Below are positions 1-64,000 of a stretch of 64,000 nucleotides of DNA, one piece after another. Made by a program: the position numbers and the translations under genes. This DNA is from Escherichia phage DT571/2. The notes beneath the pieces are model-generated. The model worked only from the letters and a program-made list of their open reading frames with translations, was not told the origin of the DNA and made no database searches. How positions within the stretch are numbered: position 1 is the stretch's first letter; each line of letters starts with the position of its first letter. The DNA lies in sequence record NC_047749.1, one strand, 5' to 3'.

Positions 1-96
1 ATTTTTAGCAATGCAATCTATTTCTTTTGCATCGTGCGATGCTTGACTACTAAAGCTGAAGGTAAGGGCAGCTACTAAAAGCAAAGCTGCCTTCAT
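1..96 (-). CDS. Partial CDS (N-terminus only; continues beyond window start): predicted secreted/lipoprotein-like protein with signal peptide MKAALLLVAALTFSFSSQA
   Basis: ATG at ~96 (minus) preceded by GGAG RBS; hydrophobic h-region followed by A-x-A-like cleavage site; ORF runs off the window edge. Confidence 0.35.
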   Translation of the reverse strand, partial: MKAALLLVAALTFSFSSQASHDAKEIDCIAKN

Positions 97-102
97 TCTT
101 TT

Positions 103-420
103 TTACTCCTGCCAATCGTATTCAATACGATTGGGGTTTTCTTTGTATCCCAAGTCAAGCAAATCATTACGCATAGTTTGCTTAGCTACGGGATTCGAGG
201 TTACTAGTACCACTTTCTTTGGTCTCTGCCCAAATTCTAAGAGTAAACGAAGAATTTGATAACCTTCCATACCATCTACAGCCAAATCGTTGTCGAAATA
301 AACAAAATGGCCAGTGGTATCAGTCTTATTCAGAAACTCAACAGCGGCTTCTGGGGTTCGAATGATAATGTCCATTCCGTGAAGATTACGCACATCATCA
401 ATCAAAATATGAAAAGTCAT
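103..420 (-). CDS. Stand-alone CheY-like receiver (REC) domain protein (105 aa)
   Basis: Motif order ILIDD ... TPEAAVEFL ... VYFDNDLAVDGMEGYQILRLL ... VVLVTSN ... K matches REC acidic pocket, phospho-acceptor Asp, conserved T/S and Lys; own sigma70-like promoter upstream. Confidence 0.55.
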   Translation of the reverse strand: MTFHILIDDVRNLHGMDIIIRTPEAAVEFLNKTDTTGHFVYFDNDLAVDGMEGYQILRLLLEFGQRPKKVVLVTSNPVAKQTMRNDLLDLGYKENPNRIEYDWQE

Positions 421-450
421 AATAGCCTCGTTTCATCAATTTAAAAATAT

Positions 451-479
451 ATTATACAGAGAACTTAATAAATTAGCAA
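451..479 (-). promoter_or_regulatory. Sigma70-type promoter (TTGCTA-17-TATAAT) for REC-like gene
   Basis: Consensus-like hexamers with 17-nt spacer, A/T-rich upstream tract. Confidence 0.6.
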
Positions 480-862
480 ATACATTTTTAAATTGTGAAA
501 CTAGTAAACCGATAAACAGCCTAGGGGCGCCACAGGCCATATCTTACGAGCCATGTACCTTTGATCTAGGGTTTGAATCATCAACGAATACTTTGCATCT
601 TTTAGCTTTAGAAGTTTAGAAGTTTGAGTTCTTTAAACTTTTCAGCTTTCATACTTAAATGTTGATCTTTGAAGTTGTGTCGGTAATATCAACGACTCTT
701 TGTTTTTACGTGTCAGATTAAATGTCCGATGTAATAAACATAATCTCCAATAGATTATACTTTATAGTATGGTCAGCGGTCTTATTTAACCTCGTATTTC
801 AACCGCTGCTGCGAGGTAAGATGCTTGGGCTTTCGTCTACCGATTTACTAGCTTTTAAATTA

Positions 863-1501
863 TTACTCTACTTCAATGAAAGTAGAGGCGTTAGACTCGG
901 ACAGAACAAAGTCAACATTAGTTGCAAAGTCCTGATATTCCTCGTCATGTTGTTTAATCAGCTTCTCCAGTTCCAGCGGATCAATCAAGAATGGGGTATT
1001 CTTGAGTTCCAACAGGTTGAGCTGCATTTTAACTTCATCTTCGGAAGTTTTCTTATCGCGGGTAGCCATGCTATCCTGCAAACGCTCATATTTAGCATCA
1101 AACTGTGCTTTCTGCGTATTAAACTTAACCGTAGCGGCATGGAACTGCTTACGCATATTAGCCAGCAACTGAGCTTTAAGCTCCATAGAACGCTTAGCTT
1201 CAATTGCTTCTGCAACAGTCATTTTACGAGAGCCAATCTCAACGATTGTTTCCGCATTGCTCTTAATCAATGCTGCTTTGATACGATCACGCTGGGACAT
1301 CATATCCAGCAGAGACTGGAAATCTGTCTTAATACGATTAGACAGATCTTCTACTTCGATTGCAGCGCCAACTACAACCTTATTTTTATCCTTACCTTCA
1401 CCAACAGCGATCAGAAGCTGTTGTTCAGTAGCTTTACGGATTTTAGCTTCCAGAGATTTGATGGTTGCCAGAGCACGAGTTTTAGAGATACGAGCGGGCA
1501 T
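863..1501 (-). CDS. Hypothetical protein (212 aa), predicted coiled-coil
   Basis: Long ORF, AAGGAA RBS 7 nt upstream of ATG; no recognisable catalytic motif. Confidence 0.7.
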   Translation of the reverse strand: MPARISKTRALATIKSLEAKIRKATEQQLLIAVGEGKDKNKVVVGAAIEVEDLSNRIKTDFQSLLDMMSQRDRIKAALIKSNAETIVEIGSRKMTVAEAIEAKRSMELKAQLLANMRKQFHAATVKFNTQKAQFDAKYERLQDSMATRDKKTSEDEVKMQLNLLELKNTPFLIDPLELEKLIKQHDEEYQDFATNVDFVLSESNASTFIEVE

Positions 1502-1553
1502 TGTTTATTCCTTACATGAAGTTTAAGATTTGAATTTGTTTAAAGTTGGTCTA

Positions 1554-1736
1554 TTACAGACCCATTGCCAGTAAGGTACGCAGAACAGTATCTTTACTGT
1601 TATCAATTTTAGGATTAACACGATTTAGCAGATCAAAGATTTTCTGGACACCTGATTGACGTTCAGCCATACGACGGATACCCAGATTACGAGTAGCTTT
1701 CTTACCATTTTTACGGACATTTTTAGATACTGGCAT
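1554..1736 (-). CDS. Small basic hypothetical protein (60 aa)
   Basis: AAAGGAAAAC RBS; directly downstream of tandem promoter. Confidence 0.55.
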   Translation of the reverse strand: MPVSKNVRKNGKKATRNLGIRRMAERQSGVQKIFDLLNRVNPKIDNSKDTVLRTLLAMGL

Positions 1737-1768
1737 ATTTGTTTTCCTTTTGTTGTTTTCTCAAATTT

Positions 1769-1812
1769 ATGAATATATTATACAGAATTTATGAATATAT
1801 TATACAGAATTT
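1769..1812. repeat. Perfect tandem direct repeat, 2 x 22 bp (ATGAATATATTATACAGAATTT on plus strand)
   Basis: Read directly; duplicates the -10 hexamer and initial transcribed region of a minus-strand promoter. Confidence 0.85.
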
Positions 1813-1827
1813 TGGAGCCGGAAGCAA
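1777..1827 (-). promoter_or_regulatory. Sigma70-type promoter TTGCTT-17-TATAAT with tandemly duplicated -10/initial transcribed module
   Basis: -35 at ~1822-1827, -10 copies at ~1799-1804 and ~1777-1782. Confidence 0.6.
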
Positions 1828-1828
1828 A

Positions 1829-2530
1829 TCAAATTTTCATTTTTTCGATCATAGCTGCAACACAATAGCTCTCAACTAAGGCATCGAATGCTGGGTCGTG
1901 CTTAACCGGATATATCCCGTAACGAATGGTGTCCATCTTCTCCATCTTGGCTTTTGCCCAGCTAATACCTTCGGTCTCTAGAGCCTTATAACTGTATCCA
2001 GCTTGCATCCAGAGATTACGAAGAGATCGAACATTACCCAAATTCCAGAATTTCCACGGAACTATTTCTTCATTGGTTCCAGCATGGAAAGTGTTTGCAG
2101 AGTAGATAGTCATATCAAACTCTGGGCCATTGCCGTAATATAAAGCATTTTCGCCTAGAGCCAACTCCATAATATTTTGGGTCATAGAGAAGGCAGCATG
2201 GTTAGAGCCGAGCTTATTAGTACAGTGATGTTTACCATCTCGAAAAGCAATCAGCTTTGGATTATGCTCATTCATAGCTTCCATAATGTGGAGAGCAGAC
2301 GGACTATTTTTAGCTTGATCCATCCAGAATGCTAGAGTAGATGCCGTAACTTTAGCTCCAGAATTAAGCTGGTCTTGCACATCCAAAGTAACAAACACTA
2401 GATCAGGGTCTTTATCAATTCCATGCATAGCCACAAAAGCGAAGGAAGGCATTGCGATATGAGTAGTACCACAATCTCCTGGAGTTCCTAGAGATTCAAT
2501 ATCTAACATACCAAATGGTTTTACTTTCAT
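1829..2530 (-). CDS. Putative DEDDh-type 3'-5' exonuclease (233 aa)
   Basis: N-terminal LDIESLG (Exo I D-x-E) and C-terminal H-D-P-A-F-D-A (Exo III H-x-A-x-x-D) motifs; AAAGGA RBS. Confidence 0.55.
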   Translation of the reverse strand: MKVKPFGMLDIESLGTPGDCGTTHIAMPSFAFVAMHGIDKDPDLVFVTLDVQDQLNSGAKVTASTLAFWMDQAKNSPSALHIMEAMNEHNPKLIAFRDGKHHCTNKLGSNHAAFSMTQNIMELALGENALYYGNGPEFDMTIYSANTFHAGTNEEIVPWKFWNLGNVRSLRNLWMQAGYSYKALETEGISWAKAKMEKMDTIRYGIYPVKHDPAFDALVESYCVAAMIEKMKI

Positions 2531-2558
2531 AACTTATCCTTTATTGTGTAGAAAACTA

Positions 2559-2795
2559 TTAAAGAGCTGTCTCTTTAATAGACTCCCACTTCTTGGGGTC
2601 TTTAAAACCAGGAAGCATATCTTCACTAACATCCCAGTTTTCTTCCGTAGAAAAGTCTGGCCATTCATTCCAGTTACCTTCCAGCTCTTCATACCAGGTA
2701 TCCATTACCTCGCGATTAGAAAGTCGTGTATAGTCTCTAGCGGACTTATGAGTGCTAGCACGGTTAAAATCATTCTTTGCTACAAAATTACGCAT
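2559..2795 (-). CDS. Hypothetical acidic Trp-rich protein (78 aa)
   Basis: ORF with GGAGAAA RBS; start lies immediately after terminator hairpin. Confidence 0.5.
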   Translation of the reverse strand: MRNFVAKNDFNRASTHKSARDYTRLSNREVMDTWYEELEGNWNEWPDFSTEENWDVSEDMLPGFKDPKKWESIKETAL

Positions 2796-2803
2796 AGTTT
2801 CTC

Positions 2804-2830
2804 CAAAAATATGAGGGGCTTTCGCCCCTC
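2804..2830 (-). terminator. Intrinsic terminator (GAGGGGC-GAAA-GCCCCTC + U-run)
   Basis: GC-rich hairpin followed by T-run on minus strand. Confidence 0.7.
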
Positions 2831-2837
2831 TTATCTA

Positions 2838-3353
2838 TTACTTCGCTTTACGTTTACGAGCTGGTTTAGCAGATTTACGAGCAGAATCACCCGTAAATTT
2901 AATACCCACACCATAGCACAGAGCACGAACGTTATCTTTGCTATATTCTACGCCGAAGATATTTGGCTTAACAGAACCAAACTGGCCACGAGTATCACGC
3001 AGTACATCTGCCGTTGGTTTACGCTTCTGGTTAACTGCTTTTTCGTAATCTTTCATGGCCATGCCATTACGAGGGAACAATTCAGCTCCAGCATTGAAAC
3101 TCAGTGTTACTGGAACAGATTTGTGACCGTAACCCTGTACATAGGTTACGAGGCGGACTACAGAACGAGTAGCATTCTTAGCCTTCGGCTTTTGACGAAT
3201 CGGAGCCGGACGATTCAGTGCCTGTGCAGCTTGAGCATCAGTAGGATGCTTGCGCAGGTGGCGTTCCAGACGAGCTTTGCGGTTAGCCTCAGTCTGTGGG
3301 AAAGTTTTAACTGCCGGAGCTGCTTGAGTTTTTGCGTTTTTCTGCTTAGCCAT
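2838..3353 (-). CDS. Hypothetical basic protein (171 aa), possible nucleic-acid binding
   Basis: Lys/Arg-rich N- and C-termini; own sigma70 promoter 3392-3420; terminator downstream. Confidence 0.6.
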   Translation of the reverse strand: MAKQKNAKTQAAPAVKTFPQTEANRKARLERHLRKHPTDAQAAQALNRPAPIRQKPKAKNATRSVVRLVTYVQGYGHKSVPVTLSFNAGAELFPRNGMAMKDYEKAVNQKRKPTADVLRDTRGQFGSVKPNIFGVEYSKDNVRALCYGVGIKFTGDSARKSAKPARKRKAK

Positions 3354-3391
3354 TATTTGTTTTCCTTTTTGTTTATCAATTTATGAAGTAT

Positions 3392-3420
3392 ATTATACGA
3401 GAATTTGAAGCGTTCAGCAA
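3392..3420 (-). promoter_or_regulatory. Sigma70-type promoter TTGCTG-17-TATAAT
   Basis: Hexamers and spacing; 38 nt upstream of ATG of 171-aa gene. Confidence 0.6.
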
Positions 3421-3436
3421 ATGAATTTTTTAAAAA

Positions 3437-3715
3437 TTATCTGCCAACCATCTTAGCTTGTTCGGCATCTGAGACATATTGATACGCTCCTTTATTATAC
3501 GCTGGAGCAGTACACATTTTCTTACGCTCAATCTCTTCTTGAGCTTTTCTTTCGCGTTCAGCTAATTCTTCATCCAGATAAACTAAACGTTGTTCTGGAG
3601 GAGGTGGAAGACGTGTTTCTGGCTCACCAATATTAGCCTTTCTTATTTGACGAGGTGATTGTGCACGTTTTCTCAACGGTTTAAATCCTAATGAATTTGA
3701 GTTATAAATTCGCAT
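3437..3715 (-). CDS. Hypothetical protein (92 aa)
   Basis: GAGGAGGG RBS; own promoter 3743-3771. Confidence 0.5.
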   Translation of the reverse strand: MRIYNSNSLGFKPLRKRAQSPRQIRKANIGEPETRLPPPPEQRLVYLDEELAERERKAQEEIERKKMCTAPAYNKGAYQYVSDAEQAKMVGR

Positions 3716-3742
3716 AAAGCCCTCCTCACTTTCAATACGAAT

Positions 3743-3771
3743 ATTATACTAAATTAGAGGGCTTTAAGCAA
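3743..3771 (-). promoter_or_regulatory. Sigma70-type promoter TTGCTT-17-TATAAT
   Basis: Preceded by AAAAATT A-tract; 27 nt upstream of ATG of 92-aa gene. Confidence 0.6.
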
Positions 3772-3791
3772 CTGAATTTTTAAATTATTTA

Positions 3792-4268
3792 TTACATCTC
3801 CGCAAGTTCTTGCTCAGTAATAACTGTATTACACAGTGCATCTACAGCTTCATTACCACTAATACCAGAATGTCCTTTAACCTTAATAAAGGTAGGATTA
3901 GTATTGTGAAAGTTGATATACTGCTGTGTTAATTTAAATGCTTCCTGCCAAAGTTCTAGATTAAGAGGAACCTCACCATCTGCTTTCTTCCAGCCTTTCC
4001 TTTGCCAAGAAAACATCCAGCTTTCCATGCCATTTTTGCAATAAGCAGAGTCAGTATAGATAACAATTGGTCTATTATCCTTTTTAACGGACCAACGTAG
4101 AGCTTCTACAATAGCTGTGAGTTCCATCTCATTATTTGTAGTTTTAGGACTATAGCCAGATTTAGAGCCTAGACGATCGTCATTATCATCATAGACAATA
4201 AAACCCCAAGCACCGGGACCTGGGTTGGACTTACAAGCACCATCTGTGTAAATGTGGAAAACCGACAT
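3792..4268 (-). CDS. rnh: Ribonuclease H (RNase HI family)
   Basis: N-terminal VFHIYTDGAC...NPGPGAWG RNase H motif; ATG at 4268 with GGAG RBS preferred over track TTG at 4280. Confidence 0.85.
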   Translation of the reverse strand: MSVFHIYTDGACKSNPGPGAWGFIVYDDNDDRLGSKSGYSPKTTNNEMELTAIVEALRWSVKKDNRPIVIYTDSAYCKNGMESWMFSWQRKGWKKADGEVPLNLELWQEAFKLTQQYINFHNTNPTFIKVKGHSGISGNEAVDALCNTVITEQELAEM

Positions 4269-4329
4269 TATTTGCTCCAATTAATAGTTACCCAATAGCC
4301 TTCACGCTAATTACGATCAAGTAAAATAT

Positions 4330-4371
4330 ATTATATTTGAAATTATACCTAATAAGCAAGTATAATTTCAA
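4330..4371 (-). promoter_or_regulatory. Overlapping sigma70-type promoters upstream of rnh (TTGAAA-18-TATAAT and TTGCTT-18-TATAAT)
   Basis: Two possible hexamer pairings in A/T-rich palindromic region directly after thyA terminator hairpin. Confidence 0.5.
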
Positions 4372-4377
4372 ATATAA

Positions 4378-4393
4378 TAGCCCCGAAGGGCTA
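4378..4393 (-). terminator. Hairpin TAGCCC-TTCG-GGGCTA after thyA (terminator/attenuator)
   Basis: Stable tetraloop hairpin; followed by A/T-rich promoter region. Confidence 0.5.
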
Positions 4394-4399
4394 TTTAAG

Positions 4400-5239
4400 T
4401 TAAGAGGACATTTTAGCTTTAAGAGCTGGATGAGGATCGTACCCCTCTAAGTGGAATGACCAGGCTGCTGTATTATTTTCTAATAAGTCGTAAAGATCTA
4501 CAAATTCTGGCATTACTAGAGTTGGTAAAGAACGAGGTTTACGTTTTACCTGTTCTTCTACCTGTTCCATGTGGTCATTATAGATATGAGTATCACCGCC
4601 ACTAAAGATAAGATAACGAGGTTTTAATCCTGTCAGTTTTGCTAATATATGCGTTAATAAAGCATAACTAGCGATATTGAAAGGTAAACCGAGGAAACAA
4701 TCCACAGAGCGTTGTGTCCATTTAAGATCTAAGTACCCATCATTACTTACATAGCACTGGAAGCCGTAGTGACAGGGTGGTAATGCCATTTTATCAAGTT
4801 CAGCTACGTTCCATGCAGAAACTAGATGTCTGCGGCCATGTGGATTATTCTTGAGTCCTTCAATAAGTTCTAGAATCTGATCTCGCCCACCAAAGTTACG
4901 CCACTGTTTACCATATACTGGTCCTAGATTACCATTATCATATCCCATACTTATAGCTTGGTCTTCATAATTTGGAGTCCAGATGGTCCACTGTCCTTCG
5001 TCACGACCAAATGTGAATACACGTAGATCATGAAGATTTGTGGAACCAGACAAGAACCATAAAAGTTCTCCAACTACCGATTTCCAAGCTAGACGTTTAG
5101 TAGTTACAGCCGGGAACCCGTCACGTAGATCGAACTTAGCATAGGAATCAAAAATTGAAACTGTGCCTGTTCCTGTACGGTCATTACGGGGTTCACCTAG
5201 TAAAATTACATCTGTCAAAATTTTTAAGTATTGTTGCAT
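4400..5239 (-). CDS. thyA: Thymidylate synthase
   Basis: Active-site LPPCH motif, 279 aa typical length. Confidence 0.95.
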   Translation of the reverse strand: MQQYLKILTDVILLGEPRNDRTGTGTVSIFDSYAKFDLRDGFPAVTTKRLAWKSVVGELLWFLSGSTNLHDLRVFTFGRDEGQWTIWTPNYEDQAISMGYDNGNLGPVYGKQWRNFGGRDQILELIEGLKNNPHGRRHLVSAWNVAELDKMALPPCHYGFQCYVSNDGYLDLKWTQRSVDCFLGLPFNIASYALLTHILAKLTGLKPRYLIFSGGDTHIYNDHMEQVEEQVKRKPRSLPTLVMPEFVDLYDLLENNTAAWSFHLEGYDPHPALKAKMSS

Positions 5240-5772
5240 TAATAAGTAACCAATTCCTGTACAAATCGCAGGCTGTTATCACTGTTTGCGCCAGTTGCGT
5301 AAACTAATCGAGTAGATTCATAGTTGTAATCTAGAATCGTATTATCCAGATGTACATCTGCCTCTAGCTTCTGTTCGCTAAAGATTGTAGATACAAAAGC
5401 ACTTTCTATATGCCCATGTTGGTACATCTCTAGAAGAAGATTAGCTCCGCCTAGAACTACTGTTTGCTGATCTTTTAAGAACGTGGGCAATGTATCCCCA
5501 ATCTTAGAAATTGGGGTGTAAATATCATGTGTAATATCGTCTGGCAATGGACGATCAGCACGAATAAATAGGTCAGAAGTTCCAATCATACGTTCCCTAA
5601 CGGCGTATGGAAGAGCTAAATAAGTACCAGCACCAATAATAATATTATTAGGATTTAGTACATCTAATTGTGAATAAAAAGCACCTAGTTCTTCTTTAAA
5701 AGAACCCCAGGGAAGCTTACCTCGGAGGCCGAACTCCCCATTCGGCCCAACTGCATACATTGCTGTAATCAC
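5239..5772 (-). CDS. frd: Dihydrofolate reductase
   Basis: 177 aa, LPW motif near N-terminus; start/stop overlap with thyA and nrdB (operon coupling). Confidence 0.75.
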   Translation of the reverse strand: MITAMYAVGPNGEFGLRGKLPWGSFKEELGAFYSQLDVLNPNNIIIGAGTYLALPYAVRERMIGTSDLFIRADRPLPDDITHDIYTPISKIGDTLPTFLKDQQTVVLGGANLLLEMYQHGHIESAFVSTIFSEQKLEADVHLDNTILDYNYESTRLVYATGANSDNSLRFVQELVTY

Positions 5773-6914
5773 AGGAAATCTCCAAATTCATTGCCCAGAT
5801 CTTTCAGAGTATCAGTAGAAGTCTCAGTTACCTGACCTACACGATAGGCTGCACCAATCTGGATTTCTTGTGGAGCAGGCTGTAGAGAAGTAGTATCCAA
5901 CCAGTTCATGATCCACGGAATAGGGTTTTTAGTGATTACTGGTAAGTGACTAGGCCATTCTACGCCAATGTGCATAAACGCGTTGCGTCCTACAAAGTAC
6001 AGGTACTCTTCTAACAGTTCTGCATTCAAACCAATCAGGCTACGACCGTTGAAAATGAAATGACCCCATTCAATTTCAGTTTTCAGAGTTTTCAGGAGCT
6101 GTGCTGGTGCTTTAGCCACTGCTTCATCTACCAGATCTTTGTCAAACTGCTGGAACATAATCTGGATGATTGTTTTAGACATCTGAGTATGTAAGGCTTC
6201 ATCTTTAGCAATCAATTGCAGATTTTTAGCAATACCTTGCAGAATATCGTTCTCTGCTAACGCAAAGGTACATGCAAAGGATGCGTAAAACTGCATTGCT
6301 TCCAGACCGTAGATTGCAAAATAAGCATCTAACAGTTTAGCCTGAGTTTCACGCTTAACTTCAGGGAACTCAGTTTCTGGATACGTATTGTCACCACGAT
6401 GATCACGTACTGCGATGAAATACTGACCTAACTGGTACAGTTCATCAAACAGTTCAACAGAATCTGCGATACGTGCGAATGCTTCTTGGTTTTTGGTTAC
6501 AGAATCAATAAATTCTGCTGGATCAGTCAGCACATTACGAATAATATTACTATATGCACGGCTATGCAGATCTTCGAAGTAGCTCCACTGCTTGAGCATA
6601 CCTTCCAATTCTGGACGGCTTACCAGCGGCATAATAGCTGCTTCAGGCGCTCGACTGATAAAGGAATCAGTTTGAGTCTGCCATGCTAAGTTCAGGAGTG
6701 TGATTTCCTGAATTTCACGTGGGAGATTGGGCCATTGTTTCTTATCGGCTTCTAAACTGATTTCTGTCTCAGTCCAAAATTGAGAGCGAGCTAATAACGC
6801 CAGCCTTTCCAGCTCTGGATGGGCTACTCGTACATAATCTGCGATACCTAGAGAATCACCGAGAAATAGATCTTTATTGGTATGATCCCAGTTTAAGTTA
6901 AGTAAAGTTGTCAT
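5769..6914 (-). CDS. nrdB: Ribonucleotide reductase class Ia beta subunit
   Basis: Ferritin-like di-iron/tyrosyl radical protein layout, 381 aa; adjacent to nrdA. Confidence 0.9.
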   Translation of the reverse strand: MTTLLNLNWDHTNKDLFLGDSLGIADYVRVAHPELERLALLARSQFWTETEISLEADKKQWPNLPREIQEITLLNLAWQTQTDSFISRAPEAAIMPLVSRPELEGMLKQWSYFEDLHSRAYSNIIRNVLTDPAEFIDSVTKNQEAFARIADSVELFDELYQLGQYFIAVRDHRGDNTYPETEFPEVKRETQAKLLDAYFAIYGLEAMQFYASFACTFALAENDILQGIAKNLQLIAKDEALHTQMSKTIIQIMFQQFDKDLVDEAVAKAPAQLLKTLKTEIEWGHFIFNGRSLIGLNAELLEEYLYFVGRNAFMHIGVEWPSHLPVITKNPIPWIMNWLDTTSLQPAPQEIQIGAAYRVGQVTETSTDTLKDLGNEFGDFL

Positions 6915-6922
6915 TAGTTCTC

Positions 6923-7438
6923 CTATTTATCTGTGTTTCTAAGTAGTGTTGGATCTTTGGTTATAGAGAGGATTAAAGAATCTCGATACTCTATCGCCTC
7001 TTCTAGAGTTGGAAGAGTTTTCACGTATTCTTTTCCGTTAATGGATTTTCTAACTTGAAATCCAGACCCTTTCTTCCGAATATTCTTAGTACCCAATATA
7101 TTGTTTTTACTGGTTTTTCTATTTTGACTATTTAACTGCCAGTCTGCTTCTCTTAGATTAGTCCACTTATAGTTTAGTGGATCTCCATCTATATGGTCAA
7201 CCATAACTTTGGGTAAGTTTCCTGTCATGTACAGAAAAGCAATATTTTGTGCAGGGTACTTCTTACCCTTGATTTGTATTACTAAGTCTTTTCGGTTAGG
7301 ATCTACTGAGTGTGGTTTTAAACAACCAGCAGGTAGTCCTCTTACTTTATTGTGTACTTCTTGGTTATTTAACCAAGTAAATGTTCCTTCATCTGGATTA
7401 TACTCCAGAATCCTTTTTAATTCATCTTGTGTTATCAA
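6923..7438 (-). CDS. HNH homing endonuclease (HNH motif plus AP2-like DNA-binding domain)
   Basis: DHIDGDPLNYKWTNLREA HNH_3-like motif, C-terminal GSGFQVRKSINGKEYV AP2-like segment; TTG start with AAGGAGA RBS; own promoter 7465-7493. Confidence 0.75.
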   Translation of the reverse strand: MITQDELKRILEYNPDEGTFTWLNNQEVHNKVRGLPAGCLKPHSVDPNRKDLVIQIKGKKYPAQNIAFLYMTGNLPKVMVDHIDGDPLNYKWTNLREADWQLNSQNRKTSKNNILGTKNIRKKGSGFQVRKSINGKEYVKTLPTLEEAIEYRDSLILSITKDPTLLRNTDK

Positions 7439-7464
7439 AACTAATCTCCTTAACTAATAGAGAT

Positions 7465-7493
7465 ATTATAGCAAATCAGATAGCGATTAGCAA
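7465..7493 (-). promoter_or_regulatory. Sigma70-type promoter TTGCTA-17-TATAAT upstream of HNH endonuclease/nrdB operon
   Basis: Hexamers and spacing. Confidence 0.6.
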
Positions 7494-7503
7494 GTAAAAT
7501 TTC

Positions 7504-7530
7504 AAAGAAAAAGGAGACCCGAAGATCTCC
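7504..7530 (-). terminator. Intrinsic terminator after nrdA
   Basis: GGAGA-loop-TCTCC hairpin followed by TTTTTCTTT. Confidence 0.55.
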
Positions 7531-7539
7531 TTGTTTTTA

Positions 7540-9870
7540 TTAAATAGTACAACCGCCTGATGCACAACCGGCTGCTTCTTCACCAGCCCCACCACCATTT
7601 GCAGTGTTGAAGTTAGCATAATACCAAGTTTTCCACCCGTATTTAACAGCAGTCATGAAATCACGAACTACTACTGGGCCAGGAATAATTTCATTCTCAA
7701 ACTTGGTGTAGTCATAGTACATATTCGTACTGATAGACTGACTGAAGAATTTCTGCATAGTTGCTACCCATTTGATCCATTCAATACGATCCACATCGTA
7801 AGCCAGTTTATAGCTCATGAGAGTATCCCAATCAGTTGCACCTGGAGCGATTGCAATTACTTTATTCACTGCACTACCCTTAATAGATACAATCTTACGG
7901 GGTGGTTCAATAGAGTTAGTAACCCCTAACAGAACGGAAGAACTTTCTCCTGGCATCTGAGCAGTCAGAACAGAGTTACGCATACCGTATTTCAGAATAT
8001 CTGCACGCAGAGATTCCCAATCCATTTCTAGACCTACTGATACCAGCTCATCAACAGTTTTCTTGTACGTGTCGATTACCAGAGTTCCTTTGGATGGTTT
8101 AGTACGATTAAACCATTCACATGCACCTTGCTCTTTGGCTAGACGTACAGAGGCTTTATGCAGGAAGTAAGACAGTTTTTCAGCTTCACGATGAATCCAG
8201 TTACGTGCTTCAACGCCTTCATAAGCCAAACCTTCCGCCGCCATTGCACCTGCTGCGTTCATCAGACCAATACCAACGTTACGACGTTTCTTAGCTGTAT
8301 ATTCCATAGTTGGGAACGGATAATCCTGAATTTCAATAATTGTATCAACGAATTTCAGGAGGATGTAGCAAGTTTTTTCCCACTCAGCCAGAGATTCCAT
8401 GCGTCCAAGTACAACACCACCTAAGTTACACAGAGATACTTCACCAATATCCTCCGGCTTCATTTGATCAAGTTGTTCTTTTGTTTTATACAGCTCTGTA
8501 ATGTGGTGGAATGGGCGTGTAGGCTGATTAATTTCAAGGCATAAATTACTCATACGGATTGGATCAAGGAAGTTACCGTGACGATTAGATTCCCCGATGT
8601 GGTGCGCATACATACGTCCTGTTTCCATTCTGATACGTAGCCAAGTATCTAGGATTTCTTTTGCAGAGACTTTAGGAGCTGCTGGAACTGTTTTTCCTTC
8701 ATGGTCGATCTTTGTAAGAGATGCCACACGTTTCTCCGCTGCCACATAGATTTCTTCAAATTTAGCCTCGTCATCACTATAAAACGCTTCATGAACTTCT
8801 GGAGCATAGAAGTATGACATTAGCGTAATATCTTCATTTTTCAGATAACGTTTTAACAAAAGATTATTAAAGTTCAGAGAATAATCCATCTTATCGATTT
8901 TATTCTCGTCTGTAGCACGTTGCTGCTTAACCTGCATCAATTGGATGATTTCAGGGTCAAAGTAAGGATAGGATACAGTAGCAGAACCACCACGAGTTTG
9001 CTGAGTATTAGCCTTTACTGATCGGTCAATGTGTCGATAATATGGCAGTTTTCCGGAATGCGGGAATGCCCCGTTTCGCACCGGATCAGCAATTGATCGG
9101 CTTTCAAGATGATACCCGATTCCCGCTCTGGCTGCAACCATTTTGAAGACGATGTGTTCGGCTGTGTCGATTGAATCCAATGTGTCAGTGGAATCAACGA
9201 GGCAACAACTAGCAAATCCACGGTCACTAGAGCGCAAGCCAACCAATGGCGGCGTAGGAACGTTGATCTTGTGGAGCGACATTGCATTGTAGAGATCGAT
9301 TGCATCTAGAATTGTCCAATTAGGTTGAGATAACATCGCCATTGCCATACCCATATAGGCAAATTGCGGGGTTTCGTAAATTTCGCCAGTTGCGATATTA
9401 CGACGGGAATACTTATCAAAGAATTGTTTCAGTCCTCCACTAGTGAAAAGACGGTCGCGATCATGGTCGATAACCTGATTCAGAGCTTCAAATTGCTCAT
9501 CGGTAATCCATGCACTCATGTCTTCCCATGCACCTACACTAACCATATGATCGTGGAAGAAGCGTAGGGAAGGTGGTTCGAAGGAATCATAAAGACGTTT
9601 ACGCATCTGCGCAAGACGTAATTCCTTTGCGGGCACGTCGTATGCTGGGTTATCTTTGATAAGACTTTCAGCAGCTTTAATTAACGCATCCATCAGAGTA
9701 TCGGAATCTACAACCCCTTTAGGTAGAGTTTTTTGAGCAGCCATAGTAATGGCTGACCAACTTACATCAACTGTTTTGCAACCATACTCTGCCCAACCAT
9801 TGAGTTTTTCAGGAGCAAAGTCTTCTACAGTACCGTCACGTTTAATTACTTTTTCAATGCGATGGCTCAT
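7540..9870 (-). CDS. nrdA: Ribonucleotide reductase class Ia alpha subunit
   Basis: ATP-cone N-terminus (MSHRIEKVIKRDG), catalytic core; start moved to ATG at 9870 with AAAGGA RBS rather than track start 9975. Confidence 0.93.
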   Translation of the reverse strand: MSHRIEKVIKRDGTVEDFAPEKLNGWAEYGCKTVDVSWSAITMAAQKTLPKGVVDSDTLMDALIKAAESLIKDNPAYDVPAKELRLAQMRKRLYDSFEPPSLRFFHDHMVSVGAWEDMSAWITDEQFEALNQVIDHDRDRLFTSGGLKQFFDKYSRRNIATGEIYETPQFAYMGMAMAMLSQPNWTILDAIDLYNAMSLHKINVPTPPLVGLRSSDRGFASCCLVDSTDTLDSIDTAEHIVFKMVAARAGIGYHLESRSIADPVRNGAFPHSGKLPYYRHIDRSVKANTQQTRGGSATVSYPYFDPEIIQLMQVKQQRATDENKIDKMDYSLNFNNLLLKRYLKNEDITLMSYFYAPEVHEAFYSDDEAKFEEIYVAAEKRVASLTKIDHEGKTVPAAPKVSAKEILDTWLRIRMETGRMYAHHIGESNRHGNFLDPIRMSNLCLEINQPTRPFHHITELYKTKEQLDQMKPEDIGEVSLCNLGGVVLGRMESLAEWEKTCYILLKFVDTIIEIQDYPFPTMEYTAKKRRNVGIGLMNAAGAMAAEGLAYEGVEARNWIHREAEKLSYFLHKASVRLAKEQGACEWFNRTKPSKGTLVIDTYKKTVDELVSVGLEMDWESLRADILKYGMRNSVLTAQMPGESSSVLLGVTNSIEPPRKIVSIKGSAVNKVIAIAPGATDWDTLMSYKLAYDVDRIEWIKWVATMQKFFSQSISTNMYYDYTKFENEIIPGPVVVRDFMTAVKYGWKTWYYANFNTANGGGAGEEAAGCASGGCTI

Positions 9871-9908
9871 TTGGTTTTCCTTTTTATGGTTATCAGGATT
9901 TAGGAAAT

Positions 9909-9937
9909 AGTTTACTTTATTCTCAGTCATTTGGCAA
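9909..9937 (-). promoter_or_regulatory. Candidate promoter TTGCCA-17-TAAACT upstream of nrdA
   Basis: Weaker -10; A-tract upstream. Confidence 0.4.
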
Positions 9938-10014
9938 ATAAAATTTTCTGATAGAAAAGGCCCGAGTATTTTCATACCCAGGCCTTCTGTGTTGTCAGTC
10001 TAGTTTTTGGCCAC

Positions 10015-10212
10015 TTAAGTTCTCAGCAGAATATCTATTGAGGTACTTAGTTCATTATAATTGAAGGGCCGATTTGGATTTGAGGTTACAATTTTCCACG
10101 CTAGGGTAGTCTTAGGACTATCTTCCCCTTCCTTACGTGTAATCATATTAGCAGCACTCAATGAGGTATGATGAATTTTAGTTTTTCGGCGTAGATGTAC
10201 AACGTTTCCCAT
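10015..10212 (-). CDS. Small hypothetical protein (65 aa)
   Basis: ATG immediately after phoH stop with GGAAGG RBS; track ORF 10015-10281 overlaps phoH so internal start preferred. Confidence 0.35.
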   Translation of the reverse strand: MGNVVHLRRKTKIHHTSLSAANMITRKEGEDSPKTTLAWKIVTSNPNRPFNYNELSTSIDILLRT

Positions 10213-10213
10213 A

Positions 10214-10966
10214 CTACACCTTCCCCATGTCTTTAAAAATATCGTAGAATGCTTTAGACTCAGCAGAACGAACGTTATCAATCAATTCGATCATTGAGAA
10301 TGGGGCATTTTCATACTTCTCATAAACTTCCATAAGAAGTGCTAGACCTGAGTCACCTTTAATGTCTTTTTGGGCTATATCTCCGCAGATAATTAAACGG
10401 CAGTCTTGTCCTACACGAGTTAGGAGACAAACCATTGCCTCAACGGAAATATTCTGAGCTTCATCGACAATTACATAGGAGTTGTTGAAAGTTCTGCCAC
10501 GAGCATGTTCTATAGCCAAAAATTTAATTTTCTGACGTTCGACATATCCCTTATAGGCGTGATCACCGATGGCCCATTTCATACCATCAGCTATTGGCTC
10601 CAACCAAGGCTCTAGCTTTTCTGCTAGATCACCAGGAAGCATACCAAGAGACTTACCTAGAGGTTCATTAGGACGGACGAGAATCACTTGCTCAATATCT
10701 GAGTGAATGTCTACGAGTTCCTGAGCTGCAAGAACGGACGGAATAAAGGTTTTGCCAGTACCTGGCTCACCGATACCCACAGTCACTGTGTTGTTCTTGA
10801 TCATATTGATATATGATTTTTGCTCGCGGTTTTTACCTACTAGGGATTTAGCAACTGGGTTGACGTAATCATTAGAAAAATCAGCCTGAATTACGTTACT
10901 CTCATATTTGTTGCCACGCTTTCTTGAACCATTGCGGTTCTCTCTTTTTTGACGTGCTTTTCCCAT
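10214..10966 (-). CDS. phoH: PhoH-like ATPase
   Basis: Walker A GEPGTGKT, PhoH family length; ATG at 10966 with AGGAG RBS. Confidence 0.9.
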   Translation of the reverse strand: MGKARQKRENRNGSRKRGNKYESNVIQADFSNDYVNPVAKSLVGKNREQKSYINMIKNNTVTVGIGEPGTGKTFIPSVLAAQELVDIHSDIEQVILVRPNEPLGKSLGMLPGDLAEKLEPWLEPIADGMKWAIGDHAYKGYVERQKIKFLAIEHARGRTFNNSYVIVDEAQNISVEAMVCLLTRVGQDCRLIICGDIAQKDIKGDSGLALLMEVYEKYENAPFSMIELIDNVRSAESKAFYDIFKDMGKV

Positions 10967-11041
10967 AAATAACACTCCTATAGTGTACTTTGCTTCTAAC
11001 AGAGGATCAACAAAAGATCTTGTTTATCAACTTACAAATAT

Positions 11042-11070
11042 ATTATACCAGTATATACAGTAAAAAGCAA
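11042..11070 (-). promoter_or_regulatory. Sigma70-type promoter TTGCTT-17-TATAAT for phoH (divergent region)
   Basis: Hexamers and spacing. Confidence 0.6.
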
Positions 11071-11115
11071 CTACAATTTTAAATAAGCCTATGATATTGC
11101 ATTTAAATAAAAAAT

Positions 11116-11144
11116 TTGCTTGCTTATAAAGGTAAAAGTATGAT
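11116..11144 (+). promoter_or_regulatory. Candidate promoter TTGCTT-17-TATGAT (upstream of nrdD)
   Basis: Hexamers and spacing; AAAAAATT A-tract. Confidence 0.4.
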
Positions 11145-11207
11145 ACTAGATAATCATTTATTTATACGCGAAATACTACAGTATTAGATGGCGAAAGAAA
11201 AATTTAA

Positions 11208-11236
11208 TTGACATAGTGGGTAATATTTAGTATAAT
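11208..11236 (+). promoter_or_regulatory. Perfect-consensus sigma70 promoter TTGACA-17-TATAAT upstream of nrdD
   Basis: Exact consensus hexamers; ~130-nt leader before nrdD ATG. Confidence 0.7.
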
Positions 11237-11370
11237 AAGTGTAAAAATTCTGAGGAGAAAACTAACCCACAGTAACTACTGTAAAGAGTAGAACTGTCAG
11301 TACAGAAGTTTTAACGGGGGTATAGAGGTCCTCGGTACTGTAGCTACAAAATTTATAGAGGAAATAATTA

Positions 11371-13197
11371 ATGACAGAGAATGAATTAATTGAGAATTGC
11401 AAAGGTCTGCTCACTCTAACTGCGGATAAAGACTTACAACATAATAATGCTAATAAGCCTAGTGAGATGTTCCATACTCAAAGAGACTTATTGGCCGGAG
11501 AAATCAACAAGTATCTAGTATCGCAGGAATTACCCAAACATCTATTAGACGCCCATAATCTAGGTAAGATACACATTCATGATATGGATTACAGAGCACA
11601 GGGGTACACTAACTGTTGCTTAGTAGACCTTGGTGGCATGCTGAAGAATGGTACTAAAATTGGTAATGCAAATATTGAAACTCCTAAATCCATAACTACT
11701 GCATGTGCAATCACTGCTCAGATTATTGCACAAGTATCTGGTGCTCAGTATGGTGGCACCTCTATTGATCGTATCGACGAGGTTCTAGCCCCGTATGTCA
11801 GAAAGTCTTACAATAAACATCTGGGTCGTGGTCTACGTTGGCTCAAGGATGAAAGAAAAGCTGCCGTGTACGCTACTGAGCTTACTGAAAAAGAGTGTTA
11901 TGATGCATTCCAAGCCCTAGAGTATGAAACTAATTCATTATTTAACTCTAACGGACAGACTCCTTTTGTTACGCTTGGCTTTGGGCTAGGACAGGGGTGG
12001 GAGGAAAGGATGATTCAGAAAGCCATCCTCCAAAATCGTATTAAAGGTTTAGGTGCTGCTGAGTCAACCCCTATCTTCCCTAAACTAGTATTCTCAGTTA
12101 AAGAAGGATTAAATAAAAATCCAGGCGATCCTAACTACGATATAAAACAGCTAGCACTTGAGTGTTCTGCTACCCGTATGTACCCGGACTATTTAAGTTA
12201 CGAGAAAGTTGTAGCTGTTACTGGTGATTTTAAAGCTCCTATGGGTTGTCGTAGTTTTTTATCTGCTATCCCCTCTGGAGAAATTGCAGGGCGTAATAAT
12301 TTAGGTGTAGTGTCTATCAATCTACCTATGGTTGCTGCTGAGGCAGATGGAGTTTTTGAAGATTTCTGGGATATTCTAGACAAATATGTGGATGAGGCTT
12401 TTGAAGCACATGACTTCTTCTTAAACAGACTGAAGAAAGTTAAGGCTAAACAAGCCCCTATTCTTTATATGCACGGTGGTTTTGGTGTACGTTTAGATGG
12501 GGAAGAGTATGTATGGCCTATTTTTGAAGGTAGATCCTCTGTATCTCTTGGGTATATTGGGGTCTATGAGATGTGTCAAATAATGTTTAGTTTACCACAG
12601 ACTCATAGGGACTGTATTGAATTTACAGAGGAGGTTCTCACTCACCTAAAAAATCGTTGCGAAGTTAAAGCTAATGAGACTAATCTTGGGTTTAGCTTGT
12701 ATGCAACTCCTAGTGAGTCTCTATGTAATCGCTTTAATAAACTACTGGAACGTAGGTTCCCTGAGTATTCTTGGCTAACAGATAAAGGTTATCTCACTAA
12801 TAGTCATCATTTGGACGTAAGGGAGAAGGTAGCTCCAGATACTAAATTTGAGTATGAAGCTCATTTCACCAAAATAGCTAATGGTGGTAATATATCATTT
12901 GTGGAACTACCACAAATGAAAAAGTTCCATAAAGCTCTTGAATACGTAGTAGATAAGGGACTAGAATGTAGCCATTATATTGGTGTTAATATACCGATTG
13001 ATGAGTGCTTCAACTGTGGGTATATGGGTGAATCTGTTGCCTCTGAACGTGGGTTTGTATGTCCGAGTTGTGGATCTGAAGAAATAGAGGTTACACGTAG
13101 GGTTTGCGGGTACCTGGGGTCCCCGGGCAGTAGGCCTTTCAATTCTGGGAAACAAAAAGAAGTGCTTGGTAGAGTAAAACACTTAAATCTTAAGTAA
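11371..13197 (+). CDS. nrdD: Anaerobic ribonucleoside-triphosphate reductase (class III)
   Basis: C-terminal glycyl-radical motif RVCGYLG, Cys-rich Zn site CPSCG; 608 aa. Confidence 0.93.
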   Translation: MTENELIENCKGLLTLTADKDLQHNNANKPSEMFHTQRDLLAGEINKYLVSQELPKHLLDAHNLGKIHIHDMDYRAQGYTNCCLVDLGGMLKNGTKIGNANIETPKSITTACAITAQIIAQVSGAQYGGTSIDRIDEVLAPYVRKSYNKHLGRGLRWLKDERKAAVYATELTEKECYDAFQALEYETNSLFNSNGQTPFVTLGFGLGQGWEERMIQKAILQNRIKGLGAAESTPIFPKLVFSVKEGLNKNPGDPNYDIKQLALECSATRMYPDYLSYEKVVAVTGDFKAPMGCRSFLSAIPSGEIAGRNNLGVVSINLPMVAAEADGVFEDFWDILDKYVDEAFEAHDFFLNRLKKVKAKQAPILYMHGGFGVRLDGEEYVWPIFEGRSSVSLGYIGVYEMCQIMFSLPQTHRDCIEFTEEVLTHLKNRCEVKANETNLGFSLYATPSESLCNRFNKLLERRFPEYSWLTDKGYLTNSHHLDVREKVAPDTKFEYEAHFTKIANGGNISFVELPQMKKFHKALEYVVDKGLECSHYIGVNIPIDECFNCGYMGESVASERGFVCPSCGSEEIEVTRRVCGYLGSPGSRPFNSGKQKEVLGRVKHLNLK

Positions 13198-13204
13198 GCT
13201 AATC

Positions 13205-13240
13205 AGCCAGGTTGCTAGTCGACCTGGCTTTTATTTTATT
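13205..13240 (+). terminator. Intrinsic terminator after nrdD
   Basis: AGCCAGGT-loop-ACCTGGCT followed by TTTTATTTTATT. Confidence 0.75.
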
Positions 13241-13268
13241 TGCTTTCAGCCAAAAATTTATATATAAT
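13240..13268 (+). promoter_or_regulatory. Sigma70-type promoter TTGCTT-17-TATAAT for Sir2-like operon
   Basis: Hexamers/spacing; conserved downstream AAATTTGAGAGGAG element. Confidence 0.65.
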
Positions 13269-13296
13269 AGATTTGTAAATTTGAGAGGAGAAAGCT

Positions 13297-13509
13297 ATGA
13301 GGATTCATAAGGTAGATAAAGATCGTATCTATTTTGTTATGGACTCCGGAGCATATGGATCTATTCTAAGAGAAGATGTTACTAAATTTTGCTTAATAAA
13401 TACTTGGATGGATAAGGAGAAGATTGACCCTAGATCAGGCATATGCTTATCGGAACCAGCTCTTTTAATTGCAAATGCAGAAATTGAATTGTTTGAGGAC
13501 ATAGAATGA
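13297..13509 (+). CDS. Hypothetical protein (70 aa), first gene of Sir2-like operon
   Basis: GAGAGGAGAAAG RBS; promoter 13240-13268. Confidence 0.5.
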   Translation: MRIHKVDKDRIYFVMDSGAYGSILREDVTKFCLINTWMDKEKIDPRSGICLSEPALLIANAEIELFEDIE

Positions 13510-13736
13510 AAAACGTAAAACACCTTAAATATCGCTTAATTTATAACGGACGTATGGAAACAGAAGAGCTAGCTCAATTAGCTATTAACTCTAATGAGGT
13601 TATGGTGCGTGCGCTAGCAATTGAAAAGTTGCGTGCTTCTTATGAAAGCCGTATTATGCGGCTGGAGGAAACCCTTTATGGACTTCTTGAATCAGAAGCT
13701 AGAAGCAACCCAGAGGACAGGCCTACTAAGCAATAG
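13506..13736 (+). CDS. Hypothetical protein (76 aa)
   Basis: ATGA start/stop overlap with upstream ORF (translational coupling). Confidence 0.5.
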   Translation: MKNVKHLKYRLIYNGRMETEELAQLAINSNEVMVRALAIEKLRASYESRIMRLEETLYGLLESEARSNPEDRPTKQ

Positions 13737-13789
13737 AAGGTATGTATATAGGGAGTAATTTTACCTCAAAACATTATCGAAGGATTTAA

Positions 13790-14629
13790 GTGAGGAATTG
13801 TACAGTGCGTAGATTAATTATTATTAGCGGTGCAGGTTTGAGTGTTGAAAGTGGTGTACGAGCCTTCCGTACTGATACTGCTAGTGGTAAAGCATTGTGG
13901 GATGATTATGATCTAGAAGAAGTATGTAATATTCATGCCTTTCGGGGTAATTTTTACCATAAAACCCACACGTTTTACAACAAACGTCGTGAAGAGTTAG
14001 AAACTGTTGAACCCAATCTTGCACACTTGCGTATTGGTGAATGGTATAAGAAATACCCAGGTCAAGTAGTAAACTTGACTACTAACGTTGATGATCTTAT
14101 TGAGCGTGCTGGCGTTCCACATAGTGACATTCTGCACATTCATGGATACTTAAAGGAGGTTGTTGTAGCTGATAGCTACAACAGTAGTAATAAACGAATT
14201 ATTGATGTTGGGTATAACTCTATTGACCCAGATGATTATAAATGGGTTAAACCTAATGTAGTCTTCTTTGGTGAGCATGCTCCAGCGTACGCAGAAATGT
14301 ATAATATTTTTGATGGTATTACCAGTCAAGATATGATCATTATGGTTGGTTGCTCTAACCAAGTAATTAACTTCTACTGGGAATTATTCCCTGTTCTTAA
14401 TCTGACTGCTGCAAAACTTATGGTGGTTAACTACTACGATAGTGCTCTAGCGGTGGGACCAGGCTATCAAGGTATGACTCGTAGTGAGATGTACCAACTG
14501 GAAGAACGGGGTATTCCTTACTGGGGTAAAGGTGCGGTAGATGCTTTCAGTGACCCTGATTTTATTGCTCGTGTGGAAGCCCATCTAGAGGGTAGACCTT
14601 ATATGCCGGGAAAACAGATATGTCCATAG
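13790..14629 (+). CDS. Sir2-family (sirtuin-like) NAD-dependent protein
   Basis: GAGLSVESGVRAFR (NAD-binding), TTNVDDL, catalytic HG in HIHGYL, VVFFGE; no Zn Cys4 module seen; GTG start (alternative GTG at ~13805). Confidence 0.8.
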   Translation: MRNCTVRRLIIISGAGLSVESGVRAFRTDTASGKALWDDYDLEEVCNIHAFRGNFYHKTHTFYNKRREELETVEPNLAHLRIGEWYKKYPGQVVNLTTNVDDLIERAGVPHSDILHIHGYLKEVVVADSYNSSNKRIIDVGYNSIDPDDYKWVKPNVVFFGEHAPAYAEMYNIFDGITSQDMIIMVGCSNQVINFYWELFPVLNLTAAKLMVVNYYDSALAVGPGYQGMTRSEMYQLEERGIPYWGKGAVDAFSDPDFIARVEAHLEGRPYMPGKQICP

Positions 14630-14802
14630 TTAAATCTGTGTATACACATCCCGATGATATATTTGTATGGGCGGATGGTAGTTGGTGTTATCGATGTGAG
14701 TTATGGGAAATGGACTATAAATCCGATGACTATGGTGTCATATATGTTGATACGGTTGAGTATGATATGTTCTTAGAAAGGAACAAAAATGGAAATAAGT
14801 AA
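14620..14802 (+). CDS. Small hypothetical protein (60 aa)
   Basis: Overlaps end of Sir2-like gene and start of HAD-like gene. Confidence 0.4.
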   Translation: MSIVKSVYTHPDDIFVWADGSWCYRCELWEMDYKSDDYGVIYVDTVEYDMFLERNKNGNK

Positions 14803-15295
14803 TACTCCAATTATTTTTCTAGACATTGATGGGGTGCTCAACTCGAGCATCTCCCATCACCATGCACCTGATGATGAAAAGATTTTCTTTGGAAGTGACT
14901 GGGTTTTTAAACCGCTTCTCAAGGCTTTTCAGGACTTTATTCGTCCTTCTCCAATAATGATTGTTGGGGTATCTTCATGGTTCTCTGTCAGGAATGAGGT
15001 GGAGAACGTTCAGATTATGACCAGATTAGATCTTATCGATCGTTTTCTTGGTATAACGGATTTTACTGGTGGTGGGCTATCTAGGGGTAATTCTGTTCTT
15101 CGCTTCGTCGAAAAGCATAAGCTCAAACATTGGTGTGTGCTGGATGATGCTGGTGCTATGATGTATCAGTATCCAACAGTTATAGTCAACGGTAGAACTG
15201 GAATAAATCTTCAAGACTTAAGAGCTGTTAGCTATATGTTAGAATTTAGTCCAGATCTTGAAATGTGTAAAGCCCTACAACAATTTAAGGTGTAA
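14789..15295 (+). CDS. HAD-superfamily phosphatase-like protein
   Basis: Motif I FLDIDGVLN (DxDG), motif IV VLDDAG; AGGAAC RBS. Confidence 0.65.
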   Translation: MEISNTPIIFLDIDGVLNSSISHHHAPDDEKIFFGSDWVFKPLLKAFQDFIRPSPIMIVGVSSWFSVRNEVENVQIMTRLDLIDRFLGITDFTGGGLSRGNSVLRFVEKHKLKHWCVLDDAGAMMYQYPTVIVNGRTGINLQDLRAVSYMLEFSPDLEMCKALQQFKV

Positions 15296-15297
15296 AT

Positions 15298-15726
15298 ATG
15301 TTCAATAATGTATTCTCTAAAGAAGCTAACCCAATATTGGTTAATTTTTGGCGTACTCTTCCAGCCAACCTGTACAATGAGGCTATTAATGCTCTGAAAA
15401 TATGGTGTGAGAATAATGAAATCTCCTTTGCTTTTAAGGATGAGATTGAAGAAGCTCCCTGTATTGGTTTAATTGTGCAGGTAGAGGATGGCTTTGAAGA
15501 GATTATCGGATGGAAAGAGCTGGATGAAATGGGATTGGTTTTTGCATTAAACTATAAGCTATTTATGCCCAATAAACACCGTATTGTTGTTAATTATAAA
15601 ACCAGTGAATCTCCGGGCTTTCAAGTTAATGAACATTACGGTTGGTCTTACTCACCGGAAGAAGTAAATGATGGTATCCAAAGACTTCGTCGTTTTGGTT
15701 ATCAAATTCCGGGTTTAACCGCCTAA
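15298..15726 (+). CDS. Hypothetical protein, paralogue A of tandem pair
   Basis: Shares W-x-EL-x-x-MGL-x-x-ALN-x-x-LF-x-P ... PGL core with next ORF. Confidence 0.7.
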   Translation: MFNNVFSKEANPILVNFWRTLPANLYNEAINALKIWCENNEISFAFKDEIEEAPCIGLIVQVEDGFEEIIGWKELDEMGLVFALNYKLFMPNKHRIVVNYKTSESPGFQVNEHYGWSYSPEEVNDGIQRLRRFGYQIPGLTA

Positions 15727-15735
15727 GGGGACACA

Positions 15736-16128
15736 ATGGAACAAGTATATTGGCGTCAGATTGATCCTAGTTTGGTGAAGAGTGCGGAGAAGCTGCTACA
15801 ACGTTGGTTGGGGGTAAGACAAGCCTCCTTCACTTTTCCGGAGCAGCAAATAGACGATCCCTGTGTTGGTGTTTTCCTATCAGGCTACGCTAGGGAAGTG
15901 GAATTGGATTGGAATGAATTGTCTGCTATGGGTTTAATTGTTGCACTAAATTTCTCTTTGTTCCATCCACGTGGGTTGGCAATATGTCGTGTGCCTGATG
16001 ACGGTTGTTCGCCCCATCTTTTACAGGTGGAAGATGATATTTGGGAGTACCCTCCAGATATTCTCAAAGAAGCTAAAGAACAATTAAATCGTGTTGGGAT
16101 TTATGTTCCAGGCCTGAATGATGAATGA
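15736..16128 (+). CDS. Hypothetical protein, paralogue B of tandem pair
   Basis: Homologous to 15298-15726 product; AAGGGGA RBS; followed by terminator. Confidence 0.7.
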   Translation: MEQVYWRQIDPSLVKSAEKLLQRWLGVRQASFTFPEQQIDDPCVGVFLSGYAREVELDWNELSAMGLIVALNFSLFHPRGLAICRVPDDGCSPHLLQVEDDIWEYPPDILKEAKEQLNRVGIYVPGLNDE

Positions 16129-16151
16129 TTTTTATTAGCTGAACTCTGATT

Positions 16152-16176
16152 ACCGAGTCATTTTGGCTCGGTTTTC
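16152..16176 (+). terminator. Intrinsic terminator after Sir2-like operon
   Basis: ACCGAG-loop-CTCGGT followed by TTTTCTCT. Confidence 0.55.
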
Positions 16177-16219
16177 TCTATGCTCAAAGACACTGGTAGC
16201 AGCCCCTGGAAAAATTTAC

Positions 16220-16248
16220 TTGCTTGATGCTCAAAATCTTGATATAAT
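16220..16248 (+). promoter_or_regulatory. Sigma70-type promoter TTGCTT-17-TATAAT preceding ~600-nt non-coding region
   Basis: Hexamers/spacing, AAAAATTT A-tract. Confidence 0.65.
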
Positions 16249-16842
16249 ATTTATATTGAATTGAGAGACATTAGTAAAAATTGATTTTGCTAATTTTTCT
16301 TAGTGAAGCTGACAAGGGATTTACGGCGAGAGGAATCGATGACCCGTAAATAGCTGCATAAGGTACGTTGCTAGAGCTTTACGAAAAAGTTTTTTCTTGT
16401 TTACAATCCGCGATACGGAACAGTTAGGCTGCCCCATTAAGGGTTGTTTTAACTATTACTAGTGTTTATATTGCATTAGTTAACCTTCAATTAAGTGATC
16501 TGTGTACCCTGAATTCGGAAAGGTAAATCCAAACCGTGCATATTTAGCTCGTTATATAGGCAGAGCTTTATATGGGGGTGCGAACGAAAAGAGCAGCGAA
16601 TGGCGGCACGTACAGTAGTCACCTACCAATAGGATAGTGAGGACAAGTAGAATCGGCTTAGCGGCCAATGACCTAGGTTCTATTCTGTATAAGAGCGAAG
16701 AGAGCACAGCACTGAGATATGATAACTTATTCATATTGTTTGATGATAATTGATGTTTACGTAAATAGTAGTAATAGTTGTTCTATTCTTTCTGAATAGT
16801 CCTAAAGAAAAGATTTCGATTAACCAACACAGGAGTATTATT

Positions 16843-19632
16843 GTGTTTTCTATCCTCCAAGGTCACGCCGGGTTTTCTCGTGATTTAGCAACAGGTATTT
16901 GGCGAGAAATCAAAGCGGGAGATTATACCTTTGCCAAGCGATTCTCGAAAGAGCATCCAGAAGGTAAACCAGCTTCTATGCCCTTCAAATTTGATGTAAT
17001 AGAAGAGCACGACCCACAAAGCCTTGCAGAAATGTTACCACTTATGAGACGTTTAACGTCTGACCCTCATATCGTTGCGGTACGAGGTCGATGTCTTGCA
17101 CCTAAAAATAATGTGCGACGTAAGAAAGATAACTTTAATGTATCTAATCCTAGTAATATTATTGCTATGGACGTGGATGGTATCCTAGATACCGGTGGGT
17201 ACGACAAATTTAATCTTGTTGGTATGGCCCGCCACATTATTAAGATGTTGAATAGTATTAGTGAGGATATGTTTCCTCTTGATGCAGGCTTTATAGCTCA
17301 TGCATCATCTTCGGCTGGGCTAAAACCAGGTATCCGAATGCACTTAATACTAGAATCTAACGTCAAGGTAACTCAGGGTCAGCTAAAGTTCTTATTTACA
17401 TCTATCAATGATAGTAGTAAGCAAAAATTTGGTTTTGATATTGCCGACCTAGCTTATTACTCATCTGTCCAGCTCCACTATTTTGCCGACCCCTTATTTA
17501 GCGATGGTATTGTTGATCCGTTTAAAGCGGAGAGTAAGCCACGTCTGGTGTATGTTAAAGGCTCAAAAGTAAACTTACCTAATAATCTAGTTGACTATGA
17601 AACAACTAGAGGAGAGTTTAAAGAGGAATTCTACTCTTTACTCGATCAAATTAAAGGCAAAAAGATTGCTTCTGATAAAGTAGAAGAAACCATCAGCGAG
17701 TTAGAAGAGGCTGATGATGGAGTGTACTTGCGTATTATCCCCAAACTATACCATAGAGCATTAGAGGATGGTGTTGATTTTGAATGGCTAGAACGTGAGA
17801 TTAAACCAGCTTTATCTGAATATATTGCAACTAAAGATAACAGTCGTAATATTCAAGATTACTTTAATAACGGTCGCAAGCAGGCTCTCAAAGCGTTTGT
17901 TAATAATTCTAAACGTGAGATTCCACCAAATCTGAAAGGTGTTCCACTTAAGAAATTAGAAGTGGATTCTCCACCAGAAGTTCCGTACCTGAAGATTAAC
18001 ATTGTGCCCCCAAAAGGTCATATAACATTTGTTAAGGCAAGTCTTGGTACGGGTAAAACTACGGCAGTAACTAAATGGCTGGACGCAGGTGTTCTTCCGG
18101 GCAACTTTTTAGCAGTTACAAATACTAGAGCACTGGTATCTTCAAATGCCAAGAAATTTAGTGCAGGACAATACGATAAGTCTGTAGATATGCTCAACTT
18201 TAAACGTGGGGCTATTGATCGTATGTCCACAACTATTCACTCTTTGCATAAGTTCAAAAGTTTTATTGGGCAAATAGACACCATTTTTATTGATGAATGT
18301 GACGCTGTAATGAATGACCTATTATTCGCCCCTGTTGTTAAACAACGTCGCGAGTGTATTCAAGTTCTACGTGACATCCTCATGACAGCTAAGACTGTAA
18401 TCTTATCCGATGGTGATATTAGTGCGGAAACAATTGAAGCATATGGTTCTTTGATTGAGTTCGATAAACCAGTTGCATTTTACAATCACCACCGTAAAAT
18501 GTTATCAAAGGCTCATGCTTATGAATTCCCTGATGAATCCAGTATTTGGGTTGCACTTCAGACTTCTCTAGAGATGGGTGAGAAATCTATTCTAGTATCT
18601 GATTGTGGTCCTGATGAGCTGAATGAGAAGGGTATGGCACTACGTCGTAATACTGGTGCATTAGTTAAAGAAATCCATTCAAACTCCACTTCAGATGTGG
18701 ATATTCGACGTATTCTGGATTATACAACTAATGAGCTAATTGATCAACAAATTGATTGCTTATTATGTAGTCCATCCGTAACGAGTGGAGTTGACTTTAA
18801 CTATTTTGATAACGTATTTGTTATTACTAGAACCAGTAATCAGGCGCCAAACATGCGTTTTCAAGCAATCAGGCGCGACCGTGGTGCTCAGAATATCTAT
18901 TATTTTATTGATAAATCCACTAGTGGATTCTCTGCGGGTTCTGAACAATATAATATCGATGAAGGTTGGCTGGAGTTAGCACAGCAATTATATGCACGTC
19001 GCAGGGAGCTGGAGTCTAGGAACTATACTAGTACTTTACGTTATTACTTGCTTGATCAGGGTGCAACTATTGATATTTTCAGTGAAAGCTGGGGAACTAT
19101 TGAAGGTGCTGGTAAAGAATACACAGAAGAGCGAATCAAAGCTATTCTACATTCAACTCCTGATTATTGTGCTCCACGTCATGCGGATGCGTATGAGGCT
19201 AAACTACTTATTGTTCGCTATTATCATCTTGAGTCTATTAAAGATGTAACAGTTGAGCATGTTGAACAATATATCAAAGATAAGCCGAATGATCGAGCTG
19301 CATTCTTCCATAAGATGCACGAGATGTTCTGGGAAGATATTAAGAAGTGTTCAAATGTGACCATTAAACCATTCATAGAAGCTCTGAAAGGTAAGAAGAA
19401 AGATTTCTTCCTTAAAACAGGTCAGAGTGCTAACCCAAAATATGCTAGAATGTATCTTGGTATGATGGGTATTGGTAAAGATATGAACACGGAGAATATC
19501 GTAGACTGGTATAGAACCTACTGCAAAATCGAATGTATGCCAATCCCTCTCAAATTCATGACTGAAGAAGAGAAGGCTATGGCAGAAGAAGCAATGTCAG
19601 AACTAGGTGCTAGAAATGACAGTGAAGAATAA
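16843..19632 (+). CDS. Large ATPase/helicase-like protein (929 aa; Walker A GTGKTT, Walker B IFIDECD); possible replication initiation/origin-binding helicase
   Basis: GTG start with AGGAG RBS; P-loop and DExD motifs in central region; ~390-aa N-terminal domain of unknown function. Confidence 0.85.
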   Translation: MFSILQGHAGFSRDLATGIWREIKAGDYTFAKRFSKEHPEGKPASMPFKFDVIEEHDPQSLAEMLPLMRRLTSDPHIVAVRGRCLAPKNNVRRKKDNFNVSNPSNIIAMDVDGILDTGGYDKFNLVGMARHIIKMLNSISEDMFPLDAGFIAHASSSAGLKPGIRMHLILESNVKVTQGQLKFLFTSINDSSKQKFGFDIADLAYYSSVQLHYFADPLFSDGIVDPFKAESKPRLVYVKGSKVNLPNNLVDYETTRGEFKEEFYSLLDQIKGKKIASDKVEETISELEEADDGVYLRIIPKLYHRALEDGVDFEWLEREIKPALSEYIATKDNSRNIQDYFNNGRKQALKAFVNNSKREIPPNLKGVPLKKLEVDSPPEVPYLKINIVPPKGHITFVKASLGTGKTTAVTKWLDAGVLPGNFLAVTNTRALVSSNAKKFSAGQYDKSVDMLNFKRGAIDRMSTTIHSLHKFKSFIGQIDTIFIDECDAVMNDLLFAPVVKQRRECIQVLRDILMTAKTVILSDGDISAETIEAYGSLIEFDKPVAFYNHHRKMLSKAHAYEFPDESSIWVALQTSLEMGEKSILVSDCGPDELNEKGMALRRNTGALVKEIHSNSTSDVDIRRILDYTTNELIDQQIDCLLCSPSVTSGVDFNYFDNVFVITRTSNQAPNMRFQAIRRDRGAQNIYYFIDKSTSGFSAGSEQYNIDEGWLELAQQLYARRRELESRNYTSTLRYYLLDQGATIDIFSESWGTIEGAGKEYTEERIKAILHSTPDYCAPRHADAYEAKLLIVRYYHLESIKDVTVEHVEQYIKDKPNDRAAFFHKMHEMFWEDIKKCSNVTIKPFIEALKGKKKDFFLKTGQSANPKYARMYLGMMGIGKDMNTENIVDWYRTYCKIECMPIPLKFMTEEEKAMAEEAMSELGARNDSEE

Positions 19633-19849
19633 AAAATGGGAAACAAGGAAGTTTCCAGTAAAAGAACGTAAAGTTCCTGTTTATGATACTTCGGAGAAGC
19701 TATGTAGGGTGGTTCCTGCTAGACTAGCAGGTATCCCTAACATATCCGAGTGGTTACTTAAACAACGGAGGACTAGCGTATCCCTTCGCATAGGGTTTGA
19801 GTTGGATAAAGTATATGCTGAACTTTCTTCTTTGCTCAAGGAATCATAA
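19616..19849 (+). CDS. Small hypothetical protein (~77 aa)
   Basis: ATG overlapping end of upstream gene; weak RBS. Confidence 0.35.
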   Translation: MTVKNKKWETRKFPVKERKVPVYDTSEKLCRVVPARLAGIPNISEWLLKQRRTSVSLRIGFELDKVYAELSSLLKES

Positions 19850-19858
19850 AAAATTTAC

Positions 19859-19887
19859 TTGCATAGTTCAAAAAATTTCTGTATAAT
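19859..19887 (+). promoter_or_regulatory. Sigma70-type promoter TTGCAT-17-TATAAT
   Basis: Hexamers/spacing; conserved downstream CATAAATTTGAGAGAGGAG. Confidence 0.65.
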
Positions 19888-19918
19888 AGATTCATAAATT
19901 TGAGAGAGGAGTTTAAAT

Positions 19919-20623
19919 ATGGCTGGTTCTCGCAGAAAGAAACATATCCATGAAATCCCGGATGAAGTCTTTAAAAAAGTTATAGAGCATCTGGAGAACG
20001 GTGGTACTAAGAAAGCAGCATGTGAGATGCTCGGCGTATCATCCAATCCGACTATGGAAAGGATGATAGAAGAGTGGCAAGATCGCCAAATTCAAGTTGC
20101 CGAGATGAAGAAAAAGAAACGTGGTACACTCATTGAAGGCATCGAGTTAGCTAACGTTATTGAACAGTATTTATCCGGTGATTCTTTTGAAGAGATTGCC
20201 GATCGTAATTATCGCTCTGTAGCAATGGTTAAATCTGTTCTGGAACGATATGGTGCTCTACTTCGTTTGAACGATATTGTAGACCCGTTGAATCCACCAA
20301 TTATTCCTGATGATGCTGTAGCAGAAGAATTTGAAGTAGGTGAGCTAGTTTGGGTTCCTGGATACCAGTGTATCGGTGAAATCAAAAAAGCAATGGATAA
20401 CCCTGTTGGTTGTTACCGTGTATGGCTTCTATCAGAAGGCAAACAACAGAATGTTCATTATATGAATTATGAATTAGCTTCTGTAAAGCATTTAGAAAAG
20501 CTAGGGGTTGACGTAAAATCTCTGGGGTATAAATGGTCCCGGGAAGAAGTTATCACACTGATTAACGAAGCTGTTAAGGCTGCCTTGAAACTTGATAAAG
20601 AAAAAGGAAAACGCCGTGAGTAA
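19919..20623 (+). CDS. Putative DNA-binding protein (N-terminal HTH-like segment)
   Basis: GGTKKAACEMLGVSSNPTMERM resembles HTH; strong promoter and GAGAGGAG RBS upstream. Confidence 0.7.
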   Translation: MAGSRRKKHIHEIPDEVFKKVIEHLENGGTKKAACEMLGVSSNPTMERMIEEWQDRQIQVAEMKKKKRGTLIEGIELANVIEQYLSGDSFEEIADRNYRSVAMVKSVLERYGALLRLNDIVDPLNPPIIPDDAVAEEFEVGELVWVPGYQCIGEIKKAMDNPVGCYRVWLLSEGKQQNVHYMNYELASVKHLEKLGVDVKSLGYKWSREEVITLINEAVKAALKLDKEKGKRRE

Positions 20624-20867
20624 ACTAACTGATTTGCTTAAAGATGGGGAAGTAAAAACACTATATCGTAGAAGCTGGGATAACGATAATAACGGCTTAG
20701 TGTTACTAACTTTAGATGCTGACTCGGATGTAGCTACTCAACATACCTGGGTAGCGGGCAACTATCCATATAGCGAAGTTGTTTCATTAACAGTATGCGA
20801 AGCTGTTGCAGACGATTGGGAGATTGCCAGCATTGATGATATGCTCGCTGTTGGCCTGGTGGAGTAA
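20616..20867 (+). CDS. Hypothetical protein (~83 aa)
   Basis: GTG start 5 nt after AAAAAGGAAAA; overlaps stop of upstream gene. Confidence 0.45.
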   Translation: MSKLTDLLKDGEVKTLYRRSWDNDNNGLVLLTLDADSDVATQHTWVAGNYPYSEVVSLTVCEAVADDWEIASIDDMLAVGLVE

Positions 20868-20884
20868 CTACTTAAAAATTTCAG

Positions 20885-20913
20885 TTGCTTAATCCTACAA
20901 TTCTTGATATAAT
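20885..20913 (+). promoter_or_regulatory. Sigma70-type promoter TTGCTT-17-TATAAT
   Basis: Hexamers/spacing, A-tract. Confidence 0.65.
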
Positions 20914-20970
20914 ATTCTCATAGTTTGAAAGAACTATTCTGTTTAATTCTTAATTAAGGAAATATAAAAT

Positions 20971-21381
20971 ATGACTACTCCAACTCAGTGGACTGATGAA
21001 CTGTTCGAAAAAATGTCTTCCGAATACGTTGCTCGTATGGAGCAATTCCCAGAGGATGAACGTCCGAGTGTTAGCATGGAAATTGTTAGTGAAATTGCCC
21101 AGGAAAATGGTGTAACTCCGAACGGTTTTCGTATGAAGCTGACTAAAGCAGGTTTGTATATTAAGAAAGCTGCTGGCTCTGCTTCTAAATCTAGTGCATC
21201 TACTGGAGAAAAAGCTTCCGGTGGTTCTCGTACCTCCAAAGCCCAGGCTCATGCCGACCTTCGTTCAGCGTTCTCTGATGCTGGCTTAGCACCAGATTTT
21301 CTGGATGATGCAATTATCGACAAACTGACCGGTAAAGCGGCTGCTCATCTGGCAGAAGCAATCCGAGCTATCACTAAGTAA
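20971..21381 (+). CDS. Hypothetical protein (136 aa), codon usage suggests high expression
   Basis: Own promoter 20885-20913; AAGGAAAT RBS. Confidence 0.65.
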   Translation: MTTPTQWTDELFEKMSSEYVARMEQFPEDERPSVSMEIVSEIAQENGVTPNGFRMKLTKAGLYIKKAAGSASKSSASTGEKASGGSRTSKAQAHADLRSAFSDAGLAPDFLDDAIIDKLTGKAAAHLAEAIRAITK

Positions 21382-21395
21382 TAGGGAGATTATAC

Positions 21396-21683
21396 ATGAA
21401 TAAACAAGAAATTATCTCCGCATGTGAAGCCCATAATGAGTTCTACCTTCATTATGAGAAACTACGCCAAAAGGGTACTACATACCTTCAGGGTACTATG
21501 GATTTTTCTGATAAGTACCTAAGTAAACGTTTTGCTCAGGAGCGTATCCGTCAACCAAAAGATGACGAAATTCTAGTGTTTAGTCGCACTAATGACAGCT
21601 TCCGATTTATTCCTGTTGCGAAAGTTCGTCGCATTACGAGCCTTCAGTCAGAGTTAGATCGTGCTTCTCCAGTAGGCCGATAA
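21396..21683 (+). CDS. Hypothetical protein (95 aa)
   Basis: GGGAGA RBS; compact spacing. Confidence 0.6.
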   Translation: MNKQEIISACEAHNEFYLHYEKLRQKGTTYLQGTMDFSDKYLSKRFAQERIRQPKDDEILVFSRTNDSFRFIPVAKVRRITSLQSELDRASPVGR

Positions 21684-21733
21684 GAAACCAATTAGCCCCT
21701 ATATGGGGCTTTTTGTGTATTTGAGAAACGTAA

Positions 21734-22042
21734 ATGAGCGATCAGGTAAACCAAAACTATGAAGGACACGTTGATGATCAGTCAATCCTTCTATGGGAAA
21801 GAGAAGGGGAACAAATAAGATTGACAGTATCTGAATTTCGTGGGAATCTATACATGGGAATTAGGTATTGGCTCCAGGATATTACTGGAGAATGGTTTCC
21901 AACGAAATCCGGCTTCTCTTTTCCGTACACTCTAGAAACTACTTCACAGCTATTCTATGCTTTTACGCAAATCCTTAGTGAATCTGAGGTTTTACATGAA
22001 GTACAGAAACGAGCTGAAGAACTCAAAGCCAAGAATGCCTAG
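21734..22042 (+). CDS. Hypothetical protein (102 aa)
   Basis: ORF ends inside terminator stem. Confidence 0.6.
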   Translation: MSDQVNQNYEGHVDDQSILLWEREGEQIRLTVSEFRGNLYMGIRYWLQDITGEWFPTKSGFSFPYTLETTSQLFYAFTQILSESEVLHEVQKRAEELKAKNA

Positions 22043-22059
22043 TTCTTGGCTTTTTCTTT
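22028..22059 (+). terminator. Intrinsic terminator
   Basis: GCCAAGAA-loop-TTCTTGGC followed by TTTTTCTTT; overlaps stop codon. Confidence 0.75.
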
Positions 22060-22069
22060 ATAAATGTAT

Positions 22070-22098
22070 TTGCTTTCAACTCAGTTTTGTTATATAAT
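22070..22098 (+). promoter_or_regulatory. Sigma70-type promoter TTGCTT-17-TATAAT
   Basis: Hexamers/spacing; directly after terminator. Confidence 0.65.
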
Positions 22099-22127
22099 AT
22101 TTATATAAATTAATGAGAGGATCAATC

Positions 22128-22328
22128 ATGGCAATGACAATAACACTTCCCAAGATTCAAGCAAAACTTAATCTACTTTCCACAGCACGCATTAATTATC
22201 AAGATAACATAGGCACAGTAAATCAAAAGGCGTACAAAGATGCGTTTCTGAAAGAATCTGCTGATTTGATGGATATGGTTACACAATATAATAAAGAACT
22301 CAAGATGGAAATCGCCGATGATGACTAA
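22128..22328 (+). CDS. Small hypothetical protein (66 aa)
   Basis: ATG 7 nt after GAGAGGA; downstream of promoter 22070-22098. Confidence 0.5.
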   Translation: MAMTITLPKIQAKLNLLSTARINYQDNIGTVNQKAYKDAFLKESADLMDMVTQYNKELKMEIADDD

Positions 22329-23292
22329 TGTAAAAGAATTTATTAAACGCTGTCAAGAAGCATATTATCAAGGCATGTCTTTAATCTCTGATGAAGAATA
22401 TGATCGCCTGGTAAAACGCTTCCCGTTAGAGGAAGAGATCGGGCCTAAGGGTGATATTCCACATCTATACCGTATGTATTCTTTACAGAAAGTTTATTAT
22501 AATCGTGGAGATAAACCCCCATTTAACCCGTTAGGTCAAGTAGAAACTGATAAGTTAGATGGTTGTGCAATTTCCCTGCTATATATTAATGGCGAATTTG
22601 TTCAAGCACTAACTCGTGGTAATGGTATTCTGGGAAATGATGTCACAAGCAACGTAAGATTGCTGAACATCCCTAAAAAGATTTCTCAAAAAGTACCTAC
22701 TCAAATCACTGGTGAAGTTCTAATTACAAAAGAAGTAGAAAATAAACGTAACTTTGCCTCTGGTGCTATTAACCTCAAAGATAGTGATGATTTCGTACAG
22801 CGTATCGGGGAAGGTGGTTTAATCTTCGTTGCATACGGTATCCAGTGTTCTGCTGAATCTGTAGGTATTACAGAAGCGTATTTAAAAGATATGCTTTGGC
22901 TAGAGAATGAGAACTTCTTAACAGTTGTTAATGTACGTTCCTTCTTTAAATGGATTCCAACGGACGGTAAAGTTGTTCGTATTAATGATAACAACAAATT
23001 CTTCCGTGAAGGCTGGACTAATAAATTTCCTCGCGGTGCATTTGCTATTAAAGAGGATGAAGAAGGTGAGACTACAACTCTTACTAAAGTTGAATGGAAT
23101 GTAGGGGCTTCTGGTAAAGTAACTCCAGTCGGTTATTTTGAACCAGTAATTATTGATGATGCTACAATTGTTAAAGCGACTCTTAATAACGTTGATTATA
23201 TTAACTCTCTCGATCTAGAGATCGGTTGCCAGATTCGAGTGATTCGTGCTGGTGGTGTAATCCCGTGCATAGTAGAACGAGTATACGATTAA
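22318..23292 (+). CDS. ligA: NAD-dependent DNA ligase, N-terminal part (adenylation + OB domains)
   Basis: Adenylation KxDG motif in TDKLDGCAISLLY; 324 aa; separate downstream ORF carries Zn-finger/HhH/BRCT part. Confidence 0.88.
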   Translation: MMTNVKEFIKRCQEAYYQGMSLISDEEYDRLVKRFPLEEEIGPKGDIPHLYRMYSLQKVYYNRGDKPPFNPLGQVETDKLDGCAISLLYINGEFVQALTRGNGILGNDVTSNVRLLNIPKKISQKVPTQITGEVLITKEVENKRNFASGAINLKDSDDFVQRIGEGGLIFVAYGIQCSAESVGITEAYLKDMLWLENENFLTVVNVRSFFKWIPTDGKVVRINDNNKFFREGWTNKFPRGAFAIKEDEEGETTTLTKVEWNVGASGKVTPVGYFEPVIIDDATIVKATLNNVDYINSLDLEIGCQIRVIRAGGVIPCIVERVYD

Positions 23293-23342
23293 TACATAAC
23301 CCTTTGCTACCCATTTACCATATCGGAATTATAAAGTGGTTA

Positions 23343-23371
23343 TTGACATTTTCGCCGCTTAGGTATATACT
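23343..23371 (+). promoter_or_regulatory. Near-consensus sigma70 promoter TTGACA-17-TATACT between ligA and ligB
   Basis: Hexamers/spacing. Confidence 0.6.
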
Positions 23372-23435
23372 ATTATCATTCAGTTGAGGGATAGAAAGTT
23401 ATGGCGAGGGTAAGCAAAGTTAGTTAAAATTGTAG

Positions 23436-23464
23436 TTGCTAAATGCTTAAATACTTGCTATAAT
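23436..23464 (+). promoter_or_regulatory. Sigma70-type promoter TTGCTA-17-TATAAT upstream of ligB
   Basis: Hexamers/spacing. Confidence 0.65.
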
Positions 23465-23494
23465 ATTTATATAAATTGATAAGGAAGAAATTTG

Positions 23495-24274
23495 ATGAAA
23501 ATCGAAATTCCAACACAATGTCCCTCTTGTGGTTCTAAGCTAGATCTTGTCAACGGACAATTATTCTGTCGTAATAAGTCCAACTGTCCAGCGCAATCAA
23601 GTAAGTTAATTGAGAACTTCTGTACAAAAATGAAGTTAAAGGGCTTTGGCCCGAAAACTATTGAGAAGCTGGAGCTGACGAAGATTTCAGAACTATTTTA
23701 CCTAACCGAAGAAGATTTGGTTAGAGCCGTGGGTAGCAAGGTTGCCGCTAAGTTAATTAGCGAATTAAATACTAAAGTTCGCGGAGACATTGACTTTGGT
23801 TCAGTTCTCGGTTCTTTAGGAATCCCTCTAATTGGAGAGGTTGCAGCAAAGAAATTATCCCAAAATTGCACTAGCTTCCACGATGTGAAGGCTGACGGCA
23901 AGGCTGGAGAAAACTATAAAGCCTGGCTAAATTCCCCACAAGGCAAGGATGTTATCGAATTACCGTGGAAATTCTCAAATGGTATTAAAGGTGCTAAAGC
24001 TGACATCATCATTACAGATGAATTAGTTGCCCCGCCAAATGGAATCACGGTGTGTATTACCGGATCTTTGCAAGATTTTGCAAATCGAACGGATGCAACA
24101 AACTATCTAGAAGGTCTAGGGTATACTGTTAAAAAATCAGTTACCAAAGACGTTAAATACCTCATCTGTGAGGATGAATCTAAGCGTTCTTCCTCATCTT
24201 ATAAGAAAGCCGAAACGAATGGGATAGAAATCCTGTCGATTAAAGAACTATTGGAGAAAAATAATAATGTCTAA
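23495..24274 (+). CDS. ligB: NAD-dependent DNA ligase, C-terminal part (Zn finger, HhH, BRCT)
   Basis: CPSCGSKLDL...CRNKSNCPAQ Zn ribbon; BRCT-like C-terminus; ATG with AAGGAAG RBS. Confidence 0.88.
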   Translation: MKIEIPTQCPSCGSKLDLVNGQLFCRNKSNCPAQSSKLIENFCTKMKLKGFGPKTIEKLELTKISELFYLTEEDLVRAVGSKVAAKLISELNTKVRGDIDFGSVLGSLGIPLIGEVAAKKLSQNCTSFHDVKADGKAGENYKAWLNSPQGKDVIELPWKFSNGIKGAKADIIITDELVAPPNGITVCITGSLQDFANRTDATNYLEGLGYTVKKSVTKDVKYLICEDESKRSSSSYKKAETNGIEILSIKELLEKNNNV

Positions 24275-25034
24275 ACTGAACTGGAACGTAGAAGGTGTAA
24301 CCGAGTCTCTGAAAGCAAAAGCCACTGCTCTGGGTGTTGCTGTAATCTCTCAAGAACAAGTAGCTGCTATCGCTGCTGAACTGGCTGCTGAAACTGGCAA
24401 AGACGTTACCGCTCGCTCTGTTGGCTCTAAGCTGCGTAAAGAAGGTTTCGAAGTACAGAAAGCTAACGAAGTACAGAAATCCCCGTGGACTCCTGAGCAG
24501 GAAGCTGAACTGGTTGATTTCCTGAACTCTCATGCTGGTCAGTATACTTATGCTGAAATCGCTGCTGCTGTAGCTGGTGGTCAGTTCGGTGCTAAACAGG
24601 TACAGGGTAAGATCCTGAGTCTGGAAATGACCGCTTCTGTTAAACCAACTGAAAAAGCTGCTGCTGTTCGTTCCTTCACTCCGGATGAAGAAACTGATTT
24701 TGTTAATCAGGTTGTTGCTGGTGCTACTATTGAAGCTATCGCTGCCCACTTCGGTCGCAATATTAAGCAGATCCGTGGTAAAGCTCTGAGTCTGCTTCGT
24801 GAAGGTCGTATCGCTGCTATGCCGGTACAGGAAACTTCAAGTGCTAAAACTCGTGAAGATCTGCTAGAAGGTCTGGATCTGGCTAACATGACTGTTGCTG
24901 AGATCGCTGAGAAAACTGGTAAGTCTGAGCGCGGTGTTAAATCTATGCTGTCTCGTCGTGGTCTGGTTGCTAAGGACTATGATGGTGCCGCTAAGCGTGC
25001 TAAACTGGATGCAAAAGCTGCGGCTGCTGAATAA
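24267..25034 (+). CDS. Protein with four tandem ~45-aa HTH-like repeats, likely abundant DNA-binding protein
   Basis: Repeats of T-x-E-x-E ... EIAA-x-x-G ... GK-x-LSL; codon usage rich in ctg/cgt/ggt/gct; followed by strong terminator. Confidence 0.75.
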   Translation: MSKLNWNVEGVTESLKAKATALGVAVISQEQVAAIAAELAAETGKDVTARSVGSKLRKEGFEVQKANEVQKSPWTPEQEAELVDFLNSHAGQYTYAEIAAAVAGGQFGAKQVQGKILSLEMTASVKPTEKAAAVRSFTPDEETDFVNQVVAGATIEAIAAHFGRNIKQIRGKALSLLREGRIAAMPVQETSSAKTREDLLEGLDLANMTVAEIAEKTGKSERGVKSMLSRRGLVAKDYDGAAKRAKLDAKAAAAE

Positions 25035-25051
25035 TCTGGTAAATTAAACCT

Positions 25052-25085
25052 AAGGGGAGGGGGCTATGCTCCTTCCCCTTTTTGC
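25052..25085 (+). terminator. Intrinsic terminator after HTH-repeat protein gene
   Basis: ~12-bp G/C-rich stem (AAGGGGAGGGGG ... CTCCTTCCCCTT) followed by TTTTTG. Confidence 0.75.
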
Positions 25086-25116
25086 ATTTAGAAGGCACGA
25101 AAGCGTGCAAAGGAGA

Positions 25117-26589
25117 ATGACCTTGTTTAACGTGCAAGCTGTAGTGTTGAAGATGCTTCTAGCTTCAGAACAGAAGCAAATAGCATTGGAAACATTCTCA
25201 AAACTGCATAAAGATCATTTTAATGACGCTTTCTCCTCAATTTACCAAGCCGTCCAGAATTATTATAAAAAGTATAACACAATGCCGTCCATTGACGCAC
25301 TGATGCTTGAGGCTAATAGGAACGCCCGCCTTTCTCAAGCTCTAGTCGTTTTAGCTAACACTCAAATTCCAGAAGTTAGCATGGAACAGGCACTTGAAGT
25401 CCTAGAGGCCGAGTATACACAGGATTTATTCCTGAAGCTTCTAGAAACAGACGTGCTTCAAGATTTAACAATGCTGGATCAGGGAGAAATTCTTAACCGA
25501 GTTGCCTCCCTTCACTTAAAATTAGAAGAGAAAGTAACGAATACTGGAAAAGTATTCAACGCAGATAACATGCGTATTTTCCAGAGAGAAGAAGATACCA
25601 AACTGAACTTAATCGCTCTTGGTATTTGTAATGAGTTCGACGCTCAAATTGGTTTAGCTCGCACAGAAACGTTACTGCTTGGTGGTTGGCGTGGTACTGG
25701 TAAATCCATTATCTGTTCAAACATACAGGTTCAGCAATATTTGAATGGAGATATTGCTCCATACTTCTCAATTGAGATGAAAGAACATGAAGTATTTAGA
25801 CGTAATCTAGCTATGTTAGCTGGTGTATCAGCACTAGCAATGCGTAATAATACTCTAGAAGGTGCAGCTCTGTTGAGATTAGCCAGAACTAGAGCTAGGA
25901 TGTTTAACGGTGGTGAAGAGCTTTTCGATAACTTCGTTAAACAGTATACAATGGCTAAGATGTGTGATTTCTACGATATGGAAAGTAAGCTAATAGAAGG
26001 GTATGAGCTACATACTCCTATGATTATTGTTTATGATCCTGAGCTGTCTATTACAACAGTTGACGTAGAATTAAATAAATTAGTTGCTAGATACGGGGAT
26101 AAAGTTACAGTAGCTTTACTAGACTATATTAACCAAACCCGACTTCCAGACTCTAAAACCATTGATATGTATGACTGGAAAGAACAGATGGTTGTTAGCT
26201 CGTCTTTCAAATCTATCTGCCAGAAACATAACGTGGCTGGTGTAGCTCCTTACCAGATCGATCAAGATGGTAGAACACGTATGTCGAAGGGGATTCTTGA
26301 TTCCGCAGACATGGCTGCTAATCTTAATGCTGCAAAAGCTGATAATGGTCAAGGTGCTATTATGTTTGACTTCGTTAAGACTCGGTCTTCTGATAGCGTG
26401 AAGTTTATGCCTAAAATGAACTGGGAAACCCTGCGGATGGATAACACTACCAACCTAGCAATGGAAGATATATCTCAAATGGAAGCTGAGTTCGTTATCC
26501 CTATTGAGAAGGATAAGCCGGCTCAATCCAAACGTGCTAAGAAAGACAAAGCTGAAAATTCAACAGGTGAACAGGCCAGCGATATATGA
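25117..26589 (+). CDS. DnaB-like replicative helicase (RecA-fold ATPase)
   Basis: Walker A LLLGGWRGTGKS; track start 25066 lies inside terminator hairpin so internal ATG 25117 (or TTG 25123) preferred. Confidence 0.8.
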   Translation: MTLFNVQAVVLKMLLASEQKQIALETFSKLHKDHFNDAFSSIYQAVQNYYKKYNTMPSIDALMLEANRNARLSQALVVLANTQIPEVSMEQALEVLEAEYTQDLFLKLLETDVLQDLTMLDQGEILNRVASLHLKLEEKVTNTGKVFNADNMRIFQREEDTKLNLIALGICNEFDAQIGLARTETLLLGGWRGTGKSIICSNIQVQQYLNGDIAPYFSIEMKEHEVFRRNLAMLAGVSALAMRNNTLEGAALLRLARTRARMFNGGEELFDNFVKQYTMAKMCDFYDMESKLIEGYELHTPMIIVYDPELSITTVDVELNKLVARYGDKVTVALLDYINQTRLPDSKTIDMYDWKEQMVVSSSFKSICQKHNVAGVAPYQIDQDGRTRMSKGILDSADMAANLNAAKADNGQGAIMFDFVKTRSSDSVKFMPKMNWETLRMDNTTNLAMEDISQMEAEFVIPIEKDKPAQSKRAKKDKAENSTGEQASDI

Positions 26590-27476
26590 GTAGAATAACA
26601 GAACTACTTGATCTGAAAGGCATTGAGTATAAAGACACAGGTGGGGACATCCTCATCTGTTGTCTCAACCCAGATCATGATGATAAACACCCAAGTTTGC
26701 GTATTGACCCTGAAACAGGTATTATGCACTGCTTGAGTTGTGGCTTCGGTAAAGGTATACCGAGCATTTACCATTATTTTAATGAGACTCAGTACCGACA
26801 GTCCCCAAGACTATCCCAAGTACGTAAAAAGATTTCAGAGATTAGAAATGGATCTACAAATCTTGCAATCCCAGAATCTGCTTTTCTTTTTGAAGGTGAT
26901 TTCCGGGGTATCAGTTCTAAGACCTTAAAGAAATATTTTGCTTTCCAACACCAAGAGGACTGGGAGGGCAGAATTGTATTCCCAATCACAGATGCTGTTG
27001 GACGCAATATCCTATTTTTGGGTCGTTCTATAAACAGTTCTGCCCCTCCTAAATACTTAGTAAAACCAAAACAAGTTTCACCACCAATTTTCCCTGTACG
27101 ATATAATACTCCAGTTCTTATTCTAGTTGAAGGCATCTTTGATATGCTGAAGCTAGAGGATAATGGTATAGACTATGCTTCCTGCTGCTTTGGTACACAT
27201 CAGTTTACTTCTGATAACATTGCAGATAAGTTCAGTCCTTATATTATTGCCGGCGTAAAAGTTGTTGTTATCTTACTAGATAATGATGCTTCTGGTAATA
27301 AAGCTGCACAAGCACTGGCCAAGCTAATTCGTACAAAAACGCGTTTAACACCTGTAGTTGCTAACTTTCTTCTGCCTGAAGGTAAAGACCCTGGTGATTT
27401 AAATAAAGAAGAAGTCGATACGTTAGCAAAACGTATTGAAATTTTAGTTGCTGAATCACTTAAAGATTTGGTATAA
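26586..27476 (+). CDS. DnaG-type DNA primase (zinc ribbon + TOPRIM)
   Basis: CCLNPDHDDKHPSLRID...CLSCGFGKG zinc ribbon; TOPRIM acidic motifs LVEGIFDM and LLDNDASG. Confidence 0.85.
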   Translation: MSRITELLDLKGIEYKDTGGDILICCLNPDHDDKHPSLRIDPETGIMHCLSCGFGKGIPSIYHYFNETQYRQSPRLSQVRKKISEIRNGSTNLAIPESAFLFEGDFRGISSKTLKKYFAFQHQEDWEGRIVFPITDAVGRNILFLGRSINSSAPPKYLVKPKQVSPPIFPVRYNTPVLILVEGIFDMLKLEDNGIDYASCCFGTHQFTSDNIADKFSPYIIAGVKVVVILLDNDASGNKAAQALAKLIRTKTRLTPVVANFLLPEGKDPGDLNKEEVDTLAKRIEILVAESLKDLV

Positions 27477-27538
27477 TATATTGGTAAGTTAGAGAAGAAA
27501 CACTGAAGTTATACTTACTTACCAAGAGGAGATTAAAT

Positions 27539-30106
27539 TTGAAAATCGCAGTAGTTGATAAAGCTCTAAACAACACTCGTTACGATAAACATTTCCAGCT
27601 ATACGGCGAGGAAGTTGATGTATTCCATATGTGTAACGAGAAGTTGTCCGGTCGTTTGCTCAAAAAGCATATTACTATCGGGACCCCGGAAAACCCATTT
27701 GACCCGAATGATTATGATTTTGTTATACTGGTAGGTGCCGAACCTTTCCTGTACTTTGCGGGTAAGAAAGGTATTGGTGATTATACTGGTAAACGTGTAG
27801 AGTATAATGGATATGCTAACTGGATTGCTAGTATCAGCCCAGCCCAGCTACACTTTAAACCTGAAATGAAACCAGTTTTTGATGCAACAGTAGAGAATAT
27901 CCACGATATTATCAATGGTCGTGAGAAGATTGCAAAAGCTGGTGATTACCGTCCTATTACTGACCCCGACAAGGCAGAAGAATATATCAAGATGGTGTAT
28001 AATATGGTTATCGGACCTGTCGCATTCGACTCCGAAACCTCAGCACTATACTGTCGAGATGGTTATCTGCTTGGTGTTTCTATGTCTCACCAAGAGTATC
28101 AGGGTGTATATATCGATTCTGATTGTCTTACAGAAGTTGCAGTATATTATCTCCAGAAAATTCTGGATAGTGAAAACCATACTATTGTTTTTCACAACTT
28201 GAAGTTTGATATGCACTTTTATAAGTACCATCTGGGACTTACTTTTGATAAAGCACATAAAGAACACAGGCTCCATGATACCATGTTGCAGCATTATGTT
28301 CTAGATGAACGTCGTGGTACTCATGGCTTGAAATCTCTAGCAATGAAGTATACCGATATGGGTGACTATGACTTCGAACTAGATAAGTTCAAAGATGATT
28401 ACTGCAAAGCACATAAAATCAAGAAAGAAGATTTCACCTATGATTTGATTCCATTTGATATTATGTGGCCTTACGCTGCAAAAGATACAGATGCTACCCT
28501 ACGTTTACACAACTTCTTTTTACCAAAAATTGAGAAGAATGAAAAACTTTGCAGTCTGTATTACGATGTTCTAATGCCTGGTTGTGTATTCCTACAGCGT
28601 GTCGAAGATCGTGGCGTACCTATCTCTATTGATCGTTTGAAAGAAGCTCAGTATCAATTGACTCATAATTTGAATAAAGCCCGTGAGAAACTGTACACTT
28701 ATCCAGAAGTTAAACAGCTAGAACAAGATCAGAATGTAGCATTTAACCCGAACTCTGTTAAACAACTTCGTGTTCTTCTATTCGATTATGTTGGTTTGAC
28801 TCCAACTGGTAAGTTAACGGATACTGGTGCAGATTCTACAAACGCAGAAGCTCTGAATGAACTGGCAACCCAGCATCCGATTGCTAAAACTCTTCTAGAG
28901 ATTCGTAAGCTGACTAAGCTGATCTCTACTTACGTTGAGAAGATTCTACTGAGTATTGATGCAGATGGTTGCATTCGTACTGGTTTCCATGAACATATGA
29001 CTACTTCTGGTCGTCTGAGTTCTTCTGGTAAACTGAACCTGCAACAGCTACCTCGTGATGAATCTATCATTAAGGGTTGTGTAGTTGCACCACCTGGATA
29101 CCGTGTAATCGCATGGGACTTAACAACTGCGGAAGTTTATTATGCTGCTGTTCTATCTGGTGATAGAAATATGCAACAAGTATTTATTAACATGAGAAAT
29201 GAACCTGATAAATACCCTGACTTCCACTCTAACATCGCCCACATGGTATTTAAATTGCAATGTGAACCTCGTGATGTTAAAAAGTTATTCCCAGCTCTGC
29301 GTCAAGCAGCTAAGGCAATTACCTTTGGTATTTTGTACGGTTCTGGCCCGGCTAAAGTAGCACATTCTGTTAACGAAGCATTGCTAGAACAAGCAGCCAA
29401 AACTGGGGAACCATTTGTTGAATGTACTGTTGCAGATGCTAAAGAGTACATTGAGACTTACTTTGGTCAATTCCCACAGCTTAAGCGTTGGATTGATAAG
29501 TGCCACGATCAGATCAAGAATCATGGATTTATCTATAGTCACTTTGGTCGTAAACGTCGTCTGCATAATATCCACTCCGAAGACCGTGGTGTTCAGGGTG
29601 AAGAAATCCGTTCTGGATTTAACGCAATCATTCAGTCTGCTTCTTCTGATAGTCTCCTTTTAGGTGCTGTAGATGCAGATAATGAGATCATTTCTCTTGG
29701 CCTAGAACAAGAGATGAAGATTGTTATGCTGGTTCATGACTCCGTAGTTGCTATTGTTCGTGAAGACTTGATTGATCAATACAATGAGATCCTGATTCGT
29801 AATATTCAGAAAGACCGTGGTATCAGTATTCCTGGCTGTCCAATTGGTATTGATTCAGATTCTGAAGCTGGAGGTTCTCGTGACTATTCTTGTGGTAAGA
29901 TGAAGAAACAGCACCCATCAATCGCTTGTATTGATGATGACGAATATACTCGTTACGTTAAAGAAATGCTTCTTGATTCTGAATTCGAGTATAAGAAATT
30001 AGCTGCAATGGATAAAGAGCATCCAGACCACAGCAAGTACAAGGATGATAAGTTTATTGCTGTATGTAAAGATCTGGATAACGTGAAAAGGGTTCTCGGT
30101 GCTTAA
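27539..30106 (+). CDS. Family A DNA polymerase (T5-type, with 3'-5' exonuclease domain)
   Basis: 855 aa as in T5 polymerase; exonuclease and polymerase motifs; TTG start with AAGAGGAGA RBS. Confidence 0.93.
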   Translation: MKIAVVDKALNNTRYDKHFQLYGEEVDVFHMCNEKLSGRLLKKHITIGTPENPFDPNDYDFVILVGAEPFLYFAGKKGIGDYTGKRVEYNGYANWIASISPAQLHFKPEMKPVFDATVENIHDIINGREKIAKAGDYRPITDPDKAEEYIKMVYNMVIGPVAFDSETSALYCRDGYLLGVSMSHQEYQGVYIDSDCLTEVAVYYLQKILDSENHTIVFHNLKFDMHFYKYHLGLTFDKAHKEHRLHDTMLQHYVLDERRGTHGLKSLAMKYTDMGDYDFELDKFKDDYCKAHKIKKEDFTYDLIPFDIMWPYAAKDTDATLRLHNFFLPKIEKNEKLCSLYYDVLMPGCVFLQRVEDRGVPISIDRLKEAQYQLTHNLNKAREKLYTYPEVKQLEQDQNVAFNPNSVKQLRVLLFDYVGLTPTGKLTDTGADSTNAEALNELATQHPIAKTLLEIRKLTKLISTYVEKILLSIDADGCIRTGFHEHMTTSGRLSSSGKLNLQQLPRDESIIKGCVVAPPGYRVIAWDLTTAEVYYAAVLSGDRNMQQVFINMRNEPDKYPDFHSNIAHMVFKLQCEPRDVKKLFPALRQAAKAITFGILYGSGPAKVAHSVNEALLEQAAKTGEPFVECTVADAKEYIETYFGQFPQLKRWIDKCHDQIKNHGFIYSHFGRKRRLHNIHSEDRGVQGEEIRSGFNAIIQSASSDSLLLGAVDADNEIISLGLEQEMKIVMLVHDSVVAIVREDLIDQYNEILIRNIQKDRGISIPGCPIGIDSDSEAGGSRDYSCGKMKKQHPSIACIDDDEYTRYVKEMLLDSEFEYKKLAAMDKEHPDHSKYKDDKFIAVCKDLDNVKRVLGA

Positions 30107-30596
30107 TTTCAAATTGCCCGTCTATGCGTTACGGGCGTTTGTATCAATTGAGCAAGAAGGTGATTATTCCGTAATTACAACAAGATATAATAAATATGTG
30201 CTAGATAACAGGAAGTTGCCTGGCACGTTTTCTCAACGTAGGCTTATTCTATTTGAGAAACGGAAAGAATTACCATATAAGCTCTATCCTATTAGAGGTA
30301 GAATATCAATGTTGTCTCAATTAGTTGGGTCAAAGCGTAACCAATTTGTAGATTCTGATGGAAATCTTATTAATTGGAAGAAAACTACGTTCTATGATGT
30401 TGTCACCTCTAAAGTTTTGCATTCAGCTAGAATTTACAATGGAAAATACCAATGCTATGTGGCTAAAGTCCCTTATCCATTTGTATTATCCTATGTTCCA
30501 GCTTATATAAGCTATATTCTGGTAAATAATAGCCCTGTTATTTATCAAGTCCATCAAGAGGAGCCTGAAATTCCTAGACTTAGAATAAAATTATGA
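30099..30596 (+). CDS. Hypothetical protein (165 aa)
   Basis: GTG start overlapping polymerase stop. Confidence 0.5.
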   Translation: MLNFKLPVYALRAFVSIEQEGDYSVITTRYNKYVLDNRKLPGTFSQRRLILFEKRKELPYKLYPIRGRISMLSQLVGSKRNQFVDSDGNLINWKKTTFYDVVTSKVLHSARIYNGKYQCYVAKVPYPFVLSYVPAYISYILVNNSPVIYQVHQEEPEIPRLRIKL

Positions 30597-31945
30597 AGGT
30601 TGTTATATCTAATAAAGCCTATTTCAAGCCCGATGATGAACTTTGGGATTATTGTAGTAAGCAAACCACTTACCACATAGAGACAATGACTAGTAAATAC
30701 CCTATTATGTATAAGAATAGTGGTGTTGTTGCCAAAGAGATTAAGTGGATTCCTATTACACGTCTGGATTTACTAGATGCTAAAGGAATAAAATACGAAT
30801 TAGTTGATAAACGCACGTTAGCTCCGGTAGATATACCAAAACCGTCGTTTAAACTGCGTGAAGAAGATCAGCTTCCAATATATGAAGAATGCGATGATAC
30901 CTGCATTATTAATGGTAAGCCTGGGTTTGGTAAAACTATCCTAGCCCTTGCACTTGCGTATAAATTTGGCCAGAAAACTTTGGTAATCTGTACGAATACA
31001 TCCATTCGTGAAATGTGGGCAGCAGAAGTTCGTAAATGGTTTGGGTTTGAACCGGGCATCATAGGTTCTGGGAAATACAATATCGATCCACCAATTGTAG
31101 TCAGTAATATTCAAACAGTGAATAAACATGCGAATAATCTTTCTAAAGTATTCGGTACTGTTATAGTTGATGAAGTTCACCATTGTGTGGCTACAACTTT
31201 CACTAACTTCCTAGAAATATCATGTGCTCGCTATAAAATTGGACTATCTGGTACGTTAAAACGTAAGGATGGCTTGCAAGTTATGTTCAAAGATTTCTTT
31301 GGATATAAAATATTTAGCCCGCCGGTTAATAATACTGTTGCACCTACAATCCATAGGTACTCCGTACCAGTTGAATTGTCTGGAAACCAAAACGTACCGT
31401 GGGCATTACGTGCTAACGATGTGTATAACCACCCTGAATATCGAGGAGCTATTATAAACCTAGCACATTTATATGTGAATATGGGACATAAAGTACTCAT
31501 TGTAAGTGATAGAACAGAGTTAATCCAAACAGTACTAGAAGCTCTTACGCAGCGGGGTGTCACAACATATGAAATTATAGGGGCAACCCACTTAGATGAC
31601 CGATTAAAAATTCAGGAAGATATAGCAAAAGGTGGGCCTTGTGTACTTGCAGCAGCTCAAAGTATCTTCTCTGAGGGTATTTCCCTTAATGAGCTATCTT
31701 GTTTAATAATGGGAAGCCTCATTAATAATGAATCTCTCATTGAACAGCTTGCAGGCCGTGTTCAACGTATTGTCGATGGTAAACTCGACCCTATTGTTGT
31801 AGATCTAATTATGAAGGGGGGCACTGGACTAAGACAGGCTTCTGGACGTATGGCAGTATATCGTAACAACGGGTGGAAAACTATTACTATGACTCCAGAG
31901 AAAGCAGTTCAATTAGCTAAAATTGCATTTGGCAACAGCTCATAA
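30593..31945 (+). CDS. SF2 DNA helicase (DEAH-box type)
   Basis: Walker A GKPGFGKT, DEVHH, motif VI QRxGR-like LAGRVQR. Confidence 0.85.
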   Translation: MKVVISNKAYFKPDDELWDYCSKQTTYHIETMTSKYPIMYKNSGVVAKEIKWIPITRLDLLDAKGIKYELVDKRTLAPVDIPKPSFKLREEDQLPIYEECDDTCIINGKPGFGKTILALALAYKFGQKTLVICTNTSIREMWAAEVRKWFGFEPGIIGSGKYNIDPPIVVSNIQTVNKHANNLSKVFGTVIVDEVHHCVATTFTNFLEISCARYKIGLSGTLKRKDGLQVMFKDFFGYKIFSPPVNNTVAPTIHRYSVPVELSGNQNVPWALRANDVYNHPEYRGAIINLAHLYVNMGHKVLIVSDRTELIQTVLEALTQRGVTTYEIIGATHLDDRLKIQEDIAKGGPCVLAAAQSIFSEGISLNELSCLIMGSLINNESLIEQLAGRVQRIVDGKLDPIVVDLIMKGGTGLRQASGRMAVYRNNGWKTITMTPEKAVQLAKIAFGNSS

Positions 31946-31958
31946 ATGATGTATAATA
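31929..31958 (+). promoter_or_regulatory. Candidate promoter TTGGCA-18-TATAAT overlapping helicase stop
   Basis: Hexamers/spacing; conserved downstream CATAAATTTGAGAGAG. Confidence 0.5.
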
Positions 31959-32028
31959 TATACATAAATTTGAGAGAGAAAGTTTCGGATTGATAAGAAA
32001 GTCCGAAGCAGAAAAATAAAAATTTTAG

Positions 32029-32058
32029 TTGCTAAATTCTCTCGAAATCTAGTATAAT
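32029..32058 (+). promoter_or_regulatory. Sigma70-type promoter TTGCTA-18-TATAAT
   Basis: Hexamers/spacing; conserved downstream CATAAATTCGAGGAG. Confidence 0.6.
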
Positions 32059-32166
32059 ATATACATAAATTCGAGGAGAAAACAAAAAATTAAATTCTTC
32101 GATTATGAAAAGCTATACTTACTAGCTAGAGGAAATTCCGACCTAATTATTAAGCTATTCAAAAGA

Positions 32167-32451
32167 ATGCTTACAGAGCCTGATGCTCACCAATTATTGG
32201 TCGGTTCCTCGTTCATTTTGAACGAATCAACGATAGTTGATAATCCAAATAAATTGTCTAATAGACAACTGGCAGAATATCTAGGAATTTTAAGTCTACG
32301 AAATTATGCCGAATACAAGTTTACAAACGATCCTAGTTTGGACATACAATATGTCCCAGTATGGATACCACGTTTAGTAATCGACACTAACCCACTAATC
32401 GCAATTAACAAATCGAAATTAATCTTTAAAGAGGAAATAAAATATGGCTAA
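32167..32451 (+). CDS. Hypothetical protein (94 aa), weak call
   Basis: No clear RBS; overlaps start of next gene. Confidence 0.3.
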   Translation: MLTEPDAHQLLVGSSFILNESTIVDNPNKLSNRQLAEYLGILSLRNYAEYKFTNDPSLDIQYVPVWIPRLVIDTNPLIAINKSKLIFKEEIKYG

Positions 32452-33217
32452 GTCTTGGGGCGAAACTACTGGCGGTTCTAACGATAAAATCGAATTCCTG
32501 AAGTTCAACAACGGTATCACTCGTGTTCGTATCGTTTCTGGTGTTCTTCCACGTTATGTCTATTGGCTGACTAATAAAGAGGGTAGCGTAGCTCCTTTCG
32601 AATGTCTCCGTTTTAATCGTGACAAAGAGAGCTTTGTTCGTGGTAAAGCTGATCCGGTTCATGAGATGGGCTTCTTTGAGAAAGAGCTGGATAAAGATGG
32701 TAACCGCGTTCCGCTGAAACCGAAGAAAAACTATATCGCTTTTGTTATCGACCGTTCTGATAACAAACTGAAAGTAATGGAAGTCAAAGCTACTATTCTG
32801 AAAGGCATCCAGTCTATCATGAAGCAGTTGAGTCTGGCAACCCCGTTTGATATTGATATTTCTATCGAGAAAAAAGGCAAAGGTTTCGATACTGAGTATG
32901 ATGTACAGCAGATTGCTGCTATGCAGTTCCAGATTAAGCTGCAAGATCCTAACAGTGCAGAATCTAAGCAATATGCTGCGGATGTAGATCTGATTGGTGA
33001 AGCTATGTGTGATGAAGATGGCGACATCATTAAGTTCGAAAAAGTTCCTTCCCTGGAACAAACCTATCCGGTTCCTACCTATGAAGAGCAGAAAGAAGCA
33101 ATTCAAGCCTTCATGGAAGGTCGTGAGAATAAAGATGATGATGCCAAATCTGGTAACAGCAATGCTGGTTCCCAGAAAGGTATTGACCAAGAAGCTGCAA
33201 GCGATCTGGACGACTAA
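32444..33217 (+). CDS. Highly expressed protein with acidic C-terminal tail; candidate ssDNA-binding protein
   Basis: AAAGAGGAAAT RBS, strongly biased codon usage, C-terminal ...DQEAASDLDD tail; strong terminator follows. Confidence 0.7.
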   Translation: MAKSWGETTGGSNDKIEFLKFNNGITRVRIVSGVLPRYVYWLTNKEGSVAPFECLRFNRDKESFVRGKADPVHEMGFFEKELDKDGNRVPLKPKKNYIAFVIDRSDNKLKVMEVKATILKGIQSIMKQLSLATPFDIDISIEKKGKGFDTEYDVQQIAAMQFQIKLQDPNSAESKQYAADVDLIGEAMCDEDGDIIKFEKVPSLEQTYPVPTYEEQKEAIQAFMEGRENKDDDAKSGNSNAGSQKGIDQEAASDLDD

Positions 33218-33223
33218 TAAATA

Positions 33224-33248
33224 GAGGGGCTTCGGCCCCTTTCTTTTT
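33224..33248 (+). terminator. Intrinsic terminator
   Basis: AGGGGC-TTCG-GCCCCT followed by TTCTTTTT. Confidence 0.8.
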
Positions 33249-33253
33249 AACTT

Positions 33254-34231
33254 ATGAGAATATTATTTAGTGCTGATCATCATATCAAACTAGGGCAAGA
33301 TAAAATCCCCAAAGAATGGCAGAAGCGTCGCTTCCTGATGCTAGGAGAACGGTTAAATGATATATTCCATAATCATAACTGTGATTTGCATATTATTGGT
33401 GGTGATTTATTTGATCATTCCGACCCGTCGTCAGAAGAAATAGAACTGCTTGAACAGTTTATGTCAAGACTTGACCATCCCGGCAAAATCTTTACTGGAA
33501 ATCATGAAATGTTAACTAAAACCATTTCGTGTCTATATCATTATGCGGGAGTTATTAATAAAGTAACTAGTGGGAAGTGGGAAGTAATTACCAAACCATA
33601 TCGTTCCCATGAATTTGATATTGTTCCGTATGATGAGATTCATAAACCAAAGTGGAAACCTGCTGAATCAAAACTATGTTTCACGCATGTTCGTGGTGAA
33701 ATCCCTCCACATGTAAAACCAGAAATTGATCTAACTAAGTACAACTGTTATGATACTGTAATTGCTGGCGATTTACACTCTTATACTAATAGCCAGACTA
33801 TCGGGTCTACTAGACTCCTCTACCCAGGGTCTCCATTAACTACATCGTTCCATAGAGAACGCACAAAAGGTACAAACGGTTGCTTTATCATTGATACCGA
33901 CACATTAAAAGTAGAATGGATTGAACTAGGTGATTTACCACAACTGATTCGTAAAACAATCGGAGCTGGTGAAGAGATGGAACCTAGTGATTACGATCGT
34001 GTAGTCTACGAAGTTACTGGTGACGTTGTTCAATTAAAGTCTATCAAAGACTCTGATTTATTAGATAAGAAGATTAACCATCGAGTTACTAAAGACGCTA
34101 AGTTAAATCTTGTTGATCTTGATATGTTAGGTGAACTTGAACTTTACTTCCGTGAAGTCGAGAAGCTACCTCAAGGCGACATTGATAGAATCTTGGCTAG
34201 AGCTGCGAAATATGTCAAAGATTACAATTAA
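33254..34231 (+). CDS. sbcD: SbcD/Mre11-like nuclease subunit
   Basis: Phosphoesterase motifs DHH, GDLFD, GNHE. Confidence 0.88.
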   Translation: MRILFSADHHIKLGQDKIPKEWQKRRFLMLGERLNDIFHNHNCDLHIIGGDLFDHSDPSSEEIELLEQFMSRLDHPGKIFTGNHEMLTKTISCLYHYAGVINKVTSGKWEVITKPYRSHEFDIVPYDEIHKPKWKPAESKLCFTHVRGEIPPHVKPEIDLTKYNCYDTVIAGDLHSYTNSQTIGSTRLLYPGSPLTTSFHRERTKGTNGCFIIDTDTLKVEWIELGDLPQLIRKTIGAGEEMEPSDYDRVVYEVTGDVVQLKSIKDSDLLDKKINHRVTKDAKLNLVDLDMLGELELYFREVEKLPQGDIDRILARAAKYVKDYN

Positions 34232-36050
34232 GACACTAAAATTTAGTAACGTTATGTCTTACGGTAAAGACATCGTAATTCATTTCGATAAGAATCCAGT
34301 TACTCAACTAATTGGCGGCAATGGACTAGGGAAATCCACCATCGCTACGGTTATAGAAGAGCTATTCTATAATAAAAATTCTCGAGGTATCAAGAAGGAT
34401 GCATTGTTCTCTTGGAATGCCCCTAAGAAAGAATACGATATGCACGCTTATTTCTCGAAAGATGATGATGAGTATGAGCTGCATAAAGTAGTTAAGTCAA
34501 CTGCTAAAGTAACGTTGATTAAGAATGGGGAAGATATTAGTGGGCATACGGCAACCCAAACATACAAGATGATCGAAGAGATTATGGGTGGTGACTTTCA
34601 AACATTCACCAAACTGATTTATCAATCAGTGGGTTCCAACCTAGACTTTCTAAAAGCAACGGATGCAACACGTAAGGCTTTTCTTGTTAATTTGTTCAAT
34701 CAAGAGCAATACAAAGAAATGTCGGAAACTATTAAGGCTGACCGTAAAGAAATAGCAAATACCTTAAATAATTTGCAGGGCCAAATGGCTGTAATTACGA
34801 AAATCCTTAATGGAAAAAATAATCTAGGAACTTTGCAGGAACCCGTAGAAGTGCCGGAGTTTGATGAAGAGCCATTAGCACAAGAACTTACTGAATCGAA
34901 AATTAAGGCGGCATTAGCCAAGTCACAAGAGGCTAATATTACTAAGTTGCGTAATTTGGACAAAGCTGTACAAGTTGCCGAACAATCTTTCGAACCTTTC
35001 AAAAATTTGCCCGCGCCCACCGACCAAAATGAAGAGATCTCGAGTGTTACGCGTGACCTAACGATTGTGACCTCACGTGCGAGCGAAGTTAAGAAACGTT
35101 ATCAGAAGTTCAAGCAAGAGGCTTCAAATACTGAATGCCCTACTTGCGGTACTCATCTGGATACAACTGCTGCTCAAAAAGCAATGGATATGGCTAGAAC
35201 AGAATATGATCCTCTGTTCAAAGAGAAGCAATCTCTTGAAGCTAAGCTAGAACAGTTGAAGAAAGAACAACTTGAGTACGTTGCGTATACTAGAGCAAAG
35301 GATGCTTTGGATAAAGCAGTGGTAGCTAGAGACGAGTTCAAAAATTCAATGAGTGATGCTTCTTTTGAAGAACTCAATGTGCAAATCCTACAGGTGCAAA
35401 TCCGACAATTAGAACAGGAAATCGCTGATGGCCGCTCTAAGGTTGCAATTGCCAAAGAGCATAATGCAAATGTCGAATTAGCCAATGCAAAATATAAAGC
35501 AAAGCTAGAACAGATTGAGAAAGCTGAAGCAGAAATGTCTGAGATTACTTCCAAACTTGATGGAGTAGCCGAAGCTGTAGCTGATCTCGATATTCTAATT
35601 GCTGCATTGAAAAATCTGGTGGGATATAAACTAGAACATAGTGTGAAAGTATTTGAAGAACTAATTAATAAATACCTTTCCATTATGACTGGCGGTAAAT
35701 TCGCACTTGGATTTGAACTTGATGAAACAAAATTACAAGTAGTAATCTTCAATGATGGAAACCGTACCAGTATGGAGAACTGCTCTACTGGTCAGCAAAG
35801 TCGAATTAATCTAGCAACCCTGCTAGCTATTCGGATGCTGTTAACCTCTATTAGTAAAGTTAATATTAATCTTCTATTCCTTGATGAAGTAATTAGCTTT
35901 ATTGATACGAAAGGACTTGATACTCTCGTTGAACTATTAAATGAGGAAGAAAGTCTAAATTCTATCATTGTTTCTCACGGGCATACGCATCCATTGGCTC
36001 ATAAGATTACTGTCAAGAAAGATGCAGAAGGATTTTCCTACTTAGAATAA
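34212..36050 (+). CDS. sbcC: SbcC/Rad50-like ATPase subunit
   Basis: Walker A GGNGLGKST, long coiled-coil, C-terminal signature/D-loop region; start at internal ATG MSKITIK overlapping sbcD by ~20 nt. Confidence 0.85.
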   Translation: MSKITIKTLKFSNVMSYGKDIVIHFDKNPVTQLIGGNGLGKSTIATVIEELFYNKNSRGIKKDALFSWNAPKKEYDMHAYFSKDDDEYELHKVVKSTAKVTLIKNGEDISGHTATQTYKMIEEIMGGDFQTFTKLIYQSVGSNLDFLKATDATRKAFLVNLFNQEQYKEMSETIKADRKEIANTLNNLQGQMAVITKILNGKNNLGTLQEPVEVPEFDEEPLAQELTESKIKAALAKSQEANITKLRNLDKAVQVAEQSFEPFKNLPAPTDQNEEISSVTRDLTIVTSRASEVKKRYQKFKQEASNTECPTCGTHLDTTAAQKAMDMARTEYDPLFKEKQSLEAKLEQLKKEQLEYVAYTRAKDALDKAVVARDEFKNSMSDASFEELNVQILQVQIRQLEQEIADGRSKVAIAKEHNANVELANAKYKAKLEQIEKAEAEMSEITSKLDGVAEAVADLDILIAALKNLVGYKLEHSVKVFEELINKYLSIMTGGKFALGFELDETKLQVVIFNDGNRTSMENCSTGQQSRINLATLLAIRMLLTSISKVNINLLFLDEVISFIDTKGLDTLVELLNEEESLNSIIVSHGHTHPLAHKITVKKDAEGFSYLE

Positions 36051-36053
36051 AAC

Positions 36054-36536
36054 ATGGCCGTAGATAGTAGAGAGAAAGGCAAACGTGGTGAATATCAGGT
36101 AAGAGATATTCTACGTGAGCGTACTGGTCTTGAGTGGGAACGTGTTCCAGGCTCTGGTGCTTTTGGCCAGAGCCACGGACTGAAAGGTGACATTTACCTT
36201 CCCCCACAAAGTGGACATATTAGTAAATACTGCTTCGAAGTTAAGTGGTATAAAGACGACGCATTATCAAGTAATTTATTTAATGTTGGTGAATCCACTC
36301 TAGAGAAGTGGTGGCAGCAGTGCTCACGTGAAGGTGAGCAGATGAACTCCAAGCCCGCATTAATATTCAAAAAAGACAGAGGACAGTGGTTAATAGCTTT
36401 GGATAGCTCGGACCCGATGGTTGACAACTTAATGAGTCGTACCCATATGGTGTTAAATAAGAAAGATATGGAAATTGTAATAGGGTTGTTTGAACCGTGG
36501 CTACATCATGCATCTGTTGAGGACTTAATTAAATAA
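36054..36536 (+). CDS. Putative PD-(D/E)xK nuclease (Holliday-junction-resolvase-like)
   Basis: KGKRGE ... D-IYL ... FEVK arrangement consistent with D-x(n)-E-x-K. Confidence 0.55.
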   Translation: MAVDSREKGKRGEYQVRDILRERTGLEWERVPGSGAFGQSHGLKGDIYLPPQSGHISKYCFEVKWYKDDALSSNLFNVGESTLEKWWQQCSREGEQMNSKPALIFKKDRGQWLIALDSSDPMVDNLMSRTHMVLNKKDMEIVIGLFEPWLHHASVEDLIK

Positions 36537-37411
36537 TGAGTAAATCCTGGGGAAAATTTATTGAAGAAGAGGAAGCTGAAATGGCTTCCCGTCGTAACCT
36601 AATGATTGTCGATGGAACTAACTTAGGCTTTCGCTTCAAACATAATAATAGTAAGAAACCATTTGCCTCAAGTTATGTTTCCACTATTCAGTCTCTGGCA
36701 AAGTCTTATTCTGCTAGAACTACAATAGTTTTAGGGGATAAGGGGAAATCTGTATTTCGTCTAGAACATCTACCAGAGTATAAAGGTAATCGTGATGAAA
36801 AGTACGCACAACGTACAGAAGAAGAGAAAGCGCTAGATGAGCAGTTCTTTGAATATTTGAAAGATGCTTTCGAGTTGTGTGAAACTACATTCCCAACCTT
36901 CACTATTCGTGGTGTAGAAGCTGATGATATGGCAGCTTATATTGTTAAGCTCATCGGGCATCTTTATGATCACGTTTGGTTGATTTCTACCGATGGTGAC
37001 TGGGACACTTTATTAACAGATAAAGTTTCTCGTTTTTCTTTCACAACACGTCGTGAATATCATCTTCGTGATATGTATGAGCATCATAATGTTGACGATG
37101 TAGAGCAGTTTATTTCCCTGAAAGCAATTATGGGAGATCTAGGGGATAATATCCGGGGTGTTGAAGGTATTGGGGCAAAACGCGGGTATAACATTATTCG
37201 TGAATTCGGTAATGTTCTGGATATTATTGATCAGCTTCCACTACCTGGAAAACAGAAATATATACAGAATTTAAATGCTTCGGAAGAATTGCTCTACCGA
37301 AACCTAATTCTAGTTGATTTACCTACCTACTGTGTGGATGCTATTGCTGCTGTGGGTCAAGACGTATTAGATAAGTTTACAAAAGATATTTTGGAGATTG
37401 CAGAACAATGA
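36536..37411 (+). CDS. 5'-3' flap endonuclease (T5 D15-type FEN)
   Basis: 291 aa, N-terminal MIVDGTNLGFRFKH and helix-3-turn-helix region typical of T5 exonuclease. Confidence 0.9.
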   Translation: MSKSWGKFIEEEEAEMASRRNLMIVDGTNLGFRFKHNNSKKPFASSYVSTIQSLAKSYSARTTIVLGDKGKSVFRLEHLPEYKGNRDEKYAQRTEEEKALDEQFFEYLKDAFELCETTFPTFTIRGVEADDMAAYIVKLIGHLYDHVWLISTDGDWDTLLTDKVSRFSFTTRREYHLRDMYEHHNVDDVEQFISLKAIMGDLGDNIRGVEGIGAKRGYNIIREFGNVLDIIDQLPLPGKQKYIQNLNASEELLYRNLILVDLPTYCVDAIAAVGQDVLDKFTKDILEIAEQ

Positions 37412-37854
37412 TTAAAATTAAGTTAACTCATCCAGATTGTATGCCTAAGATTGGCTCTGAAGATGCCGCAGGCATGGATCTGCGAGCATTCTTTGGTACT
37501 AACCCTGCTGCAGATTTACGTGCTATTGCACCAGGCAAATCCTTAATGATTGACACCGGTGTCGCGGTAGAAATTCCGCGAGGTTGGTTCGGTTTGGTGG
37601 TTCCGCGTAGTTCTTTAGGAAAGCGTCATCTGATGATTGCAAATACCGCGGGGGTGATTGATTCAGACTATCGTGGTACTATTAAGATGAACCTTTATAA
37701 CTACGGTTCTGAAATTCAAACTCTGGAGAATTTTGAAAGACTTTGCCAGTTAGTGGTACTACCGCACTACTCAACCCATAATTTTAAAATCGTTGACAAA
37801 CTAGAGGAGACTGATCGTGGAGAAGGTGGATTTGGAAGCTCAGGAAGTAAGTAA
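37408..37854 (+). CDS. dut: dUTP pyrophosphatase
   Basis: dUTPase motifs AGMDLRA and GVIDSDYRG. Confidence 0.9.
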   Translation: MIKIKLTHPDCMPKIGSEDAAGMDLRAFFGTNPAADLRAIAPGKSLMIDTGVAVEIPRGWFGLVVPRSSLGKRHLMIANTAGVIDSDYRGTIKMNLYNYGSEIQTLENFERLCQLVVLPHYSTHNFKIVDKLEETDRGEGGFGSSGSK

Positions 37855-38089
37855 TTTTACTGATCCTAATGGGGTAGACTTAGACTTAGCTGAACCTACT
37901 AATTTCTATCATGTGGCTGTTGCTCAGCCTGATCTTAACAAAATTGTACTTAAAGTCGATATGTTTGGTAATGTGGAACATTGGGATGAGGAAGGATTCT
38001 TGAACTTATGTAATGAGTCTCAAGACCCAACTCTCAAAGCCCTGTTAGCCGTATACAATTTAGGTATTATCAAAGGAAGTAAAGATTAA
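37817..38089 (+). CDS. Hypothetical protein (90 aa)
   Basis: GTG start with GAGGAG RBS; followed by bidirectional terminator. Confidence 0.4.
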   Translation: MEKVDLEAQEVSNFTDPNGVDLDLAEPTNFYHVAVAQPDLNKIVLKVDMFGNVEHWDEEGFLNLCNESQDPTLKALLAVYNLGIIKGSKD

Positions 38090-38090
38090 T

Positions 38091-38127
38091 AAAAAACCCC
38101 CAGTGGACAATCCACTGGGGGTTTTTT
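38091..38127. terminator. Bidirectional intrinsic terminator at convergence of early (plus) and late (minus) transcription
   Basis: AAAAAA-CCCCCAGTGGA-CAA-TCCACTGGGGG-TTTTTT symmetric hairpin. Confidence 0.85.
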
Positions 38128-38311
38128 ATTTATTTACCTACCTTTAACTCAGCAATCTCGGCTTACGTTGCCTAGATATTCGGTATCAACGTTTACACAG
38201 TGTGCGTCGTATTCCACAGCATGAGATGTGTATAGAGTTCCTTCTGCTCCAGTAAGTACCACCTGGCTAACACCCGCATACTTACCGGAGCCTTTCAGCG
38301 CCTTGAGTGAA

Positions 38312-40615
38312 TTATTTCGCTGCCTTCAGCGCGGCTATCTCTGCCTTCAAATCCTCGATTTGCTTATTGAGATACTGCACACAACCCATCAAATCCATAA
38401 CGATCGGGTTTACATCCACCGACGGCCTGTCGCGGGTCTTACCACCGATAATAGCGTTAGTCTCTGGGTCCACCTCCACATCGTACGTCTCTTCTCGATG
38501 TTTGATGTATTGAGGTGCAATCGCTTCAGCCTCCTCGGCAATTATGCCGAAGCGGACGCGCTCCTGCACATCGTCCTTATACACGTAGTTCACCATGCGC
38601 ATTTGTTCAATACGTGCAACCGCTTCTGTAACGTCTGCATTGACAATATCTTTCTTAAAGTCCCGCCCCGATGTGCCTTGCAAGGCAAGAACACCACCAG
38701 ATGAAGGCCAGTTGATTGTAATGCCAGTGCCGTTTCCCTTCTCAAAATATTTATAGATCTGGTTACTATTGATATTAACCGAATCCCACATCGTGCGGAA
38801 ATTACCAGCCGGGACTGAATCTTTTGCGTTGTGTAGAACGAAAGACTTCACCGGACCGTCGGTAGTCGGGCGAATGGTTATATCACGGGCCCACACTACT
38901 CCGCCTGTTCCCGCTCCGGGGATCTCCACGACGGTATCTCGGTACGCGCCCGACGCGTCATATGATTGCAACTTAAAATTGCCCGAAGCGTCGTTAATCC
39001 CCATACGCCAGCGTACTTTATCGGCGGAATCCGCCCAACATACACCGTCAAAATCGGAGTTCACCGAGTTCACAACTATACTATTCGGTATAGTTAGTTT
39101 ACCTGTTTCGTCAAAATCCAGATTCGCGCTTCTTTGTGTGGTACTGTTCGTTACGGAAATACGAGCAGAATAGTTACCGCCGATATCGGCACGGGCACAG
39201 AAACTAGCTTCAGCCTCATTGGCGCCACTAATCTTGTACAATGAGAATATGTTACCACCTTGAGCAATTGTGCCGTCAGCTGGACGTGTCGCATCACCAT
39301 TGATCACACTCCAAGACGTATTCGCCGCCACGAACCCGCCTGACGCTCGAATAACCCACACACCCATGAAGTTATTTGGACGCAACTCCGTTACGGTCCG
39401 ACCATAGATCGCGCTGACCCTCGAGGCGTCCAGGTTAATGATGCCGTAGGAGACCGCGCCGTTACTAACAGTTAGGTTGCTTGGCGTCCGATATTGCGAA
39501 TCCGCGCCACCAGACCCATGGAACGCGCCACTTTCACCGTTGATAATACTTGCGGACCCGCCGCCGTGTAATTCGACGCGGCCTGTGATGTTAGGTGCTC
39601 CTGATTCGTAGATATACCCATCGTTGCCACTTTGCCCGCCGTCCCCCCGGCAGAACAAGCCGAATATTGACCCAGGCTGAACACCATTACGGTCTGGCAC
39701 TCGGAAGGTCGTTGTGCCGTCACCAGTAGAATACTTGCCGCGCTGATTTGGGTTAGCCAGCCAGGTAGCGTCACTAATTGGCGATAGCATTTGCGCATAC
39801 GCCCAGAGTTCGGGCCAGTCAGCACGATTCAACAACTGACCATCACTCACCACCTCGTACGGCTGAATGTATGCGCGACTATCCCGCAGGTGAAAGTCAC
39901 CTACCCCATAGTTCATAACGCCATTCATGGTAGGTCCAACTGTACCAGTGTTAATCTTATTCTCTACCCAACGTTTGGTTACAGCATCGTAGTCCCCCAC
40001 AGGGTCCCCAGCAAGAGGGGTGGACCCTTGTGGTCTTACAACGTCCCATAAAGCTTCTCTATTATTTACCCCGGTACCCCCTTGTTCAACCGGGAGTGCT
40101 AACCACTCATTCTCTGTATCACTATAAACTCCCCAAGTACCATTATTTTGAATAGTTAATCTAGAATTCTTATCACCACTGTAGATTATGGTTTCTGTTT
40201 CGGACTCCTGACTAAATCTATCGAGTTCCAGTGCGGTTTTAGCCCCCTCTAGTGTAGAAGAACCAGTACCACCTTGAGCAATCGTAATAGCCTTAGTAAG
40301 CGCATTTAATTCTGTAATATCATTATTAGCACCTTTAGCAGCTTTACTATCTATGGTGATATTCATACTACCAAGAGCAGTATTGATATTCCCAATAGCC
40401 TCTACATTGTTCTGAATGGAACTATCAATACCAGTTAAACGAGTATTTAATTCTTCTTTATCTATAGTGTAGTTAGAGATTTGTAGGTATTTAGAAGTTA
40501 GTGCAACAGCACCAGCTTCTCCATCAACAGAGAAAACGCCTGCAACCGCAGCATCTCTGTTAACTACAACGTATGGCGCCATTGCGCCGGATTTAGGCAT
40601 TAAATTACGTGACAT
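38312..40615 (-). CDS. ltfB: L-shaped tail fibre protein, second copy (LtfB-like) with C-terminal intramolecular chaperone domain
   Basis: 767 aa; internal ~120-aa module near-identical to upstream fibre; C-terminal ...LKAEIAALKAAK chaperone-like end; AAGGAAA RBS. Confidence 0.8.
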   Translation of the reverse strand: MSRNLMPKSGAMAPYVVVNRDAAVAGVFSVDGEAGAVALTSKYLQISNYTIDKEELNTRLTGIDSSIQNNVEAIGNINTALGSMNITIDSKAAKGANNDITELNALTKAITIAQGGTGSSTLEGAKTALELDRFSQESETETIIYSGDKNSRLTIQNNGTWGVYSDTENEWLALPVEQGGTGVNNREALWDVVRPQGSTPLAGDPVGDYDAVTKRWVENKINTGTVGPTMNGVMNYGVGDFHLRDSRAYIQPYEVVSDGQLLNRADWPELWAYAQMLSPISDATWLANPNQRGKYSTGDGTTTFRVPDRNGVQPGSIFGLFCRGDGGQSGNDGYIYESGAPNITGRVELHGGGSASIINGESGAFHGSGGADSQYRTPSNLTVSNGAVSYGIINLDASRVSAIYGRTVTELRPNNFMGVWVIRASGGFVAANTSWSVINGDATRPADGTIAQGGNIFSLYKISGANEAEASFCARADIGGNYSARISVTNSTTQRSANLDFDETGKLTIPNSIVVNSVNSDFDGVCWADSADKVRWRMGINDASGNFKLQSYDASGAYRDTVVEIPGAGTGGVVWARDITIRPTTDGPVKSFVLHNAKDSVPAGNFRTMWDSVNINSNQIYKYFEKGNGTGITINWPSSGGVLALQGTSGRDFKKDIVNADVTEAVARIEQMRMVNYVYKDDVQERVRFGIIAEEAEAIAPQYIKHREETYDVEVDPETNAIIGGKTRDRPSVDVNPIVMDLMGCVQYLNKQIEDLKAEIAALKAAK

Positions 40616-40633
40616 AGTATTTCCTTAGTAAAT

Positions 40634-40649
40634 AGGGGCCGAAGCCCCT
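40634..40649 (-). terminator. Hairpin between ltfA and ltfB (AGGGGC-TTCG-GCCCCT), weak terminator/attenuator
   Basis: GC hairpin with short U-run, overlaps ltfB RBS region. Confidence 0.4.
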
Positions 40650-40654
40650 TTGAA

Positions 40655-43600
40655 TTATTTAGCTTCGAGTTCAGTAATCTTGGCTTCCAGAGCCTCAACC
40701 TTATCCATCAAAGCGAGGATAGCTTCGTGGTGGAGGGCTGCTGCAACACCGTAGGTGTCTACACCTTTAACGTCCGGGACTACCTCACCATCACGTAGAT
40801 TCATGGAACCTGCATTGAATATAGCATCCGGGAAGCGGTTCTCCACATCCTGAGCGATGAACCCGTAGTTCCTCTTAGAGTTATCCTGCTTGACACGCCA
40901 CGATACACCCTTGATGGTACGCATAGCGCCGAGAGGGTCCGGGATGCGTACAACATCTTCCTTGATGCGCTCGTCAGAAGTAGTGCTCCACCCACCCGGA
41001 CATACCGCATTACCAGCCTGCATGAACTGGAAATACCTCGGAGTACTACCACTCACACTGGTCATTATGGTCATATCGCCATTACGTTCGGAGTATACTC
41101 GCCCGTACATGGCACCACTTGGTGATACGAAGTCCAAAAATCCGGAGGTGTAACTACCACTACCTGTGATACGCACAATATTGCCTTTGGCAATCATATT
41201 GCCCGGTGTGACTAAGTCCCCGCTACTATTAAAGTCAAAGCTCCGAGTAACACCCAGAGTAGAGTTGTACACGGATATACGGGCAGCATACGTACCACCT
41301 ATCGTGCCTACCATACGGAAATCTGCGGAACCTTCCAGCTGACCACCAACACGGTACTCACTAGTAACACGACCGCCAGTAACAGACGTTGTTGCAGGTG
41401 GCAGTGTGGCATCACCGTTAATCACAGACCACGACGTATTCGCAGCAACAAATCCGCCCGATGCACGAATCACCCAAACGCCTACGAATGAGTTAGGTCT
41501 TACCTCGGAAGCACGCCCATAAGCCGCATTGACTCTAGATGCCCTGAATGTGTATGTGTTATATCTTGCGTTACTCCCCTCTGCGTTGCTAAGACTAATT
41601 GCAGAAGTTCCGTTATTAGAAGATGCAAATGCACCTGACGGAGCTCCTGCGAGATAACTATAAGAAGTAAAATCCCCTGAGATATCAGGGAGGCCGTTTT
41701 CAAGAATACCGCCATAATTGCCGCCCGCATCACCACGCCCGAACAACCCCTTGATTGAACCTGTTTGAGTACCGTTACGGTCTGGCACGCGGAAAGTAGT
41801 AGAGCCATCACCTGTTGAATACTGGTGTCTGTTCCAAGGGTCAGCAAGCCAATCAGCATCAGAAATAGGGGAAAGCATTTGAGCATAAGCCCACAACTCG
41901 GGCCAGTCAGCCCTATTAAGAAGTTGTCCATCAGAAACGACTTCATATGGTTGAATATACGCACGACTATCACGAAGGTGGAAATCACCTACACCATAGT
42001 TCATGACACCATTCATTGTTGGCCCTACTGTACCGGTGTTAATCTTATTCTCTACCCAACGCTTAGTAACAGCATCGTAGTCGCCAACAGGATCACCAGC
42101 CAGCGGCGTTGAACCAACGGGTCGCACGTTAAGCCATGCGGCAGCACGGTCTGCCAAATCCGAAAGGTTATTAGCTTTTAATAAGTAATCAGTATCTGAC
42201 TGAGTTTTAGCGTCTGCTAAAGCAGAATCAACCTCCATCTTAGTATACGTGGTAGCAATATCAGCCTTATCTGCTAAAGCAGAATCAACCTCCATCTTAG
42301 TATACGTGGTAGCAATATCAGCCTTATCTGCTAAAGCAGAATCAACCTCCGTAGTACTATATAACTCGAGGGCTATACGGGCGTCTTCTTTAGTTGTTGC
42401 ACCAGTACCGCCTTGATTAATACTAACAGTACCTTGTAGTGAGGTATCAATTTCAACGTTACCAGTTATATCATCTGGAGAGATACCATTAACTGTCACA
42501 ACATAAGGAATCTGATCTTTAATAACGCCAGCATCTTCTTCGCCTTTAGTTGGTGCACGGAATGCCTGTCCTTGCATCATATCTGGTAGACGGAAGGTTG
42601 TAGAGCCATCACCCGTAGAGAAGTAAAGAGACGCACCGGCTTGCCATTCAGCTTCTGGTACAGAAGGAATTAAGCCAGCCTCAATAGCCTCCCAAGTATC
42701 TGGATAGTCTGCACGAAGAACTTCACGACCATCAGCAGGAAGAACACCAGGGTAGCCAACACCTGAATCTTTATCATAAGGGAACCAAGTAACTTCACCC
42801 AGCCATAAAGAGGGGTTACCACCAGGAAGGGTGATCTGTACGTTACCCCCATCATCTGCACGAACGTTATTAACAGAAACTAACTTTTGCTCTGTTTCTA
42901 CTAACTCTAATACTGGAGTCTCAGCAGTTCCAGCTACTTTGTACCACCCATATTTTGAGTTAGTTTGGTTCCAGACTAGAACCTTTTCGTCTAGCACACG
43001 GTTTACAACATCGGCATCAGCTTCTGCTTTAGTCTTATAAACTTTGATAAAACCAGAAATATCTACTTTATCAAGTTTACTATCAACAATCTGAGTTGCA
43101 CGATCTGCCTCAGCTTTAGCACGATCTGCCTCAGTAGTAGCATCGATAGCTTTATCACCGGCTTCAGTAGCAGAACCAGCAGCATTAGTTTCAGAAATCT
43201 TAGCGTTTAGTTCTGATTGCCTTGCAGCAGCAGCATGTTCGCCAGCAGTGGTAGCAGCAGCATCAGCTCCATCTTTAGCTGTTTCAGCACCAGTCTTAGC
43301 AGCTTCTGCGGCTATTTGAGCTTGTTGCGCAGCTGTTTTAGCTTGTTCAGCTAGTAAACGACTTTGTTCAGCATTCTGCGCTGCCAATTCTGCAGAGTCT
43401 CTAAATCCCTCTGATTCTTGCGCAGAAGCTGCAGAATTATCTGCACTGCTTTGGGCTAAACCCGCCTGTCTTTCTGACTCAGTAGCAGAGGCAGCAGATT
43501 GAGTTGCTGAAGCTTCGGAAGCACCAGCATGAATACCCGCCTGAATCTCTGAATCTTTAGCGTTATTTTCAGAGTCCTTAGCTGCTATTTCAGAACCTCT

Positions 43601-43774
43601 AGCAGCAGCAGCGGATCCTGCAGAGGCCTCTACAGCAGCAGTTAATTCACCAGCAGTAATAGAACTAATAGAATTACCTAAAACTACTGTATATTTAGGA
43701 TACTTACTAGCAGTAGTTGTAGTGTCATCTATGTTCAGAATCTGCTGTACAATAATTTTAGTTTTAAGTGCCAT
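40655..43774 (-). CDS. ltfA: L-shaped tail fibre protein (pb1/LtfA-like) with C-terminal intramolecular chaperone domain
   Basis: N-terminus [32 protein letters not shown] typical of T5 pb1; Ala/Ser-rich coiled region; 57-bp tandem repeat; C-terminal chaperone-like domain. Confidence 0.85.
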   Translation of the reverse strand: MALKTKIIVQQILNIDDTTTTASKYPKYTVVLGNSISSITAGELTAAVEASAGSAAAARGSEIAAKDSENNAKDSEIQAGIHAGASEASATQSAASATESERQAGLAQSSADNSAASAQESEGFRDSAELAAQNAEQSRLLAEQAKTAAQQAQIAAEAAKTGAETAKDGADAAATTAGEHAAAARQSELNAKISETNAAGSATEAGDKAIDATTEADRAKAEADRATQIVDSKLDKVDISGFIKVYKTKAEADADVVNRVLDEKVLVWNQTNSKYGWYKVAGTAETPVLELVETEQKLVSVNNVRADDGGNVQITLPGGNPSLWLGEVTWFPYDKDSGVGYPGVLPADGREVLRADYPDTWEAIEAGLIPSVPEAEWQAGASLYFSTGDGSTTFRLPDMMQGQAFRAPTKGEEDAGVIKDQIPYVVTVNGISPDDITGNVEIDTSLQGTVSINQGGTGATTKEDARIALELYSTTEVDSALADKADIATTYTKMEVDSALADKADIATTYTKMEVDSALADAKTQSDTDYLLKANNLSDLADRAAAWLNVRPVGSTPLAGDPVGDYDAVTKRWVENKINTGTVGPTMNGVMNYGVGDFHLRDSRAYIQPYEVVSDGQLLNRADWPELWAYAQMLSPISDADWLADPWNRHQYSTGDGSTTFRVPDRNGTQTGSIKGLFGRGDAGGNYGGILENGLPDISGDFTSYSYLAGAPSGAFASSNNGTSAISLSNAEGSNARYNTYTFRASRVNAAYGRASEVRPNSFVGVWVIRASGGFVAANTSWSVINGDATLPPATTSVTGGRVTSEYRVGGQLEGSADFRMVGTIGGTYAARISVYNSTLGVTRSFDFNSSGDLVTPGNMIAKGNIVRITGSGSYTSGFLDFVSPSGAMYGRVYSERNGDMTIMTSVSGSTPRYFQFMQAGNAVCPGGWSTTSDERIKEDVVRIPDPLGAMRTIKGVSWRVKQDNSKRNYGFIAQDVENRFPDAIFNAGSMNLRDGEVVPDVKGVDTYGVAAALHHEAILALMDKVEALEAKITELEAK
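42212..42349. repeat. Perfect 57-bp tandem repeat (~2.4 copies) inside ltfA, encoding EVDSALADKADIATTYTKM repeats
   Basis: Identical nucleotide units and identical 19-aa peptide units in the translated ORF. Confidence 0.85.
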
Positions 43775-44196
43775 TATTGAGTTACTCCATCGCTGATGTA
43801 TACTTTACCTTCCATAATACGGAAAGAACTGACTTCAGAGCCAATTACATCACGAGTCATTAGGATATCATAATAACCCGCAAAGCGTTGTCTAGGGTTA
43901 TACTTATCACGTTCTTTAGATGCTTTTTCACCAATATTAGTAACGTCTGCAACGGAAAGACTAATTGCAGCAGCACCTTGAGCAGCATCAATAATACTAG
44001 TAGTAAAAGATGCCAAAGTTTCCGCGTTCTCGTCTAAGCTAGACTTAATAGTTCCACGAAGTGAATAACCTGCTAGATTAACAGGTGTTTCAGAAGGAGG
44101 GTATACACTATCATCAACATCCATAAATTGCATGATAAGACCATAAGGCACTTTCTCATCAACAACAATATCAATTACTCTATTTTCAGTACTCAT
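43774..44196 (-). CDS. Tail collar protein (T5 p132-like)
   Basis: 140 aa, same size and position as T5 p132 between pb4 and ltf. Confidence 0.7.
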
Positions 44197-44200
44197 TATT

Positions 44201-46273
44201 TTACCTTATATGAATATATCCGTTTACTAGATCTATTTTCATCTTATATTGAGCTTCAGGATTTCCTGATAGTGCGGCAGCCCTATCATATATAGTATTA
44301 ACACCTATTTGTGATAGAAAAGCATTCCCAGCTACTATTTTATCCGCTGTAATAGTACCATTAACTATCATATTACCATGAAGTACCATAGCTGGGTTAA
44401 CCCAACCAGAACCGTTCCATTGTCTAGTAAATGCAGTTTGAGGTGAATTACTATTAAATTCAGTTAATACATCATATTTAACTGGGGGAGAACCGAAGTT
44501 ACTTTGAAAGAAAGAATTAGCTTGTCCATCGTCCCAACCACTTAAACCTGCTATACCTACAGAATACATCCCAGGACCACGTTGTCCATCATGCCCTATA
44601 GTACCTTCAGTACCGCTCCACTGAACTACATCCGACCAACTAGTACCCTCTAATAACCTATTAGTAACTGGATCAAGTGTACCCGTAGTCGCATAGATAT
44701 TTTGTGTCATATCTGTGCGGTTAGGTGGAGTTTTTGACCAACCCGGAGGCGGATAATCCTGCTCTAGTGGTTTAGCAGGTAGAGATGTTGCTAACTTATA
44801 AACAAATACTGTTTGCTTACCTTGCATACCAGTACCCAGATCTACATCGCCATTAGGAGTTCCAATAACTACTCCACTAGAAATACGTAGCACATCACCA
44901 TCATAACGAATCCACTGTGTGGCATTACCAATGTCTAATTTAGCTTTGGCAGAGGTATTATCCATACCCATCCAAATACCTGAGTTATTATCCCCCCAAG
45001 ATTTACCCTGAGTGTAAATTGCCGGATTATCCTCACCAGATAAGTTAGTCATGATAAAGTTCGCAGCATTAATATCTCTAGTAATTACTTTACCATCAAC
45101 GTTAACAACACGGTTTATAGGGTCAAAAGAAATGGGTGCTTTTCCTTCTTCATCTAGCAGACCAATGTTAATAGCACCAGTAGCTGCGTCGATTAAGAAT
45201 GTCTGTTTCCAGATTTCTCCCTCTTTCATGCTGCCCTTAATAAAGGCATAATTAACATCAATACCCGTCTCATTGACAAAACTGTTGTCTAGAGGAGTAT
45301 CTTCATTCAATATAAATGTTGCAGGAGCTGATTCTGTTATATCTTGCCTATTTGGTCCCCAGGCAATTGATGATACCTTAAAAGTATGCTCAACTTTCCA
45401 TGGGAATGATATAATCGTTGCAGCCCTAGCAGCCCCAACGTTTATCTTTTGAGCTTTAGCCCAACCAGTCCTAGCATATTCTTCAGAGTTTATATAAGTA
45501 ACCAGAAATTCACGGACGTTAGCACCCGCCCCACGTTCCCAGTCCCATTCTATTCTAACATCATAACGTTCCTTACCATCTGCAATTCGTGCAGCTTTAA
45601 AGGCAATGTTAGTAGGTGCAGTAGGCGGTACGAAATTATAAGCTACAGTGAAAACGCTAGGATATTCATAATAACCAGATGAGTCAACTGTAACACCATC
45701 TGGCATCGTAACTTGGCCAGATATTCTGATCTTATAGTCACCAACAGGAACACCACCAAATTTGATAGTAGGTCCCAGTGCGCCTATATAATATTTAACC
45801 CATTCACTATCTTCTGATGCAGTACTTTTTAATTCAATAGTGCAGTAACTAGCTTCACCAGTTGTCTCTACAACAACTATGGGAGCACCAACACCAACGT
45901 CAACGGGTTCTGATTCAGATCTTGCTGCAACAATTATTGGCTTTTCCTTTGTTCTAAAGTTAGTTTCATTAGAGAGGTTGATACCAATCTTAGCTTCCAG
46001 TAACTCTGAGTCAATAATTGAGTCATAGAAAGCCCCCTGAATCTCATAGGAGGTAGAGGGGGTTAGATTATTAATCATTACGAAGAAAGTATCTACACCG
46101 GTGTAATCACGTCTATCTATACTTTCTTCTACTTTTAACCAAAAAGATCTACCAATAACATCATAATCAGTATAAATGGAGTGCTGGACATAAGCCAAAG
46201 TATATCCAGTCATTATACTATTTAAGACCATTTTGGCTGGTGCATTATTTGAAATCATTAAATGGATGCCCAC
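44201..46273 (-). CDS. Central straight fibre protein (T5 pb4-like)
   Basis: 690 aa, position between pb3 and collar as in T5. Confidence 0.75.
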
Positions 46274-49107
46274 TCCACAGACTGTTCTCCATCATCCCCT
46301 TCAGCTCTAATACGAAAATACAATTTTCTATTTATACCTAGAGCATCACTGTTCTGGAGAGCAAAGTCTGCCTTATTATATGTTAATAAATAGTCATAAG
46401 TATACTGATTTTCAATACGTACACTTCTTAACATCCTATTTTGTGGATCGTGTATTTCAAGGGTATAAAATATACTCTCTATTATATCTTCTTCAGGTAT
46501 TCTATCCCAGGCTAGTTTCACATCTGGGCCAACAAACTCAGTTACATCTCCAGAGGCAGTATTAGTTACCCTAAAATTAGATACTACACTAAGGTTTTTA
46601 GCGGAGTTAAGTTCTATGGACAGAGTCACCGGAGAACTTCTTCTACCGTTAATATCTACTGCCCTTATCTCAAATATAGCCAGACCTGCTGGTTCCCCAA
46701 TTATTTCTTGGATCATACGTTCGTTAGGGTTGGTCTCTAACTGTTGTACTATGTAAGGTTCGGCATGGCCTGAGTGCACAATAGAGTAGTAAACTACATT
46801 ATTGGTTAGACTCGGAAGCCAGGATAACTCACCATTTTTACCTATAGAGCCTACTAAACCGCCAGGAGTAGGAGTATATTTAAAGTCTCTAGGAGGAAGG
46901 ACATTATTACTAATATCGGGGATATCATTACCGCTATTATCAACCTGCCCAGAGTTGATGAATACATCTTCTCCATACTCCTGTAAGGTAACATTTATCT
47001 TACCTTCTCTAGAGTTTTCCACTTCGTCTACTAGGAAGTACTTCCTATCCCACCCATAACGGTCATATGTGAATGCAATAGCATCGTTAGGTTCAATACC
47101 AATGAATTGATACGGCAATGAGAAAGAAAGTGTTCTTGAGTATCTGGATTTCTTAAGTTCTCTATCAGCAAAACTTCTTGCAGTATAGTAATTAGTAATA
47201 TTAGCAAAAGATAGTTGTAATTTTTTATCTAGGTTCTTGTCCTGTTCCTTATAATTGGAGTTATAGAATGTAATGGAATTAGTTTTCCAGCTAAGGGCTG
47301 GATCTACTATAGATGCTTGAACTGAGTTGAATTTATTTCTACCAGTAGTATCTGATAGCTCCAAATCGCCATAAGTATCTAGAAAATTAATCTCTAACGG
47401 AGTATTAGAGTATTTTTCTACAGTAACCCTATACTGGCCAGATAAGTTGTTAATAGCCCCACCATAGGACTCTAATAAACCTTGCACATTTTTAAATACT
47501 GATTCAGATGTATCCAGAATAGTATTCATTTGTACTATTTGTCTATTTTCCGCTAATGGATTAGTCCACCCAACGTATCTCCAATATGGCTGCCAAGATA
47601 CCTGATAGGATTCATCTATAATATCTAAAATAGCTGCTTCCTGTATTAATTGCTGAAGGGGGAACTGATCAATGGTAATATTAGCGCCGTATCTATCAGA
47701 GGTTAAGTAATCAAGTGTTTGCCAAATACCATTTAAACTAGTACTATTAGCAGTTACTCTACCATCAGAATGATAGACTTTTACTTTTTTACCTTGAATT
47801 TCAGCACTAACTTCTGGAATCTCAGTTCTGTTTTCATTAATAGTAAAACGCACTACGGCATAAGCAGTATCTAGTAGCTTATATCTAGCATCCCAGTATT
47901 CAGGCCCATTGCCATTCATATTTTGAAGATAGAACCCGCGGTTTCTAGCGATGTTCACTAGCACATCAGAGGCTGTTTGATTAGACTTTCCGTGGTAAGT
48001 CCAGATCCTTATATCACCATTTCCATCATTATACCTATACTCTTGACCATGAACGGATGGACTACTAGAGGAAATTCCAGATGCTATCCGCTGCATGGTA
48101 TCTCCTACTATTTTTTTAGTACCGAAGCAGGTTCTAGCGGAGCTATCATTAGCGTCTACACAGATCATAGGATTATCACCGAAGGAGAAATCAAGAAAAC
48201 CATCAATCTCCCCCTCAGCAAAGGCGTATACGACATAAACTATGTTGGGATTGTGTAGTTCTGTATCAGCAAAAATAGGTATCCCCGGTATTTTCTGTAC
48301 ACCATAAACTACTGGTATATATTTAGCAGCAAGGTTAAAATCTATATCTACTTCCTTAGTAACAGTTTCATAGTATTTTTTAAGGCTGTAGCTTCTAGAT
48401 AAACCAAATAATTTTTTCTTTGATTTTAGCTTGTATCTTTCTTCCTGTACTTGGTACTTTGCCAGTATAGATATACTTTTATTAGCATGAAAGAACCCAT
48501 AGTCTTCTTGGTACTCAGGTCTTTTAGCACCGTTAGATGGTACTAGCTGTCCAGCTACAACTTCAAGCCCCCTATGAGAAGCATCATCAGTATATCTGCC
48601 ATTAACCCTATCAAAGTCATAGAATTGGTTAGAACAATTCCAGGTAATTGTAGAAGTTCCTACTCCAGAGGTACTAATGTTATCTTTAATGCCTCCTCCA
48701 GTAATCCTTCCCCTAAAGTACAGTAAAGGACCATTTGTATCTGGGTCTACTGGCAGAATAGAACCATCTTCAGTAATAATTGCTTGATGAATTGATACGG
48801 TTCTATCTAAGAAGGACACGCCATTTTGTACTAGTTTTAGCACTTCATCCTGTGCTGTGCCAGTAATGGTAAAAGATAGACTGCCAATAGATAAATCTCT
48901 GTTTTGTTTGTGTGAGCTAATAGACTTAACTTTACCTGCCTGGTATAGGATGCCATTATATATTACATCCCTAAAATAATCAGTTAAATAAATAAAAGCA
49001 GTACTAGTACCAGTAGAGCCAGGTAACTCTAGGGAAATTAGACTAGCAGTTTTTATTCTGCTATTATTTTTTAAGTAGTTTCTAGCACTATCTAGTATTT
49101 GTTTCAT
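46258..49107 (-). CDS. Baseplate hub protein (T5 pb3-like)
   Basis: 949 aa, identical length to T5 pb3; follows Dit gene. Confidence 0.8.
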   Translation of the reverse strand: MKQILDSARNYLKNNSRIKTASLISLELPGSTGTSTAFIYLTDYFRDVIYNGILYQAGKVKSISSHKQNRDLSIGSLSFTITGTAQDEVLKLVQNGVSFLDRTVSIHQAIITEDGSILPVDPDTNGPLLYFRGRITGGGIKDNISTSGVGTSTITWNCSNQFYDFDRVNGRYTDDASHRGLEVVAGQLVPSNGAKRPEYQEDYGFFHANKSISILAKYQVQEERYKLKSKKKLFGLSRSYSLKKYYETVTKEVDIDFNLAAKYIPVVYGVQKIPGIPIFADTELHNPNIVYVVYAFAEGEIDGFLDFSFGDNPMICVDANDSSARTCFGTKKIVGDTMQRIASGISSSSPSVHGQEYRYNDGNGDIRIWTYHGKSNQTASDVLVNIARNRGFYLQNMNGNGPEYWDARYKLLDTAYAVVRFTINENRTEIPEVSAEIQGKKVKVYHSDGRVTANSTSLNGIWQTLDYLTSDRYGANITIDQFPLQQLIQEAAILDIIDESYQVSWQPYWRYVGWTNPLAENRQIVQMNTILDTSESVFKNVQGLLESYGGAINNLSGQYRVTVEKYSNTPLEINFLDTYGDLELSDTTGRNKFNSVQASIVDPALSWKTNSITFYNSNYKEQDKNLDKKLQLSFANITNYYTARSFADRELKKSRYSRTLSFSLPYQFIGIEPNDAIAFTYDRYGWDRKYFLVDEVENSREGKINVTLQEYGEDVFINSGQVDNSGNDIPDISNNVLPPRDFKYTPTPGGLVGSIGKNGELSWLPSLTNNVVYYSIVHSGHAEPYIVQQLETNPNERMIQEIIGEPAGLAIFEIRAVDINGRRSSPVTLSIELNSAKNLSVVSNFRVTNTASGDVTEFVGPDVKLAWDRIPEEDIIESIFYTLEIHDPQNRMLRSVRIENQYTYDYLLTYNKADFALQNSDALGINRKLYFRIRAEGDDGEQSVEWASI

Positions 49108-49718
49108 AAACTTTCCCGTAAATTTAATGAGATGCCGGAATATGTTCCGTTATTATTTAATGTAGATCCGAAAGCATCACCATTCATGAGTTTTGTTCTA
49201 AATAGTATCCCATTAAATACTGGTTTTTCAGCTCCAGTGGTGGTTATAAATAGGTCAGGGTATATGTTAATAGACCATGAATTGCCAGATCTATTAAATG
49301 ATGTTATTTTATAAACTTTTGGGTGATTGGATAATTTAAATAAATCACCTGGTTTAGGAATACCGGTAAGAACACCTCCTGTATCCATAGTAATATTGGA
49401 ACCTCTTTGTCCTGCTGGTATATTTACTAAGTTAGTATTGCCCCTAACCCTAAAAGCCTCGTACTGGGGTAATATAACATCTATATAACCACCGGTCCTT
49501 TTGTACTCTAGAATAAAAGCATCTAGAACACTATATTCATCTGGAAATAGCTCTGGGTAGGAAATATTTATACCCCAGTATTGAGCAGATACCTTAACTT
49601 CGTTAACTTTACCATTAGGTAACTCATCACGAATTACTGGGTCATTATCAATCAGGTTAACACTTTCGAATCCTAATCCTGAAAGTTCTGGATTCGTGTA
49701 TGGGTCTGGTAATCTCAT
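49104..49718 (-). CDS. Distal tail protein Dit (T5 pb9-like)
   Basis: 204 aa as T5 pb9; immediately downstream of tape measure gene; own promoter and AAGAGGAGA RBS. Confidence 0.75.
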   Translation of the reverse strand: MRLPDPYTNPELSGLGFESVNLIDNDPVIRDELPNGKVNEVKVSAQYWGINISYPELFPDEYSVLDAFILEYKRTGGYIDVILPQYEAFRVRGNTNLVNIPAGQRGSNITMDTGGVLTGIPKPGDLFKLSNHPKVYKITSFNRSGNSWSINIYPDLFITTTGAEKPVFNGILFRTKLMNGDAFGSTLNNNGTYSGISLNLRESL

Positions 49719-49745
49719 AGTTAATTTCTCCTCTTAGATACAATT

Positions 49746-49774
49746 ATTATAATAGTATTAGAAAATTTTATCAA
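49746..49774 (-). promoter_or_regulatory. Sigma70-type promoter TTGATA-17-TATAAT upstream of Dit (pb9) gene in late block
   Basis: Hexamers/spacing, directly after tape-measure terminator. Confidence 0.5.
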
Positions 49775-49790
49775 GAAATTTTTATTTTTC

Positions 49791-49821
49791 CATAAAGAAA
49801 AGGAGGACTCAAAGTCCTCCT
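49791..49821 (-). terminator. Intrinsic terminator after tape measure gene
   Basis: GGAGGACT-TTGA-GTCCTCC followed by TTTTCTTT. Confidence 0.75.
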
Positions 49822-49827
49822 CCAGTT

Positions 49828-52800
49828 TTAAGAATTTCCTAGTGTTTTTAGGCTAGCACCATTCTCATTCAGAGCTAATTCTACTGCATCCCTCAGAGCA
49901 CCGCTATTACTAGAGGCGAACTCTCTAAAACTAGCAGCATCCATAGCACTAATATTCAGGATGATAGGTCTTCCTGAAGTTGAATTAGAGGAATTTTTTA
50001 ACTCATCATTAGGTGTAGCTTTCATAGGAACCATAGGAGTAATTACCTCGGTACCATGTTCTCCCATCTGATAGCTAACCCCTGGGTACATATTACCACC
50101 TTCGGCACGCGGTACAAATGAGTTGGCATTACCAATACCCTTCTCACCACGTACATAAGATAGTTCTCCAGCATTAGCAGACATAGATACATCAATGCTC
50201 TTCTGACGCTCTCCAAGAGTTAAATAACTAGTGGTATTTGCTCCAGAATCCACAGAGGGCATAGAGGATGCATTAGAAGCAGCGGCTAAGGATAGTGCGC
50301 CTGCAGCAGCCGCAGTGGCCATCATCGTTAACCCTAATGGTAAGAACGGTTGGGTAGCTGCAGCGTTCATCATAGCTACGGCTGTAGATATGATTATTTG
50401 CTTTTTAGCTTCTCGCTGCTGTATCTTAGTCTTTTCTGCCTCCAACTTCTTGATTTTAGCTTTAGATTCCTCAGATTTACCATCACGCTTCTGTTCTGCT
50501 GCAATAGCCTGGTCTATTGCACTTATTTGCTGGTTAGCAGAATACGCCATCATCTGTCCCACCATCTGCATACCTGCAGATATGGTTGTTATACTATCCA
50601 AGCTATCTTGTGCATTAGCCACCACTGCTAAGGAGAAATTACCTATGCTGTTAGCCAATGCTGTAGAAGCAGAATCCACTTCTGACATCTTAGCTATAGC
50701 CTGATCATACATAGACATTCTATTCTCAAAATCAGCAAACTCTTTATCAGCACCAGATAATCCATTGGTAGGAGTGAATGTACCCCCTAGTGAGGATACG
50801 ACTGATTTGTACGTTTGATCCTCTCTTTGCTTTTTAAGCTGTTCTAGGGCCGCTGAAGTTTTATAAATCTCATTACGATATTTGATTTCTTCCTCAGTAT
50901 TACCCTTAGATAGTTCCAGCTGTTGCTGCAGAATGGATAGTCTTTCCGTAAGAATTTGGGATTGGCCAGTAACATTTCTTTGTGTTTGACTGACTTCTAG
51001 TGCATCCATGAGGGCTGACACATGTGAGGCAGTTGCCTGATTTTCTGCTTCCCATAGCTCTCTATTTATCTGTGCTTGAGCACGCCTTGACTGTTCTACC
51101 TTAGCTTGACCATCCGCTTGTTTAGAGTATAATTCCGTTTTTTCCTGCTCTAACTGCAGCTCTAGTCTTAACTGCTCCAAACGATACTGAGTACTCGTCA
51201 TAGTGCGGTCATTAAGAAGAGCTATTTCTCTATCAATACCAAGAATCTTATCTGTGTAATCCTTGACCTTCTTCTGAGCTTCCATTCCCTGGTTAGTGAG
51301 TTTAATTTTCTCCAGCTGAATTTTTTCAATTTCCCTCTCAACAGCTTTATTTCCCTGGTTTGTTTGAAGAACACGGCGTAAAGCAGCTTCTTGCTCTTCT
51401 AACTGTTGGAGTTCTAAACGCCTACCAGCTTCCTGTGCCTTTTCTTTATCCTTAGTTTGATTATATACATCAGCTATCTTCTGTTGAACTGCTAACTGAT
51501 TTTTAGTTTCATTACCAGTTAGTTTAACATACTCAGATAGAGCCTGAGATGCAGTTTTCATTTCAGACAGGGTGTTATAACCCAGGTTAAGGTTTTTAAC
51601 ATACTCATCGGCACTCTTACCAGTGCCTAAGGATAGAGATTCTATATTTTTTATAGCATCTGCTAGTGTAGCACTAGTTTTAGCAGCGGTATCTGTATTC
51701 TGAGCAACGTTCTGTATATCATTAGCTAGGTCACTAGCAGTTTTCTTAGTCTGATTATATGCTTTTTGTTGTTCAGTTAGTCCTTTTAATACAGTAGAGT
51801 TAAAATCGTATACAGCACCAGGATCAGTAGCATCCCTCTGTAGATTAATCTGTTTTTGGAATTCTGGATTAGCTTTTGCAGCAGCAGCACCTGCAGCTTG
51901 ATAAGCTGACTTCCAAGCATTAAGGTTCTCGGTAGAATCAGTAACTTCTTTATCCAAGCGTGCTACTTGTAGTCCCATAGCGGCAGTTTCTTCTACAAAC
52001 TTTTTATTGGCTTCAGAAGCACCCGCGGTTGCAAGACCAGCAGGAATACCCTCACCAACTTGACGTATAGCTAGTTTTGTATAGAAATCTGCTTGCTCCA
52101 TTCGTTTATCAAATTCGGATTTTAGCTTATTACGCTTATCAAGAGATTCCTTATACATATCTAAGGCTTTATTGTACCCCTCTTCAGAGGCAGATAGACT
52201 TAAAGCAACAGCACCAACGTTGGTGGGATCTATCTGTTTATTAGTTTGTTCTTGCGCCCTAGCTGCTTCAGCAGATATAGAAGCCTGAGAAGTATAAAAT
52301 ACTGTGTTGATAGCATCAATTACTGGCCCTAAGTACTTAGCAGCAGCTTGTTGTATTGTTCTTAGTGCAGCATCTGCGTTAGCAGCAAACTGCTCCCACG
52401 GAGTAGCGCGCAGAACTTCATCTAGATACCCAAAACGTTTAGTAGACTCTGCTATAACAGCATTAGCATACGCTTGCTGTTTCTGGAAGGTAGTAAGGCT
52501 ATTAATATTATATGTTATACCTGTGTTTGCAGCATTTAACTGTTTAACGTAATCAGCATAAGCATCATTAAGACGGATAGTAACACCAAGTTCATCCAGA
52601 AGTTCGATTTCCTGTTTAGATACACCCTTAATTACACGGTTAAGTGCATCAGTCATATCAACGCCAAGAACAGCAGCAGCACGACGAGCTACTAGACCAA
52701 ACTTATTAAGTTGTTCAGCATCAAAACCGTATGCAGAAGCAGAGGATGCTTGTCTCATAGCTTCTTCAAAGGAAATAGCGTACCCGGCTGCTTCTTGTAG

Positions 52801-53508
52801 TGATCTAGCAAGGGACTGAACAGGAGTACCTGTCTGAGTACCTACTATAACACCAAATTCTTCTAGACGATTTAGCTGGTCACCTAGTTTAAGTTGTTCG
52901 AATGCAGATTGCAAAACGAAGATGTTAGAAGCAATAGCAGCGTACAGAAGAGGTAAACCACCACCAACTTTAGCCATTGCAGCAAAATCACGAGTTGCAC
53001 CGCGTGCGGAACCAGAAGTATTACCAATGGCTCTAGAAGCCCTGCCAGCAGCACCAGCAGTGTCATTAAAACCTCTAGTTGTACCACCTAAAACTCTATT
53101 GGTGTCATACAATCTATCTTGAACTTTCTCTGTTGCAGCTGCAACATCATTACCCATTACTTTAACAGACCTAGATACTCCATCAAATCCAGCCTCTAGT
53201 TTGTCTGCTACTTCAATCATTGCAATAGATAGATCATCCAGCTTAGCACCTATACTATCAATAGATTTAGTGATACCAGCCATACCCCTACTAGCCTGCA
53301 TTTTAGTAAGACTTTTTGCTGCTCTATCTGCCGCCCTCTCAATGGAGTATAGAGTTTTGGGCATTTTACCTAACTGTTCATTTGTCAGTTCGGAAGCAGC
53401 AGCAGCATTTTCTAATGCATCAGATACGTTTTCAATAGACTTTGCAGTACGGGTTGCCCCCTTCTGTTTAACGTCTATTAGTAATTCTCGTATTAGCTTA
53501 TCAGTCAT
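49828..53508 (-). CDS. Tail tape measure protein (T5 pb2-like)
   Basis: 1226 aa, extended coiled-coil, C-terminal hydrophobic/Gly-rich region. Confidence 0.9.
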   Translation of the reverse strand: MTDKLIRELLIDVKQKGATRTAKSIENVSDALENAAAASELTNEQLGKMPKTLYSIERAADRAAKSLTKMQASRGMAGITKSIDSIGAKLDDLSIAMIEVADKLEAGFDGVSRSVKVMGNDVAAATEKVQDRLYDTNRVLGGTTRGFNDTAGAAGRASRAIGNTSGSARGATRDFAAMAKVGGGLPLLYAAIASNIFVLQSAFEQLKLGDQLNRLEEFGVIVGTQTGTPVQSLARSLQEAAGYAISFEEAMRQASSASAYGFDAEQLNKFGLVARRAAAVLGVDMTDALNRVIKGVSKQEIELLDELGVTIRLNDAYADYVKQLNAANTGITYNINSLTTFQKQQAYANAVIAESTKRFGYLDEVLRATPWEQFAANADAALRTIQQAAAKYLGPVIDAINTVFYTSQASISAEAARAQEQTNKQIDPTNVGAVALSLSASEEGYNKALDMYKESLDKRNKLKSEFDKRMEQADFYTKLAIRQVGEGIPAGLATAGASEANKKFVEETAAMGLQVARLDKEVTDSTENLNAWKSAYQAAGAAAAKANPEFQKQINLQRDATDPGAVYDFNSTVLKGLTEQQKAYNQTKKTASDLANDIQNVAQNTDTAAKTSATLADAIKNIESLSLGTGKSADEYVKNLNLGYNTLSEMKTASQALSEYVKLTGNETKNQLAVQQKIADVYNQTKDKEKAQEAGRRLELQQLEEQEAALRRVLQTNQGNKAVEREIEKIQLEKIKLTNQGMEAQKKVKDYTDKILGIDREIALLNDRTMTSTQYRLEQLRLELQLEQEKTELYSKQADGQAKVEQSRRAQAQINRELWEAENQATASHVSALMDALEVSQTQRNVTGQSQILTERLSILQQQLELSKGNTEEEIKYRNEIYKTSAALEQLKKQREDQTYKSVVSSLGGTFTPTNGLSGADKEFADFENRMSMYDQAIAKMSEVDSASTALANSIGNFSLAVVANAQDSLDSITTISAGMQMVGQMMAYSANQQISAIDQAIAAEQKRDGKSEESKAKIKKLEAEKTKIQQREAKKQIIISTAVAMMNAAATQPFLPLGLTMMATAAAAGALSLAAASNASSMPSVDSGANTTSYLTLGERQKSIDVSMSANAGELSYVRGEKGIGNANSFVPRAEGGNMYPGVSYQMGEHGTEVITPMVPMKATPNDELKNSSNSTSGRPIILNISAMDAASFREFASSNSGALRDAVELALNENGASLKTLGNS

Positions 53509-53523
53509 AATTTATTTTTCCCA

Positions 53524-53556
53524 ATAAAAAAGGCTCTGGGCATATCACCCAGAGCC
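53524..53556 (-). terminator. Intrinsic terminator/attenuator immediately upstream of tape measure gene
   Basis: GGCTCTGGG-loop-CCCAGAGCC followed by TTTTTTATT. Confidence 0.7.
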
Positions 53557-53592
53557 AAGCCTCATCGTGGAACGCCCCATTGGAGGAAACTT

Positions 53593-54084
53593 TTACCGTG
53601 CTCGAGATTTGGCATGTGGCTTAACGTTAGGTATTCTACCGTTTTGCGGTTTATGCTTCTCAGCACGTTTACGTGCAGCGTCTACAGCTTTAGCATCAAA
53701 TATATTGATAATGTGTAGAACAAATTCTTTTTCTATAGGATCGGTAATCCCATAAATATCGAATAAAACACCTAAAGCAGCTTTGTCTTTGCCTATAAAT
53801 ATAGGAAAGTCACCCGGTATGAAACAGTCAACTAGACTGTTATAGATATTCATGCTAATAGCTACAATAGGTGGAAAGTCTTCAAGTTCAACAGGCATAG
53901 CCTTAGGATCAGGTTCTATACCCATTGACTCACAAAGTATTAAATATTGTTGTTTAGTCATTTTAGATGCTGAGCTTTTAATACACTTATCTGCAAAATC
54001 AGCAACAGCATCTAGTAGTTCTTTACGCTTTTGAGCTACGAAAAGTGTCGAGGTGGAACACTGTCTGGTTGATCCAAGAATCAA
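53593..54084 (-). CDS. Putative tail assembly chaperone, downstream overlapping ORF (real start possibly internal ATG ~53961)
   Basis: Located between tail tube and tape measure genes; overlaps upstream ORF by ~60 nt in +1 frame. Confidence 0.5.
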   Translation of the reverse strand: MILGSTRQCSTSTLFVAQKRKELLDAVADFADKCIKSSASKMTKQQYLILCESMGIEPDPKAMPVELEDFPPIVAISMNIYNSLVDCFIPGDFPIFIGKDKAALGVLFDIYGITDPIEKEFVLHIINIFDAKAVDAARKRAEKHKPQNGRIPNVKPHAKSRAR

Positions 54085-54442
54085 ACGCAGCAGAGTTCTG
54101 CATAAGCATTACAGCATTATCACGACTAAAGGGAACTTCAGTAGTAGGATCAGCATCTGTTTCAATCAGCATCAGCTTTTCAACGTCGCCTACAGTCAAA
54201 CCAGTCCAACCTTTAATTGCAGCATCAACGAAAGCTTCAATAAACTTATCGTCATCCTGTACTTGAATTAGGGTACCATTAACCCATTCATCACGTTTGG
54301 CAGAAGAGATAACACGCTTAGAAGTAGCACGAGACATATAGTTAAGCTCTAGCTTAAAGTTTGGCATACCTGGGTATGAAAGAGTAACAGTACGGGTATC
54401 AAGAGTAATATCTTTTAAGTTAATCATTTTTAATTTCTCCAA
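54023..54442 (-). CDS. Putative tail assembly chaperone
   Basis: 139 aa acidic protein directly upstream of tape measure gene region. Confidence 0.55.
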   Translation of the reverse strand: MEKLKMINLKDITLDTRTVTLSYPGMPNFKLELNYMSRATSKRVISSAKRDEWVNGTLIQVQDDDKFIEAFVDAAIKGWTGLTVGDVEKLMLIETDADPTTEVPFSRDNAVMLMQNSAAFDSWINQTVFHLDTFRSSKA

Positions 54443-55322
54443 AGAAATCTATTCTCACAGGGTCTGAAGAAGCAGTAGGTATAATATCCCACTCAACTTT
54501 ATACACATCTGAGAAATTTAGGCGTTTTGAAATACGTGCTAAAGGAAAATCTATAGAAATATTATTATTTCTTATATTTAAAGGTACATCGGTTTCTGGT
54601 TCAATATTGTAAACCATATCTCCAGCAAAACGTTTTAAGTAGTATAGGGAAATGGTTGCTGAAGCATTCATTTCATTTACATAGGCTCTTTTATTATTAT
54701 AGATTTTATTTATATCAAAAACACTCTTATCTTCTCTCCAGGAGCATTGCTGTTGAAAAGATAAAGAAGCGGAAATAAGACCAGGTAAAATGTTACCATT
54801 AGTAGAAACTATTACCGGGCTATAGGACATTGCTTCACCCTGTATAATAGAAGCTGCTTCTCTATATGTAGATACTTCGGAAAATTTCCCTGATTCGATA
54901 CCAACGTTAAGAATTGGTATATTCTTATCCAAAGAAAAATCTACAGTAGATACATAGCAGTTCTCAAAATATACACAGTTATTATCTTTATTTACTATAT
55001 AGATATTAAACATAATAGGTTCAATATTGTTACTATATAGTGGTAGTAAGAAAGTATTACCTTTTCTATCAAAACCTAGCCATTCAAAAAAGTTAGCTTC
55101 AGTAAGTGTATTACTAAAATTTATTGCTAGAGAGATAGAAGAAGGAGTTTGAGCATTTATAACAGAGTCTGCATAGTTAGTTCTACGATGAATAGTCCTA
55201 CGAAGAGTCTTAAATTCTTCGTAGGAGGTTTGTACATCGTAGTTTGATAGGGCATCAAAATGAAATGCCCTACCATCATACTCAACTATAACCTTTGACT
55301 CTCGCATTAGAGAGTAGTACAT
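54420..55322 (-). CDS. Baseplate tube protein (T5 p140-like)
   Basis: 300 aa; position between tail tube and chaperones. Confidence 0.6.
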   Translation of the reverse strand: MYYSLMRESKVIVEYDGRAFHFDALSNYDVQTSYEEFKTLRRTIHRRTNYADSVINAQTPSSISLAINFSNTLTEANFFEWLGFDRKGNTFLLPLYSNNIEPIMFNIYIVNKDNNCVYFENCYVSTVDFSLDKNIPILNVGIESGKFSEVSTYREAASIIQGEAMSYSPVIVSTNGNILPGLISASLSFQQQCSWREDKSVFDINKIYNNKRAYVNEMNASATISLYYLKRFAGDMVYNIEPETDVPLNIRNNNISIDFPLARISKRLNFSDVYKVEWDIIPTASSDPVRIDFFGEIKND

Positions 55323-55326
55323 TTAT

Positions 55327-56733
55327 TTATTCACCAGCACTAACTGTGATAGTTTTAGTACCTTCTACACCAGAACCGTCTTTAGCTACAGCCTTCACAA
55401 TAACTTCGCCCGTTTTAGAAACATCAGCAGTTAATAGTCCAGATTCGGCATCAATCGTAGCGGCATCACCACTAGAAATAGACCAAGTCACAGCCGTATT
55501 AGTAGCTTCTGGAGGGGTTACCTCAACAGACATCTGCAAAGTATCACTATTTGTTACAGAAGTAGCATCAGCAGCAGATTTAACTGTGATTGATTCGACC
55601 AGTATTGGTGGAGTTTCAGCACCATCCCCCGTAGCAATCAGATTAGCCACAGTAGTTTTTGTATACTTGTTAGAAAATCCAAGATAACCTTCGTCACCAG
55701 TATCCAAATCTGTAGGAATAGCCTTAAACTCTACTGAAGTACCAAGTACATCATCAGTCTCAATAGTAGGAATGTTAACGTGCGCCTGTTTAGCAACTAA
55801 CACAGCTGCCGGACGTTCATCATCATATTCACCACCAAGGATAAGTGCAATCTCAAAACGGTTAACTACCTTAAGGGTTCTGACAAGATCTTTGTACAGT
55901 TCCATGGAACCAAGAGACTTATCATTAAGGTATGCTGTCAAAGAACCCGTTAACTCAAACGCACCCGTAAATGAGCCGATTGGAATATTTACACGTGACA
56001 TAATATTCGGGGTTAGGTACGTGATGTTGTTATTAATGGTAAAAGTACCACCAGTAATAGGAATATCATATTCCTTATCAGAATCCATATCCTTAATTTT
56101 TAGGATAGTTAACTTGTTCTTAATGTAAGAACTCTGAATAGTCATATAGGTTTCATCATCAATACCTAGTGCATCTGGATCAAATGGTTGCTCATCCAGT
56201 GGGATTAGCTGATTACCATTACCAGACCAAGTTACACGACCAATATCTTCAATATCAACGTTAACTTCTGCCTGGTTGATCTGGCAAGAGTCGATGTAAC
56301 TCCACGCATTGTCAGTTAGAATGTAAATATGCAGCATAGCCAGTTCGTGATATGCGTTATCTTTGAAGTTAACCATGAAGTTAGTAGCATTATTATGTGC
56401 TCCAGTATCTCCATCAAGGTCAATAGCTTTACCACTAGAAAGTGCATGCCATAACATATAGTCAGGAACAATTTGTTTGCCAGTAGTTGTATCCTCGTAT
56501 GGTAGGATATAGGTGGAAAAGCTCCACTCAGCCGCGTTCAAGGAATCGTTAAAACGTTTAGAACCACGAGTAGGACGCGGACCAGCTTCGTTAACAGTAA
56601 TATCTGTTGAGTTACTGTCCTGACCCCAAGAAATATCATCCTGAACTAGAATCTCTTGCGTGTTGGTCGTATCGTGACCAGTCTTAACCGTAGACACGAA
56701 GATTCGAGTATTACGTAATAGTTGTAAAGACAT
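55327..56733 (-). CDS. Tail tube protein (T5 pb6-like) with C-terminal Ig-like domain
   Basis: 468 aa (T5 pb6 ~464 aa); C-terminal Ig-like beta-rich segment. Confidence 0.85.
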   Translation of the reverse strand: MSLQLLRNTRIFVSTVKTGHDTTNTQEILVQDDISWGQDSNSTDITVNEAGPRPTRGSKRFNDSLNAAEWSFSTYILPYEDTTTGKQIVPDYMLWHALSSGKAIDLDGDTGAHNNATNFMVNFKDNAYHELAMLHIYILTDNAWSYIDSCQINQAEVNVDIEDIGRVTWSGNGNQLIPLDEQPFDPDALGIDDETYMTIQSSYIKNKLTILKIKDMDSDKEYDIPITGGTFTINNNITYLTPNIMSRVNIPIGSFTGAFELTGSLTAYLNDKSLGSMELYKDLVRTLKVVNRFEIALILGGEYDDERPAAVLVAKQAHVNIPTIETDDVLGTSVEFKAIPTDLDTGDEGYLGFSNKYTKTTVANLIATGDGAETPPILVESITVKSAADATSVTNSDTLQMSVEVTPPEATNTAVTWSISSGDAATIDAESGLLTADVSKTGEVIVKAVAKDGSGVEGTKTITVSAGE

Positions 56734-56759
56734 TTAATTATTTTCTCCTAATCTGTAAC

Positions 56760-57245
56760 TTATCTGCGAAGTGACCTACGTGGAGGCTGATACCTCACTG
56801 TTACATTTATTTCTGCTAAACCATATGGGGCCAGTAGACCCTCATCTGTACTAACTGATGTAATGCTCATATCAGTCGCCTCACATGGGAAGGTCGATCC
56901 ATTAGGTTTACTAACAGTATATTCTAAATTTCCACCTGTGTCAATAACGGTTTTTATATCCGCTACGAGTTTTTCAAGCTGCTCTTGAATGTCTGTTTTC
57001 TCTTTATCATAGACCAGAATTGGAAGTTCTAAAAACATCCACTGTTGACCTGAAGGAAGATACTGCCCAGTTTCAGTTCCGATATGAACTGCAACATAAG
57101 GAAACTCTCGTATCTCCTCAAACTTATAAGTTTGACGTGAGACGTTTCCATACAAGTTATTAAAATATTCATCTGGTTGAGAGCCATCCATTTGTTGGGC
57201 TATTCGGTCAACCAGAGCTTGCGCTATACTTGTTCTGTGATCCAT
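56760..57245 (-). CDS. Tail terminator protein (T5 p142-like)
   Basis: 161 aa, same size as T5 p142, directly upstream of tail tube gene. Confidence 0.6.
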   Translation of the reverse strand: MDHRTSIAQALVDRIAQQMDGSQPDEYFNNLYGNVSRQTYKFEEIREFPYVAVHIGTETGQYLPSGQQWMFLELPILVYDKEKTDIQEQLEKLVADIKTVIDTGGNLEYTVSKPNGSTFPCEATDMSITSVSTDEGLLAPYGLAEINVTVRYQPPRRSLRR

Positions 57246-57248
57246 TTA

Positions 57249-58016
57249 TTAGGTCCCTTGATTAACCTTAATTTTGTATCTGGAGTGAATTAAGTCTCTT
57301 GCAGCTTTAGCTATCGCCTCTCCAATTAGTCTTTGAGGGTTTCTAGCACCTGGGTAGGGTCGTAATGACAATCTTCGATATGTAGATACAGCAGGATTAA
57401 ATACTGAATATGGACGTACCATATAATTATATGTAACATTTAATTCAGGAGCACCTTTGCTAGTTCCAGCATCTCTAAGCATAACATCTTTAACTTTTAG
57501 AGAATTTGCAAAACGACCTGTTCTAAATTTAAGTGGAGCTCCTGCTTTTTTCATATCCTTTATTAAGTATTCTTTGGCAACCAACTCCAGAATAACCTTC
57601 ATATTACTATTTGATACAAAACGACCAGAAGCCCCTGATACTGCACCTGAGTATCCATCCTCAACATCACTAGGATCACCAAAGTTTACCTGCACTCTAC
57701 CAGTAGAGCGTTTTTTACCTACAGAAGATTTCTTGCCTGCGGTTGATTGAATAAGGCTTTCTAAAGCCCCTAGATCTCCTGTCAGGTCTAAGCTAGAAGA
57801 AACTGCTTTTAGAATAGAGGCTGTCCTAACACTAAGGAGATCCTGTGATACCGGTTTTGAGAATTTAAAAGATACTTGAGCAACAGTACCATCTCTAGTA
57901 GGATCCTTTAATCCTGTTTCAACAGAATATACAACAGTATTCTTATTGTTCTCGGAACGCCCAACATTATCTAGCTGCTCTTTAATAATTCGTGTAGCTA
58001 AATCAGAAAGAGACAT
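57249..58016 (-). CDS. Tail completion / head-tail joining protein (T5 p143-like)
   Basis: 255 aa; position between head and tail modules. Confidence 0.55.
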   Translation of the reverse strand: MSLSDLATRIIKEQLDNVGRSENNKNTVVYSVETGLKDPTRDGTVAQVSFKFSKPVSQDLLSVRTASILKAVSSSLDLTGDLGALESLIQSTAGKKSSVGKKRSTGRVQVNFGDPSDVEDGYSGAVSGASGRFVSNSNMKVILELVAKEYLIKDMKKAGAPLKFRTGRFANSLKVKDVMLRDAGTSKGAPELNVTYNYMVRPYSVFNPAVSTYRRLSLRPYPGARNPQRLIGEAIAKAARDLIHSRYKIKVNQGT

Positions 58017-58528
58017 TATACTCTCCTGTAAACTTCAATAATAGTACGAATATGCTCTGGAATACCAGACTTAGTATTATTAAAAGTAACTGTTTCTCCG
58101 CCAATTGTTTTAGCTTGACGGTAATCCTGTTTATGCCAGTGATCTACTAACATACATGCTGCAAGTTTGAGATCTTCAGGAATTGGGTTAAATCCACCTT
58201 GTGTGTACTCTACATCCATATAACCTTCTGGGGGACTAAATTTAAGAAGTATAACCCCATCAGAGTATAACTTATACTGTTCGGGATCTATCTCCTTATC
58301 ATTAATAGTCATTTTAGTTACTGAAGTAGCTGAGGGAGAACTTAAAAAGTATTTTTTACGAGTAGGTTTTGTATTGATTAACTGGTCTACCGCATCAGCA
58401 TCATCCATACCTAAAAGGCTAGTAATCAGCGCATTGGCAGCAGTAATCATCATCTCTACTCCAGATTCTAGTTCAGGTCGTTTTAAACCACCGTATAATC
58501 TATAGTCTTCAGCTGTGATGATTTGCAT
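58016..58528 (-). CDS. Head completion/adaptor protein (T5 p144-like)
   Basis: 170 aa; immediately downstream of major capsid gene. Confidence 0.55.
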   Translation of the reverse strand: MQIITAEDYRLYGGLKRPELESGVEMMITAANALITSLLGMDDADAVDQLINTKPTRKKYFLSSPSATSVTKMTINDKEIDPEQYKLYSDGVILLKFSPPEGYMDVEYTQGGFNPIPEDLKLAACMLVDHWHKQDYRQAKTIGGETVTFNNTKSGIPEHIRTIIEVYRRV

Positions 58529-58591
58529 TTATTTTTCCTAATAATAAAAAAAGGAGAGCCGAAGCTCTCCTTATCGGCTGAAAAGCCTGTA

Positions 58592-59968
58592 TTAAGATGC
58601 AGCGTAAGCACCGGATACAACGCCGTTCTCGAAGTAACGTTGCAGGTTAACACGCTGAGTAACGTAGTATGCGTCACGCTGTTTGCCAGCTTGGCGCTCA
58701 CGTTCAACAGTAACAGCACGCTGACGTGGCATCACGAAGTTATCTTTATAAACAATAACTGCGAACTCTTTACCAGCTGCTTTAGCTGGGAAGTACTCAG
58801 AAACTACAACCGGCAGACCATAAATACGACCAACCTGACCCTGCAGTTTAACAGCATCATTACCAACCTGAGCAACATCCTGCCATTCTTCATCTTCCAG
58901 CAGATCGTAGTAAGCATCCATAGATACAATCAGTACCAGTTTGGACAGTTTCAGACCATGACGGCCCAGCTTACGACGCAGTTTAGAGATAGTTTTAGCA
59001 GTTACCAGAACAGAACCATCAGCTTTAGCTTCGGTAGTAACTTTAGCACTATCTTCACTAGCAAGAGTCAGCAGACCTTTCGGCTTACCAGAACCATCAC
59101 CAGTCATGAAGGCTTCTTCAATAGAAACAGCGTGTGCTTCAATTAGACGCTTACGAAGCAGTGGCAGCAGGGAGAAGATTGCATCTTCTTCAGTTTCATC
59201 AGTAATGAAGGATTTAGCAGCCAGTTTGTAAGTACTGAAGTGGATTTCTGTAAGAGCGCCTGTAACTTCGCTACCAGTAGTATTGTCACTACCATAAGCA
59301 GAAGCAGCAACCCAAGTAGCTCTACCAGCATCCGGTTCAACCAACATAGTAAGAATCTTACTGGACATCGGCAGTTCTTCGAACAGTGCGCCAACTACTA
59401 GCTCTTTCTGCAGGTCACGGATAATACGCTGAGAGAAAATAGTTTCATAGCTTTCACTAGAAACTTCTACAGAAGAGGACTGATTCACTGCTTTCAGGTG
59501 TTTTTGACCGTGTTCGGTTTCGAATACGCCTTTTTCCATTACATAGGACAACAGAACCAGTTTTTCTACTTCGTCTTCAAAGGTTTCCTGAGTACCGTAC
59601 AGTGCTTTAGCAACACTATCACCAACGAAGGAACGACCTTCACGAGCTGTTAGCAGAGACTTAATTTCGTCCTGAAGACCAACAATAGTTTCCTGTTGTT
59701 TTTCTACAGTTTGTGCAAACAGTTCTGCACTCTTCTTAGATTTCTCATCCAGAGACTTAACCAGTTCCAGAGCTTGTTCCAGTTTCTGACGATCTTCGCC
59801 AACTGCTTTAGAAACCAGGGCATTCATACGAGCCAGTTCTTTTTCTTCCTGCTCTTTACGCATACGTTCAGCTTCCTGAGCTTTCTGAGCAGCGGTCAGA
59901 CCTTCCAGAGATTTAGCCAGATCACCCAGACCAAGTTCTTCTTTCAGCTTATTAATATCAATAGTCAT
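58592..59968 (-). CDS. Major capsid protein precursor (T5 pb8-like; HK97 fold with N-terminal scaffolding delta domain)
   Basis: 458 aa as T5 pb8; N-terminal ~150-aa coiled-coil scaffold region; highly biased codon usage. Confidence 0.9.
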   Translation of the reverse strand: MTIDINKLKEELGLGDLAKSLEGLTAAQKAQEAERMRKEQEEKELARMNALVSKAVGEDRQKLEQALELVKSLDEKSKKSAELFAQTVEKQQETIVGLQDEIKSLLTAREGRSFVGDSVAKALYGTQETFEDEVEKLVLLSYVMEKGVFETEHGQKHLKAVNQSSSVEVSSESYETIFSQRIIRDLQKELVVGALFEELPMSSKILTMLVEPDAGRATWVAASAYGSDNTTGSEVTGALTEIHFSTYKLAAKSFITDETEEDAIFSLLPLLRKRLIEAHAVSIEEAFMTGDGSGKPKGLLTLASEDSAKVTTEAKADGSVLVTAKTISKLRRKLGRHGLKLSKLVLIVSMDAYYDLLEDEEWQDVAQVGNDAVKLQGQVGRIYGLPVVVSEYFPAKAAGKEFAVIVYKDNFVMPRQRAVTVERERQAGKQRDAYYVTQRVNLQRYFENGVVSGAYAAS

Positions 59969-59985
59969 TTTTAAATAATTCTCCG

Positions 59986-60618
59986 TTATTCTTTAACGTA
60001 GCCTAAAGCTATCGCAAGTTTTTCTAGTTCAGAAAGATTACGTTCTTGAGCTGGGACAGCTTTAGAACTTATTGCAGTAAAAGATTTACGCCATTCAGTA
60101 TAATCATGACCATTCATGCTCTTAGCGAGATTGAATGTTGAGTCCTGATTACAAGGTACAGAAACTACCGAAACTTCGTATAGTTCTAAATCTTTAATAA
60201 TAAATATATCAGTAGCTTCATCCCACTCTGCATCTAGGCAGCGGAATCCGATACTAAAAGTTTTCAGTACACCGTTTTTAATTAGTGAAAAGATAGCTGG
60301 GTCAGAACTTTCATAGATCTCACATTCAATTTCGAGACCCATTTCAGTAGGGTTAAGATCAATACACTTACCGATTGGACGACGATGATCGTGTCCGAAA
60401 AGAATAATCGGGTTTTTCATGTAGTTAGTAAGTGCATTAGACGTTTTCCATGCAGAAGCAGGAATTACATCGCCAGCGCGATCTTTACTAATTGTATTAG
60501 CGAATCCACGGATTTTTACAACGCCCTCTTTGGATTCGCTATCAATAGATTTAATATAAGCATCTAAATGAACGGGTGCTGATTTTAACTTGTTATAGTC
60601 AATAGCAGCTTGTGTCAT
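59986..60618 (-). CDS. Prohead maturation protease (T5 pb11-like, HK97 family)
   Basis: 210 aa; sits between portal/decoration and capsid genes. Confidence 0.85.
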   Translation of the reverse strand: MTQAAIDYNKLKSAPVHLDAYIKSIDSESKEGVVKIRGFANTISKDRAGDVIPASAWKTSNALTNYMKNPIILFGHDHRRPIGKCIDLNPTEMGLEIECEIYESSDPAIFSLIKNGVLKTFSIGFRCLDAEWDEATDIFIIKDLELYEVSVVSVPCNQDSTFNLAKSMNGHDYTEWRKSFTAISSKAVPAQERNLSELEKLAIALGYVKE

Positions 60619-60621
60619 TTA

Positions 60622-61359
60622 TTATTCTCCAGGAACAGTAGGATTAACTGTCACAGCACATGTAGTAGAGTCCTTGCTTACTTGCTTACTATCTGTTACA
60701 GTTACTTTATAAGAGCCGGCATCCTCAGCTGCTGCTGCAGGCTTAGTATAGGTAGCTTCTGAAGCATCCGGAATAGGAGAACCATCTTTAGTCCATGCAT
60801 AAGTATATGGACCAGTACCACCAGTTGCAGTAACAGAAAGTGTTAATGCTGCTCCCTCTTCGACTGACATGCTAGCAGCTAAATCTGTAGAAAGAGTTAA
60901 TGGTGGAATAACCGTAGTCACACACTCAACAGACGTTATACTAGCTTGTTTACTATCAGTAACTACTACTTTATAAGTACCAGCGTCTTCCGCAGCTGCT
61001 GTAGCTTTAGTAAAGTTAGGTCCTGATGCTTCTAGAGGAGAACCATCCTTAGTCCAAGCATACGTATATGGAGCTGTACCGCCACTAACTGTTACGCTTA
61101 GATTAATTGCCGCTCCAGTATCAACTGCCAGAGTGCTATCTAGATCCTTAGTAAAAGCCAGAGGAGGAAATGCTTTATCATAAGCCTCTACAAATTTCTT
61201 CCATACTTTACGGTTAGTATGCGCAGATGAAAGTCCTAGTTCTCTACGCAGAAAAGCATAGCTAGGAACATATTCATGCGCAGCGACCGTAGCAAAGAAG
61301 ATATGAGATTCTGGCAGTTTTTCACCAAAAATGGTCTTTAGACCATTATAATCAATCAT
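60622..61359 (-). CDS. Capsid decoration protein (pb10-like) with two tandem Ig-like domains
   Basis: N-terminal capsid-binding region followed by duplicated VT-x-GGT-x-PYTYAWTKDGSP ... AAAEDAG-x-YKV-x-VTDSKQ modules. Confidence 0.7.
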   Translation of the reverse strand: MIDYNGLKTIFGEKLPESHIFFATVAAHEYVPSYAFLRRELGLSSAHTNRKVWKKFVEAYDKAFPPLAFTKDLDSTLAVDTGAAINLSVTVSGGTAPYTYAWTKDGSPLEASGPNFTKATAAAEDAGTYKVVVTDSKQASITSVECVTTVIPPLTLSTDLAASMSVEEGAALTLSVTATGGTGPYTYAWTKDGSPIPDASEATYTKPAAAAEDAGSYKVTVTDSKQVSKDSTTCAVTVNPTVPGE

Positions 61360-62573
61360 TCTTTATCTCCCTCGGTGGAACCTTGAGGTCTACCACCTTC
61401 TTGACCAGATACACCTGTTGCAGAACCAGCAACGTTAGCAGGAATACGAATCCTATTCATCTGCTCATCATCTAAAGGTTCAAGGTTCAGCTCTAAACGA
61501 GCTTCGTTACCAGTCATAATACCATTATTAACCAATGAGGTTAAATGTTTAGCCTCAGCTTCTTTATCTGGTGTTAATGCAGCTACCTCCTTAGTATTAG
61601 GGGTAATCTTATAACCAAAAAAGAAAGTAAGAGAACTAGTCAGTTTGTTCAGCATAGGAATGATAGTCATATAGTAGAACAATTCGATGTTTGGTCGAAT
61701 ATTCGCATTATTACCACCATCAATCAGTACTTGCGGAACACCAAAGGCTAGACAGATAGATTTATTAAATCCTGCGATGTCTTCCTTAAAGTCTAGATCT
61801 TTAAAAGAGGATATTTGGGAGTACGGTTTAGCTTTCATACCACCATCTAGAATCAGGACAGAAGACTGACCCGTACTAGGATTATAATCGAGTTGTAATT
61901 CTTCTTGTTTACGCTCACGCAATTTCTTGTTCAGGATTTCATCCGTTTCAAGAATAAGACCAATCACGGTTCCGTTATCTAGGAACTTCTCTTTAAAGTT
62001 AAGCATTTTAGAACGCTTCTCAAGAGAGTCAATAACAGTAGCAACACGAGATTGTCCAGAAATTTGAGAATTTGTGCCACACACGTAACTGTTATCCTTT
62101 ATAAAGATAATCTCATCTACGCGATAGTTTATCTGATTATTAAATATAAATTTTTTGATAAACTTATTGGCATCTGCCTCGACCTGCATGAGAGCGGCCG
62201 GGACATGGTAAAGCGATGTGCCATCCCAATAGATGTATGCACAACCCTCAAAAAGTAGGTCAGTGACTACAAGTCTACGGAATGTGCTTATATCCATGAA
62301 TGGATTAGGTCGTACATTTAAGAGAGTGTCTAGAGTCTTTGTTTTGACGCCATTAGCGTACGTAACAATATTATATTTATCTCCGACAGTATAAGAACAC
62401 TCCGCCGCACTATCTATAACCATATTGGCAGTTCGATTGAGAATCTCAATCTTGCTATAGGCTTGTCCAGTGGTAAAAGGCTTACGGTTAGTGCGATGAC
62501 TAACTGGTTCCATGTCTCTTATAATACGTTGACCCGGATTTAGCTTTTCAGTAATCCAGCTTTTAAAACCCAT
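61356..62573 (-). CDS. Portal protein (T5 pb7-like)
   Basis: 405 aa; immediately upstream of protease/decoration genes and downstream of terminase region. Confidence 0.85.
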   Translation of the reverse strand: MGFKSWITEKLNPGQRIIRDMEPVSHRTNRKPFTTGQAYSKIEILNRTANMVIDSAAECSYTVGDKYNIVTYANGVKTKTLDTLLNVRPNPFMDISTFRRLVVTDLLFEGCAYIYWDGTSLYHVPAALMQVEADANKFIKKFIFNNQINYRVDEIIFIKDNSYVCGTNSQISGQSRVATVIDSLEKRSKMLNFKEKFLDNGTVIGLILETDEILNKKLRERKQEELQLDYNPSTGQSSVLILDGGMKAKPYSQISSFKDLDFKEDIAGFNKSICLAFGVPQVLIDGGNNANIRPNIELFYYMTIIPMLNKLTSSLTFFFGYKITPNTKEVAALTPDKEAEAKHLTSLVNNGIMTGNEARLELNLEPLDDEQMNRIRIPANVAGSATGVSGQEGGRPQGSTEGDKE

Positions 62574-63010
62574 TATAAGAACCTTGCGAATCCTGATTTT
62601 GTTTCAGTCTTGACTTGTGTCTTTTCTTGAGGATTCTGTAATTTGTCTTTCTGCTTTTGAACCCATGCTTTCTGTTTATCAGCAGAAAATAATGGAGGTT
62701 CTTTCGTGTAAACCTTATGTAATAGTTGGTGATGGTGCTGGCACAATGTTACCACGTCCCTAACTAACTCATGCTCATATTTCTTGTAGAATGCTTCCCT
62801 ATTTGAAAGGACGATATTCTCATCAGTGAAATCCAGCTGGAGTTCTTTAGCAAATTTTTTTATTAGCTGAGATATAGTATGATAATGGTGAAGTTCTAGG
62901 TCTTCACTACTACCACATATAGCACAGCAACCATCCTTACTATACCTAGATTTTATACCATCCCTCATTATAGAGATGGCATCACGTTTGTACTTAGTAT
63001 TAGTGGCCAT
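62573..63010 (-). CDS. HNH endonuclease associated with terminase/portal
   Basis: CAICGSSEDLELHHYH and LCQHHHQLLH metal-binding/HNH motifs; ATG at 63010 preferred over track TTG 63025. Confidence 0.7.
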   Translation of the reverse strand: MATNTKYKRDAISIMRDGIKSRYSKDGCCAICGSSEDLELHHYHTISQLIKKFAKELQLDFTDENIVLSNREAFYKKYEHELVRDVVTLCQHHHQLLHKVYTKEPPLFSADKQKAWVQKQKDKLQNPQEKTQVKTETKSGFARFL

Positions 63011-63485
63011 AATCCCCCAATCCAAAGCTACTTAGAAAGATTACTATATCCTCTAGGGCAACATTGAGATTCCATCTAATGTGGTATAGCATATATGACC
63101 CTTATTGTGTTATAGATGTAGTTTTTATTATTATAGTTATTTAATAGCACATACTCTATTCTGGGTATTTTGGCTTTAATAGCTACATCTAGTGATATAG
63201 TGTAGAGGTGTAATGTGGTGTTGCTTCCCAAACGTGTGCTCTCTGGCATTTAAATACTGTTTTTGTACGTTGGTTTACATATTCACCGACAATTTGGATT
63301 CCACGATCAGCTAATCTAATATTTATATCTTTTATTGTTAGCTTTTGTCGACCCGTAGAATCTCCTACACCTCATGTAGAGCATTAATTTTTTCTTGTTT
63401 ACGTTCTATTATGGGAGAAGTTCTCCCGATCAATGAATATAGTATACATAATCGTATCGAATTTGTAAAGGGGATTTTAAAATAC

Positions 63486-63520
63486 AGGAATGGGATACCA
63501 ACTGAGTAGTATCCCATCCT
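63486..63520 (-). terminator. Intrinsic terminator after terminase large subunit gene
   Basis: GGGATAC-loop-GTATCCC hairpin followed by T-rich tract. Confidence 0.55.
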
Positions 63521-63528
63521 ATACTTAT

Positions 63529-64000
63529 TTATTTACCACGGGAAATAGAGTAAATTCCATAGCGGAGCGCATCACAAAGGTGAGAGTTAGCATCATGACG
63601 TGGTCTTTCACGTGATAATTTCTCTTCGCCTTCTTGGAAATCCCACTTATAGTTCTGCAATGCATGAATTAAGGAGGAACATGAGGCATCCACAATAATT
63701 TTCCCTTGCTGGAATAACGCTTGCAAACATGCTAGACCATCTAGGACAGATTTTTTAGCCGGAGCCGACGCGATTTCATGCTCATACGCTAAGTCCTGGC
63801 GGAACTGAGCTGCTGCAGAGTCAACAAAAATACGATCAACTTTATAACGATCTATACAGTGCTGAATATAAGCAGCATGCTGAGCTGTAGTTTTCTCCGC
63901 CTGCTGGTACTCTTCTAACACATAGTAAGTATCCGTATCGTAATGATATTTAATAGTAAGAACTGCTGTAGGATCACGATAACCAACGTCAATACCAAGC
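63529..64000 (-). CDS. terL: Terminase large subunit, C-terminal nuclease domain (partial; N-terminus beyond window end)
   Basis: Open reading frame continues to window edge; RNase-H-like nuclease motifs GIDVGY and DANSHLCDALRYG. Confidence 0.8.
   Translation of the reverse strand, partial: LGIDVGYRDPTAVLTIKYHYDTDTYYVLEEYQQAEKTTAQHAAYIQHCIDRYKVDRIFVDSAAAQFRQDLAYEHEIASAPAKKSVLDGLACLQALFQQGKIIVDASCSSLIHALQNYKWDFQEGEEKLSRERPRHDANSHLCDALRYGIYSISRGK

Follow-up and report, generated by a model that had tools for sequence, protein, structure and literature searches.

The 12 sites listed in an earlier note on this DNA are promoters of the early class from a T5-like phage (Demerecviridae) and belong to a family of very strong T5-like early-gene promoters, of which 15 members were found in the window (the whole stretch of 64,000 nt that was analysed). 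The promoter family was already known, and its focal copy (19847–19913, plus strand) matches the textbook P_N25 of expression vectors and transcription research. Very probably, the members are cassettes of an early promoter and a 5′ UTR that are read by the host σ70 polymerase and carry an initial transcribed sequence (ITS) that speeds promoter escape, the focal copy being the ortholog of P_N25. The conserved block that follows the −10 hexamer is made of two parts: a promoter-linked core, formed by the discriminator (ATATTC) and positions +1 to +10 (ATAAATTnGA), and a GAGG Shine-Dalgarno (SD) sequence. The core is no translational element and is independent of translation, while the GAGG run is the ordinary SD of genes that start at about +22 to +28.

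Few known σ70 promoters are as strong as P_N25 and its relatives, which serve as a standard model in work on abortive initiation and promoter escape and underlie the T5-promoter expression vectors. Knowledge of P_N25 and of the set of T5 early promoters reportedly goes back to work by Gentz and Bujard in 1985, and control of promoter escape by the ITS is said to go back to Kammerer and colleagues in 1986. The promoter consensus and the ATATT discriminator had been published before, as had the part that the transcribed sequence of N25 plays in escape. The additions made here are modest, namely the split between core and SD, the retention of the core at tRNA promoters, and the presence of the module across three Demerecviridae subfamilies and Sugarlandvirus.

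The focal promoter and P_N25 of phage T5

In a sequence comparison that found more than 400 T5-like genomes, T5-like phages were 95–98% identical to the window, whose phage is a relative of the DT57C/Gostya9 type and not T5 itself. The focal site occupies the orthologous position, with gene D3 on one side and the small ORF that follows the D2 helicase on the other. In the T5 record (AY692264), “promoter P-N 25” is annotated at 54987–55061, directly upstream of D3, and the focal promoter drives a D3-like ORF with its ATG at 19919 (+26). It shares both genomic position and architecture with P_N25 of T5, and the alignment of 19759–19993 with the T5 P-N25 region gave 95.3% identity over 235 nt.

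Along the plus strand, the focal promoter comprises the A-tract AAAAAATTT (19848–19856), the −35 hexamer TTGCAT (19859–19864) followed by a 17-nt spacer, the −10 hexamer TATAAT (19882–19887), the discriminator AGATTC (19888–19893), an A at +1 (19894, in the register of PMC7472727), the ITS core ATAAATTTGA (19894–19903), and the SD GAGAGAGGAG (19902–19911). From the −10 hexamer through the discriminator and +1 to +20, the sequence is TTCTGTATAATAGATTCATAAATTTGAGAGAGGAGTT, with no difference between the focal site, the T5 record, and the printed P_N25 constructs, and P_N25 as published has the same letters as the focal site from TTCTGTATAAT through GAGAGAGGAGTT. The printed constructs initiate with ApU (bioRxiv 042432), and the N25 register gives −12 to +2 as TATAATAGATTCAT (PMC7472727). 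Judging from the identity with N25, focal transcription would begin with the A that lies 7 nt past TATAAT, and the other start sites in the window phage are likewise putative, placed by homology. The two copies differ in the −35 hexamer (TTGCAT in the window and TTGCTT in T5 P_N25) and in the spacer (agttcaaaaaatttctg in the window and tcaggaaaatttttctg in T5). The earlier note had given the −35 of the family as TTGCTT/TTGCTA; at the focal site it is TTGCAT, a single change from TTGCTT, and the published consensus pattern (AAAAATT at about −43, TTGCTw, 17–18 bp, TATAAT(A), TAAATT at +1) is otherwise kept.

Members of the family in the window

Site-by-site inspection and a scan of both strands showed that all 12 sites of the earlier note were present with the architecture it described. 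Scanning both strands for TTGnnn-N16-19-TATAAT added three members to the list, for a total of 15, and detected an extra, duplicated −10/ITS copy at 1782 (−). The proposal of an early promoter family with an A-tract UP-like element, TTGCTw, a consensus −10, and a conserved ITS agrees with the T5 annotation and with the consensus in print, which has AAAAATT at −43, TTGCTw, TATAATA, and TAAATT at +1 (Niu et al. 2012, PMC3326045). That consensus, derived from 32 promoters of AKFV33 with a 17–18 bp spacer, is the same observation as ours, but in that paper the flanks are described merely as “AT-rich regions”, discriminator, ITS core, and SD are kept unsplit, and class specificity and family-wide conservation, both observed here, are unmentioned. 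In the T5 record AY692264, the counterparts of the window sites mapped to P-N26, P-K28a, P-H207, Ppol, and promoters annotated as “putative”. A generic TTGACA/TATAAT scan of the window, on the other hand, found 48 sites against 58.8 expected, showing no enrichment, and failed to pick up most members, since TTGCTw gets a low score against TTGACA. Such a scan is no useful detector for the T5 early class. The earlier note, by contrast, had found a real promoter family by eye.

On the plus strand, the promoter at 13228–13294 (−10 at 13263) reads TTGCTT-17-TATAAT-AGATTT-GTAAATTTGAGAGGAG, with a start codon at +23 (13297), and is the ortholog of the “putative promoter” at 47660–47727 of AY692264. 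The one at 16208–16274 (−10 at 16243; ATTTAT-ATTGAATTGAGAGA; T5 putative promoter 50951–51018) has a long leader without an ORF, after which comes the D2 helicase ORF (16843). The P-N26 ortholog (20873–20939; −10 at 20908; ATTCTC-ATAGTTTGAAAGAA), with 98.3% identity to the P-N26 region, has a 51-nt leader and a separate SD close to the ATG at 20971. The promoter at 22058–22124 (−10 at 22093; ATTTAT-ATAAATTAATGAGAGG; T5 putative promoter 57237–57304) has its start codon at +24, and the P-K28a ortholog (23424–23490; −10 at 23459; 100% identity) lies upstream of the ORF for ligase subunit B. The ortholog of the T5 DNA polymerase promoter, Ppol (27436–27503; −10 at 27472; 18-nt spacer; ATATTG-GTAAGTTAGAGAAG; 55-nt leader; T5 putative promoter 62954–63022), is one of the three added members; Ppol has been validated as early by primer extension (PMC7472727). 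The promoter at 31917–31983 (−10 at 31952; −35 TTGGCA; ATATAC-ATAAATTTGAGAGAG), which had the top matrix score (24 bits, see below), is followed by a strong hairpin at 31982–32009 and is present in T5 without annotation, and the one at 32017–32084 (−10 at 32053; 18-nt spacer; ATATAC-ATAAATTCGAGGAG; T5 putative promoter 67535–67603) has a long leader up to the ORF at 32167.

On the minus strand, the promoter at 425–491 (first T of the −10 at 456; ATATTT-TTAAATTGATGAAACGAGG; T5 putative promoter 34860–34927) has its start codon at 420 (+25). The promoter at 1751–1839 carries a 22-nt tandem duplication, so that ctgTATAATatattcataaatt occurs twice (−10 at 1804 and 1782) with one −35; the duplication is common to DT57C, and T5, S126, and KPP2018 have a single copy. 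In the P-H207 ortholog (3366–3432; −10 at 3397; ATACTT-CATAAATTGATAAAC), the core is shifted by 1 nt, and the promoter at 3717–3783 (−10 at 3748; ATTCGT-ATTGAAAGTGAGGAGG; start codon at 3715, +22; T5 putative promoter 38131–38197) matches the ITS core only weakly. The other two added members lie between nrdA and an HNH ORF (7439–7505; −10 at 7470; ATCTCT-ATTAGTTAAGGAG; T5 putative promoter 41858–41921) and upstream of a PhoH-like ORF (11016–11082; −10 at 11047; ATATTT-GTAAGTTGATAAAC; 69-nt leader; T5 putative promoter 45431–45497).

T5 early promoters are expressed in the early period by the host σ70 holoenzyme (PMC7472727). Early expression by σ70 at the window sites would be an extension from T5, and the point checked here was the gene context, in which the genes downstream of the promoters serve nucleotide metabolism and replication. 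Recognition of this promoter family explains the early-region transcription map of the window.

Similarity among the members could also have arisen by common descent, with promoter cassettes duplicated time and again or subject to gene conversion and with no selection on the block. The fresh 22-nt tandem duplication (1760–1805) and the neighbouring pairs with identical 19-mers (−10 at 31952/32053 and at 22093/23459) speak for such a process. We nevertheless consider this origin highly improbable, given that the conserved blocks of a single copy are interrupted by positions whose information is at background and that the spacer and flanks of orthologs diverge at about three times the rate of the discriminator and ITS. 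Divergence per position was 3.3% in the discriminator, 3.7% in the ITS (+1 to +10), and 3.6% in the UP element, compared with 5.7% in the −35 hexamer, 10.3% in the spacer, and 11.3% in the upstream flank. The block also recurs at sites that are not orthologous, in genera whose nucleotide sequences have little in common.

The block downstream of the −10 hexamer

A position weight matrix (PWM) was built from the 21 nt after TATAAT in the 15 members, with the hexamer itself left out, and the members were scored by leave-one-out. Scores were 10–22 bits in 11 of the 15 members, against a window-wide background mean of −29 (sd 11), and in a scan of ~128,000 positions the best nine were all family members. 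Three minus-strand members matched the core poorly (−4.6 bits for the −10 at 3748, 0.9 for 7470, and 0.8 for 3397), and the core is therefore not obligatory. With at most one mismatch, TATAAT-N6-ATAAATT matched 10 times against 0.38 expected, and none of 100 dinucleotide-preserving shuffles gave 10 or more matches. The downstream similarity is greater than A/T richness accounts for. As a free-standing 11-mer, the block showed no enrichment in the window (13 against 9.2 expected), which argues that the core is no independent repeat or processing site, and all four exact copies of the 11-mer follow a promoter −10.

The 7-nt ATAAATT equals the 3′ part of tCGATAAATT, the reported high-affinity motif of H-NS (Lang et al. 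2007, PMC2094087), and might for this reason be taken as an H-NS nucleation site. This is scarcely credible: the family lacks the CG, with TTC, TAT, or TAC ahead of ATAAATT, and there would be little biological sense in silencing the strongest promoters of the phage.

The two parts of the block were separated by comparing 60 non-redundant sites, 39 with short leaders (start codon at or before +30) and 21 with long or non-coding leaders. The discriminator held 3.9 bits of information in both classes, and positions +1 to +10 held 7.9 bits in the short-leader class versus 4.7 bits in the other. The G-run at +13 to +17 was present only in the short-leader class, and the GAGG run was seen only with a start codon at about +22 to +28. 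The GAGAG(A)GGAG element of the earlier note is confined to the short-leader subset and is not family-wide. The core, in turn, is retained at tRNA promoters. In Pectobacterium phage My1, with +1 at 38922, the leader ahead of the tRNA-Ser at 38912 is 10 nt in all and consists of ATAAATTAAT, and in Vibrio phage pVp-1, with +1 at 40125, a 23-nt leader precedes the tRNA-Thr at 40148. P13b of T5 precedes a small RNA.

These observations bear on whether positions +1 to +10 act in the RNA, as an A/U-rich, unstructured leader that aids ribosome loading (S1) upstream of the SD or determines how stable or RNase-sensitive the mRNA is. It is established that leaders rich in A/U can raise translation. Also in its favour, leaders are very uniform at 39 of the 60 sites, where the start codon comes no later than +30 and a strong SD occupies +11 to +18, and on folding the 15 leaders had for the most part little structure, their first 10 nt being unpaired in most. 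The tRNA promoters, where the leader is discarded, nevertheless largely refute this reading for the core, which also persists in the 21 long or non-coding leaders, and the discriminator is equally conserved yet untranscribed. For 13 of the 15 leaders, folding was at most slightly better than in shuffled sequence (z from +1.15 to −1.87), no fold was shared among them, and an Rfam search of the window gave no match. We hold a role in the RNA to be improbable, and of the transcript-leader function proposed in the earlier note, the SD survives, whereas a translational role for the discriminator and the +1 to +10 core does not; a regulatory target, also named there, keeps a small chance (see below).

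Promoter escape and the initial transcribed sequence

The reading that we prefer, that of cassettes with an escape-promoting ITS, would work as follows. Host σ70 RNA polymerase is expected to read the early promoters without a phage σ factor. Each cassette has an A-tract at about −46 to −38, TTGCTw, and a 17–18 nt spacer with its own A/T tract, then a perfect TATAAT with A as the next base, a discriminator of 6 nt that is rich in A/T (ATATTC/AGATTC), a putative start at A, and finally the ITS ATAAATT(n)GA and purines. The upstream elements are predicted to give very strong polymerase binding and open-complex formation, so that initiation would be limited at promoter escape. The conserved ITS would then speed escape at the level of DNA and polymerase, presumably through an A/T-rich +1 to +7, the lack of a pause-prone YG before +8, and a purine-rich non-template strand. 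The run of purines is sharpened to GAGG(AG) in most copies, where it is the SD of a gene starting at +22 to +28.

For P_N25 itself, the function of +3 to +20 has been placed at the DNA/RNA-polymerase level, in promoter escape, which the N25 ITS controls, an antiDSR variant being ~10-fold weaker (PMC12464699). Escape was measured for P_N25, and by analogy the other copies may use the same mechanism. The family resembles the systems with ITS-controlled escape (Hsu et al.; Heyduk and Heyduk 2018) in being escape-limited and strong, in its purine-rich non-template ITS, and in avoiding YG near +5 to +7. At the 60 sites, the purine fraction in the ITS was 0.70 against a background of 0.50, and YG steps with G at +3 to +7 occurred in 4 of the 60 compared with 41% in the background, in line with the escape rules on purine richness and YG avoidance (PMC5961368, PMC10911233). 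These rules are compositional, however, while the phage family retains a specific string that they do not predict, with a T-G step at +8 to +10 in 44 of the 60 sites and TAnnnT at +2 to +7. As both features exceed the escape rules, an additional sequence-specific reader is possible. Many sequences could satisfy the rules of purine richness and no early YG, and the retention of one string from T5 to a Vibrio phage is left unexplained by them.

One candidate reader is σ70 itself. TAAATT at +2 to +7 is −10-like, and σ70 might re-engage it on the non-template strand after escape and cause a pause near +16 to +18, of the λ PR′/lacUV5 type. The best conserved ITS positions are T(+2), A(+3), and T(+7), together with A(+1), and T(+2)A(+3)nnnT(+7) occurred in 47 of the 60 sites against 2.4% in the background. 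This conservation pattern is that of the −10 hexamer as recognised by σ region 2. However, A/T-rich sequence at +1 to +7 readily yields TAnnnT-like strings, the literature examined on native N25 reports no pause, and native N25 was the most escape-efficient of four ITS variants (Hsu and Han, PMC12464699). The σ-dependent pausing studied by Strobel and Roberts (2014) concerned only the artificial N25anti ITS. On balance, such a pause is very doubtful.

Class specificity and conservation among related phages

With early and late promoters compared according to the annotation of the T5 record, the block was lacking in the pre-early promoters P-D/E20 and P-H22 and in the late promoters P-G25 and P-J5, and it was present at the llp promoter, inside the late region of T5. 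In the window, the ortholog of P-G25 (49720–49786, minus strand; TTGATA-17-TATAAT-AATTGT-ATCTAAGAGGAG) has an A-tract and SD without the ATATTC/ATAAATT block. The module was found in all three Demerecviridae subfamilies and in Sugarlandvirus, and when sites were chosen by nothing but their −35 and −10, identical features emerged in the flanking sequence of Epseptimavirus S126, Sugarlandvirus VAC51, pVp-1, and My1. Two further matches, Klebsiella HS37 and Salmonella SP1a, were initially taken as lying outside the family but are partial Demerecviridae genomes, and so are uninformative on the use of the block in unrelated phages.

The discriminator and ITS core could also serve a class-specific regulatory purpose, as the target by which a phage protein shuts early promoters or marks early versus late. 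Candidates would be the RNAP β-subunit binder gpT5.026 or a DNA-binding factor for early shutoff, and such a role would be compatible with one in escape. ATATT is found in the discriminator of all early T5 promoters (Klimuk et al., PMC7472727), where a regulatory role of the discriminator was already proposed; gpT5.026, which is conserved across Demerecviridae, lowers the affinity of RNAP for the −5/+2 non-template segment, and its loss raises early transcripts and lowers late ones (PMC7472727). Also in favour are the presence of the block in early and not in pre-early or late T5 promoters, its retention in three subfamilies though the hosts differ, and a sequence more specific than general escape rules need. 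Against this, a factor reading +1 to +10 is hypothetical, and class specificity could reflect differing strength requirements alone. We rate a regulatory target as an unlikely alternative.

There is a small chance that ATATTC-ATAAATTnGA is a specific early-class cis-signal, independent of the host and read by a conserved phage factor that times early shut-off (gpT5.026 or another DNA-binding protein) or by σ70 at TAAATT, a reading that stands because the string exceeds the escape rules and is strictly class-specific. Being class-specific, the block is a natural candidate for the signal by which T5 switches from early to late with host σ70 only, as already proposed for the discriminator (PMC7472727). 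Our data reproduce the ATATT discriminator of Klimuk et al. (2020) as the same block after the −10, early and not late, but their description ends at the discriminator (−5/+2), whereas here conservation continued to about +10 and the purine run to about +15.

The upstream A-tract

Upstream of the −35, AAAAnTT was conserved at −33 to −27 from the first T of the −10 hexamer, with 0.7–1.4 bits per position, and the same A-tract was found in four other genera. In the family alignment, no conservation was seen upstream of about −47, where information was at background. The A-tract of N25 has been termed an UP element (PMC12464699, PMC7472727). As in the proximal subsite of the rrnB P1-type UP element, the A-tract of the T5 early family lies directly upstream of the −35, at about −46 to −38, but the family conserves the proximal part only. 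It fits the proximal UP-element type and, judged from its sequence, may contact the C-terminal domain of the polymerase α subunit. The distance to the −35, given as 2–4 nt in the earlier note, is 1–3 nt in some copies.

Family of early promoters

All twelve sites listed in the earlier note were found with the architecture described there, and its reading of them as a promoter family is supported by their match to the annotated T5 early promoters and to the published consensus of the T5-like phage AKFV33. When TTGnnn-N16-19-TATAAT was the only requirement, a scan of both strands of the window returned 23 sites. About 17 of these share an AAAAnTT tract ending 1–3 nt upstream of the −35, a TTGCTw −35, a spacer with a C and an A/T tract, and an A after TATAAT, followed by an ATATTC-like sequence, ATAAATT(n)GA and purines. 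Three members were absent from the original list (−10 at 27472 on the plus strand, and at 7470 and 11047 on the minus strand). A generic TTGACA-based scan of the window gave no enrichment and missed most of the family, underlining that it is a distinct subclass.

The focal promoter, on the plus strand, has its A-tract at 19848–19856, −35 (TTGCAT) at 19859–19864, −10 at 19882–19887, discriminator (AGATTC) at 19888–19893, core of the initial transcribed sequence (ITS; ATAAATTTGA) at 19894–19903, Shine-Dalgarno (GAGAGAGGAG) at 19902–19911, and ATG at 19919. The +1 is placed at the A at 19894 by the register of Klimuk et al. (PMC7472727), in which TATAATAGATTCAT spans −12 to +2. The T5 record (GenBank AY692264) annotates “promoter P-N 25” directly upstream of gene D3. 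Alignment with it gave 95.3% identity over 235 nt, with differences only in the −35 (TTGCAT for TTGCTT), spacer, and flanks, and none in the −10, discriminator, and +1 to +20. Other groups print an identical 37-nt string for P_N25 in their constructs, and ApU is its initiating dinucleotide. Orthologs of P-N26 (20908), P-K28a (23459), and the polymerase promoter Ppol (27472) lie on the plus strand, and that of P-H207 (3397) on the minus strand. The remaining sites map to “putative promoters” of the T5 record, except 31952, which is in T5 too, yet unannotated there.

Homologies outside the −35 and −10 were reportedly noted by Gentz and Bujard in 1985. The family is a correct rediscovery of something already known: the named promoters carry GenBank annotation, the AKFV33 consensus over 32 promoters (PMC3326045) has TTGCTw, 17–18 bp, TATAATA, AAAAATT at −43, and TAAATT at +1, and the early-promoter ATATT discriminator and UP element are in PMC7472727. 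Studies of what the transcribed region does go back to 1986 (PMC12464699). What is added here, none of it surprising, is the separation of core from Shine-Dalgarno, the evidence from tRNA promoters, and conservation across the family.

Conservation and class specificity

The similarity downstream of the −10 exceeds the expectation from A/T richness alone, the alternative that the earlier note had named. With a weight matrix built on the 21 nt after TATAAT, leaving out the selecting hexamer, leave-one-out scores were 10–22 bits in 11 of the 15 members, against a window background of −29 (SD 11), and the nine top-scoring of ∼128,000 positions were all family members. TATAAT-N6-ATAAATT, with at most one mismatch, occurred 10 times versus 0.38 expected, a count attained in none of 100 dinucleotide-preserving shuffles. 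As a free-standing 11-mer the core was not enriched in the window (13 versus 9.2 expected), and all four exact copies sit after a promoter −10; the core thus exists only within the promoter. The best non-family match to the downstream-only matrix (18 bits) is AATAAT followed by attctcataagtt at ∼33225–33300 on the minus strand, antisense to the D11/D12 junction and adjoining a hairpin (ggggccgaagcccc). Lacking a good −35, this site could represent either a chance match or a weak antisense promoter.

When all promoter features of the T5 record were aligned, the full module was common to the early promoters P-F30, P13a, P13b, P-D/E33, P-H207, P-N25, P-N26, and P-K28a, and to about 15 putative promoters. 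The ATATTC-ATAAATT block was absent from the pre-early P-D/E20 and P-H22 (TTGACA with TAAGAT or TAAAAT) and from the late P-G25 and P-J5; it is present in the llp promoter, located within the late region. Also without the block is a perfect (12/12) sigma-70 consensus, TTGACA-17-TATAAT, at 11208–11236 (plus strand), intergenic and upstream of an nrdD-like ORF starting at 11371. It seems to belong to a separate promoter subclass inside the early region; the same arrangement precedes nrdD in T5, S126, and KPP2018, although in T5 the flanking sequence fails to align with that of the window.

Over 35 ortholog pairs (window versus T5, S126, and KPP2018), per-position divergence was 3.3% in the discriminator, 3.7% in +1 to +10, 3.6% in the UP tract, 5.7% in the −35, 10.3% in the spacer, and 11.3% in the upstream flank; the alignments were ungapped and anchored on TATAAT, so that indels inflate divergence beyond +20. 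More telling is the comparison across genera. At sites picked solely by TTG-N16-18-TATAAT, four other genera show the same flanks, at positions that are not orthologous (Epseptimavirus S126, Sugarlandvirus VAC51, Vibrio phage pVp-1 of the Ermolyevavirinae, and Pectobacterium phage My1 of the Mccorquodalevirinae), which argues against simple common descent of the copies. Every copy of the block that BLAST could detect belonged to Demerecviridae.

Core and Shine-Dalgarno

Sixty non-redundant TTGC-N16-18-TATAAT sites were divided into those with a short leader (start codon at or before +30; 39/60) and those with a long or non-coding leader (21/60). Information was 3.9 bits in the discriminator of both classes, 7.9 versus 4.7 bits in +1 to +10, and 1.8 versus 0.9 bits in +19 to +30. 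The G-run at +13 to +17 is confined to short leaders and replaced by A's in the other class, identifying it as the Shine-Dalgarno. The core is retained at promoters with no translated product downstream. In pVp-1, +1 at 40125 leads to tRNA-Thr at 40148 via ATAAAGTTGAGAAAC...; in My1, +1 at 38922 leads to tRNA-Ser at 38912, the intervening leader being exactly ATAAATTAAT, and the site at 32863 (minus strand) is upstream of tRNA-Pro; in T5, P13b precedes a small RNA. Folding gave no common structure for the family's leaders, and Rfam no match. Support for the transcript-leader function proposed earlier is limited to the Shine-Dalgarno of the short leaders.

Many ITS copies (TTAATGAGAGG / TTGATGAGAGG) carry an ATG at +9 to +11. 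The one at 22113 shares its reading frame with the probable true start at 22128, and a mechanical ORF caller therefore opens the gene within the conserved ITS.

Promoter escape and specificity of the core

P_N25 binds polymerase extremely tightly, escape is the limiting step of initiation, and the antiDSR change of +3 to +20 lowers full-length RNA ∼10-fold (PMC12464699); that article, citing Kammerer et al. (1986), reads the native ITS as evolved for fast escape. In general, a purine-rich non-template ITS raises productive yield and YG near +5 to +7 slows escape (PMC5961368; PMC10911233). The family fits these composition rules: its ITS purine fraction is 0.70 (background 0.50), its A/T content over +1 to +7 is 0.90, and YG with G at +3 to +7 occurs at 4/60 sites (background 41%). 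Taken with the P_N25 literature, this fit suggests that the core is a DNA-level promoter element at work in late initiation, to which the Shine-Dalgarno is appended; by analogy, we infer that the N25 escape mechanism holds for the other copies too.

The specificity of the ITS string goes beyond what compositional rules demand: 44/60 sites have a T-G step at +8 to +10 (background 28%), and 47/60 have the −10-like T(+2)A(+3)nnnT(+7) (background 2.4%). This excess and the strictness of the class specificity would allow for a sequence-specific reader of the block. Klimuk et al. (PMC7472727) have already put forward the ATATT discriminator to explain how gpT5.026, the T5 RNAP-binding protein, affects early and late genes differently. 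A speculative possibility raised here is that sigma-70 re-engages TAAATT; the articles consulted gave no pause data for native N25. ATAAATT partly resembles the H-NS motif tCGATAAATT, a likeness that carries little weight here.

Genome context and unusual sites

Gene orientation is leftward as far as ∼11 kb, rightward between 11 and 38 kb (genes of nucleotide metabolism and replication), and leftward again beyond (tail and head), the same layout as in T5. The ∼2 kb around the focal site are 95%–98% identical to T5-like phages, with matches in >400 Tequintavirus/Epseptimavirus records. Gostya9 (97.7%) is nearer over 19000–21000 than DT57C (just 97.2%), and 1690–1870 is 100% identical to DT57C, suggesting a mosaic phage that is related to these two without being either.

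At 1760–1805 (minus strand), a 22-nt tandem duplication (ctgTATAATatattcataaatt twice) places two full −10/discriminator/ITS copies behind one −35, the second TATAAT being +11 to +16 of the first transcript. The counterpart is single-copy in T5, S126, and KPP2018, and DT57C is the sole 100% one-piece match. Two early-type promoters 101 bp apart at 31917–32084 (plus strand) have identical TATAATATATACATAAATT; the transcript of the upstream one (−10 at 31952, −35 TTGGCA) contains a strong hairpin (31982–32009; −14 kcal/mol, z −5.6) just upstream of the second. The ligase subunit B gene is also preceded by a tandem, in which the P-K28b ortholog (TTGACA-17-TATACT; 23343–23371, plus strand), of canonical type, lies ∼90 bp upstream of the T5-early-type P-K28a ortholog.

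Between the promoter with −10 at 16243 (plus strand) and the D2 helicase ORF (16843) lie ∼600 nt that contain no ORF on that strand, and the promoter's transcript starts with a strong hairpin (16260–16304; −14.8 kcal/mol, z −4.8). The region has no Rfam match; it may encode a small RNA, serve as a long regulatory leader, or be origin-related. Finally, at 22025–22075 (plus strand) and 7488–7515 (minus strand), an intrinsic-terminator hairpin directly abuts the promoter, and its T-tail makes up a string, CTTTTTCTTT(A/G)(T)AAAT, that recurs immediately before the −35; Sugarlandvirus and pVp-1 have this junction of terminator tail and promoter as well (L004, near 35329 and 3595; L005, near 44026).

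Follow-up and report, generated by a model that had tools for sequence, protein, structure and literature searches.

The window, a stretch of 64,000 nt from Escherichia phage DT571/2 (NC_047749.1), is 99.1% identical to Escherichia phage DT57C and belongs to a T5-like phage. It features an NAD-dependent DNA ligase encoded by two plus-strand genes, ligA (22318..23292, 324 aa) and ligB (23495..24274), that are separated by a spacer (23293..23494). The spacer is 202 nt long when counted to the ATG of ligB and 199 nt when counted to a TTG at 23492, has a G+C content of 31%, and is 99.5% identical to T5 in this region. The first-pass annotation had assigned the adenylation and OB part of the enzyme to one ORF and the Zn-finger, HhH, and BRCT part to the other, and had likened the arrangement to the ligA/ligB split of T5. 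The ORF list, Pfam, and the alignment agree on this division, and the likeness to T5 is correct: in the records of both T5 and DT57C, ligA and ligB are given as subunits A and B. The ligase subunits of T5 are also listed as ligA and ligB in the literature (PMC3632103). T5-like phages are known to have this two-subunit, NAD-dependent ligase, and the pair is ordinary for the family.

Subunit A covers residues 1-393 of E. coli LigA in the alignment. Pfam detects DNA_ligase_aden in this ORF (2e-23, 83.5 bits vs a cut-off of 27) and DNA_ligase_OB at residues 252-322 (6e-22, 77.7 bits vs a cut-off of 32.9). The adenylation motif KLDG at residues 79-82, which includes the lysine K79, aligns with K115-G118 of E. 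coli LigA, and motifs III, IV, and V are present. In LigA enzymes the Tyr and Asp residues of domain Ia bind NMN and make the enzyme NAD+-specific, and the domain Ia stretch EAYY..ISDEEYDRL of the phage protein pairs with EYLYH..IPDAEYDRL of E. coli (Y22, D32, Y35, and D36). The protein shares 99.4% identity with T5 LigA; translation from a second ATG, at 22321, would give the 323-aa form found in T5. Upstream of ligA there is a terminator-like hairpin (22025..22053), followed by a plus-strand T5-type promoter (22070..22098, TTGCTT-17-TATAAT) and a small ORF (22113/22134..22328). The -10 element of this promoter and the sequence downstream of it, 19 nt in all (22093-22111), are identical to those of the promoter nearest to ligB. 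The upstream promoter should serve both the small ORF and ligA. T5 lacks the extra ~190 bp upstream of ligA together with the small ORF 22134..22328, whereas the window, DT57C, and SPC35 have both.

Subunit B covers residues 400-671 of E. coli LigA and is 97.7% identical to T5 LigB. The BRCT domain is recognized by Pfam (1e-8, 35.4 bits vs a cut-off of 21.3). The HhH domain falls under the curated Pfam cut-off, yet it aligns to E. coli LigA residues 430-529, and this region is shorter in the phage than in the E. coli enzyme. The Zn finger is formed by C9, C12, C25, and C31, which match the E. coli Zn-finger cysteines, of which C408, C411, and C426 were position-checked. The mechanical start call for ligB, which is also the start annotated in public records, is TTG 23492. 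Translation more likely starts at the ATG at 23495, which has the Shine-Dalgarno sequence AAGGAAG (23481..23487, plus strand) 7 nt upstream of it; additionally, chain B of PDB entry 9HU3 (9hu3_B) begins at the Met equivalent to this ATG (MKIQIPT). For annotators, ATG 23495 is a better choice than the TTG. The end of ligB overlaps the start of the D5 gene (24267) by 8 nt.

The first-pass annotation had proposed alignment with single-chain LigA enzymes as a way of defining the break point, and this alignment fixes it at residue level. ORF1 ends at the position of S393 of E. coli LigA and ORF2 begins at R400, so that the break lies in the linker between the OB domain and the Zn finger, and no domain or catalytic motif is missing there. 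LigA-family enzymes carry all of their domains on one polypeptide; here the domains are divided by the ligA stop codon (23290-23292) and then by the 202-nt spacer, and separate polypeptides are the defining trait of the T5-type variant. All three frames of the spacer are closed, with 5-7 stop codons per frame, and the frame of ligB is +1 relative to that of ligA, so a single-base sequencing error cannot explain the split.

The spacer features two sigma-70 promoters on the plus strand, and both had been read from the sequence in the first-pass annotation. The distal promoter, P-K28b (23343..23371), is TTGACA-17-TATACT and matches the consensus at 11 of 12 positions. The proximal promoter, P-K28a (23436..23464), is TTGCTA-17-TATAAT and matches at 10 of 12 positions, with an extended -10 TG at 23456-57 (TGcTATAAT). 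They are the sole plus-strand promoter matches in 3.7 kb, and the chance of finding two sites with at least 10 of 12 matches on one strand of 202 nt is p ~0.009 with the composition of the spacer or 0.0007 with that of the region. The T5 record AY692264 annotates promoters P-K 28b and P-K 28a (features 58311-58385 and 58404-58478). The consensus scores, the chance test, and the T5 annotation bear out both promoters. The sequence of P-K28b is identical in T5 and 8sent65, and the block from the distal -35 element to the ligB ATG is the same base for base in T5 and in the window. Transcription would start at ~23378 from P-K28b and at ~23471 from P-K28a. The two T5 promoters are reportedly active with E. 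coli RNA polymerase (Gentz and Bujard, J Bacteriol 1985). Going by that study and by the names that the T5 record gives them, P-K28b and P-K28a of the window are probably active as well.

A promoter precedes ligB in every lineage inspected, and the tandem pair is found in the cultured genera compared. In all lineages with the pair, the distal -10 element is located 116-133 nt and the proximal -10 element ~30-41 nt before ligB. P-K28a has zero variable columns among 26 T5-like loci, and the promoter block has a pi of ~0.005, the lowest in 3.5 kb, vs 0.10-0.18 at third codon positions among close relatives. The kept spacing and the near-invariant sequence, along with some stability of the leader fold (z -3.7 here and -4.2 in My1), fit a reading in which the ~160-nt tandem-promoter block is a regulatory module of its own, beyond the two promoters; this reading is regarded as rather unlikely. 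If it were true, a structured leader RNA or an operator that covers the proximal -35 element, for example, could allow the module to control how much subunit B is made relative to subunit A, or when the replication operon is expressed, and the ancient split would stem from insertion of a promoter into the LigA linker.

Several other features of the spacer were considered. The possible 8-codon mini-ORF of the first-pass annotation (23401..23427, plus strand, MARVSKVS*) does exist and has GAGGGA (23386-23391) 9 nt upstream; however, it is not conserved, as the ATG is gone or the frame is shortened in Klebsiella, Pectobacterium, Proteus, Vibrio, and Aeromonas phages. In the window, T5 early promoters are usually followed by a GAGG-like motif, and the apparent Shine-Dalgarno sequence is an instance of this general G-rich element. 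A role as a leader peptide was rejected on both grounds, and the mini-ORF is probably not a gene. A conserved leader RNA structure was not supported: against shuffled sequences the fold scored z -3.68 in the window and -4.2 in My1, but only -0.6 to -1.8 in five other genera, and RNAalifold gave no consensus pair for the leader. An inverted repeat over the proximal -35 element, a candidate operator or hairpin, appeared by eye to be conserved with compensating changes, but it was inconsistent in an ungapped-stem test. Compared with 1000 shuffles, the repeat is notable only in My1 (1/1000), in one Vibrio lineage (22/1000), and in Proteus (34/1000), and it is unremarkable in the window (467/1000) and six others. 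A terminator-like site after ligA was not found in the spacer (fold z -0.59).

The split is found in every Demerecviridae genus inspected, and ligA and ligB are annotated as separate genes in several hundred Demerecviridae records. The order ligA, gap, ligB, D5 is that of T5, DT57C, PR1, My1, IME260, pVp-1, and AhSzq-1. Among IMG/VR loci that encode a LigB relative, all 53 of 53 are split and 0 are fused, there are no premature stops, and the spacers range from 69 to 1374 nt. Comparison of these lineages shows the split and a promoter before ligB to be ancestral to the whole family. Nucleotide diversity at the first, second, and third codon positions is.046/.025/.184 for ligA and.029/.012/.104 for ligB, which indicates purifying selection on both genes. 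The catalytic and Zn-binding residues are all retained down to 41-45% identity. In relatives the gap between ligA and ligB is a recurrent insertion site that holds small ORFs, a GIY-YIG endonuclease, or a NADAR gene, and it is a repeated landing site for accessory and mobile genes. The first-pass annotation had allowed that the spacer might be an insertion remnant. This idea did not hold for the window, where the 5' part of the spacer contains no recognizable inserted gene, though the gap does carry inserted genes in relatives; Pfam gave no match for the small ORFs of the relatives.

The closest comparison is with T5 itself (T5p114/T5p115, AY692264), which shares the genes, their order, the break point, the 202-nt spacer, and the promoters with the window. 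Providencia phage vB_PreS_PR1 has orthologues of both subunits, and their chain boundaries coincide with those of the window; its spacer is ~190 nt long, and its two tandem promoters are at matching distances from ligB. The PR1 subunits are only ~56% identical in amino acid sequence to those of the window, and PR1 has an annotated terminator after ligA, whereas none is detectable in the window. An orthologous two-chain enzyme is found in PDB entries 9HU3/9I5I, with a chain A of 339 aa (E 6e-103) that is 100% identical to the PR1 protein and a chain B of 248 aa named 'DNA ligase subunit B' (E 2e-79). The ends of both chains match the ORF ends of the window. E. coli LigA (PDB 2OWO) has the same Ia-NTase-OB-Zn-HhH-BRCT series of domains and the same catalytic and Zn-binding residues; however, it is one chain of 671 aa, the phage enzyme consists of 324 + 259 aa, and the identity is ~30%. 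Relative to E. coli LigA, the phage ligase lacks linker residues 394-399 and has shortened Ia-NTase and HhH regions. The locus matters little as a discovery, since the T5 record already annotates the divided ligase as well as its two promoters, and the orthologous enzyme has been deposited in the PDB.

These features make it very probable that the two ORFs encode subunits A and B of the T5-type NAD+-dependent ligase, in which a LigA-family gene is split at the linker that joins the OB domain to the Zn finger and gives two chains that are translated separately and associate non-covalently. Subunit A, with domain Ia, the nucleotidyltransferase domain, and the OB domain, would supply all of the residues for the reaction with NAD+ and for nick sealing, and subunit B, with the Zn finger, HhH, and BRCT domains, would be the DNA-binding half of the LigA clamp. 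After separate translation, the non-covalent association of A and B would give the active enzyme. In T5-like phages both subunits are said to be necessary for nick sealing (PMC4319617). The literature that was searched held no biochemical data on LigA and LigB of T5 or DT57C. That the two chains form one active enzyme is suggested by the joint deposition of the PR1 orthologues in 9HU3/9I5I (chains A and B), and a heterodimer would form and be active in DT571/2. The T5-type ligase is thought to take part in replication and to seal the nicks of the T5 genome. The 202-nt gap would be a functional promoter region, from which transcripts of the early promoters P-K28b and P-K28a would enter ligB, the overlapping D5 gene, and then the helicase and primase genes. 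Transcription of ligA would come from the promoter further upstream, and read-through from ligA presumably also reaches ligB.

Three other explanations of the locus were weighed against the two-subunit enzyme. The halves could be largely independent, with A acting as a self-sufficient minimal ligase and B as a separate DNA-binding protein or BRCT scaffold of the replication operon, so that the heterodimer is not the functional unit in vivo. Truncated Ia-NTase-OB fragments of LigA are capable of self-adenylylation, ligB has two strong promoters of its own and is translationally linked to D5 and not to ligA, and the distance between ligA and ligB reaches 1.4 kb in some relatives, with several genes in between. 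However, most of the DNA binding of LigA comes from HhH, so that fragments without the Zn-HhH part are poor at nick sealing, the two genes are neighbours in an unchanged order in all lineages seen, and both chains are found together in a PDB entry, which leaves independence of the halves an improbable reading. Decay of the ligase gene, with the phage depending on host LigA, is harder still to credit. It would account for the stop codon, the change of frame, and the 200 nt without coding function within what is a single gene in bacteria, but both ORFs are intact in the 53 loci as well as in the several hundred phage records, the codon-position diversity points to purifying selection on each, the residues of the active and Zn sites are all retained even at 41-45% identity, and the orthologous pair has been produced and its structure solved.

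A comparably negligible chance is given to a single product, whether the halves are rejoined by means of an intron or intein or by ribosomal bypassing or frameshifting, or the split is an assembly error, for which only the adjacency of the two halves speaks. The spacer has no Rfam match at E<=1, to an intron or any other RNA family, and no intein-like sequence was found flanking the junction. The stops in each spacer frame, the two promoters that occupy the spacer, and its widely varying length in relatives, with unrelated genes inside, also argue against rejoining, and the ORF boundaries are where chain A of the PDB structure ends and chain B starts. The first-pass annotation had named an assembly error, to be revealed by resequencing, as what would undo the split; the identical split in several hundred independently sequenced and assembled genomes excludes it.

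The name ligB is also used for an E. coli gene, a paralogue of ligA. E. coli LigB is a single-chain, full-length ligase paralogue (PMC5507437). Phage ligB, by contrast, encodes the C-terminal half of an enzyme of the LigA type; it has its name and its place in the NAD+ ligase family in common with E. coli LigB, and nothing more. The shared name is coincidental and may mislead annotation, as phage ligB does not correspond to that paralogue.

The locus corresponds to a known feature, the T5-type two-subunit NAD+-dependent DNA ligase; the gap between its genes holds P-K28b and P-K28a, both catalogued promoters. The two ligase halves are encoded by separate ORFs on the same strand, located as the first-pass annotation had placed them, and the ORF list and the Pfam domains agree. 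ORF1 (ligA, 22318..23292, plus strand) encodes 324 aa; translation from a second ATG, at 22321, would yield 323 aa, the length annotated in T5. Its Pfam matches are the adenylation domain (83.5 bits) and OB fold (77.7 bits) of NAD ligases. ORF2 (ligB) ends at 24274 and features a BRCT domain (35.4 bits) and HhH matches below threshold. Its mechanical start is TTG 23492, as in the public T5 and DT57C records. A start at ATG 23495 is favoured by the spacing of a Shine-Dalgarno sequence, AAGGAAG (23481-23487, plus strand), 7 nt before it and by the N-terminus of a solved orthologue, PDB chain 9hu3_B, whose first residue is the counterpart of this ATG. Counted to this ATG, the spacer is 202 nt on the plus strand with 31% G+C. 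It contains 5-7 stop codons per frame, and the reading frame of ligB is shifted by +1 from that of ligA; therefore the split is not a one-base error and read-through is impossible. The next gene downstream, D5, starts at ATG 24267 and shares its first 8 nt (24267-24274) with the 3' end of ligB, which suggests that ligB may be translationally coupled to D5, with ligA and ligB uncoupled.

The resemblance to T5 proposed in the first-pass annotation is borne out by the T5 record AY692264, which matches the spacer region at 99.5% identity and annotates ligA (T5p114), ligB (T5p115) and two intervening regulatory features, "promoter P-K 28b" and "promoter P-K 28a". LigA and LigB share 99.4% and 97.7% identity, respectively, with their T5 counterparts, which are named as ligase subunits in the open literature (PMC3632103). 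Over the 2.4-kb region, Escherichia phage DT57C is 99.1% identical and several hundred Tequintavirus and Epseptimavirus genomes are 90-96% identical. The two-gene ligase with P-K28b and P-K28a is thus already known, and only the residue-level break point, the conservation of the promoter arrangement across the family and the variable cargo of the ligA-ligB gap are mildly new. Records named Listeria phage LM 4-11-1 (4.8 kb) and Campylobacter phages A148 and C13 contain a 95-98% identical T5-type ligase; these may be mislabelled or contaminated deposits rather than evidence of true hosts.

Alignment of both ORFs with single-chain E. coli LigA (from NC_000913) defines the break point. The last residue of ORF1 aligns at S393 and the first residue of ORF2 at R400, which places the break in the short linker that connects the OB fold to the Zn finger and leaves out only about six of its residues. 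The alignment shows that ORF1 keeps the domain Ia Tyr/Asp residues (EAYY..ISDEEYDRL), KLDG (K79, corresponding to E. coli K115), the NTase motifs GEV, DG..(K/R) and A.K, and the OB fold motif RAGG.IP. All four Zn-finger cysteines are kept in ORF2, with C9 and C12 corresponding to E. coli C408 and C411. Compared with E. coli LigA, the phage protein is compact: sequence is missing between Ia and NTase, and the HhH region is shorter. The parts required for chemistry and DNA clamping are all retained, only shared out over two chains. The top PDB matches of the two proteins are chains A and B within the same entries, 9HU3 and 9I5I, namely "DNA ligase (NAD(+))" (339 aa, E 6e-103) and "DNA ligase subunit B" (248 aa, E 2e-79), and the termini of these chains match the ends of ORF1 and ORF2. 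The sequence of chain A is that of the ligase gene in vB_PreS_PR1 (100% identity), a T5-like Providencia phage whose genome, like the window, features ligA, a gap of ~190 nt and ligB; its ligase is ~56% identical to the window proteins. The co-deposition of these orthologues argues that the two chains would form a complex and an active enzyme.

A split gene could also reflect decay to a pseudogene, an assembly error or halves that are re-joined into one chain. Using tblastn, LigB relatives of 42-99% identity are found in Escherichia, Salmonella, Klebsiella, Pectobacterium, Proteus, Providencia, Vibrio and Aeromonas phages, and every inspected record among them belongs to Demerecviridae. Outside this family, LigB matches have 25-28% identity; those in the rows inspected lie within single annotated ligase genes, for the most part from phages with very large genomes. 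An IMG/VR scan recovered 53 loci, all with a separate ligA upstream of ligB and spacers of 69-1374 nt; none contains a fused ligase, and none has a premature stop in ligB. Across 18 colinear T5-like loci, ligA has nucleotide diversities of.046/.025/.184 and ligB of.029/.012/.104 at codon positions 1/2/3, a signature of purifying selection on both. The universal split, the lack of premature stops in these loci and the purifying selection thereby exclude all three alternatives for practical purposes.

The promoter scan recovers both spacer promoters claimed in the first-pass annotation, which are also those of the T5 record. The distal promoter, P-K28b (TTGACA-17-TATACT, 23343..23371, plus strand), scores 11/12, and the proximal promoter, P-K28a (TTGCTA-17-TATAAT, 23436..23464, plus strand), scores 10/12 with the TG of an extended -10; they are the sole plus-strand matches within 3.7 kb. 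Simulated sequence gives ~0.14 sites (spacer composition) or ~0.04 sites (regional composition) per 202 nt per strand, and therefore p is ~0.009 or ~0.0007 for two sites on the coding strand. The P-K28 names reportedly go back to a collection of T5 promoters by Gentz and Bujard (1985). Near-identical T5-type early promoters, with an A-rich tract, TTGCTx, 17 nt, TATAAT and then ATAAATTTGAGAGGAG-like sequence, occur across the whole window, for example at 13240, 16220, 19859, 20885 and 32029 (plus strand) and at 479, 1827, 3771, 7493 and 11070 (minus strand). A minus-strand site at ~3379-3430 matches the classic T5 promoter P-H207. Between a PC4-like gene and ligA (22070-22328), ~190 bp missing from T5 include another such promoter (TTGCTT-17-TATAAT, 22070-22098), whose -10 and 19 nt downstream are identical to P-K28a, and a small "SPC35_0106"-like ORF (22134..22328) whose last 11 nt overlap the start of ligA and which has no Pfam match.

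Comparison of the spacer among T5-like genomes revealed at least one strong promoter directly before ligB in every lineage. The tandem pair recurs with similar geometry in the cultured genera: the distal promoter is TTGAC(A/G)-17-TATA(C/A)T, and 116-133 nt separate the end of its -10 from the ligB start; the proximal promoter combines a TTGC-type -35 with TGnTATAAT and ends ~30-41 nt before the same start. The remotest metagenomic lineages (41-46% LigB identity) have a single promoter in a 69-107-nt spacer, and one remote lineage has a single promoter in a 460-nt spacer that holds a 137-aa ORF. In T5, the window and Salmonella phage 8sent65, every base between a point upstream of the distal -35 and the ligB ATG is the same. 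Across 18-26 T5-like loci, the tandem-promoter block with the first ~40 nt of ligB (23335-23535) is the most conserved part of 3.5 kb: pi is 0.003-0.006 in five successive 40-nt windows, compared with 0.10-0.18 for third codon positions. Among close relatives, no column of the proximal promoter varies, and conservation extends beyond the hexamers to the 64-nt stretch between the promoters. The simplest reading is that the block holds two full-length promoter contact regions (~-55 to +20 each, 93 nt apart), which would nearly fill it and so leave little unconstrained sequence.

Tests for spacer functions other than promoters were negative or inconsistent. The spacer has no Rfam match, and the leader has no consensus RNA structure across relatives. 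The RNA predicted to start at the distal promoter (23378-23500) folds better than shuffled controls in the window (z -3.68), as does the leader of Pectobacterium phage My1 (L008:1688-1779, z -4.2), where the 3' arm of a 12-bp stem is the proximal -35; the z-scores are significant only in these two and not in five other genera. The proximal -35 is spanned by an inverted repeat that does better than shuffled sequence in only 3/11 lineages, the window not among them. The 8-codon mini-ORF proposed earlier, MARVSKVS*, is present at 23401..23427 (plus strand) but is not conserved among relatives, and its apparent Shine-Dalgarno, the G-rich GAGGGA at 23386-23391, also trails many other T5-type promoters in the window.

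The suggestion that the window's spacer is an insertion remnant is unsupported; however, relatives bear real cargo in the same gap. In these phages, the DNA from the ligA stop up to the promoter block is a recurrent insertion site for unrelated cargo. This cargo includes several unrelated 55-126-aa ORFs, such as a 64-aa ORF in Salmonella phage 8sent65 (L003:1286-1480) and a 55-60-aa ORF in Proteus phages, and one to three ORFs in Vibrio-phage-like loci (L042/L043/L046), among them a weakly DprA-like 186-230-aa protein. Two further ligase loci contain a GIY-YIG homing-endonuclease-like gene (L035:784-1440, Pfam 1e-5) and, in a Proteus-phage-like locus, a NADAR-domain gene (L055:753-1409, Pfam 2e-31).

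Follow-up and report, generated by a model that had tools for sequence, protein, structure and literature searches.

The open reading frame at positions 24267-25034 of the window (the whole 64,000-nucleotide stretch of Escherichia phage DT571/2 analysed here) is, judged by its sequence, gene D5 of a T5-like phage of the genus Tequintavirus, and its product is probably a stoichiometric, multivalent protein that coats double-stranded DNA and is built of four helix-turn-helix (HTH) modules. D5 is already known: the gene has carried its T5 name from the 1970s on, and the protein that it encodes is known to bind DNA. The coding sequence, on the + strand like every feature mapped below from the promoters to D6 unless stated otherwise, runs from an ATG at 24267 to a TAA at 25034 and encodes 255 aa plus the stop. 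It is the orthologue of T5 gene D5 (T5.118, YP_006946.1), with the same length and 252/255 identical amino acids, the only substitutions relative to T5 being A25D, S88A and A206V. The two phages are sisters carrying one and the same gene; among the records, DT57C comes nearest, and its D5 shares 99.7% nucleotide identity. Residues 1-253 match the profile PHROG 323, “transcriptional regulator, D5-like” (E 1.7e-71), and the gene is present in 901 phage records. The initial sequence-only reading had not recognised this classical named gene.

The neighbours are also those of T5 D5. Upstream lies ligB (23492-24274), encoding NAD-dependent DNA ligase subunit B and sharing a transcription unit with D5; the two genes overlap by 8 nt, from the D5 start to the ligB stop, and a marine relative also has a ligB/D5 overlap. 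A Shine-Dalgarno sequence, GGAGA, can be read at 24253-24257, its GGAG (24253-24256) ending 10 nt 5' of the ATG. The first gene on the downstream side is the D6 DnaB-like helicase gene, at 25117-26589 when its probable true start is used, the annotated start probably being wrong; 25066 is the other candidate start. D5 was found directly upstream of genes encoding a DnaB-type helicase, primase and PolA in the phage studied, DT57C, T5, Sugarland, PM135, River4 and the marine relative, a placement, within the replication module of Demerecviridae, kept in relatives at ~50% identity, and a five-unit variant of D5 in a more distant module is likewise directly upstream of DnaB, primase and PolA. An antisense ORF of 169 aa (24240-24749) lies opposite D5; in our judgement it is a by-product of the biased sense codons. 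An Rfam search of positions 23200-25300 gave no match.

The signals around the gene, and its codons, point to very high expression. Between ligA and ligB, the sequence shares 99% identity with the stretch of T5 that carries the annotated promoters P-K28b and P-K28a. A consensus scan identified here the promoter-like sites TTGACA-17-TATACT (23343-23371, 11/12 match), equivalent to P-K28b, and TTGCTA-17-TATAAT with an extended -10 TG (23436-23464), which comparison with T5 showed to be the equivalent of P-K28a. Among the 56 ORFs of the window, D5 has the highest CAI (0.715, z 4.7, with weights after Sharp & Li 1987) and the lowest ENC (30.2), the latter and the codon tables being independent of those weights. 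Its codon bias exceeds that of the major head protein, the SSB-family protein and D3; 89% of its Leu codons are CTG, against 18% elsewhere in the window, and 87% of its Ala codons are GCT. On the 3' side stands an intrinsic terminator (25052-25090) with a 13-bp stem (25052-25080, 8 G-C pairs) and a T-rich tail, the stem being followed by TTTGCATTT. Its folding energy of -25.5 kcal/mol was equalled by 2 of 200 shuffles, and it is 100% identical in T5. Hairpins with T-runs and other stem sequences were found at the same position in Sugarland, where the record annotates the hairpin as a terminator, Proteus PM135, Vibrio River4 and a marine contig, so that the position of a terminator after D5 is kept across five lineages and its sequence is not. 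The first-pass annotation had claimed a strongly biased, high-expression type of codon usage and a very stable terminator following the gene, and both claims are borne out. In this arrangement, D5 would be co-transcribed with ligB from two strong early promoters, its host-optimal codons would lead to very high translation, and the terminator would separate it from the downstream helicase, primase and polymerase genes; a layout of this kind, from promoter to terminator, would allow D5 levels to rise well beyond those of the replication enzymes. For both T5 and BF23, D5 has been described as “very abundant in lysates” (PMC10644984).

The same annotation had described four tandem repeats of ~45 aa with an HTH-like core. 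The AlphaFold2 (AF2) model of D5 is all-alpha and its fold is repetitive, not a single non-repetitive one. Unit 1 (residues 6-58, 24282-24440) is a three-helix HTH (helices 11-22, 29-43 and 49-58) with helix 3 aRSvGsKLRk; unit 2 (residues 74-118, 24486-24620) is a Myb-like three-helix HTH (helices 76-88, 95-101 and 109-118) with helix 3 aKQvQGKiLs; and unit 3 (residues 137-178, 24675-24800) is a three-helix HTH (helices 139-150, 155-162 and 166-178) with helix 3 ikqiRGKaLSLlr. Unit 4 (residues 196-231, 24852-24959) is an HTH resembling sigma-70 region 4, without a full helix 1 (reduced to 205-207, followed by helices 210-217 and 221-231) and with helix 3 erGvksmLsRR. A C-terminal helix (residues 240-254, 24984-25028) follows a conserved DYDG motif. 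With a pTM of 0.55, the model is less reliable on how the units are arranged than on each unit by itself.

Comparison of D5 with itself by BLASTP gave no internal repeat, and the repeats emerged from shuffle-controlled Smith-Waterman and profile methods. When segment pairs were aligned by Smith-Waterman against 2000 shuffles, the only supported pair was unit 2 (71-132) with unit 3 (133-192), at z 7.8 and 0/2000 shuffles; units 3 and 4 gave z 2.3, units 1 and 4 z 2.0, and units 1 and 2 were at chance. Aligned with itself over its full length, D5 scored at best 76 off the diagonal, compared with 37.8+-7.3 for shuffled sequences (z 5.2, above all 60). Aligning the sub-alignments of the units with hhalign gave 95.8% (E 7e-9) for units 2 and 3, 63% for units 3 and 4, 31-39% (E about 4e-4) for unit 1 against units 2, 3 and 4, and only 4% for units 2 and 4; the unit alignments share a register, and controls with reversed columns stayed below 1%. 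In addition, some homologues have five units and give a self-alignment z of 17-26. The helix triplets of the AF2 model, the profile matches and the five-unit homologues together indicate that D5 has four units, single-sequence significance being limited to units 2 and 3 while units 1 and 4 need the evidence of profiles, structure and copy-number variants. The number of repeats was thus right; a length of ~45 aa agrees with the core (about 36-48 aa) and not with the period (about 55-68 aa). Similarly, the proposed motif ..EIAA..G.......GK.LSL.. is exact in units 2 and 3 but only loose in units 1 and 4. Tandem Repeats Finder detected no DNA-level repeat matching the protein units, suggesting that their duplication is old.

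The HTH character of the units was supported by family searches as well as by the modelled helix triplets. Residues 204-230, in unit 4, gave the only above-threshold Pfam HTH match, to Sigma70_r4_2 (PF08281; 29.7 bits against a cutoff of 25.7), and 39/42 family members match this domain at E <= 0.01. Units 1-3 gave sub-threshold HTH, Myb and homeodomain matches in Pfam, including a Myb match at residues 71-100 of unit 2. The profile of unit 1 found engrailed-homeodomain variants (E 5.8e-5) and that of unit 3 the LuxR-type HTH of TraR and RcsB (E 0.004-0.06). Some D5 homologues carry PF26822 in the precomputed Pfam annotation. Conservation is centred on the third helices, whose 44 residues hold 13 of the 18 invariant residues (P 1e-7); in unit 1, R50, K55, L56 and R57 are invariant. 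Conservation this strong could also reflect recognition of specific sequences or contact with a protein partner. In the C-terminal region, G240 is invariant and D237 and K246 are at least 90% conserved, and the helix at 240-254 may serve in partner binding or cooperativity. The protein as a whole is nearly neutral (pI 6.8), with only unit 4 basic (pI 9.1), which is unusual for a DNA-coating protein and counts against the proposed coat.

The whole chain found nothing closer than E 0.13 in the PDB by Foldseek. Like the Myb/SANT/homeodomain tandems (c-Myb R1-R3, SNAPc4, Cef1/CDC5 and the Timeless DNA-binding domain), D5 consists of tandem three-helix HTH repeats, and 10/42 homologues match Myb PF00249 at E <= 0.01 (best 4.2e-6), although D5 itself, at 18.0 bits, is below the threshold of 24.4. 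Myb repeats typically have spaced tryptophans, whereas D5 has one aromatic residue per unit; it also differs from Myb-type proteins in coming from a phage and in being stoichiometrically abundant. Unit 4 passes the Sigma70_r4_2 threshold and the profile of unit 3 can be aligned with the HTHs of TraR and RcsB, but D5 is without sigma region 2 or 3 and without a receiver or ligand domain, so that only the HTH motif is held in common with sigma-70 region 4 and LuxR-type proteins.

The near-identity of the two proteins makes it safe to transfer function from T5 D5. In the T5 record, T5.118 carries the note [quoted passage not shown]. A role of D5 in DNA binding, replication and late transcription is also supported by the title of McCorquodale et al. 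1979 (J Virol 29:322). We propose that each module would set its conserved basic helix 3 on double-stranded DNA, that one D5 molecule would thereby span a long stretch of duplex and that the abundant protein would cover the phage DNA as a nucleoprotein coat. All four units may contact DNA. Rice et al., in 1979, reportedly found nonspecific, cooperative binding of D5 to double-stranded DNA, which is the basis of the term coating, and Fujimura & Roop are said to have found nonspecific, cooperative DNA binding in 1983. On this biochemistry of 1979-83, the binding is presumably nonspecific and cooperative. A coat would fit the published phenotypes in replication, late transcription and shutoff, and it might also bring about the early-to-late switch. 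The phage proteins phi29 p6 and SPO1 TF1 are early, very abundant proteins that bind double-stranded DNA and are needed for replication and for the early-to-late switch. The likeness of D5 to them would be a functional analogy only and we claim no homology; both have other folds and are small single-domain proteins, unlike the four-unit HTH array of D5. The guess in the first-pass annotation that an abundant multi-HTH protein could coat DNA has therefore gained support from the identity with T5 D5, a DNA-binding protein very abundant in lysates, with coating itself based on the report of 1979.

It is also conceivable, though on balance unlikely, that D5 acts mainly as a transcription factor on host RNA polymerase and that DNA coating is secondary. 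D5 would then be an adaptor resembling GcrA or sigma region 4, by which the sigma-70 holoenzyme is tethered to late promoters or blocked at early ones. The need for D5 in late transcription and its part in shutoff, both noted in the T5 record, would agree with this, and some records name D5 “late gene transcription factor”. Moreover, every class of T5 genes depends on the sigma-70 holoenzyme for its transcription (Klimuk 2020). Unit 4 scores above the Sigma70_r4_2 threshold, and the nearest structural neighbour of D5 is the DNA-binding domain of GcrA (Caulobacter crescentus, PDB 5yiu), with which it shares the fold of the N-terminal three-helix domain. GcrA is a sigma-70-binding regulator. The likeness is, however, confined to the DNA-binding domain: the GcrA family PF07750, which includes the C-terminal sigma-70-interacting domain, has no match in D5 itself and only sub-threshold matches in 4/42 homologues (E at least 0.003; 21.4 against 26.9 bits for P0182, at model positions 3-33 of 155). 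A sequence kinship between the units and GcrA was considered and rejected; searches with the full profile and with each of the four unit profiles all missed 5yiu, which leaves the link structural only. The T5 proteins reported as co-purifying with RNA polymerase are of 11, 15, 60 and 90 kDa, together with gpT5.026, and none is of ~27 kDa, the size of D5 (Klimuk 2020). The same comparison gives no support to the earlier guess that the protein sequesters a host transcription component. Finally, a codon bias above that of the major capsid protein and an abundance visible on gels fit a stoichiometric role better than that of a regulator.

Other identities are much less probable. A structural role for D5, in the virion or as an internal protein that is packaged together with the DNA, is very unlikely, even if mass spectrometry placed it among the major virion-associated proteins of phiR2-01, at high spectral counts in the virion preparation (PMC8624392). 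D5 is not among the T5 virion proteins (PMC8624392), purified BF23 virions lack it while the lysates are rich in it (PMC10644984), and the gene, an early one, lies within the replication module; carry-over of so plentiful a DNA-binding protein would explain the phiR2-01 result. Neither PHROG nor Pfam showed a match of D5 to a structural family, and homology to a virion protein, which would have spoken against the first reading, was thus not seen. We give almost no credence to the annotation in Salmonella phage Shivani (“RNA polymerase sigma factor”), which would make D5 a sigma factor of the phage and which agrees with the Sigma70_r4_2 match on residues 204-230, as sigma region 2 (Sigma70_r2, PF04542) has no match up to E 10 in D5 and is absent among the 25 families listed for 42 homologues, the whole-protein model TIGR02937 reaches 15.2 bits against a cutoff of 42.9 at positions 126-156 only, the AF2 model has four small HTH units and not a sigma fold, and T5 relies on the sigma-70 holoenzyme to transcribe its late genes (Klimuk 2020). 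Just as improbable is the single-stranded DNA-binding protein annotated in Klebsiella phage vB_Kpn_3, which would suit the replication module and the high expression: the all-alpha model has no OB fold, no SSB family match was found in Pfam or PHROG, and the window holds a separate SSB-family gene (32444-33217, PHROG 1607, E 3e-106) and a PC4-like gene (21734-22042). The preference of D5 for duplex DNA that is reported in the classical literature also counts against it. The database names “sigma factor”, “single stranded DNA-binding protein” and “transposase” are wrong for D5. The “phage-encoded DNA-binding protein” of a paper on DRT4 was considered as D5 and rejected, being T5 ORF55.

A coat of D5 on replicated DNA might further be the “nonspecific” factor through which T5-like genomes stay without Dam, Dcm and R-M methylation, and it may also help to make them insensitive to host nucleases, although we consider this distinctly doubtful. 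It would fit the great abundance of D5, its binding to duplex DNA and its conservation in Tequintavirus as well as Epseptimavirus, the genomes of both groups being hypomethylated (PMC10644984). The reading is weakened by a report, as cited in that paper, that infected-cell lysates contain no methylation inhibitor, and D5, as an early gene, cannot protect the incoming DNA. If it were true, D5 would be a DNA shield besides a replication and transcription factor.

In the literature searched, we found no description of D5 as an array of HTH modules, and the modestly new point is that D5, as modelled, consists of four three-helix HTH modules in a row, each of them Myb/GcrA-like. To this are added the conservation centred on the third helices, the presence of four or five units among relatives and a promoter-to-terminator design that would account for the abundance of the protein. 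The module map gives concrete residues and constructs with which to approach the early-to-late switch of a phage that works with an unmodified sigma-70 holoenzyme, and the same residues and constructs would serve the question of how T5-like DNA escapes methylation.

The open reading frame at 24267-25034 (+ strand) encodes a 255-aa product, a reading that agrees in coordinates and length with the first-pass annotation. Its ATG is preceded at 10 nt by a GGAG ribosome-binding site, and its first 8 nt are shared with the end of the upstream gene (stop at 24274). For the product, a mass of 27.0 kDa, a pI of 6.8 and an alanine content of 17.6% are predicted. The nearest DNA is that of Escherichia phage DT57C (99.7% identity), where the gene is annotated "D5 protein/DNA-binding protein", and 252 of the 255 residues are identical to T5 D5 (T5.118, YP_006946.1). 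According to the T5 record, D5 binds DNA, is needed for DNA replication as well as for late transcription, and takes part in the shutoff of expression; PHROGs assigns the protein to family 323, "transcriptional regulator, D5-like" (E 1.7e-71). It is near certain that this is a T5-type D5. Both the gene and its product were known before, as was the broad function, the founding paper reportedly being that of McCorquodale et al., and the first-pass annotation had found D5 anew in the raw sequence. D5 sequences 98-99% identical to that of the window also occur in records labelled Listeria phage LM 4-14-1 and 4-11-1 (OR848168.1 and OR847187.1) and in two partial proteins labelled Enterococcus faecalis (P0020 and P0038), and two Campylobacter-labelled records match as well; these labels likely reflect contamination or mislabelling.

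The T5 replication module runs through the window in the order D3, PC4-like gene, ligA, ligB, D5, D6 DnaB-like helicase, primase and DNA polymerase. Replisome genes always adjoin D5, including in relatives that are ~50% identical and in the five-unit variant of a more distant module (L009). Several features of this neighborhood were observed in passing. The PC4-like gene (21734-22042, +; ~102 aa), just upstream of the ligase genes, belongs to PHROG 4053, "transcriptional regulator", and its counterpart in the contig of a marine relative (L002, 5810-6118; PF02229) is conserved within the same module. Between ligA and ligB, the two parts of the split NAD-dependent ligase, lies a 200-bp gap (23293-23491) containing two strong promoter-like sites; in L009 the ligase is unsplit (596 aa). 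The place of ligB immediately upstream of the D5-like gene is taken in L009 by a gene matching Pfam Phage_T5_Nicking_endo (5154-5534) and a gene for dUTPase.

The first-pass annotation had proposed four ~45-aa HTH-like repeats, and internal-repeat detection gave a graded answer. Self-BLASTP of D5 returned no internal match. When the full-length protein was aligned with itself, the best off-diagonal score (z 5.2) exceeded all 60 shuffles. Smith-Waterman comparison of segment pairs against 2000 shuffles supported units 2 and 3 only (z 7.8, 0/2000), with weaker values for units 3-4 (z 2.3) and 1-4 (z 2.0) and chance level for units 1-2. The proposed repeat motif fits exactly in units 2 and 3. The four-repeat reading as a whole was confirmed by profiles and copy-number variants. 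Unit sub-alignments cut from a 42-sequence family alignment were compared profile to profile, giving probabilities of 95.8% for units 2-3 (E 7e-9), 63% for units 3-4, 31-39% for unit 1 against the others (E about 4e-4) and only 4% for units 2-4; the alignments share one register, and reversed-column controls stayed below 1%. The strongest argument for the repeats is comparative and comes from the variants. Searching 1.84 billion representatives with a profile retrieved ~55 full-length D5 clusters (233-262 aa) and, besides these, five-unit variants. Unit 2 is duplicated in P0121 (309 aa), whereas P0182 and P0192 carry a pair of nearly identical unit-3-type copies as well as additional HTH units, and self-alignment z-scores in these three proteins reach 17-26. 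The repeat period is about 55-68 aa with a core of 36-48 aa. No DNA-level repeat was found within the D5 gene of the window, which makes the duplication an ancient one. The D5 profile also matched four long proteins, P0247 (599 aa), P0237 (692 aa), P0251 (515 aa) and P0259 (1570 aa), in 6-10 separate stretches; by eye these contain many tandem HTH/Myb-like units, the modular logic of D5 on a larger scale.

Structure prediction likewise returned a repetitive fold. The AlphaFold2 model (42-sequence alignment; mean pLDDT 94.4, pTM 0.55) places four HTH units, with helices at residues 11-22, 29-43 and 49-58 (unit 1), 76-88, 95-101 and 109-118 (unit 2), 139-150, 155-162 and 166-178 (unit 3), and a vestigial 205-207 followed by 210-217 and 221-231 (unit 4), before a C-terminal helix (240-254). 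Whole-chain superposition on the BFVD model of a Vibrio phage D5 (53% identity) gave a TM of 0.69-0.72, so the overall arrangement is reproducible; by sequence, the family has no solved structure. At the level of sequence, the unit 1 profile resembles engrailed-type homeodomains (E 5.8e-5), unit 2 weakly matches Myb, unit 3 resembles the LuxR-type HTHs of TraR/RcsB (E 0.004-0.06), and unit 4 scores above threshold against Pfam Sigma70_r4_2 (29.7 vs 25.7 bits), which 39 of the 42 family members match at E <= 0.01.

In tri-helical HTH domains the third helix enters the major groove. The putative recognition helices of the four modules are the most conserved parts of D5: these helices, totalling 44 residues, hold 13 of the 18 invariant columns (hypergeometric P 1e-7) and 22 of the 48 columns with at least 90% identity (P 1.4e-7). 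They share the motif [R/K]-x-[V/I]-x-[G/S]-K-[L/I/A]-x-x (RSVGSKLRK, KQVQGKILS, KQIRGKALS and RGVKSMLSR). Conservation extends to linker positions V125-K126, R135, P186 and Q188 and to a DYDG motif that precedes the C-terminal helix.

High-expression-type codon usage was borne out among 56 non-overlapping window ORFs with a minimum length of 80 aa. D5 ranks first in CAI (0.715, z 4.7, against a mean of 0.287 with sd 0.109), calculated with weights after Sharp & Li 1987. It also ranks lowest in effective number of codons (30.2; median 45.6), and neither this measure nor the codon tables depend on those weights. CTG encodes 89% of its Leu vs 18% across the rest of the window, GCT 87% of Ala, GGT 89% of Gly and ATC 80% of Ile. 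Next come the major head protein (58592-59968, -; CAI 0.630), an SSB-family protein (32444-33217, +; 0.560) and the D3 "DNA binding protein" (20971-21381, +; 0.533), all needed in stoichiometric amounts. Within the replication region, strong host-type bias seems to be a mark of DNA-binding proteins required in stoichiometric quantity. A 169-aa antisense ORF inside D5 (minus strand, 24240-24749) is read as a by-product of GCT/CTG/GGT-rich sense codons and not as a gene. Published experiment agrees with the codon ranking, D5 being made in very large amounts and not packaged (PMC10644984). The sole report listing D5 among "major virion-associated proteins", in phiR2-01 (PMC8624392), is therefore best read as carry-over.

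Two near-consensus promoter-like sites (23343-23371 and 23436-23464, +) lie in the ligA-ligB gap. This gap shares 99% identity with the part of T5 for which promoters P-K28b and P-K28a are annotated. The very stable terminator noted after D5 is a hairpin at 25052-25080 (+) with a 13-bp stem, 8 G-C pairs and a T-rich tail; its folding energy of -25.5 kcal/mol was equalled by only 2 of 200 shuffles. The T5 hairpin is 100% identical and unannotated, and T-run hairpins with other stem sequences occupy the same position in Klebsiella phage Sugarland, whose record marks it as a terminator, and in Proteus phage PM135, Vibrio phage River4 and the marine contig. ligB and D5 thus form one unit, with strong promoters at one end and a position-conserved terminator at the other, which would let D5 accumulate in excess over helicase, primase and polymerase. 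A small hairpin (GCACG-AAAG-CGTGC, 25095-25108) between this terminator and the D6 ribosome-binding site, with comparable hairpins at the corresponding position of Sugarland and PM135, is a possible processing site or translational control. The D6 start in the T5 and DT57C records (region 25066-25119; T5 NC_005859 68109; DT57C 56538) is the ATG at 25066, inside the terminator loop. The helicases of Sugarland (MYNVQAVVLK), PM135 (MYNVQAIVLK) and River4 (MINVQAVVLK) start at the equivalent of the ATG at 25117, preceded by AAAGGAGA; 17 residues of the helicase as annotated are probably spurious.

We consider it likely that the protein is D5 acting as a multi-HTH coat on duplex DNA, and the coat mechanism itself is reasonably probable. 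One molecule would lay four helix-3 surfaces along the duplex. Rice et al. 1979 and Fujimura & Roop 1983 are said to have found cooperative, preferential dsDNA binding by D5. The outcome would be comparable to that of phi29 p6; the ancestry is not. Against a coat, the pI is 6.8 and unit 4 alone is basic, and helix-3 conservation fits specific recognition equally well.

That D5 is an RNA-polymerase-directed factor, GcrA-like or region-4-like, is unlikely. T5 does use the sigma-70 holoenzyme throughout, its switch being unexplained, but the T5 proteins reported as polymerase-associated are of 11, 15, 60 and 90 kDa plus gpT5.026 (Klimuk 2020, PMC7472727). D5 has no match to GcrA beyond the GcrA DNA-binding domain, and the relationship is structural only, since no full or unit D5 profile retrieves GcrA. 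Three other assignments fail: a sigma factor (Shivani annotation) has no region 2 here and TIGR02937 scores 15.2 bits vs a cutoff of 42.9; an SSB (vB_Kpn_3 annotation) conflicts with the all-alpha model and a separate SSB-family gene; and a virion protein is contradicted by BF23 proteomics, D5 being absent from purified virions (PMC10644984).

The four-module architecture, GcrA/Myb-like fold, helix-3 conservation and copy-number variants were not found described in the searchable literature; they are refinements, and no new kind of system. T5-like genomes are hypomethylated through an unidentified non-specific cause (PMC10644984), and it is quite doubtful that the D5 coat is that cause. The abundant multi-HTH protein that the first-pass annotation thought could coat DNA is indeed an abundant DNA-binding protein with four HTH modules. 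At the concentrations reached, D5 would cover phage DNA as a nucleoprotein coat, which could aid replication while silencing early promoters and favoring late ones.

Follow-up and report, generated by a model that had tools for sequence, protein, structure and literature searches.

The lateral tail fibre of the T5-like coliphage DT571/2 is, with a probability of about 0.9, a branched structure in which LtfA trimers stand on LtfC, LtfB is docked on LtfA and two cassette ends are each specific for an O-antigen. The branched LtfA/LtfB fibre of this phage was already published in 2016, when it was described by genetics with LtfA anchored to the tail and LtfB carried on LtfA (Golomidova et al. 2016, Viruses 8:26; PMC4728585). 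The same work backs the branched, dual-specificity fibre that had been suggested in the initial annotation of this DNA. Our analysis adds several refinements: the cassette starts with an invariant block of 87 amino acids, sugar specificity is probably determined by the insert between two conserved blocks, and the DNA of the two 87-aa copies is no more homologous than the peptide forces. These refinements could guide the choice of junctions in fibre chimeras.

In the proposed mechanism, LtfA trimers would be anchored with their N-termini in the tail-tip collar formed by LtfC. LtfB trimers, which lack a tail-binding domain, would dock with their first ~45 residues on LtfA aa 223-471, resulting in a branched fibre. 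Both arm ends would represent one type of portable cassette, in which the near-invariant 87-aa neck/collar block is followed by a variable insert, the conserved block of 26 aa, a distal domain that is again variable, and an S74 chaperone; the chaperone of each arm would fold the trimer, cleave itself and then be removed. The variable parts would bind distinct O-antigens, O87 in the case of LtfA and most probably O81 in the case of LtfB. Two specificities would permit passage through the shields of two host types to the final receptor BtuB. Dual-cassette branched fibres explain how the O-antigen shield can be passed by a virulent siphovirus in more than one serotype of E. coli. Furthermore, the fibre locus illustrates the change of host range via cassette swapping among unrelated phages, which is useful for host-range engineering.

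The ltfC-ltfA-ltfB operon

The analysed window, a stretch of 64,000 nucleotides, contains the lateral tail-fibre operon ltfC-ltfA-ltfB of DT571/2 (species Tequintavirus DT5712) on its minus strand, on which all parts of the operon given below also lie. The operon comprises ltfC (43774..44196; 140 aa), encoding the tail-tip collar protein that anchors LtfA (Pfam LtfC PF23926, E = 2.3e-15), followed by ltfA (40655..43774; 1039 aa plus stop) and ltfB (38312..40615; 767 aa plus stop) in the ORF list. Exact-sequence look-up showed that LtfA was identical to the DT571/2 entry AJA41761.1 / YP_009784960.1 and LtfB to AJA41760.1 / YP_009784959.1, and the two consecutive L-shaped tail-fibre genes recognised in the initial annotation were confirmed at the positions given there. 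In the record of DT57C, the gene equivalent to ltfC was annotated as collar tail protein, L-shaped tail fibre attachment, and the equivalent flanking genes as pb4, pb3, D13-D15 and dut. Alignment with DT57C gave 97-98% identity in the alignable parts of the ltf locus and of the window's first 25 kb.

The gene order, the protein lengths, the number of 19-aa repeats and the junction of the ABF fusion were the same in the window as in the published description of DT571/2 (PMC4728585). In fact, the published DT571/2-ABF fusion gene corresponded to ltfB of the window, an 11-nt crossover and ltfA of the window, and was otherwise mismatch-free across the compared junction region. The crossover of the deletion was located at 39906-39916, inside the ltfB copy of the 87-aa block. 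In the spacer between ltfA and ltfB (40616..40654; 39 nt), a GGGGC-UUCG-GCCCC hairpin precedes an AAGGA ribosome-binding site; its fold energy of -12.2 kcal/mol was not significant (z = -1.2). The terminator scan found a bidirectional terminator with a perfect 20-bp stem (38088..38130) that separates ltfB from the plus-strand genes converging on it; the fold energy of this terminator was -32 kcal/mol (z = -7.0). No tRNA genes or Rfam families were found within the window. Two GC3-rich ORFs (722-1516 and 2748-3383) were considered as extra foreign islands and rejected as antisense shadows of annotated minus-strand genes.

Parts of the two fibre proteins

LtfA matched the DT57C LtfA structure PDB 8hqz over its full length (E = 0). 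Its N-terminal region (aa 1-229; 43088..43774) is a T5 pb1-like tail-attachment domain with an Ala-rich coiled coil: the T5 pb1-type family PHROG 24369 (profile length 1396) was matched by LtfA aa 3-229 (E = 1.2e-42) and had no match in LtfB. The first 80 amino acids were reported to share 63% identity with T5 Ltf (PMC4728585). The N-terminal part of LtfA was resolved by cryo-EM in DT57C, where nine LtfA N-termini are held by a dodecameric LtfC ring (Ayala et al. 2023, Nat Commun 14:8205; PMC10713586). The following region (aa 223-471; 42362..43108), the proposed docking site of LtfB, resembled phiEco32 gp14 and SU10 gp12. It was 44% identical to the first fibre gene of a phiEco32 contig (L031; tblastn, E = 1e-52), and aa 232-453 matched the SU10 proximal long-fibre protein gp12 (PDB 7z47_D, E = 2.5e-46), in whose structure 90 residues only were modelled. 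Inside this region, a second collar-like motif was found at aa 342-398. Tandem Repeats Finder detected a 57-nt tandem repeat of 2.4 perfect copies (42213..42350; 100% matches) encoding the 19-aa motif VDSALADKADIATTYTKME; the ABF fusion mutant carries one extra copy of it (PMC4728585). Toward the C-terminus, a variable insert between the conserved blocks (aa 684-764; 41483..41725) was ~30% identical to LtfB and to DT57C LtfA, and the distal domain (aa 791-932; 40979..41404) had no relation to LtfB beyond ~aa 861 by segment identities. Kuravirus-like podoviruses were the best relatives of the distal part, for example a 76,184-bp contig (L028) with 52% identity over LtfA 561-1036. LtfA ends in an S74 intramolecular chaperone (aa 933-1039; 40658..40978; Pfam PF13884 at aa 933-984, E = 1e-10), which weakly matched the phage fibre chain of PDB 6f45, and cleavage is predicted from the motif SDERIKEDV to occur before Ser933.

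LtfB begins with a phiEco32 gp15-like N-terminus (aa 1-45; 40481..40615), the proposed plug docking on LtfA. Of its residues, 32/45 (71%) were identical to those that begin the second fibre gene of contig L031, and the same figure was given for phiEco32 in the earlier study (PMC4728585). Alignment with DT57C LtfB revealed a 7-residue-periodic repeat, GI[DN]TxIx (aa 62-90; 40346..40432), that is 21 aa shorter than in DT57C and contains a 21-nt-period repeat at 40360-40399. Between its conserved blocks, LtfB has a variable insert (aa 327-417; 39365..39637) that was 20-21% identical to LtfA. This insert is followed, beyond the second block, by the distal domain (aa 444-648; 38672..39286). LtfB 284-650 was 99.5% identical to DT57C LtfB, and its next best relatives were ~45-kb siphoviruses (Envy and Sloth 56%, bob 74% over part). 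LtfB 190-650 was modelled as a monomer with AlphaFold2 from a 41-sequence alignment; the mean pLDDT was 53, and the model was confident at aa 439-519 only, a beta-sheet. A Foldseek search of this model against the PDB returned nothing at E <= 0.001, the top weak matches being other fibre proteins, and the NCBIfam search found no meaningful family for LtfA or LtfB. The C-terminal S74 intramolecular chaperone of LtfB (aa 649-767; 38315..38671; Pfam PF13884 at aa 650-703, E = 2.2e-10) has a predicted cleavage site before Ser649, judged from the S649-GRDFK motif. It strongly matched the chaperone of DT57C LtfA (E = 1.4e-45), more weakly a myelin regulatory factor chain (PDB 7dc3, E = 8e-4), and had no BLASTP similarity to the chaperone of DT571/2 LtfA. 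The chaperone-like C-termini noticed earlier in both proteins thus match Pfam Peptidase_S74.

The two proteins share a module extending over LtfA 445-861 and LtfB 105-514, with 55% identity across 428 aa (BLASTP, E = 9e-131). A near-identical shared segment of ~120 aa had been noted in the initial annotation; the sharing held over these 428 aa, but the identical run was only 87 aa, at LtfA 554-640 (41855..42115) and LtfB 197-283 (39767..40027). Counting the leading RPxG as well extends it to 91 aa, one of them mismatched. The second shared block noted there was found as 26 identical amino acids, GVWVIRASGGFVAANTSWSVINGDAT, at LtfA 765-790 (41405..41482) and LtfB 418-443 (39287..39364), with 79% nucleotide identity between the copies. 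The sequences distal to the blocks had been thought to differ completely. This was true far out, where the identity fell to 0-16%, but not for the ~80 aa directly past block 2, where it was 33-38%; the strongest divergence began between the blocks, with ~20% identity at LtfB 338-404.

A compositional shift was also found. The GC content was 0.513 at 38312-39700 and 0.507 at 40655-41500, corresponding to z = 6.6 and 4.9 against same-size windows (mean 0.39, sd ~0.02), and both ranges lay above all other same-size windows of the 64 kb. GC3 changed after codon 196 in ltfB, where the 87-aa block begins (from 0.26 to 0.54), and after codon 535 in ltfA (from 0.23 to 0.43). Since these change points lie near the start of the shared module, the GC-rich part includes this module. 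The distal halves are GC-rich as described before, but the rise already sets in where the shared module begins on its N-terminal side. These results and the relatives of the distal parts support the view that the C-terminal halves of LtfA and LtfB are compositionally foreign and mosaically common to unrelated phage groups, in agreement with the horizontally acquired cassettes proposed earlier.

The specificity determinant was reported to occupy less than the whole divergent C-terminal region and to share 82% identity with the fibre of the podovirus phiKT (PMC4728585). We reproduced this 82% exactly in the insert of DT57C LtfA between the conserved blocks (78/95 positions), while the far-distal part was 10-33% identical to phiKT; DT57C and phiKT share a host (O22-like). 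The earlier notion of a receptor-binding domain lying simply distal to the shared blocks does not fit this location, and the specificity determinant is best supported in the insert between the blocks, not in the far-distal domain alone. The best candidate for the O87 determinant of DT571/2 is, we infer, the LtfA aa 684-764 insert, which matches the published "receptor recognition site". A comparable sharing of a specificity insert by LtfB and PGT2, like that of DT57C LtfA and phiKT, was rejected (31-36% identity). The isolation host of PGT2 is strain 7s, not HS3-104 (PGT2 genome announcement).

Attachment of LtfB and origin of the two cassettes

Published genetics support the branched fibre: the host range was switched between O22 and O87 by ltfA swaps, and an ltfB opal mutant lost growth on the O81 host (PMC4728585). 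Less favourable to it, O81 was named only as "most probably" the receptor of LtfB, and purified LPS inhibited adsorption only weakly (PMC4728585). ltfA and ltfB are adjacent co-directional ORFs, 39 nt apart and both fibre-like, and natural deletions can join them into one functional ORF (PMC4728585), so a single fibre gene interrupted by a sequencing frameshift or nonsense error might be considered. The sequence refutes this: ltfA runs through an entire S74 chaperone to a TAA stop, after which the hairpin spacer, AAGGA and ATG open a separate gene. Furthermore, the N-terminus that LtfB resembles belongs to a separate gene in phiEco32, both genes were deposited independently for DT57C and DT571/2, and the engineered ltfB opal mutation gave a distinct phenotype (PMC4728585). 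LtfA and LtfB might instead form two independent fibre sets, each separately attached to the virion. The LtfA-LtfB junction was never visualised. Because all visible fibres were missing in the ltfB opal mutant, the attachment of LtfB via LtfA was not directly demonstrated (PMC4728585), and cryo-EM of DT57C showed weak densities close to the tail tip that were tentatively given to LtfB. However, robust LtfB density was absent at the collar (PMC10713586), and LtfB has no homology to T5 tail-attachment sequences, and the other tail proteins are T5-like (PMC4728585). Its N-terminus is of the type of the second phiEco32 fibre protein, whose gene lies downstream of the homologue of the LtfA middle part. 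On the LtfB-dependent host, LtfA was required whichever LtfA receptor domain was present (PMC4728585). We therefore regard independent fibres as very improbable and hold to the LtfB arm docked on LtfA.

As regards the origin of the paired arms, ltfB may have arisen as a tandem duplicate of ltfA within the lineage and diverged later, or the C-terminal cassettes may have been acquired horizontally and separately. A duplication would agree with the 428-aa homologous region and its 87 plus 26 perfectly identical residues, and with ltfA and ltfB of DT57C being still more similar, chaperones included. Moreover, members of the 87-aa block family are present in 240 phage records (T5-like, Kuravirus-like, phiKT-like and other groups), yet the exact 87 residues were found in none of them outside the DT57C/DT530/DT571-2 group and were absent from the other 111 retrieved family proteins (modal difference 7). 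On the other hand, the two copies, 100% identical in amino acids, were only 79% identical in nucleotides: 39/87 codons were identical, against 33-36 expected from independent back-translations. Their GC3 values were unequal (0.345 vs 0.517), and at the nucleotide level neither copy was the nearest relative of the other. In addition, the distal parts are closest to different phage groups, and the N-terminal halves are unrelated, being counterparts of two different phiEco32 genes. Duplication is thus quite unlikely, and separate horizontal acquisition is preferred.

Copies on T5-like-sized contigs differed by 1-8 residues and were equally saturated at synonymous sites. Active synonymous recoding beyond randomness was rejected, as identical codons were not below expectation (P(sim <= obs) = 0.78-0.94). 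In the literature consulted, we did not find fully randomised synonymous sites described for a protein-identical 87-aa block. Recombination that forms deletions between ltfA and ltfB destroys one specificity. It is conceivable, though rather doubtful, that selection within the virion (a common partner or a tail fold-back interface) holds the copies identical in protein while DNA homology beyond the peptide-forced level was lost, with such recombination lowered but not abolished. More plainly, the 87-aa module could be under extreme purifying selection everywhere, and two near-consensus copies could have met by chance.

Comparison with known fibre systems

The closest system is DT57C, from which DT571/2 differs in the ltfA cassette from ~aa 651 onward, chaperone included, and in LtfB, which is 21 aa longer in DT57C owing to the N-terminal 7-residue repeat. 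The podoviruses phiKT and PGT2 and the ~45-kb siphoviruses Envy, Sloth and bob also possess the 87-aa block (95-97%), block 2 and the S74 end, but in a single fibre protein each and on different virion scaffolds; in these five phages the insert or distal part of DT571/2 LtfA was never matched above ~50% identity. The two-protein architecture is found in the Kuravirus podoviruses phiEco32 (gp14/gp15) and SU10 (gp12/gp13). Their first gene has the homologue of LtfA 223-471, and their second gene combines an LtfB-like 45-residue start, the 87-aa module (~69% identity) and an S74 chaperone. In SU10, the two proteins were described as the proximal and the distal segment of a fibre that has an elbow. 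These fibres are mounted on a podovirus adaptor, whereas the fibre of DT571/2 belongs to a siphovirus LtfC collar. T5 pb1 (Ltf) with LtfC is similar to DT571/2 in the N-terminal attachment region, the adjacent ltfC and the self-cleaving C-terminal S74 chaperone. However, the fibre of T5 has one protein only (1396 aa) and lacks a second arm, and the homology is limited to the N-terminal part of LtfA. The role of pb1 is the same as that of the DT571/2 fibre, namely to bind the O-antigen reversibly and thereby accelerate or permit adsorption.

Gene order and identity of the lateral tail-fibre locus

The fibre genes were identified by exact-sequence matches, LtfA being AJA41761.1 / YP_009784960.1 and LtfB AJA41760.1 / YP_009784959.1 of phage DT571/2 (108,418-bp genome). 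The published details agreed with the window: LtfB has 767 aa, and a 19-aa motif is present in two complete copies and one incomplete copy (Golomidova et al., 2016; PMC4728585). The initial annotation was largely right in its interpretation. The feature is real, but it was already known, being the published, genetically characterised LtfA/LtfB branched fibre of DT571/2. Three minus-strand genes follow each other in transcription order: ltfC (43774-44196, 140 aa), ltfA (40655-43774, 1039 aa) and ltfB (38312-40615, 767 aa). The surrounding layout is that of a T5-like phage. The plus-strand genes upstream of 38100 corresponded to those annotated in DT57C, the near-identical sister phage, as SbcC-like exonuclease subunit (D13), D14 resolvase, flap endonuclease (D15) and dUTPase, and the minus-strand genes past 44200 were counterparts of pb4 and pb3 as annotated in DT57C. 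Against window positions 38000-44200, DT57C showed 97% identity with 83% of the query covered (megablast), and its record carries ltfA, ltfB and ltfC annotations there. Its LtfA and LtfB have 1076 and 788 aa, compared with 1039 and 767 aa in DT571/2, so the window does not come from DT57C.

Terminator scanning and folding located a bidirectional terminator after ltfB (38088-38130), in which a perfect palindromic stem of 20 bp has A and T runs on its two sides (-32 kcal/mol, z = -7). The early-gene unit and the tail-fibre unit converge on it, and the roughly 180 nt that part it from the stop codon of ltfB are apparently non-coding. A 90-aa ORF on the plus strand (37817-38089) overlaps the end of dut and extends to this terminator; its counterpart was absent among the CDSs annotated for that stretch in the DT57C RefSeq record. 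The possibility that ltfA and ltfB are one gene split by a frameshift did not hold, as ltfA ends with a TAA stop and ltfB has its own ATG after a 39-nt spacer, with AAGGA as ribosome-binding site. Within the spacer (40616-40654), a GGGGC-UUCG-GCCCC tetraloop hairpin precedes U-rich sequence and the ltfB AAGGA. This hairpin might cause partial termination or affect mRNA stability; in folding, its energy was not significant against shuffled sequences (z = -1.2).

Shared module, chaperones and composition

The two fibres share a long module (LtfA 445-861 vs. LtfB 105-514; 55% identity over 428 aa, E = 9e-131, BLASTP). A shared segment of about 120 aa had been proposed; the block does exist, though exact identity runs for 87 aa (LtfA 554-640 = LtfB 197-283), and a second shared block proved to be 26 aa long (LtfA 765-790, LtfB 418-443). 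The sequences distal to these had been described as completely different. That was correct far out, where identity fell to 0-16%, but 33-38% identity remained over the first 80 residues past the second block. Divergence begins already between the blocks, where the insert was about 20% identical, while identity around the second block was 84%.

At the DNA level, the copies of the 87-aa block (41855-42115 in ltfA, 39767-40027 in ltfB) differed at 54 of 261 nt, all synonymous, despite 100% protein identity. Identical codons numbered 39 of 87, which matches the 33-36 ± 4 expected for independent back-translations, and GC3 was 0.345 in ltfA and 0.517 in ltfB. Synonymous sites were equally saturated in family copies with 2-9 amino-acid differences. 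Among 112 retrieved block-containing family proteins, the exact sequence was found only in DT571/2 LtfB (modal difference, 7), and copies on T5-like-sized contigs differed by 1-8 residues. We read this pattern as mainly the result of extreme purifying selection acting on a structural module that is mobile.

Independent confirmation of the window's identity came from the fused ltfAB of the deletion mutant DT571/2-ABF (KU159289), which could be rebuilt from the window as ltfB as far as 39905, then 11 nt common to both genes (ATGAACTATGG; 39906-39916 / 41994-42004), then ltfA, with zero further mismatches over the junction region compared. The crossover falls within the 79%-identical block, and the longest shared run (26 nt, 39948-39973 / 42036-42061) was unused by the deletion. 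A perfect 57-nt tandem repeat (42213-42350, 2.4 copies), which encodes the 19-aa motif VDSALADKADIATTYTKME, lies just past the proposed LtfB docking region of LtfA; ABF, whose fusion is functional, carries one unit more of this repeat (PMC4728585). The sole sizeable difference between the LtfB proteins of DT57C and DT571/2, seen in their alignment, was a 7-residue-periodic repeat, GI[DN]TxIx (LtfB aa 62-90; 40346-40432, minus strand), 21 aa shorter in DT571/2, which suggests copy-number slippage. Host range was unaffected by this region (PMC4728585).

Chaperone-like C-termini were borne out, since Peptidase_S74 domains terminate both proteins. BLASTP detected no similarity between the two chaperones (38315-38671 vs. 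40658-40978), whereas that of DT57C LtfA was close to that of DT571/2 LtfB (E = 1.4e-45). Compared with DT57C, DT571/2 LtfA has therefore swapped its chaperone together with the distal domain.

The GC-rich distal halves were likewise confirmed. GC was 0.513 in 38312-39700 (z = 6.6) and 0.507 in 40655-41500 (z = 4.9), above every same-size window elsewhere, against which z was computed; window GC was 39.8%, or 39.1% after leaving out both fibre genes. The compositional shift is thus present. The LtfA N-terminal half is Ala-rich (GC 0.449, GC3 only 0.24), which partly confounds total GC, and GC3 was therefore preferred. The best single GC3 change point in ltfB came after codon 196, at the start of the 87-aa block (0.26 to 0.54, log-likelihood ratio 24), and that in ltfA after codon 535, 18 codons ahead of the block (0.23 to 0.43, log-likelihood ratio 25). 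These points indicate that the compositionally foreign cassette takes in the shared module as well as the variable parts and chaperone.

Relatives and the likely specificity determinant

The 87-aa block was present in 240 phage records, with at least 90% identity in 118, and its carriers included T5-like phages, phiKT/PGT2 podoviruses, ~45-kb siphoviruses and ~70-kb phages; in Kuravirus podoviruses it was about 69% identical. Beyond the block, LtfA had no relative above 59% in the phage collection, the best full-length matches (49-52%) coming from Kuravirus-like phages. The corresponding part of LtfB was 99.5% identical in DT57C, followed by ~45-kb siphoviruses (56-74%). Such mosaic relatives support horizontal exchange of cassettes, as had been proposed.

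The receptor-binding domain had been placed far distally. The evidence instead puts the best-supported determinant inside the conserved scaffold. Recombinants took up only part of the divergent region, and the site identified in DT57C LtfA as recognising the receptor shares 82% identity with the phiKT fibre (PMC4728585). In our alignment, DT57C LtfA and phiKT matched at 78/95 positions (82%) in the insert between the conserved blocks, and distal to the second block identity was 33%, then 10%. Because this insert is shared with a podovirus of the same host, it is likely an O-antigen specificity element. For DT571/2 we infer that the likely determinant is the equivalent insert, LtfA aa 684-764 (41483-41725, minus strand). 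The LtfB segment between the blocks is aa 327-417 (39365-39637, minus strand), and the LtfB/PGT2 pair did not repeat the insert pattern. Records of the PGT2 host conflict: GenBank MG201401 has 'E. coli 3-104' in its host field, where the genome announcement names strain 7s as isolation host. This uncertainty bears on any inference of O81 specificity common to PGT2 and LtfB.

Branched-fibre model and known systems

Exchange of the divergent ltfA segment switched host range between E. coli 4s (O22-like) and HS1/2 (O87); an ltfB opal mutant did not grow on HS3-104 (O81), and growth on HS3-104 needs LtfA, whichever LtfA receptor domain is present. LtfA and LtfB each bear a chaperone (PMC4728585). 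In the DT57C cryo-EM structure, nine LtfA N-termini were held in a dodecameric LtfC ring, and no LtfB density was seen at the collar (PMC10713586). Our searches matched ltfC to Pfam LtfC, and the LtfA N-terminus to the T5 pb1-type family and the solved DT57C LtfA structure. A second collar-like motif (42581-42751, LtfA aa 342-398; …ADG.E.LRADYP..W…STGDGSTTFRLPD) was seen inside the proposed, gp14-like docking region, with 30% identity to the shared module's collar portion and a Pfam Collar score of 23.5 bits, just under the cut-off of 24. The proposed docking region (LtfA 232-453) matched the proximal long-fibre protein gp12 of SU10 (E = 2.5e-46). On the phiEco32 contig, the first fibre gene matched LtfA 223-471 at 44%, and the next gene opens with a match to LtfB 1-45 (71%, 32/45), with the shared module coming after. 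The phiEco32 pair thus recovers the grounds on which the branched model was published.
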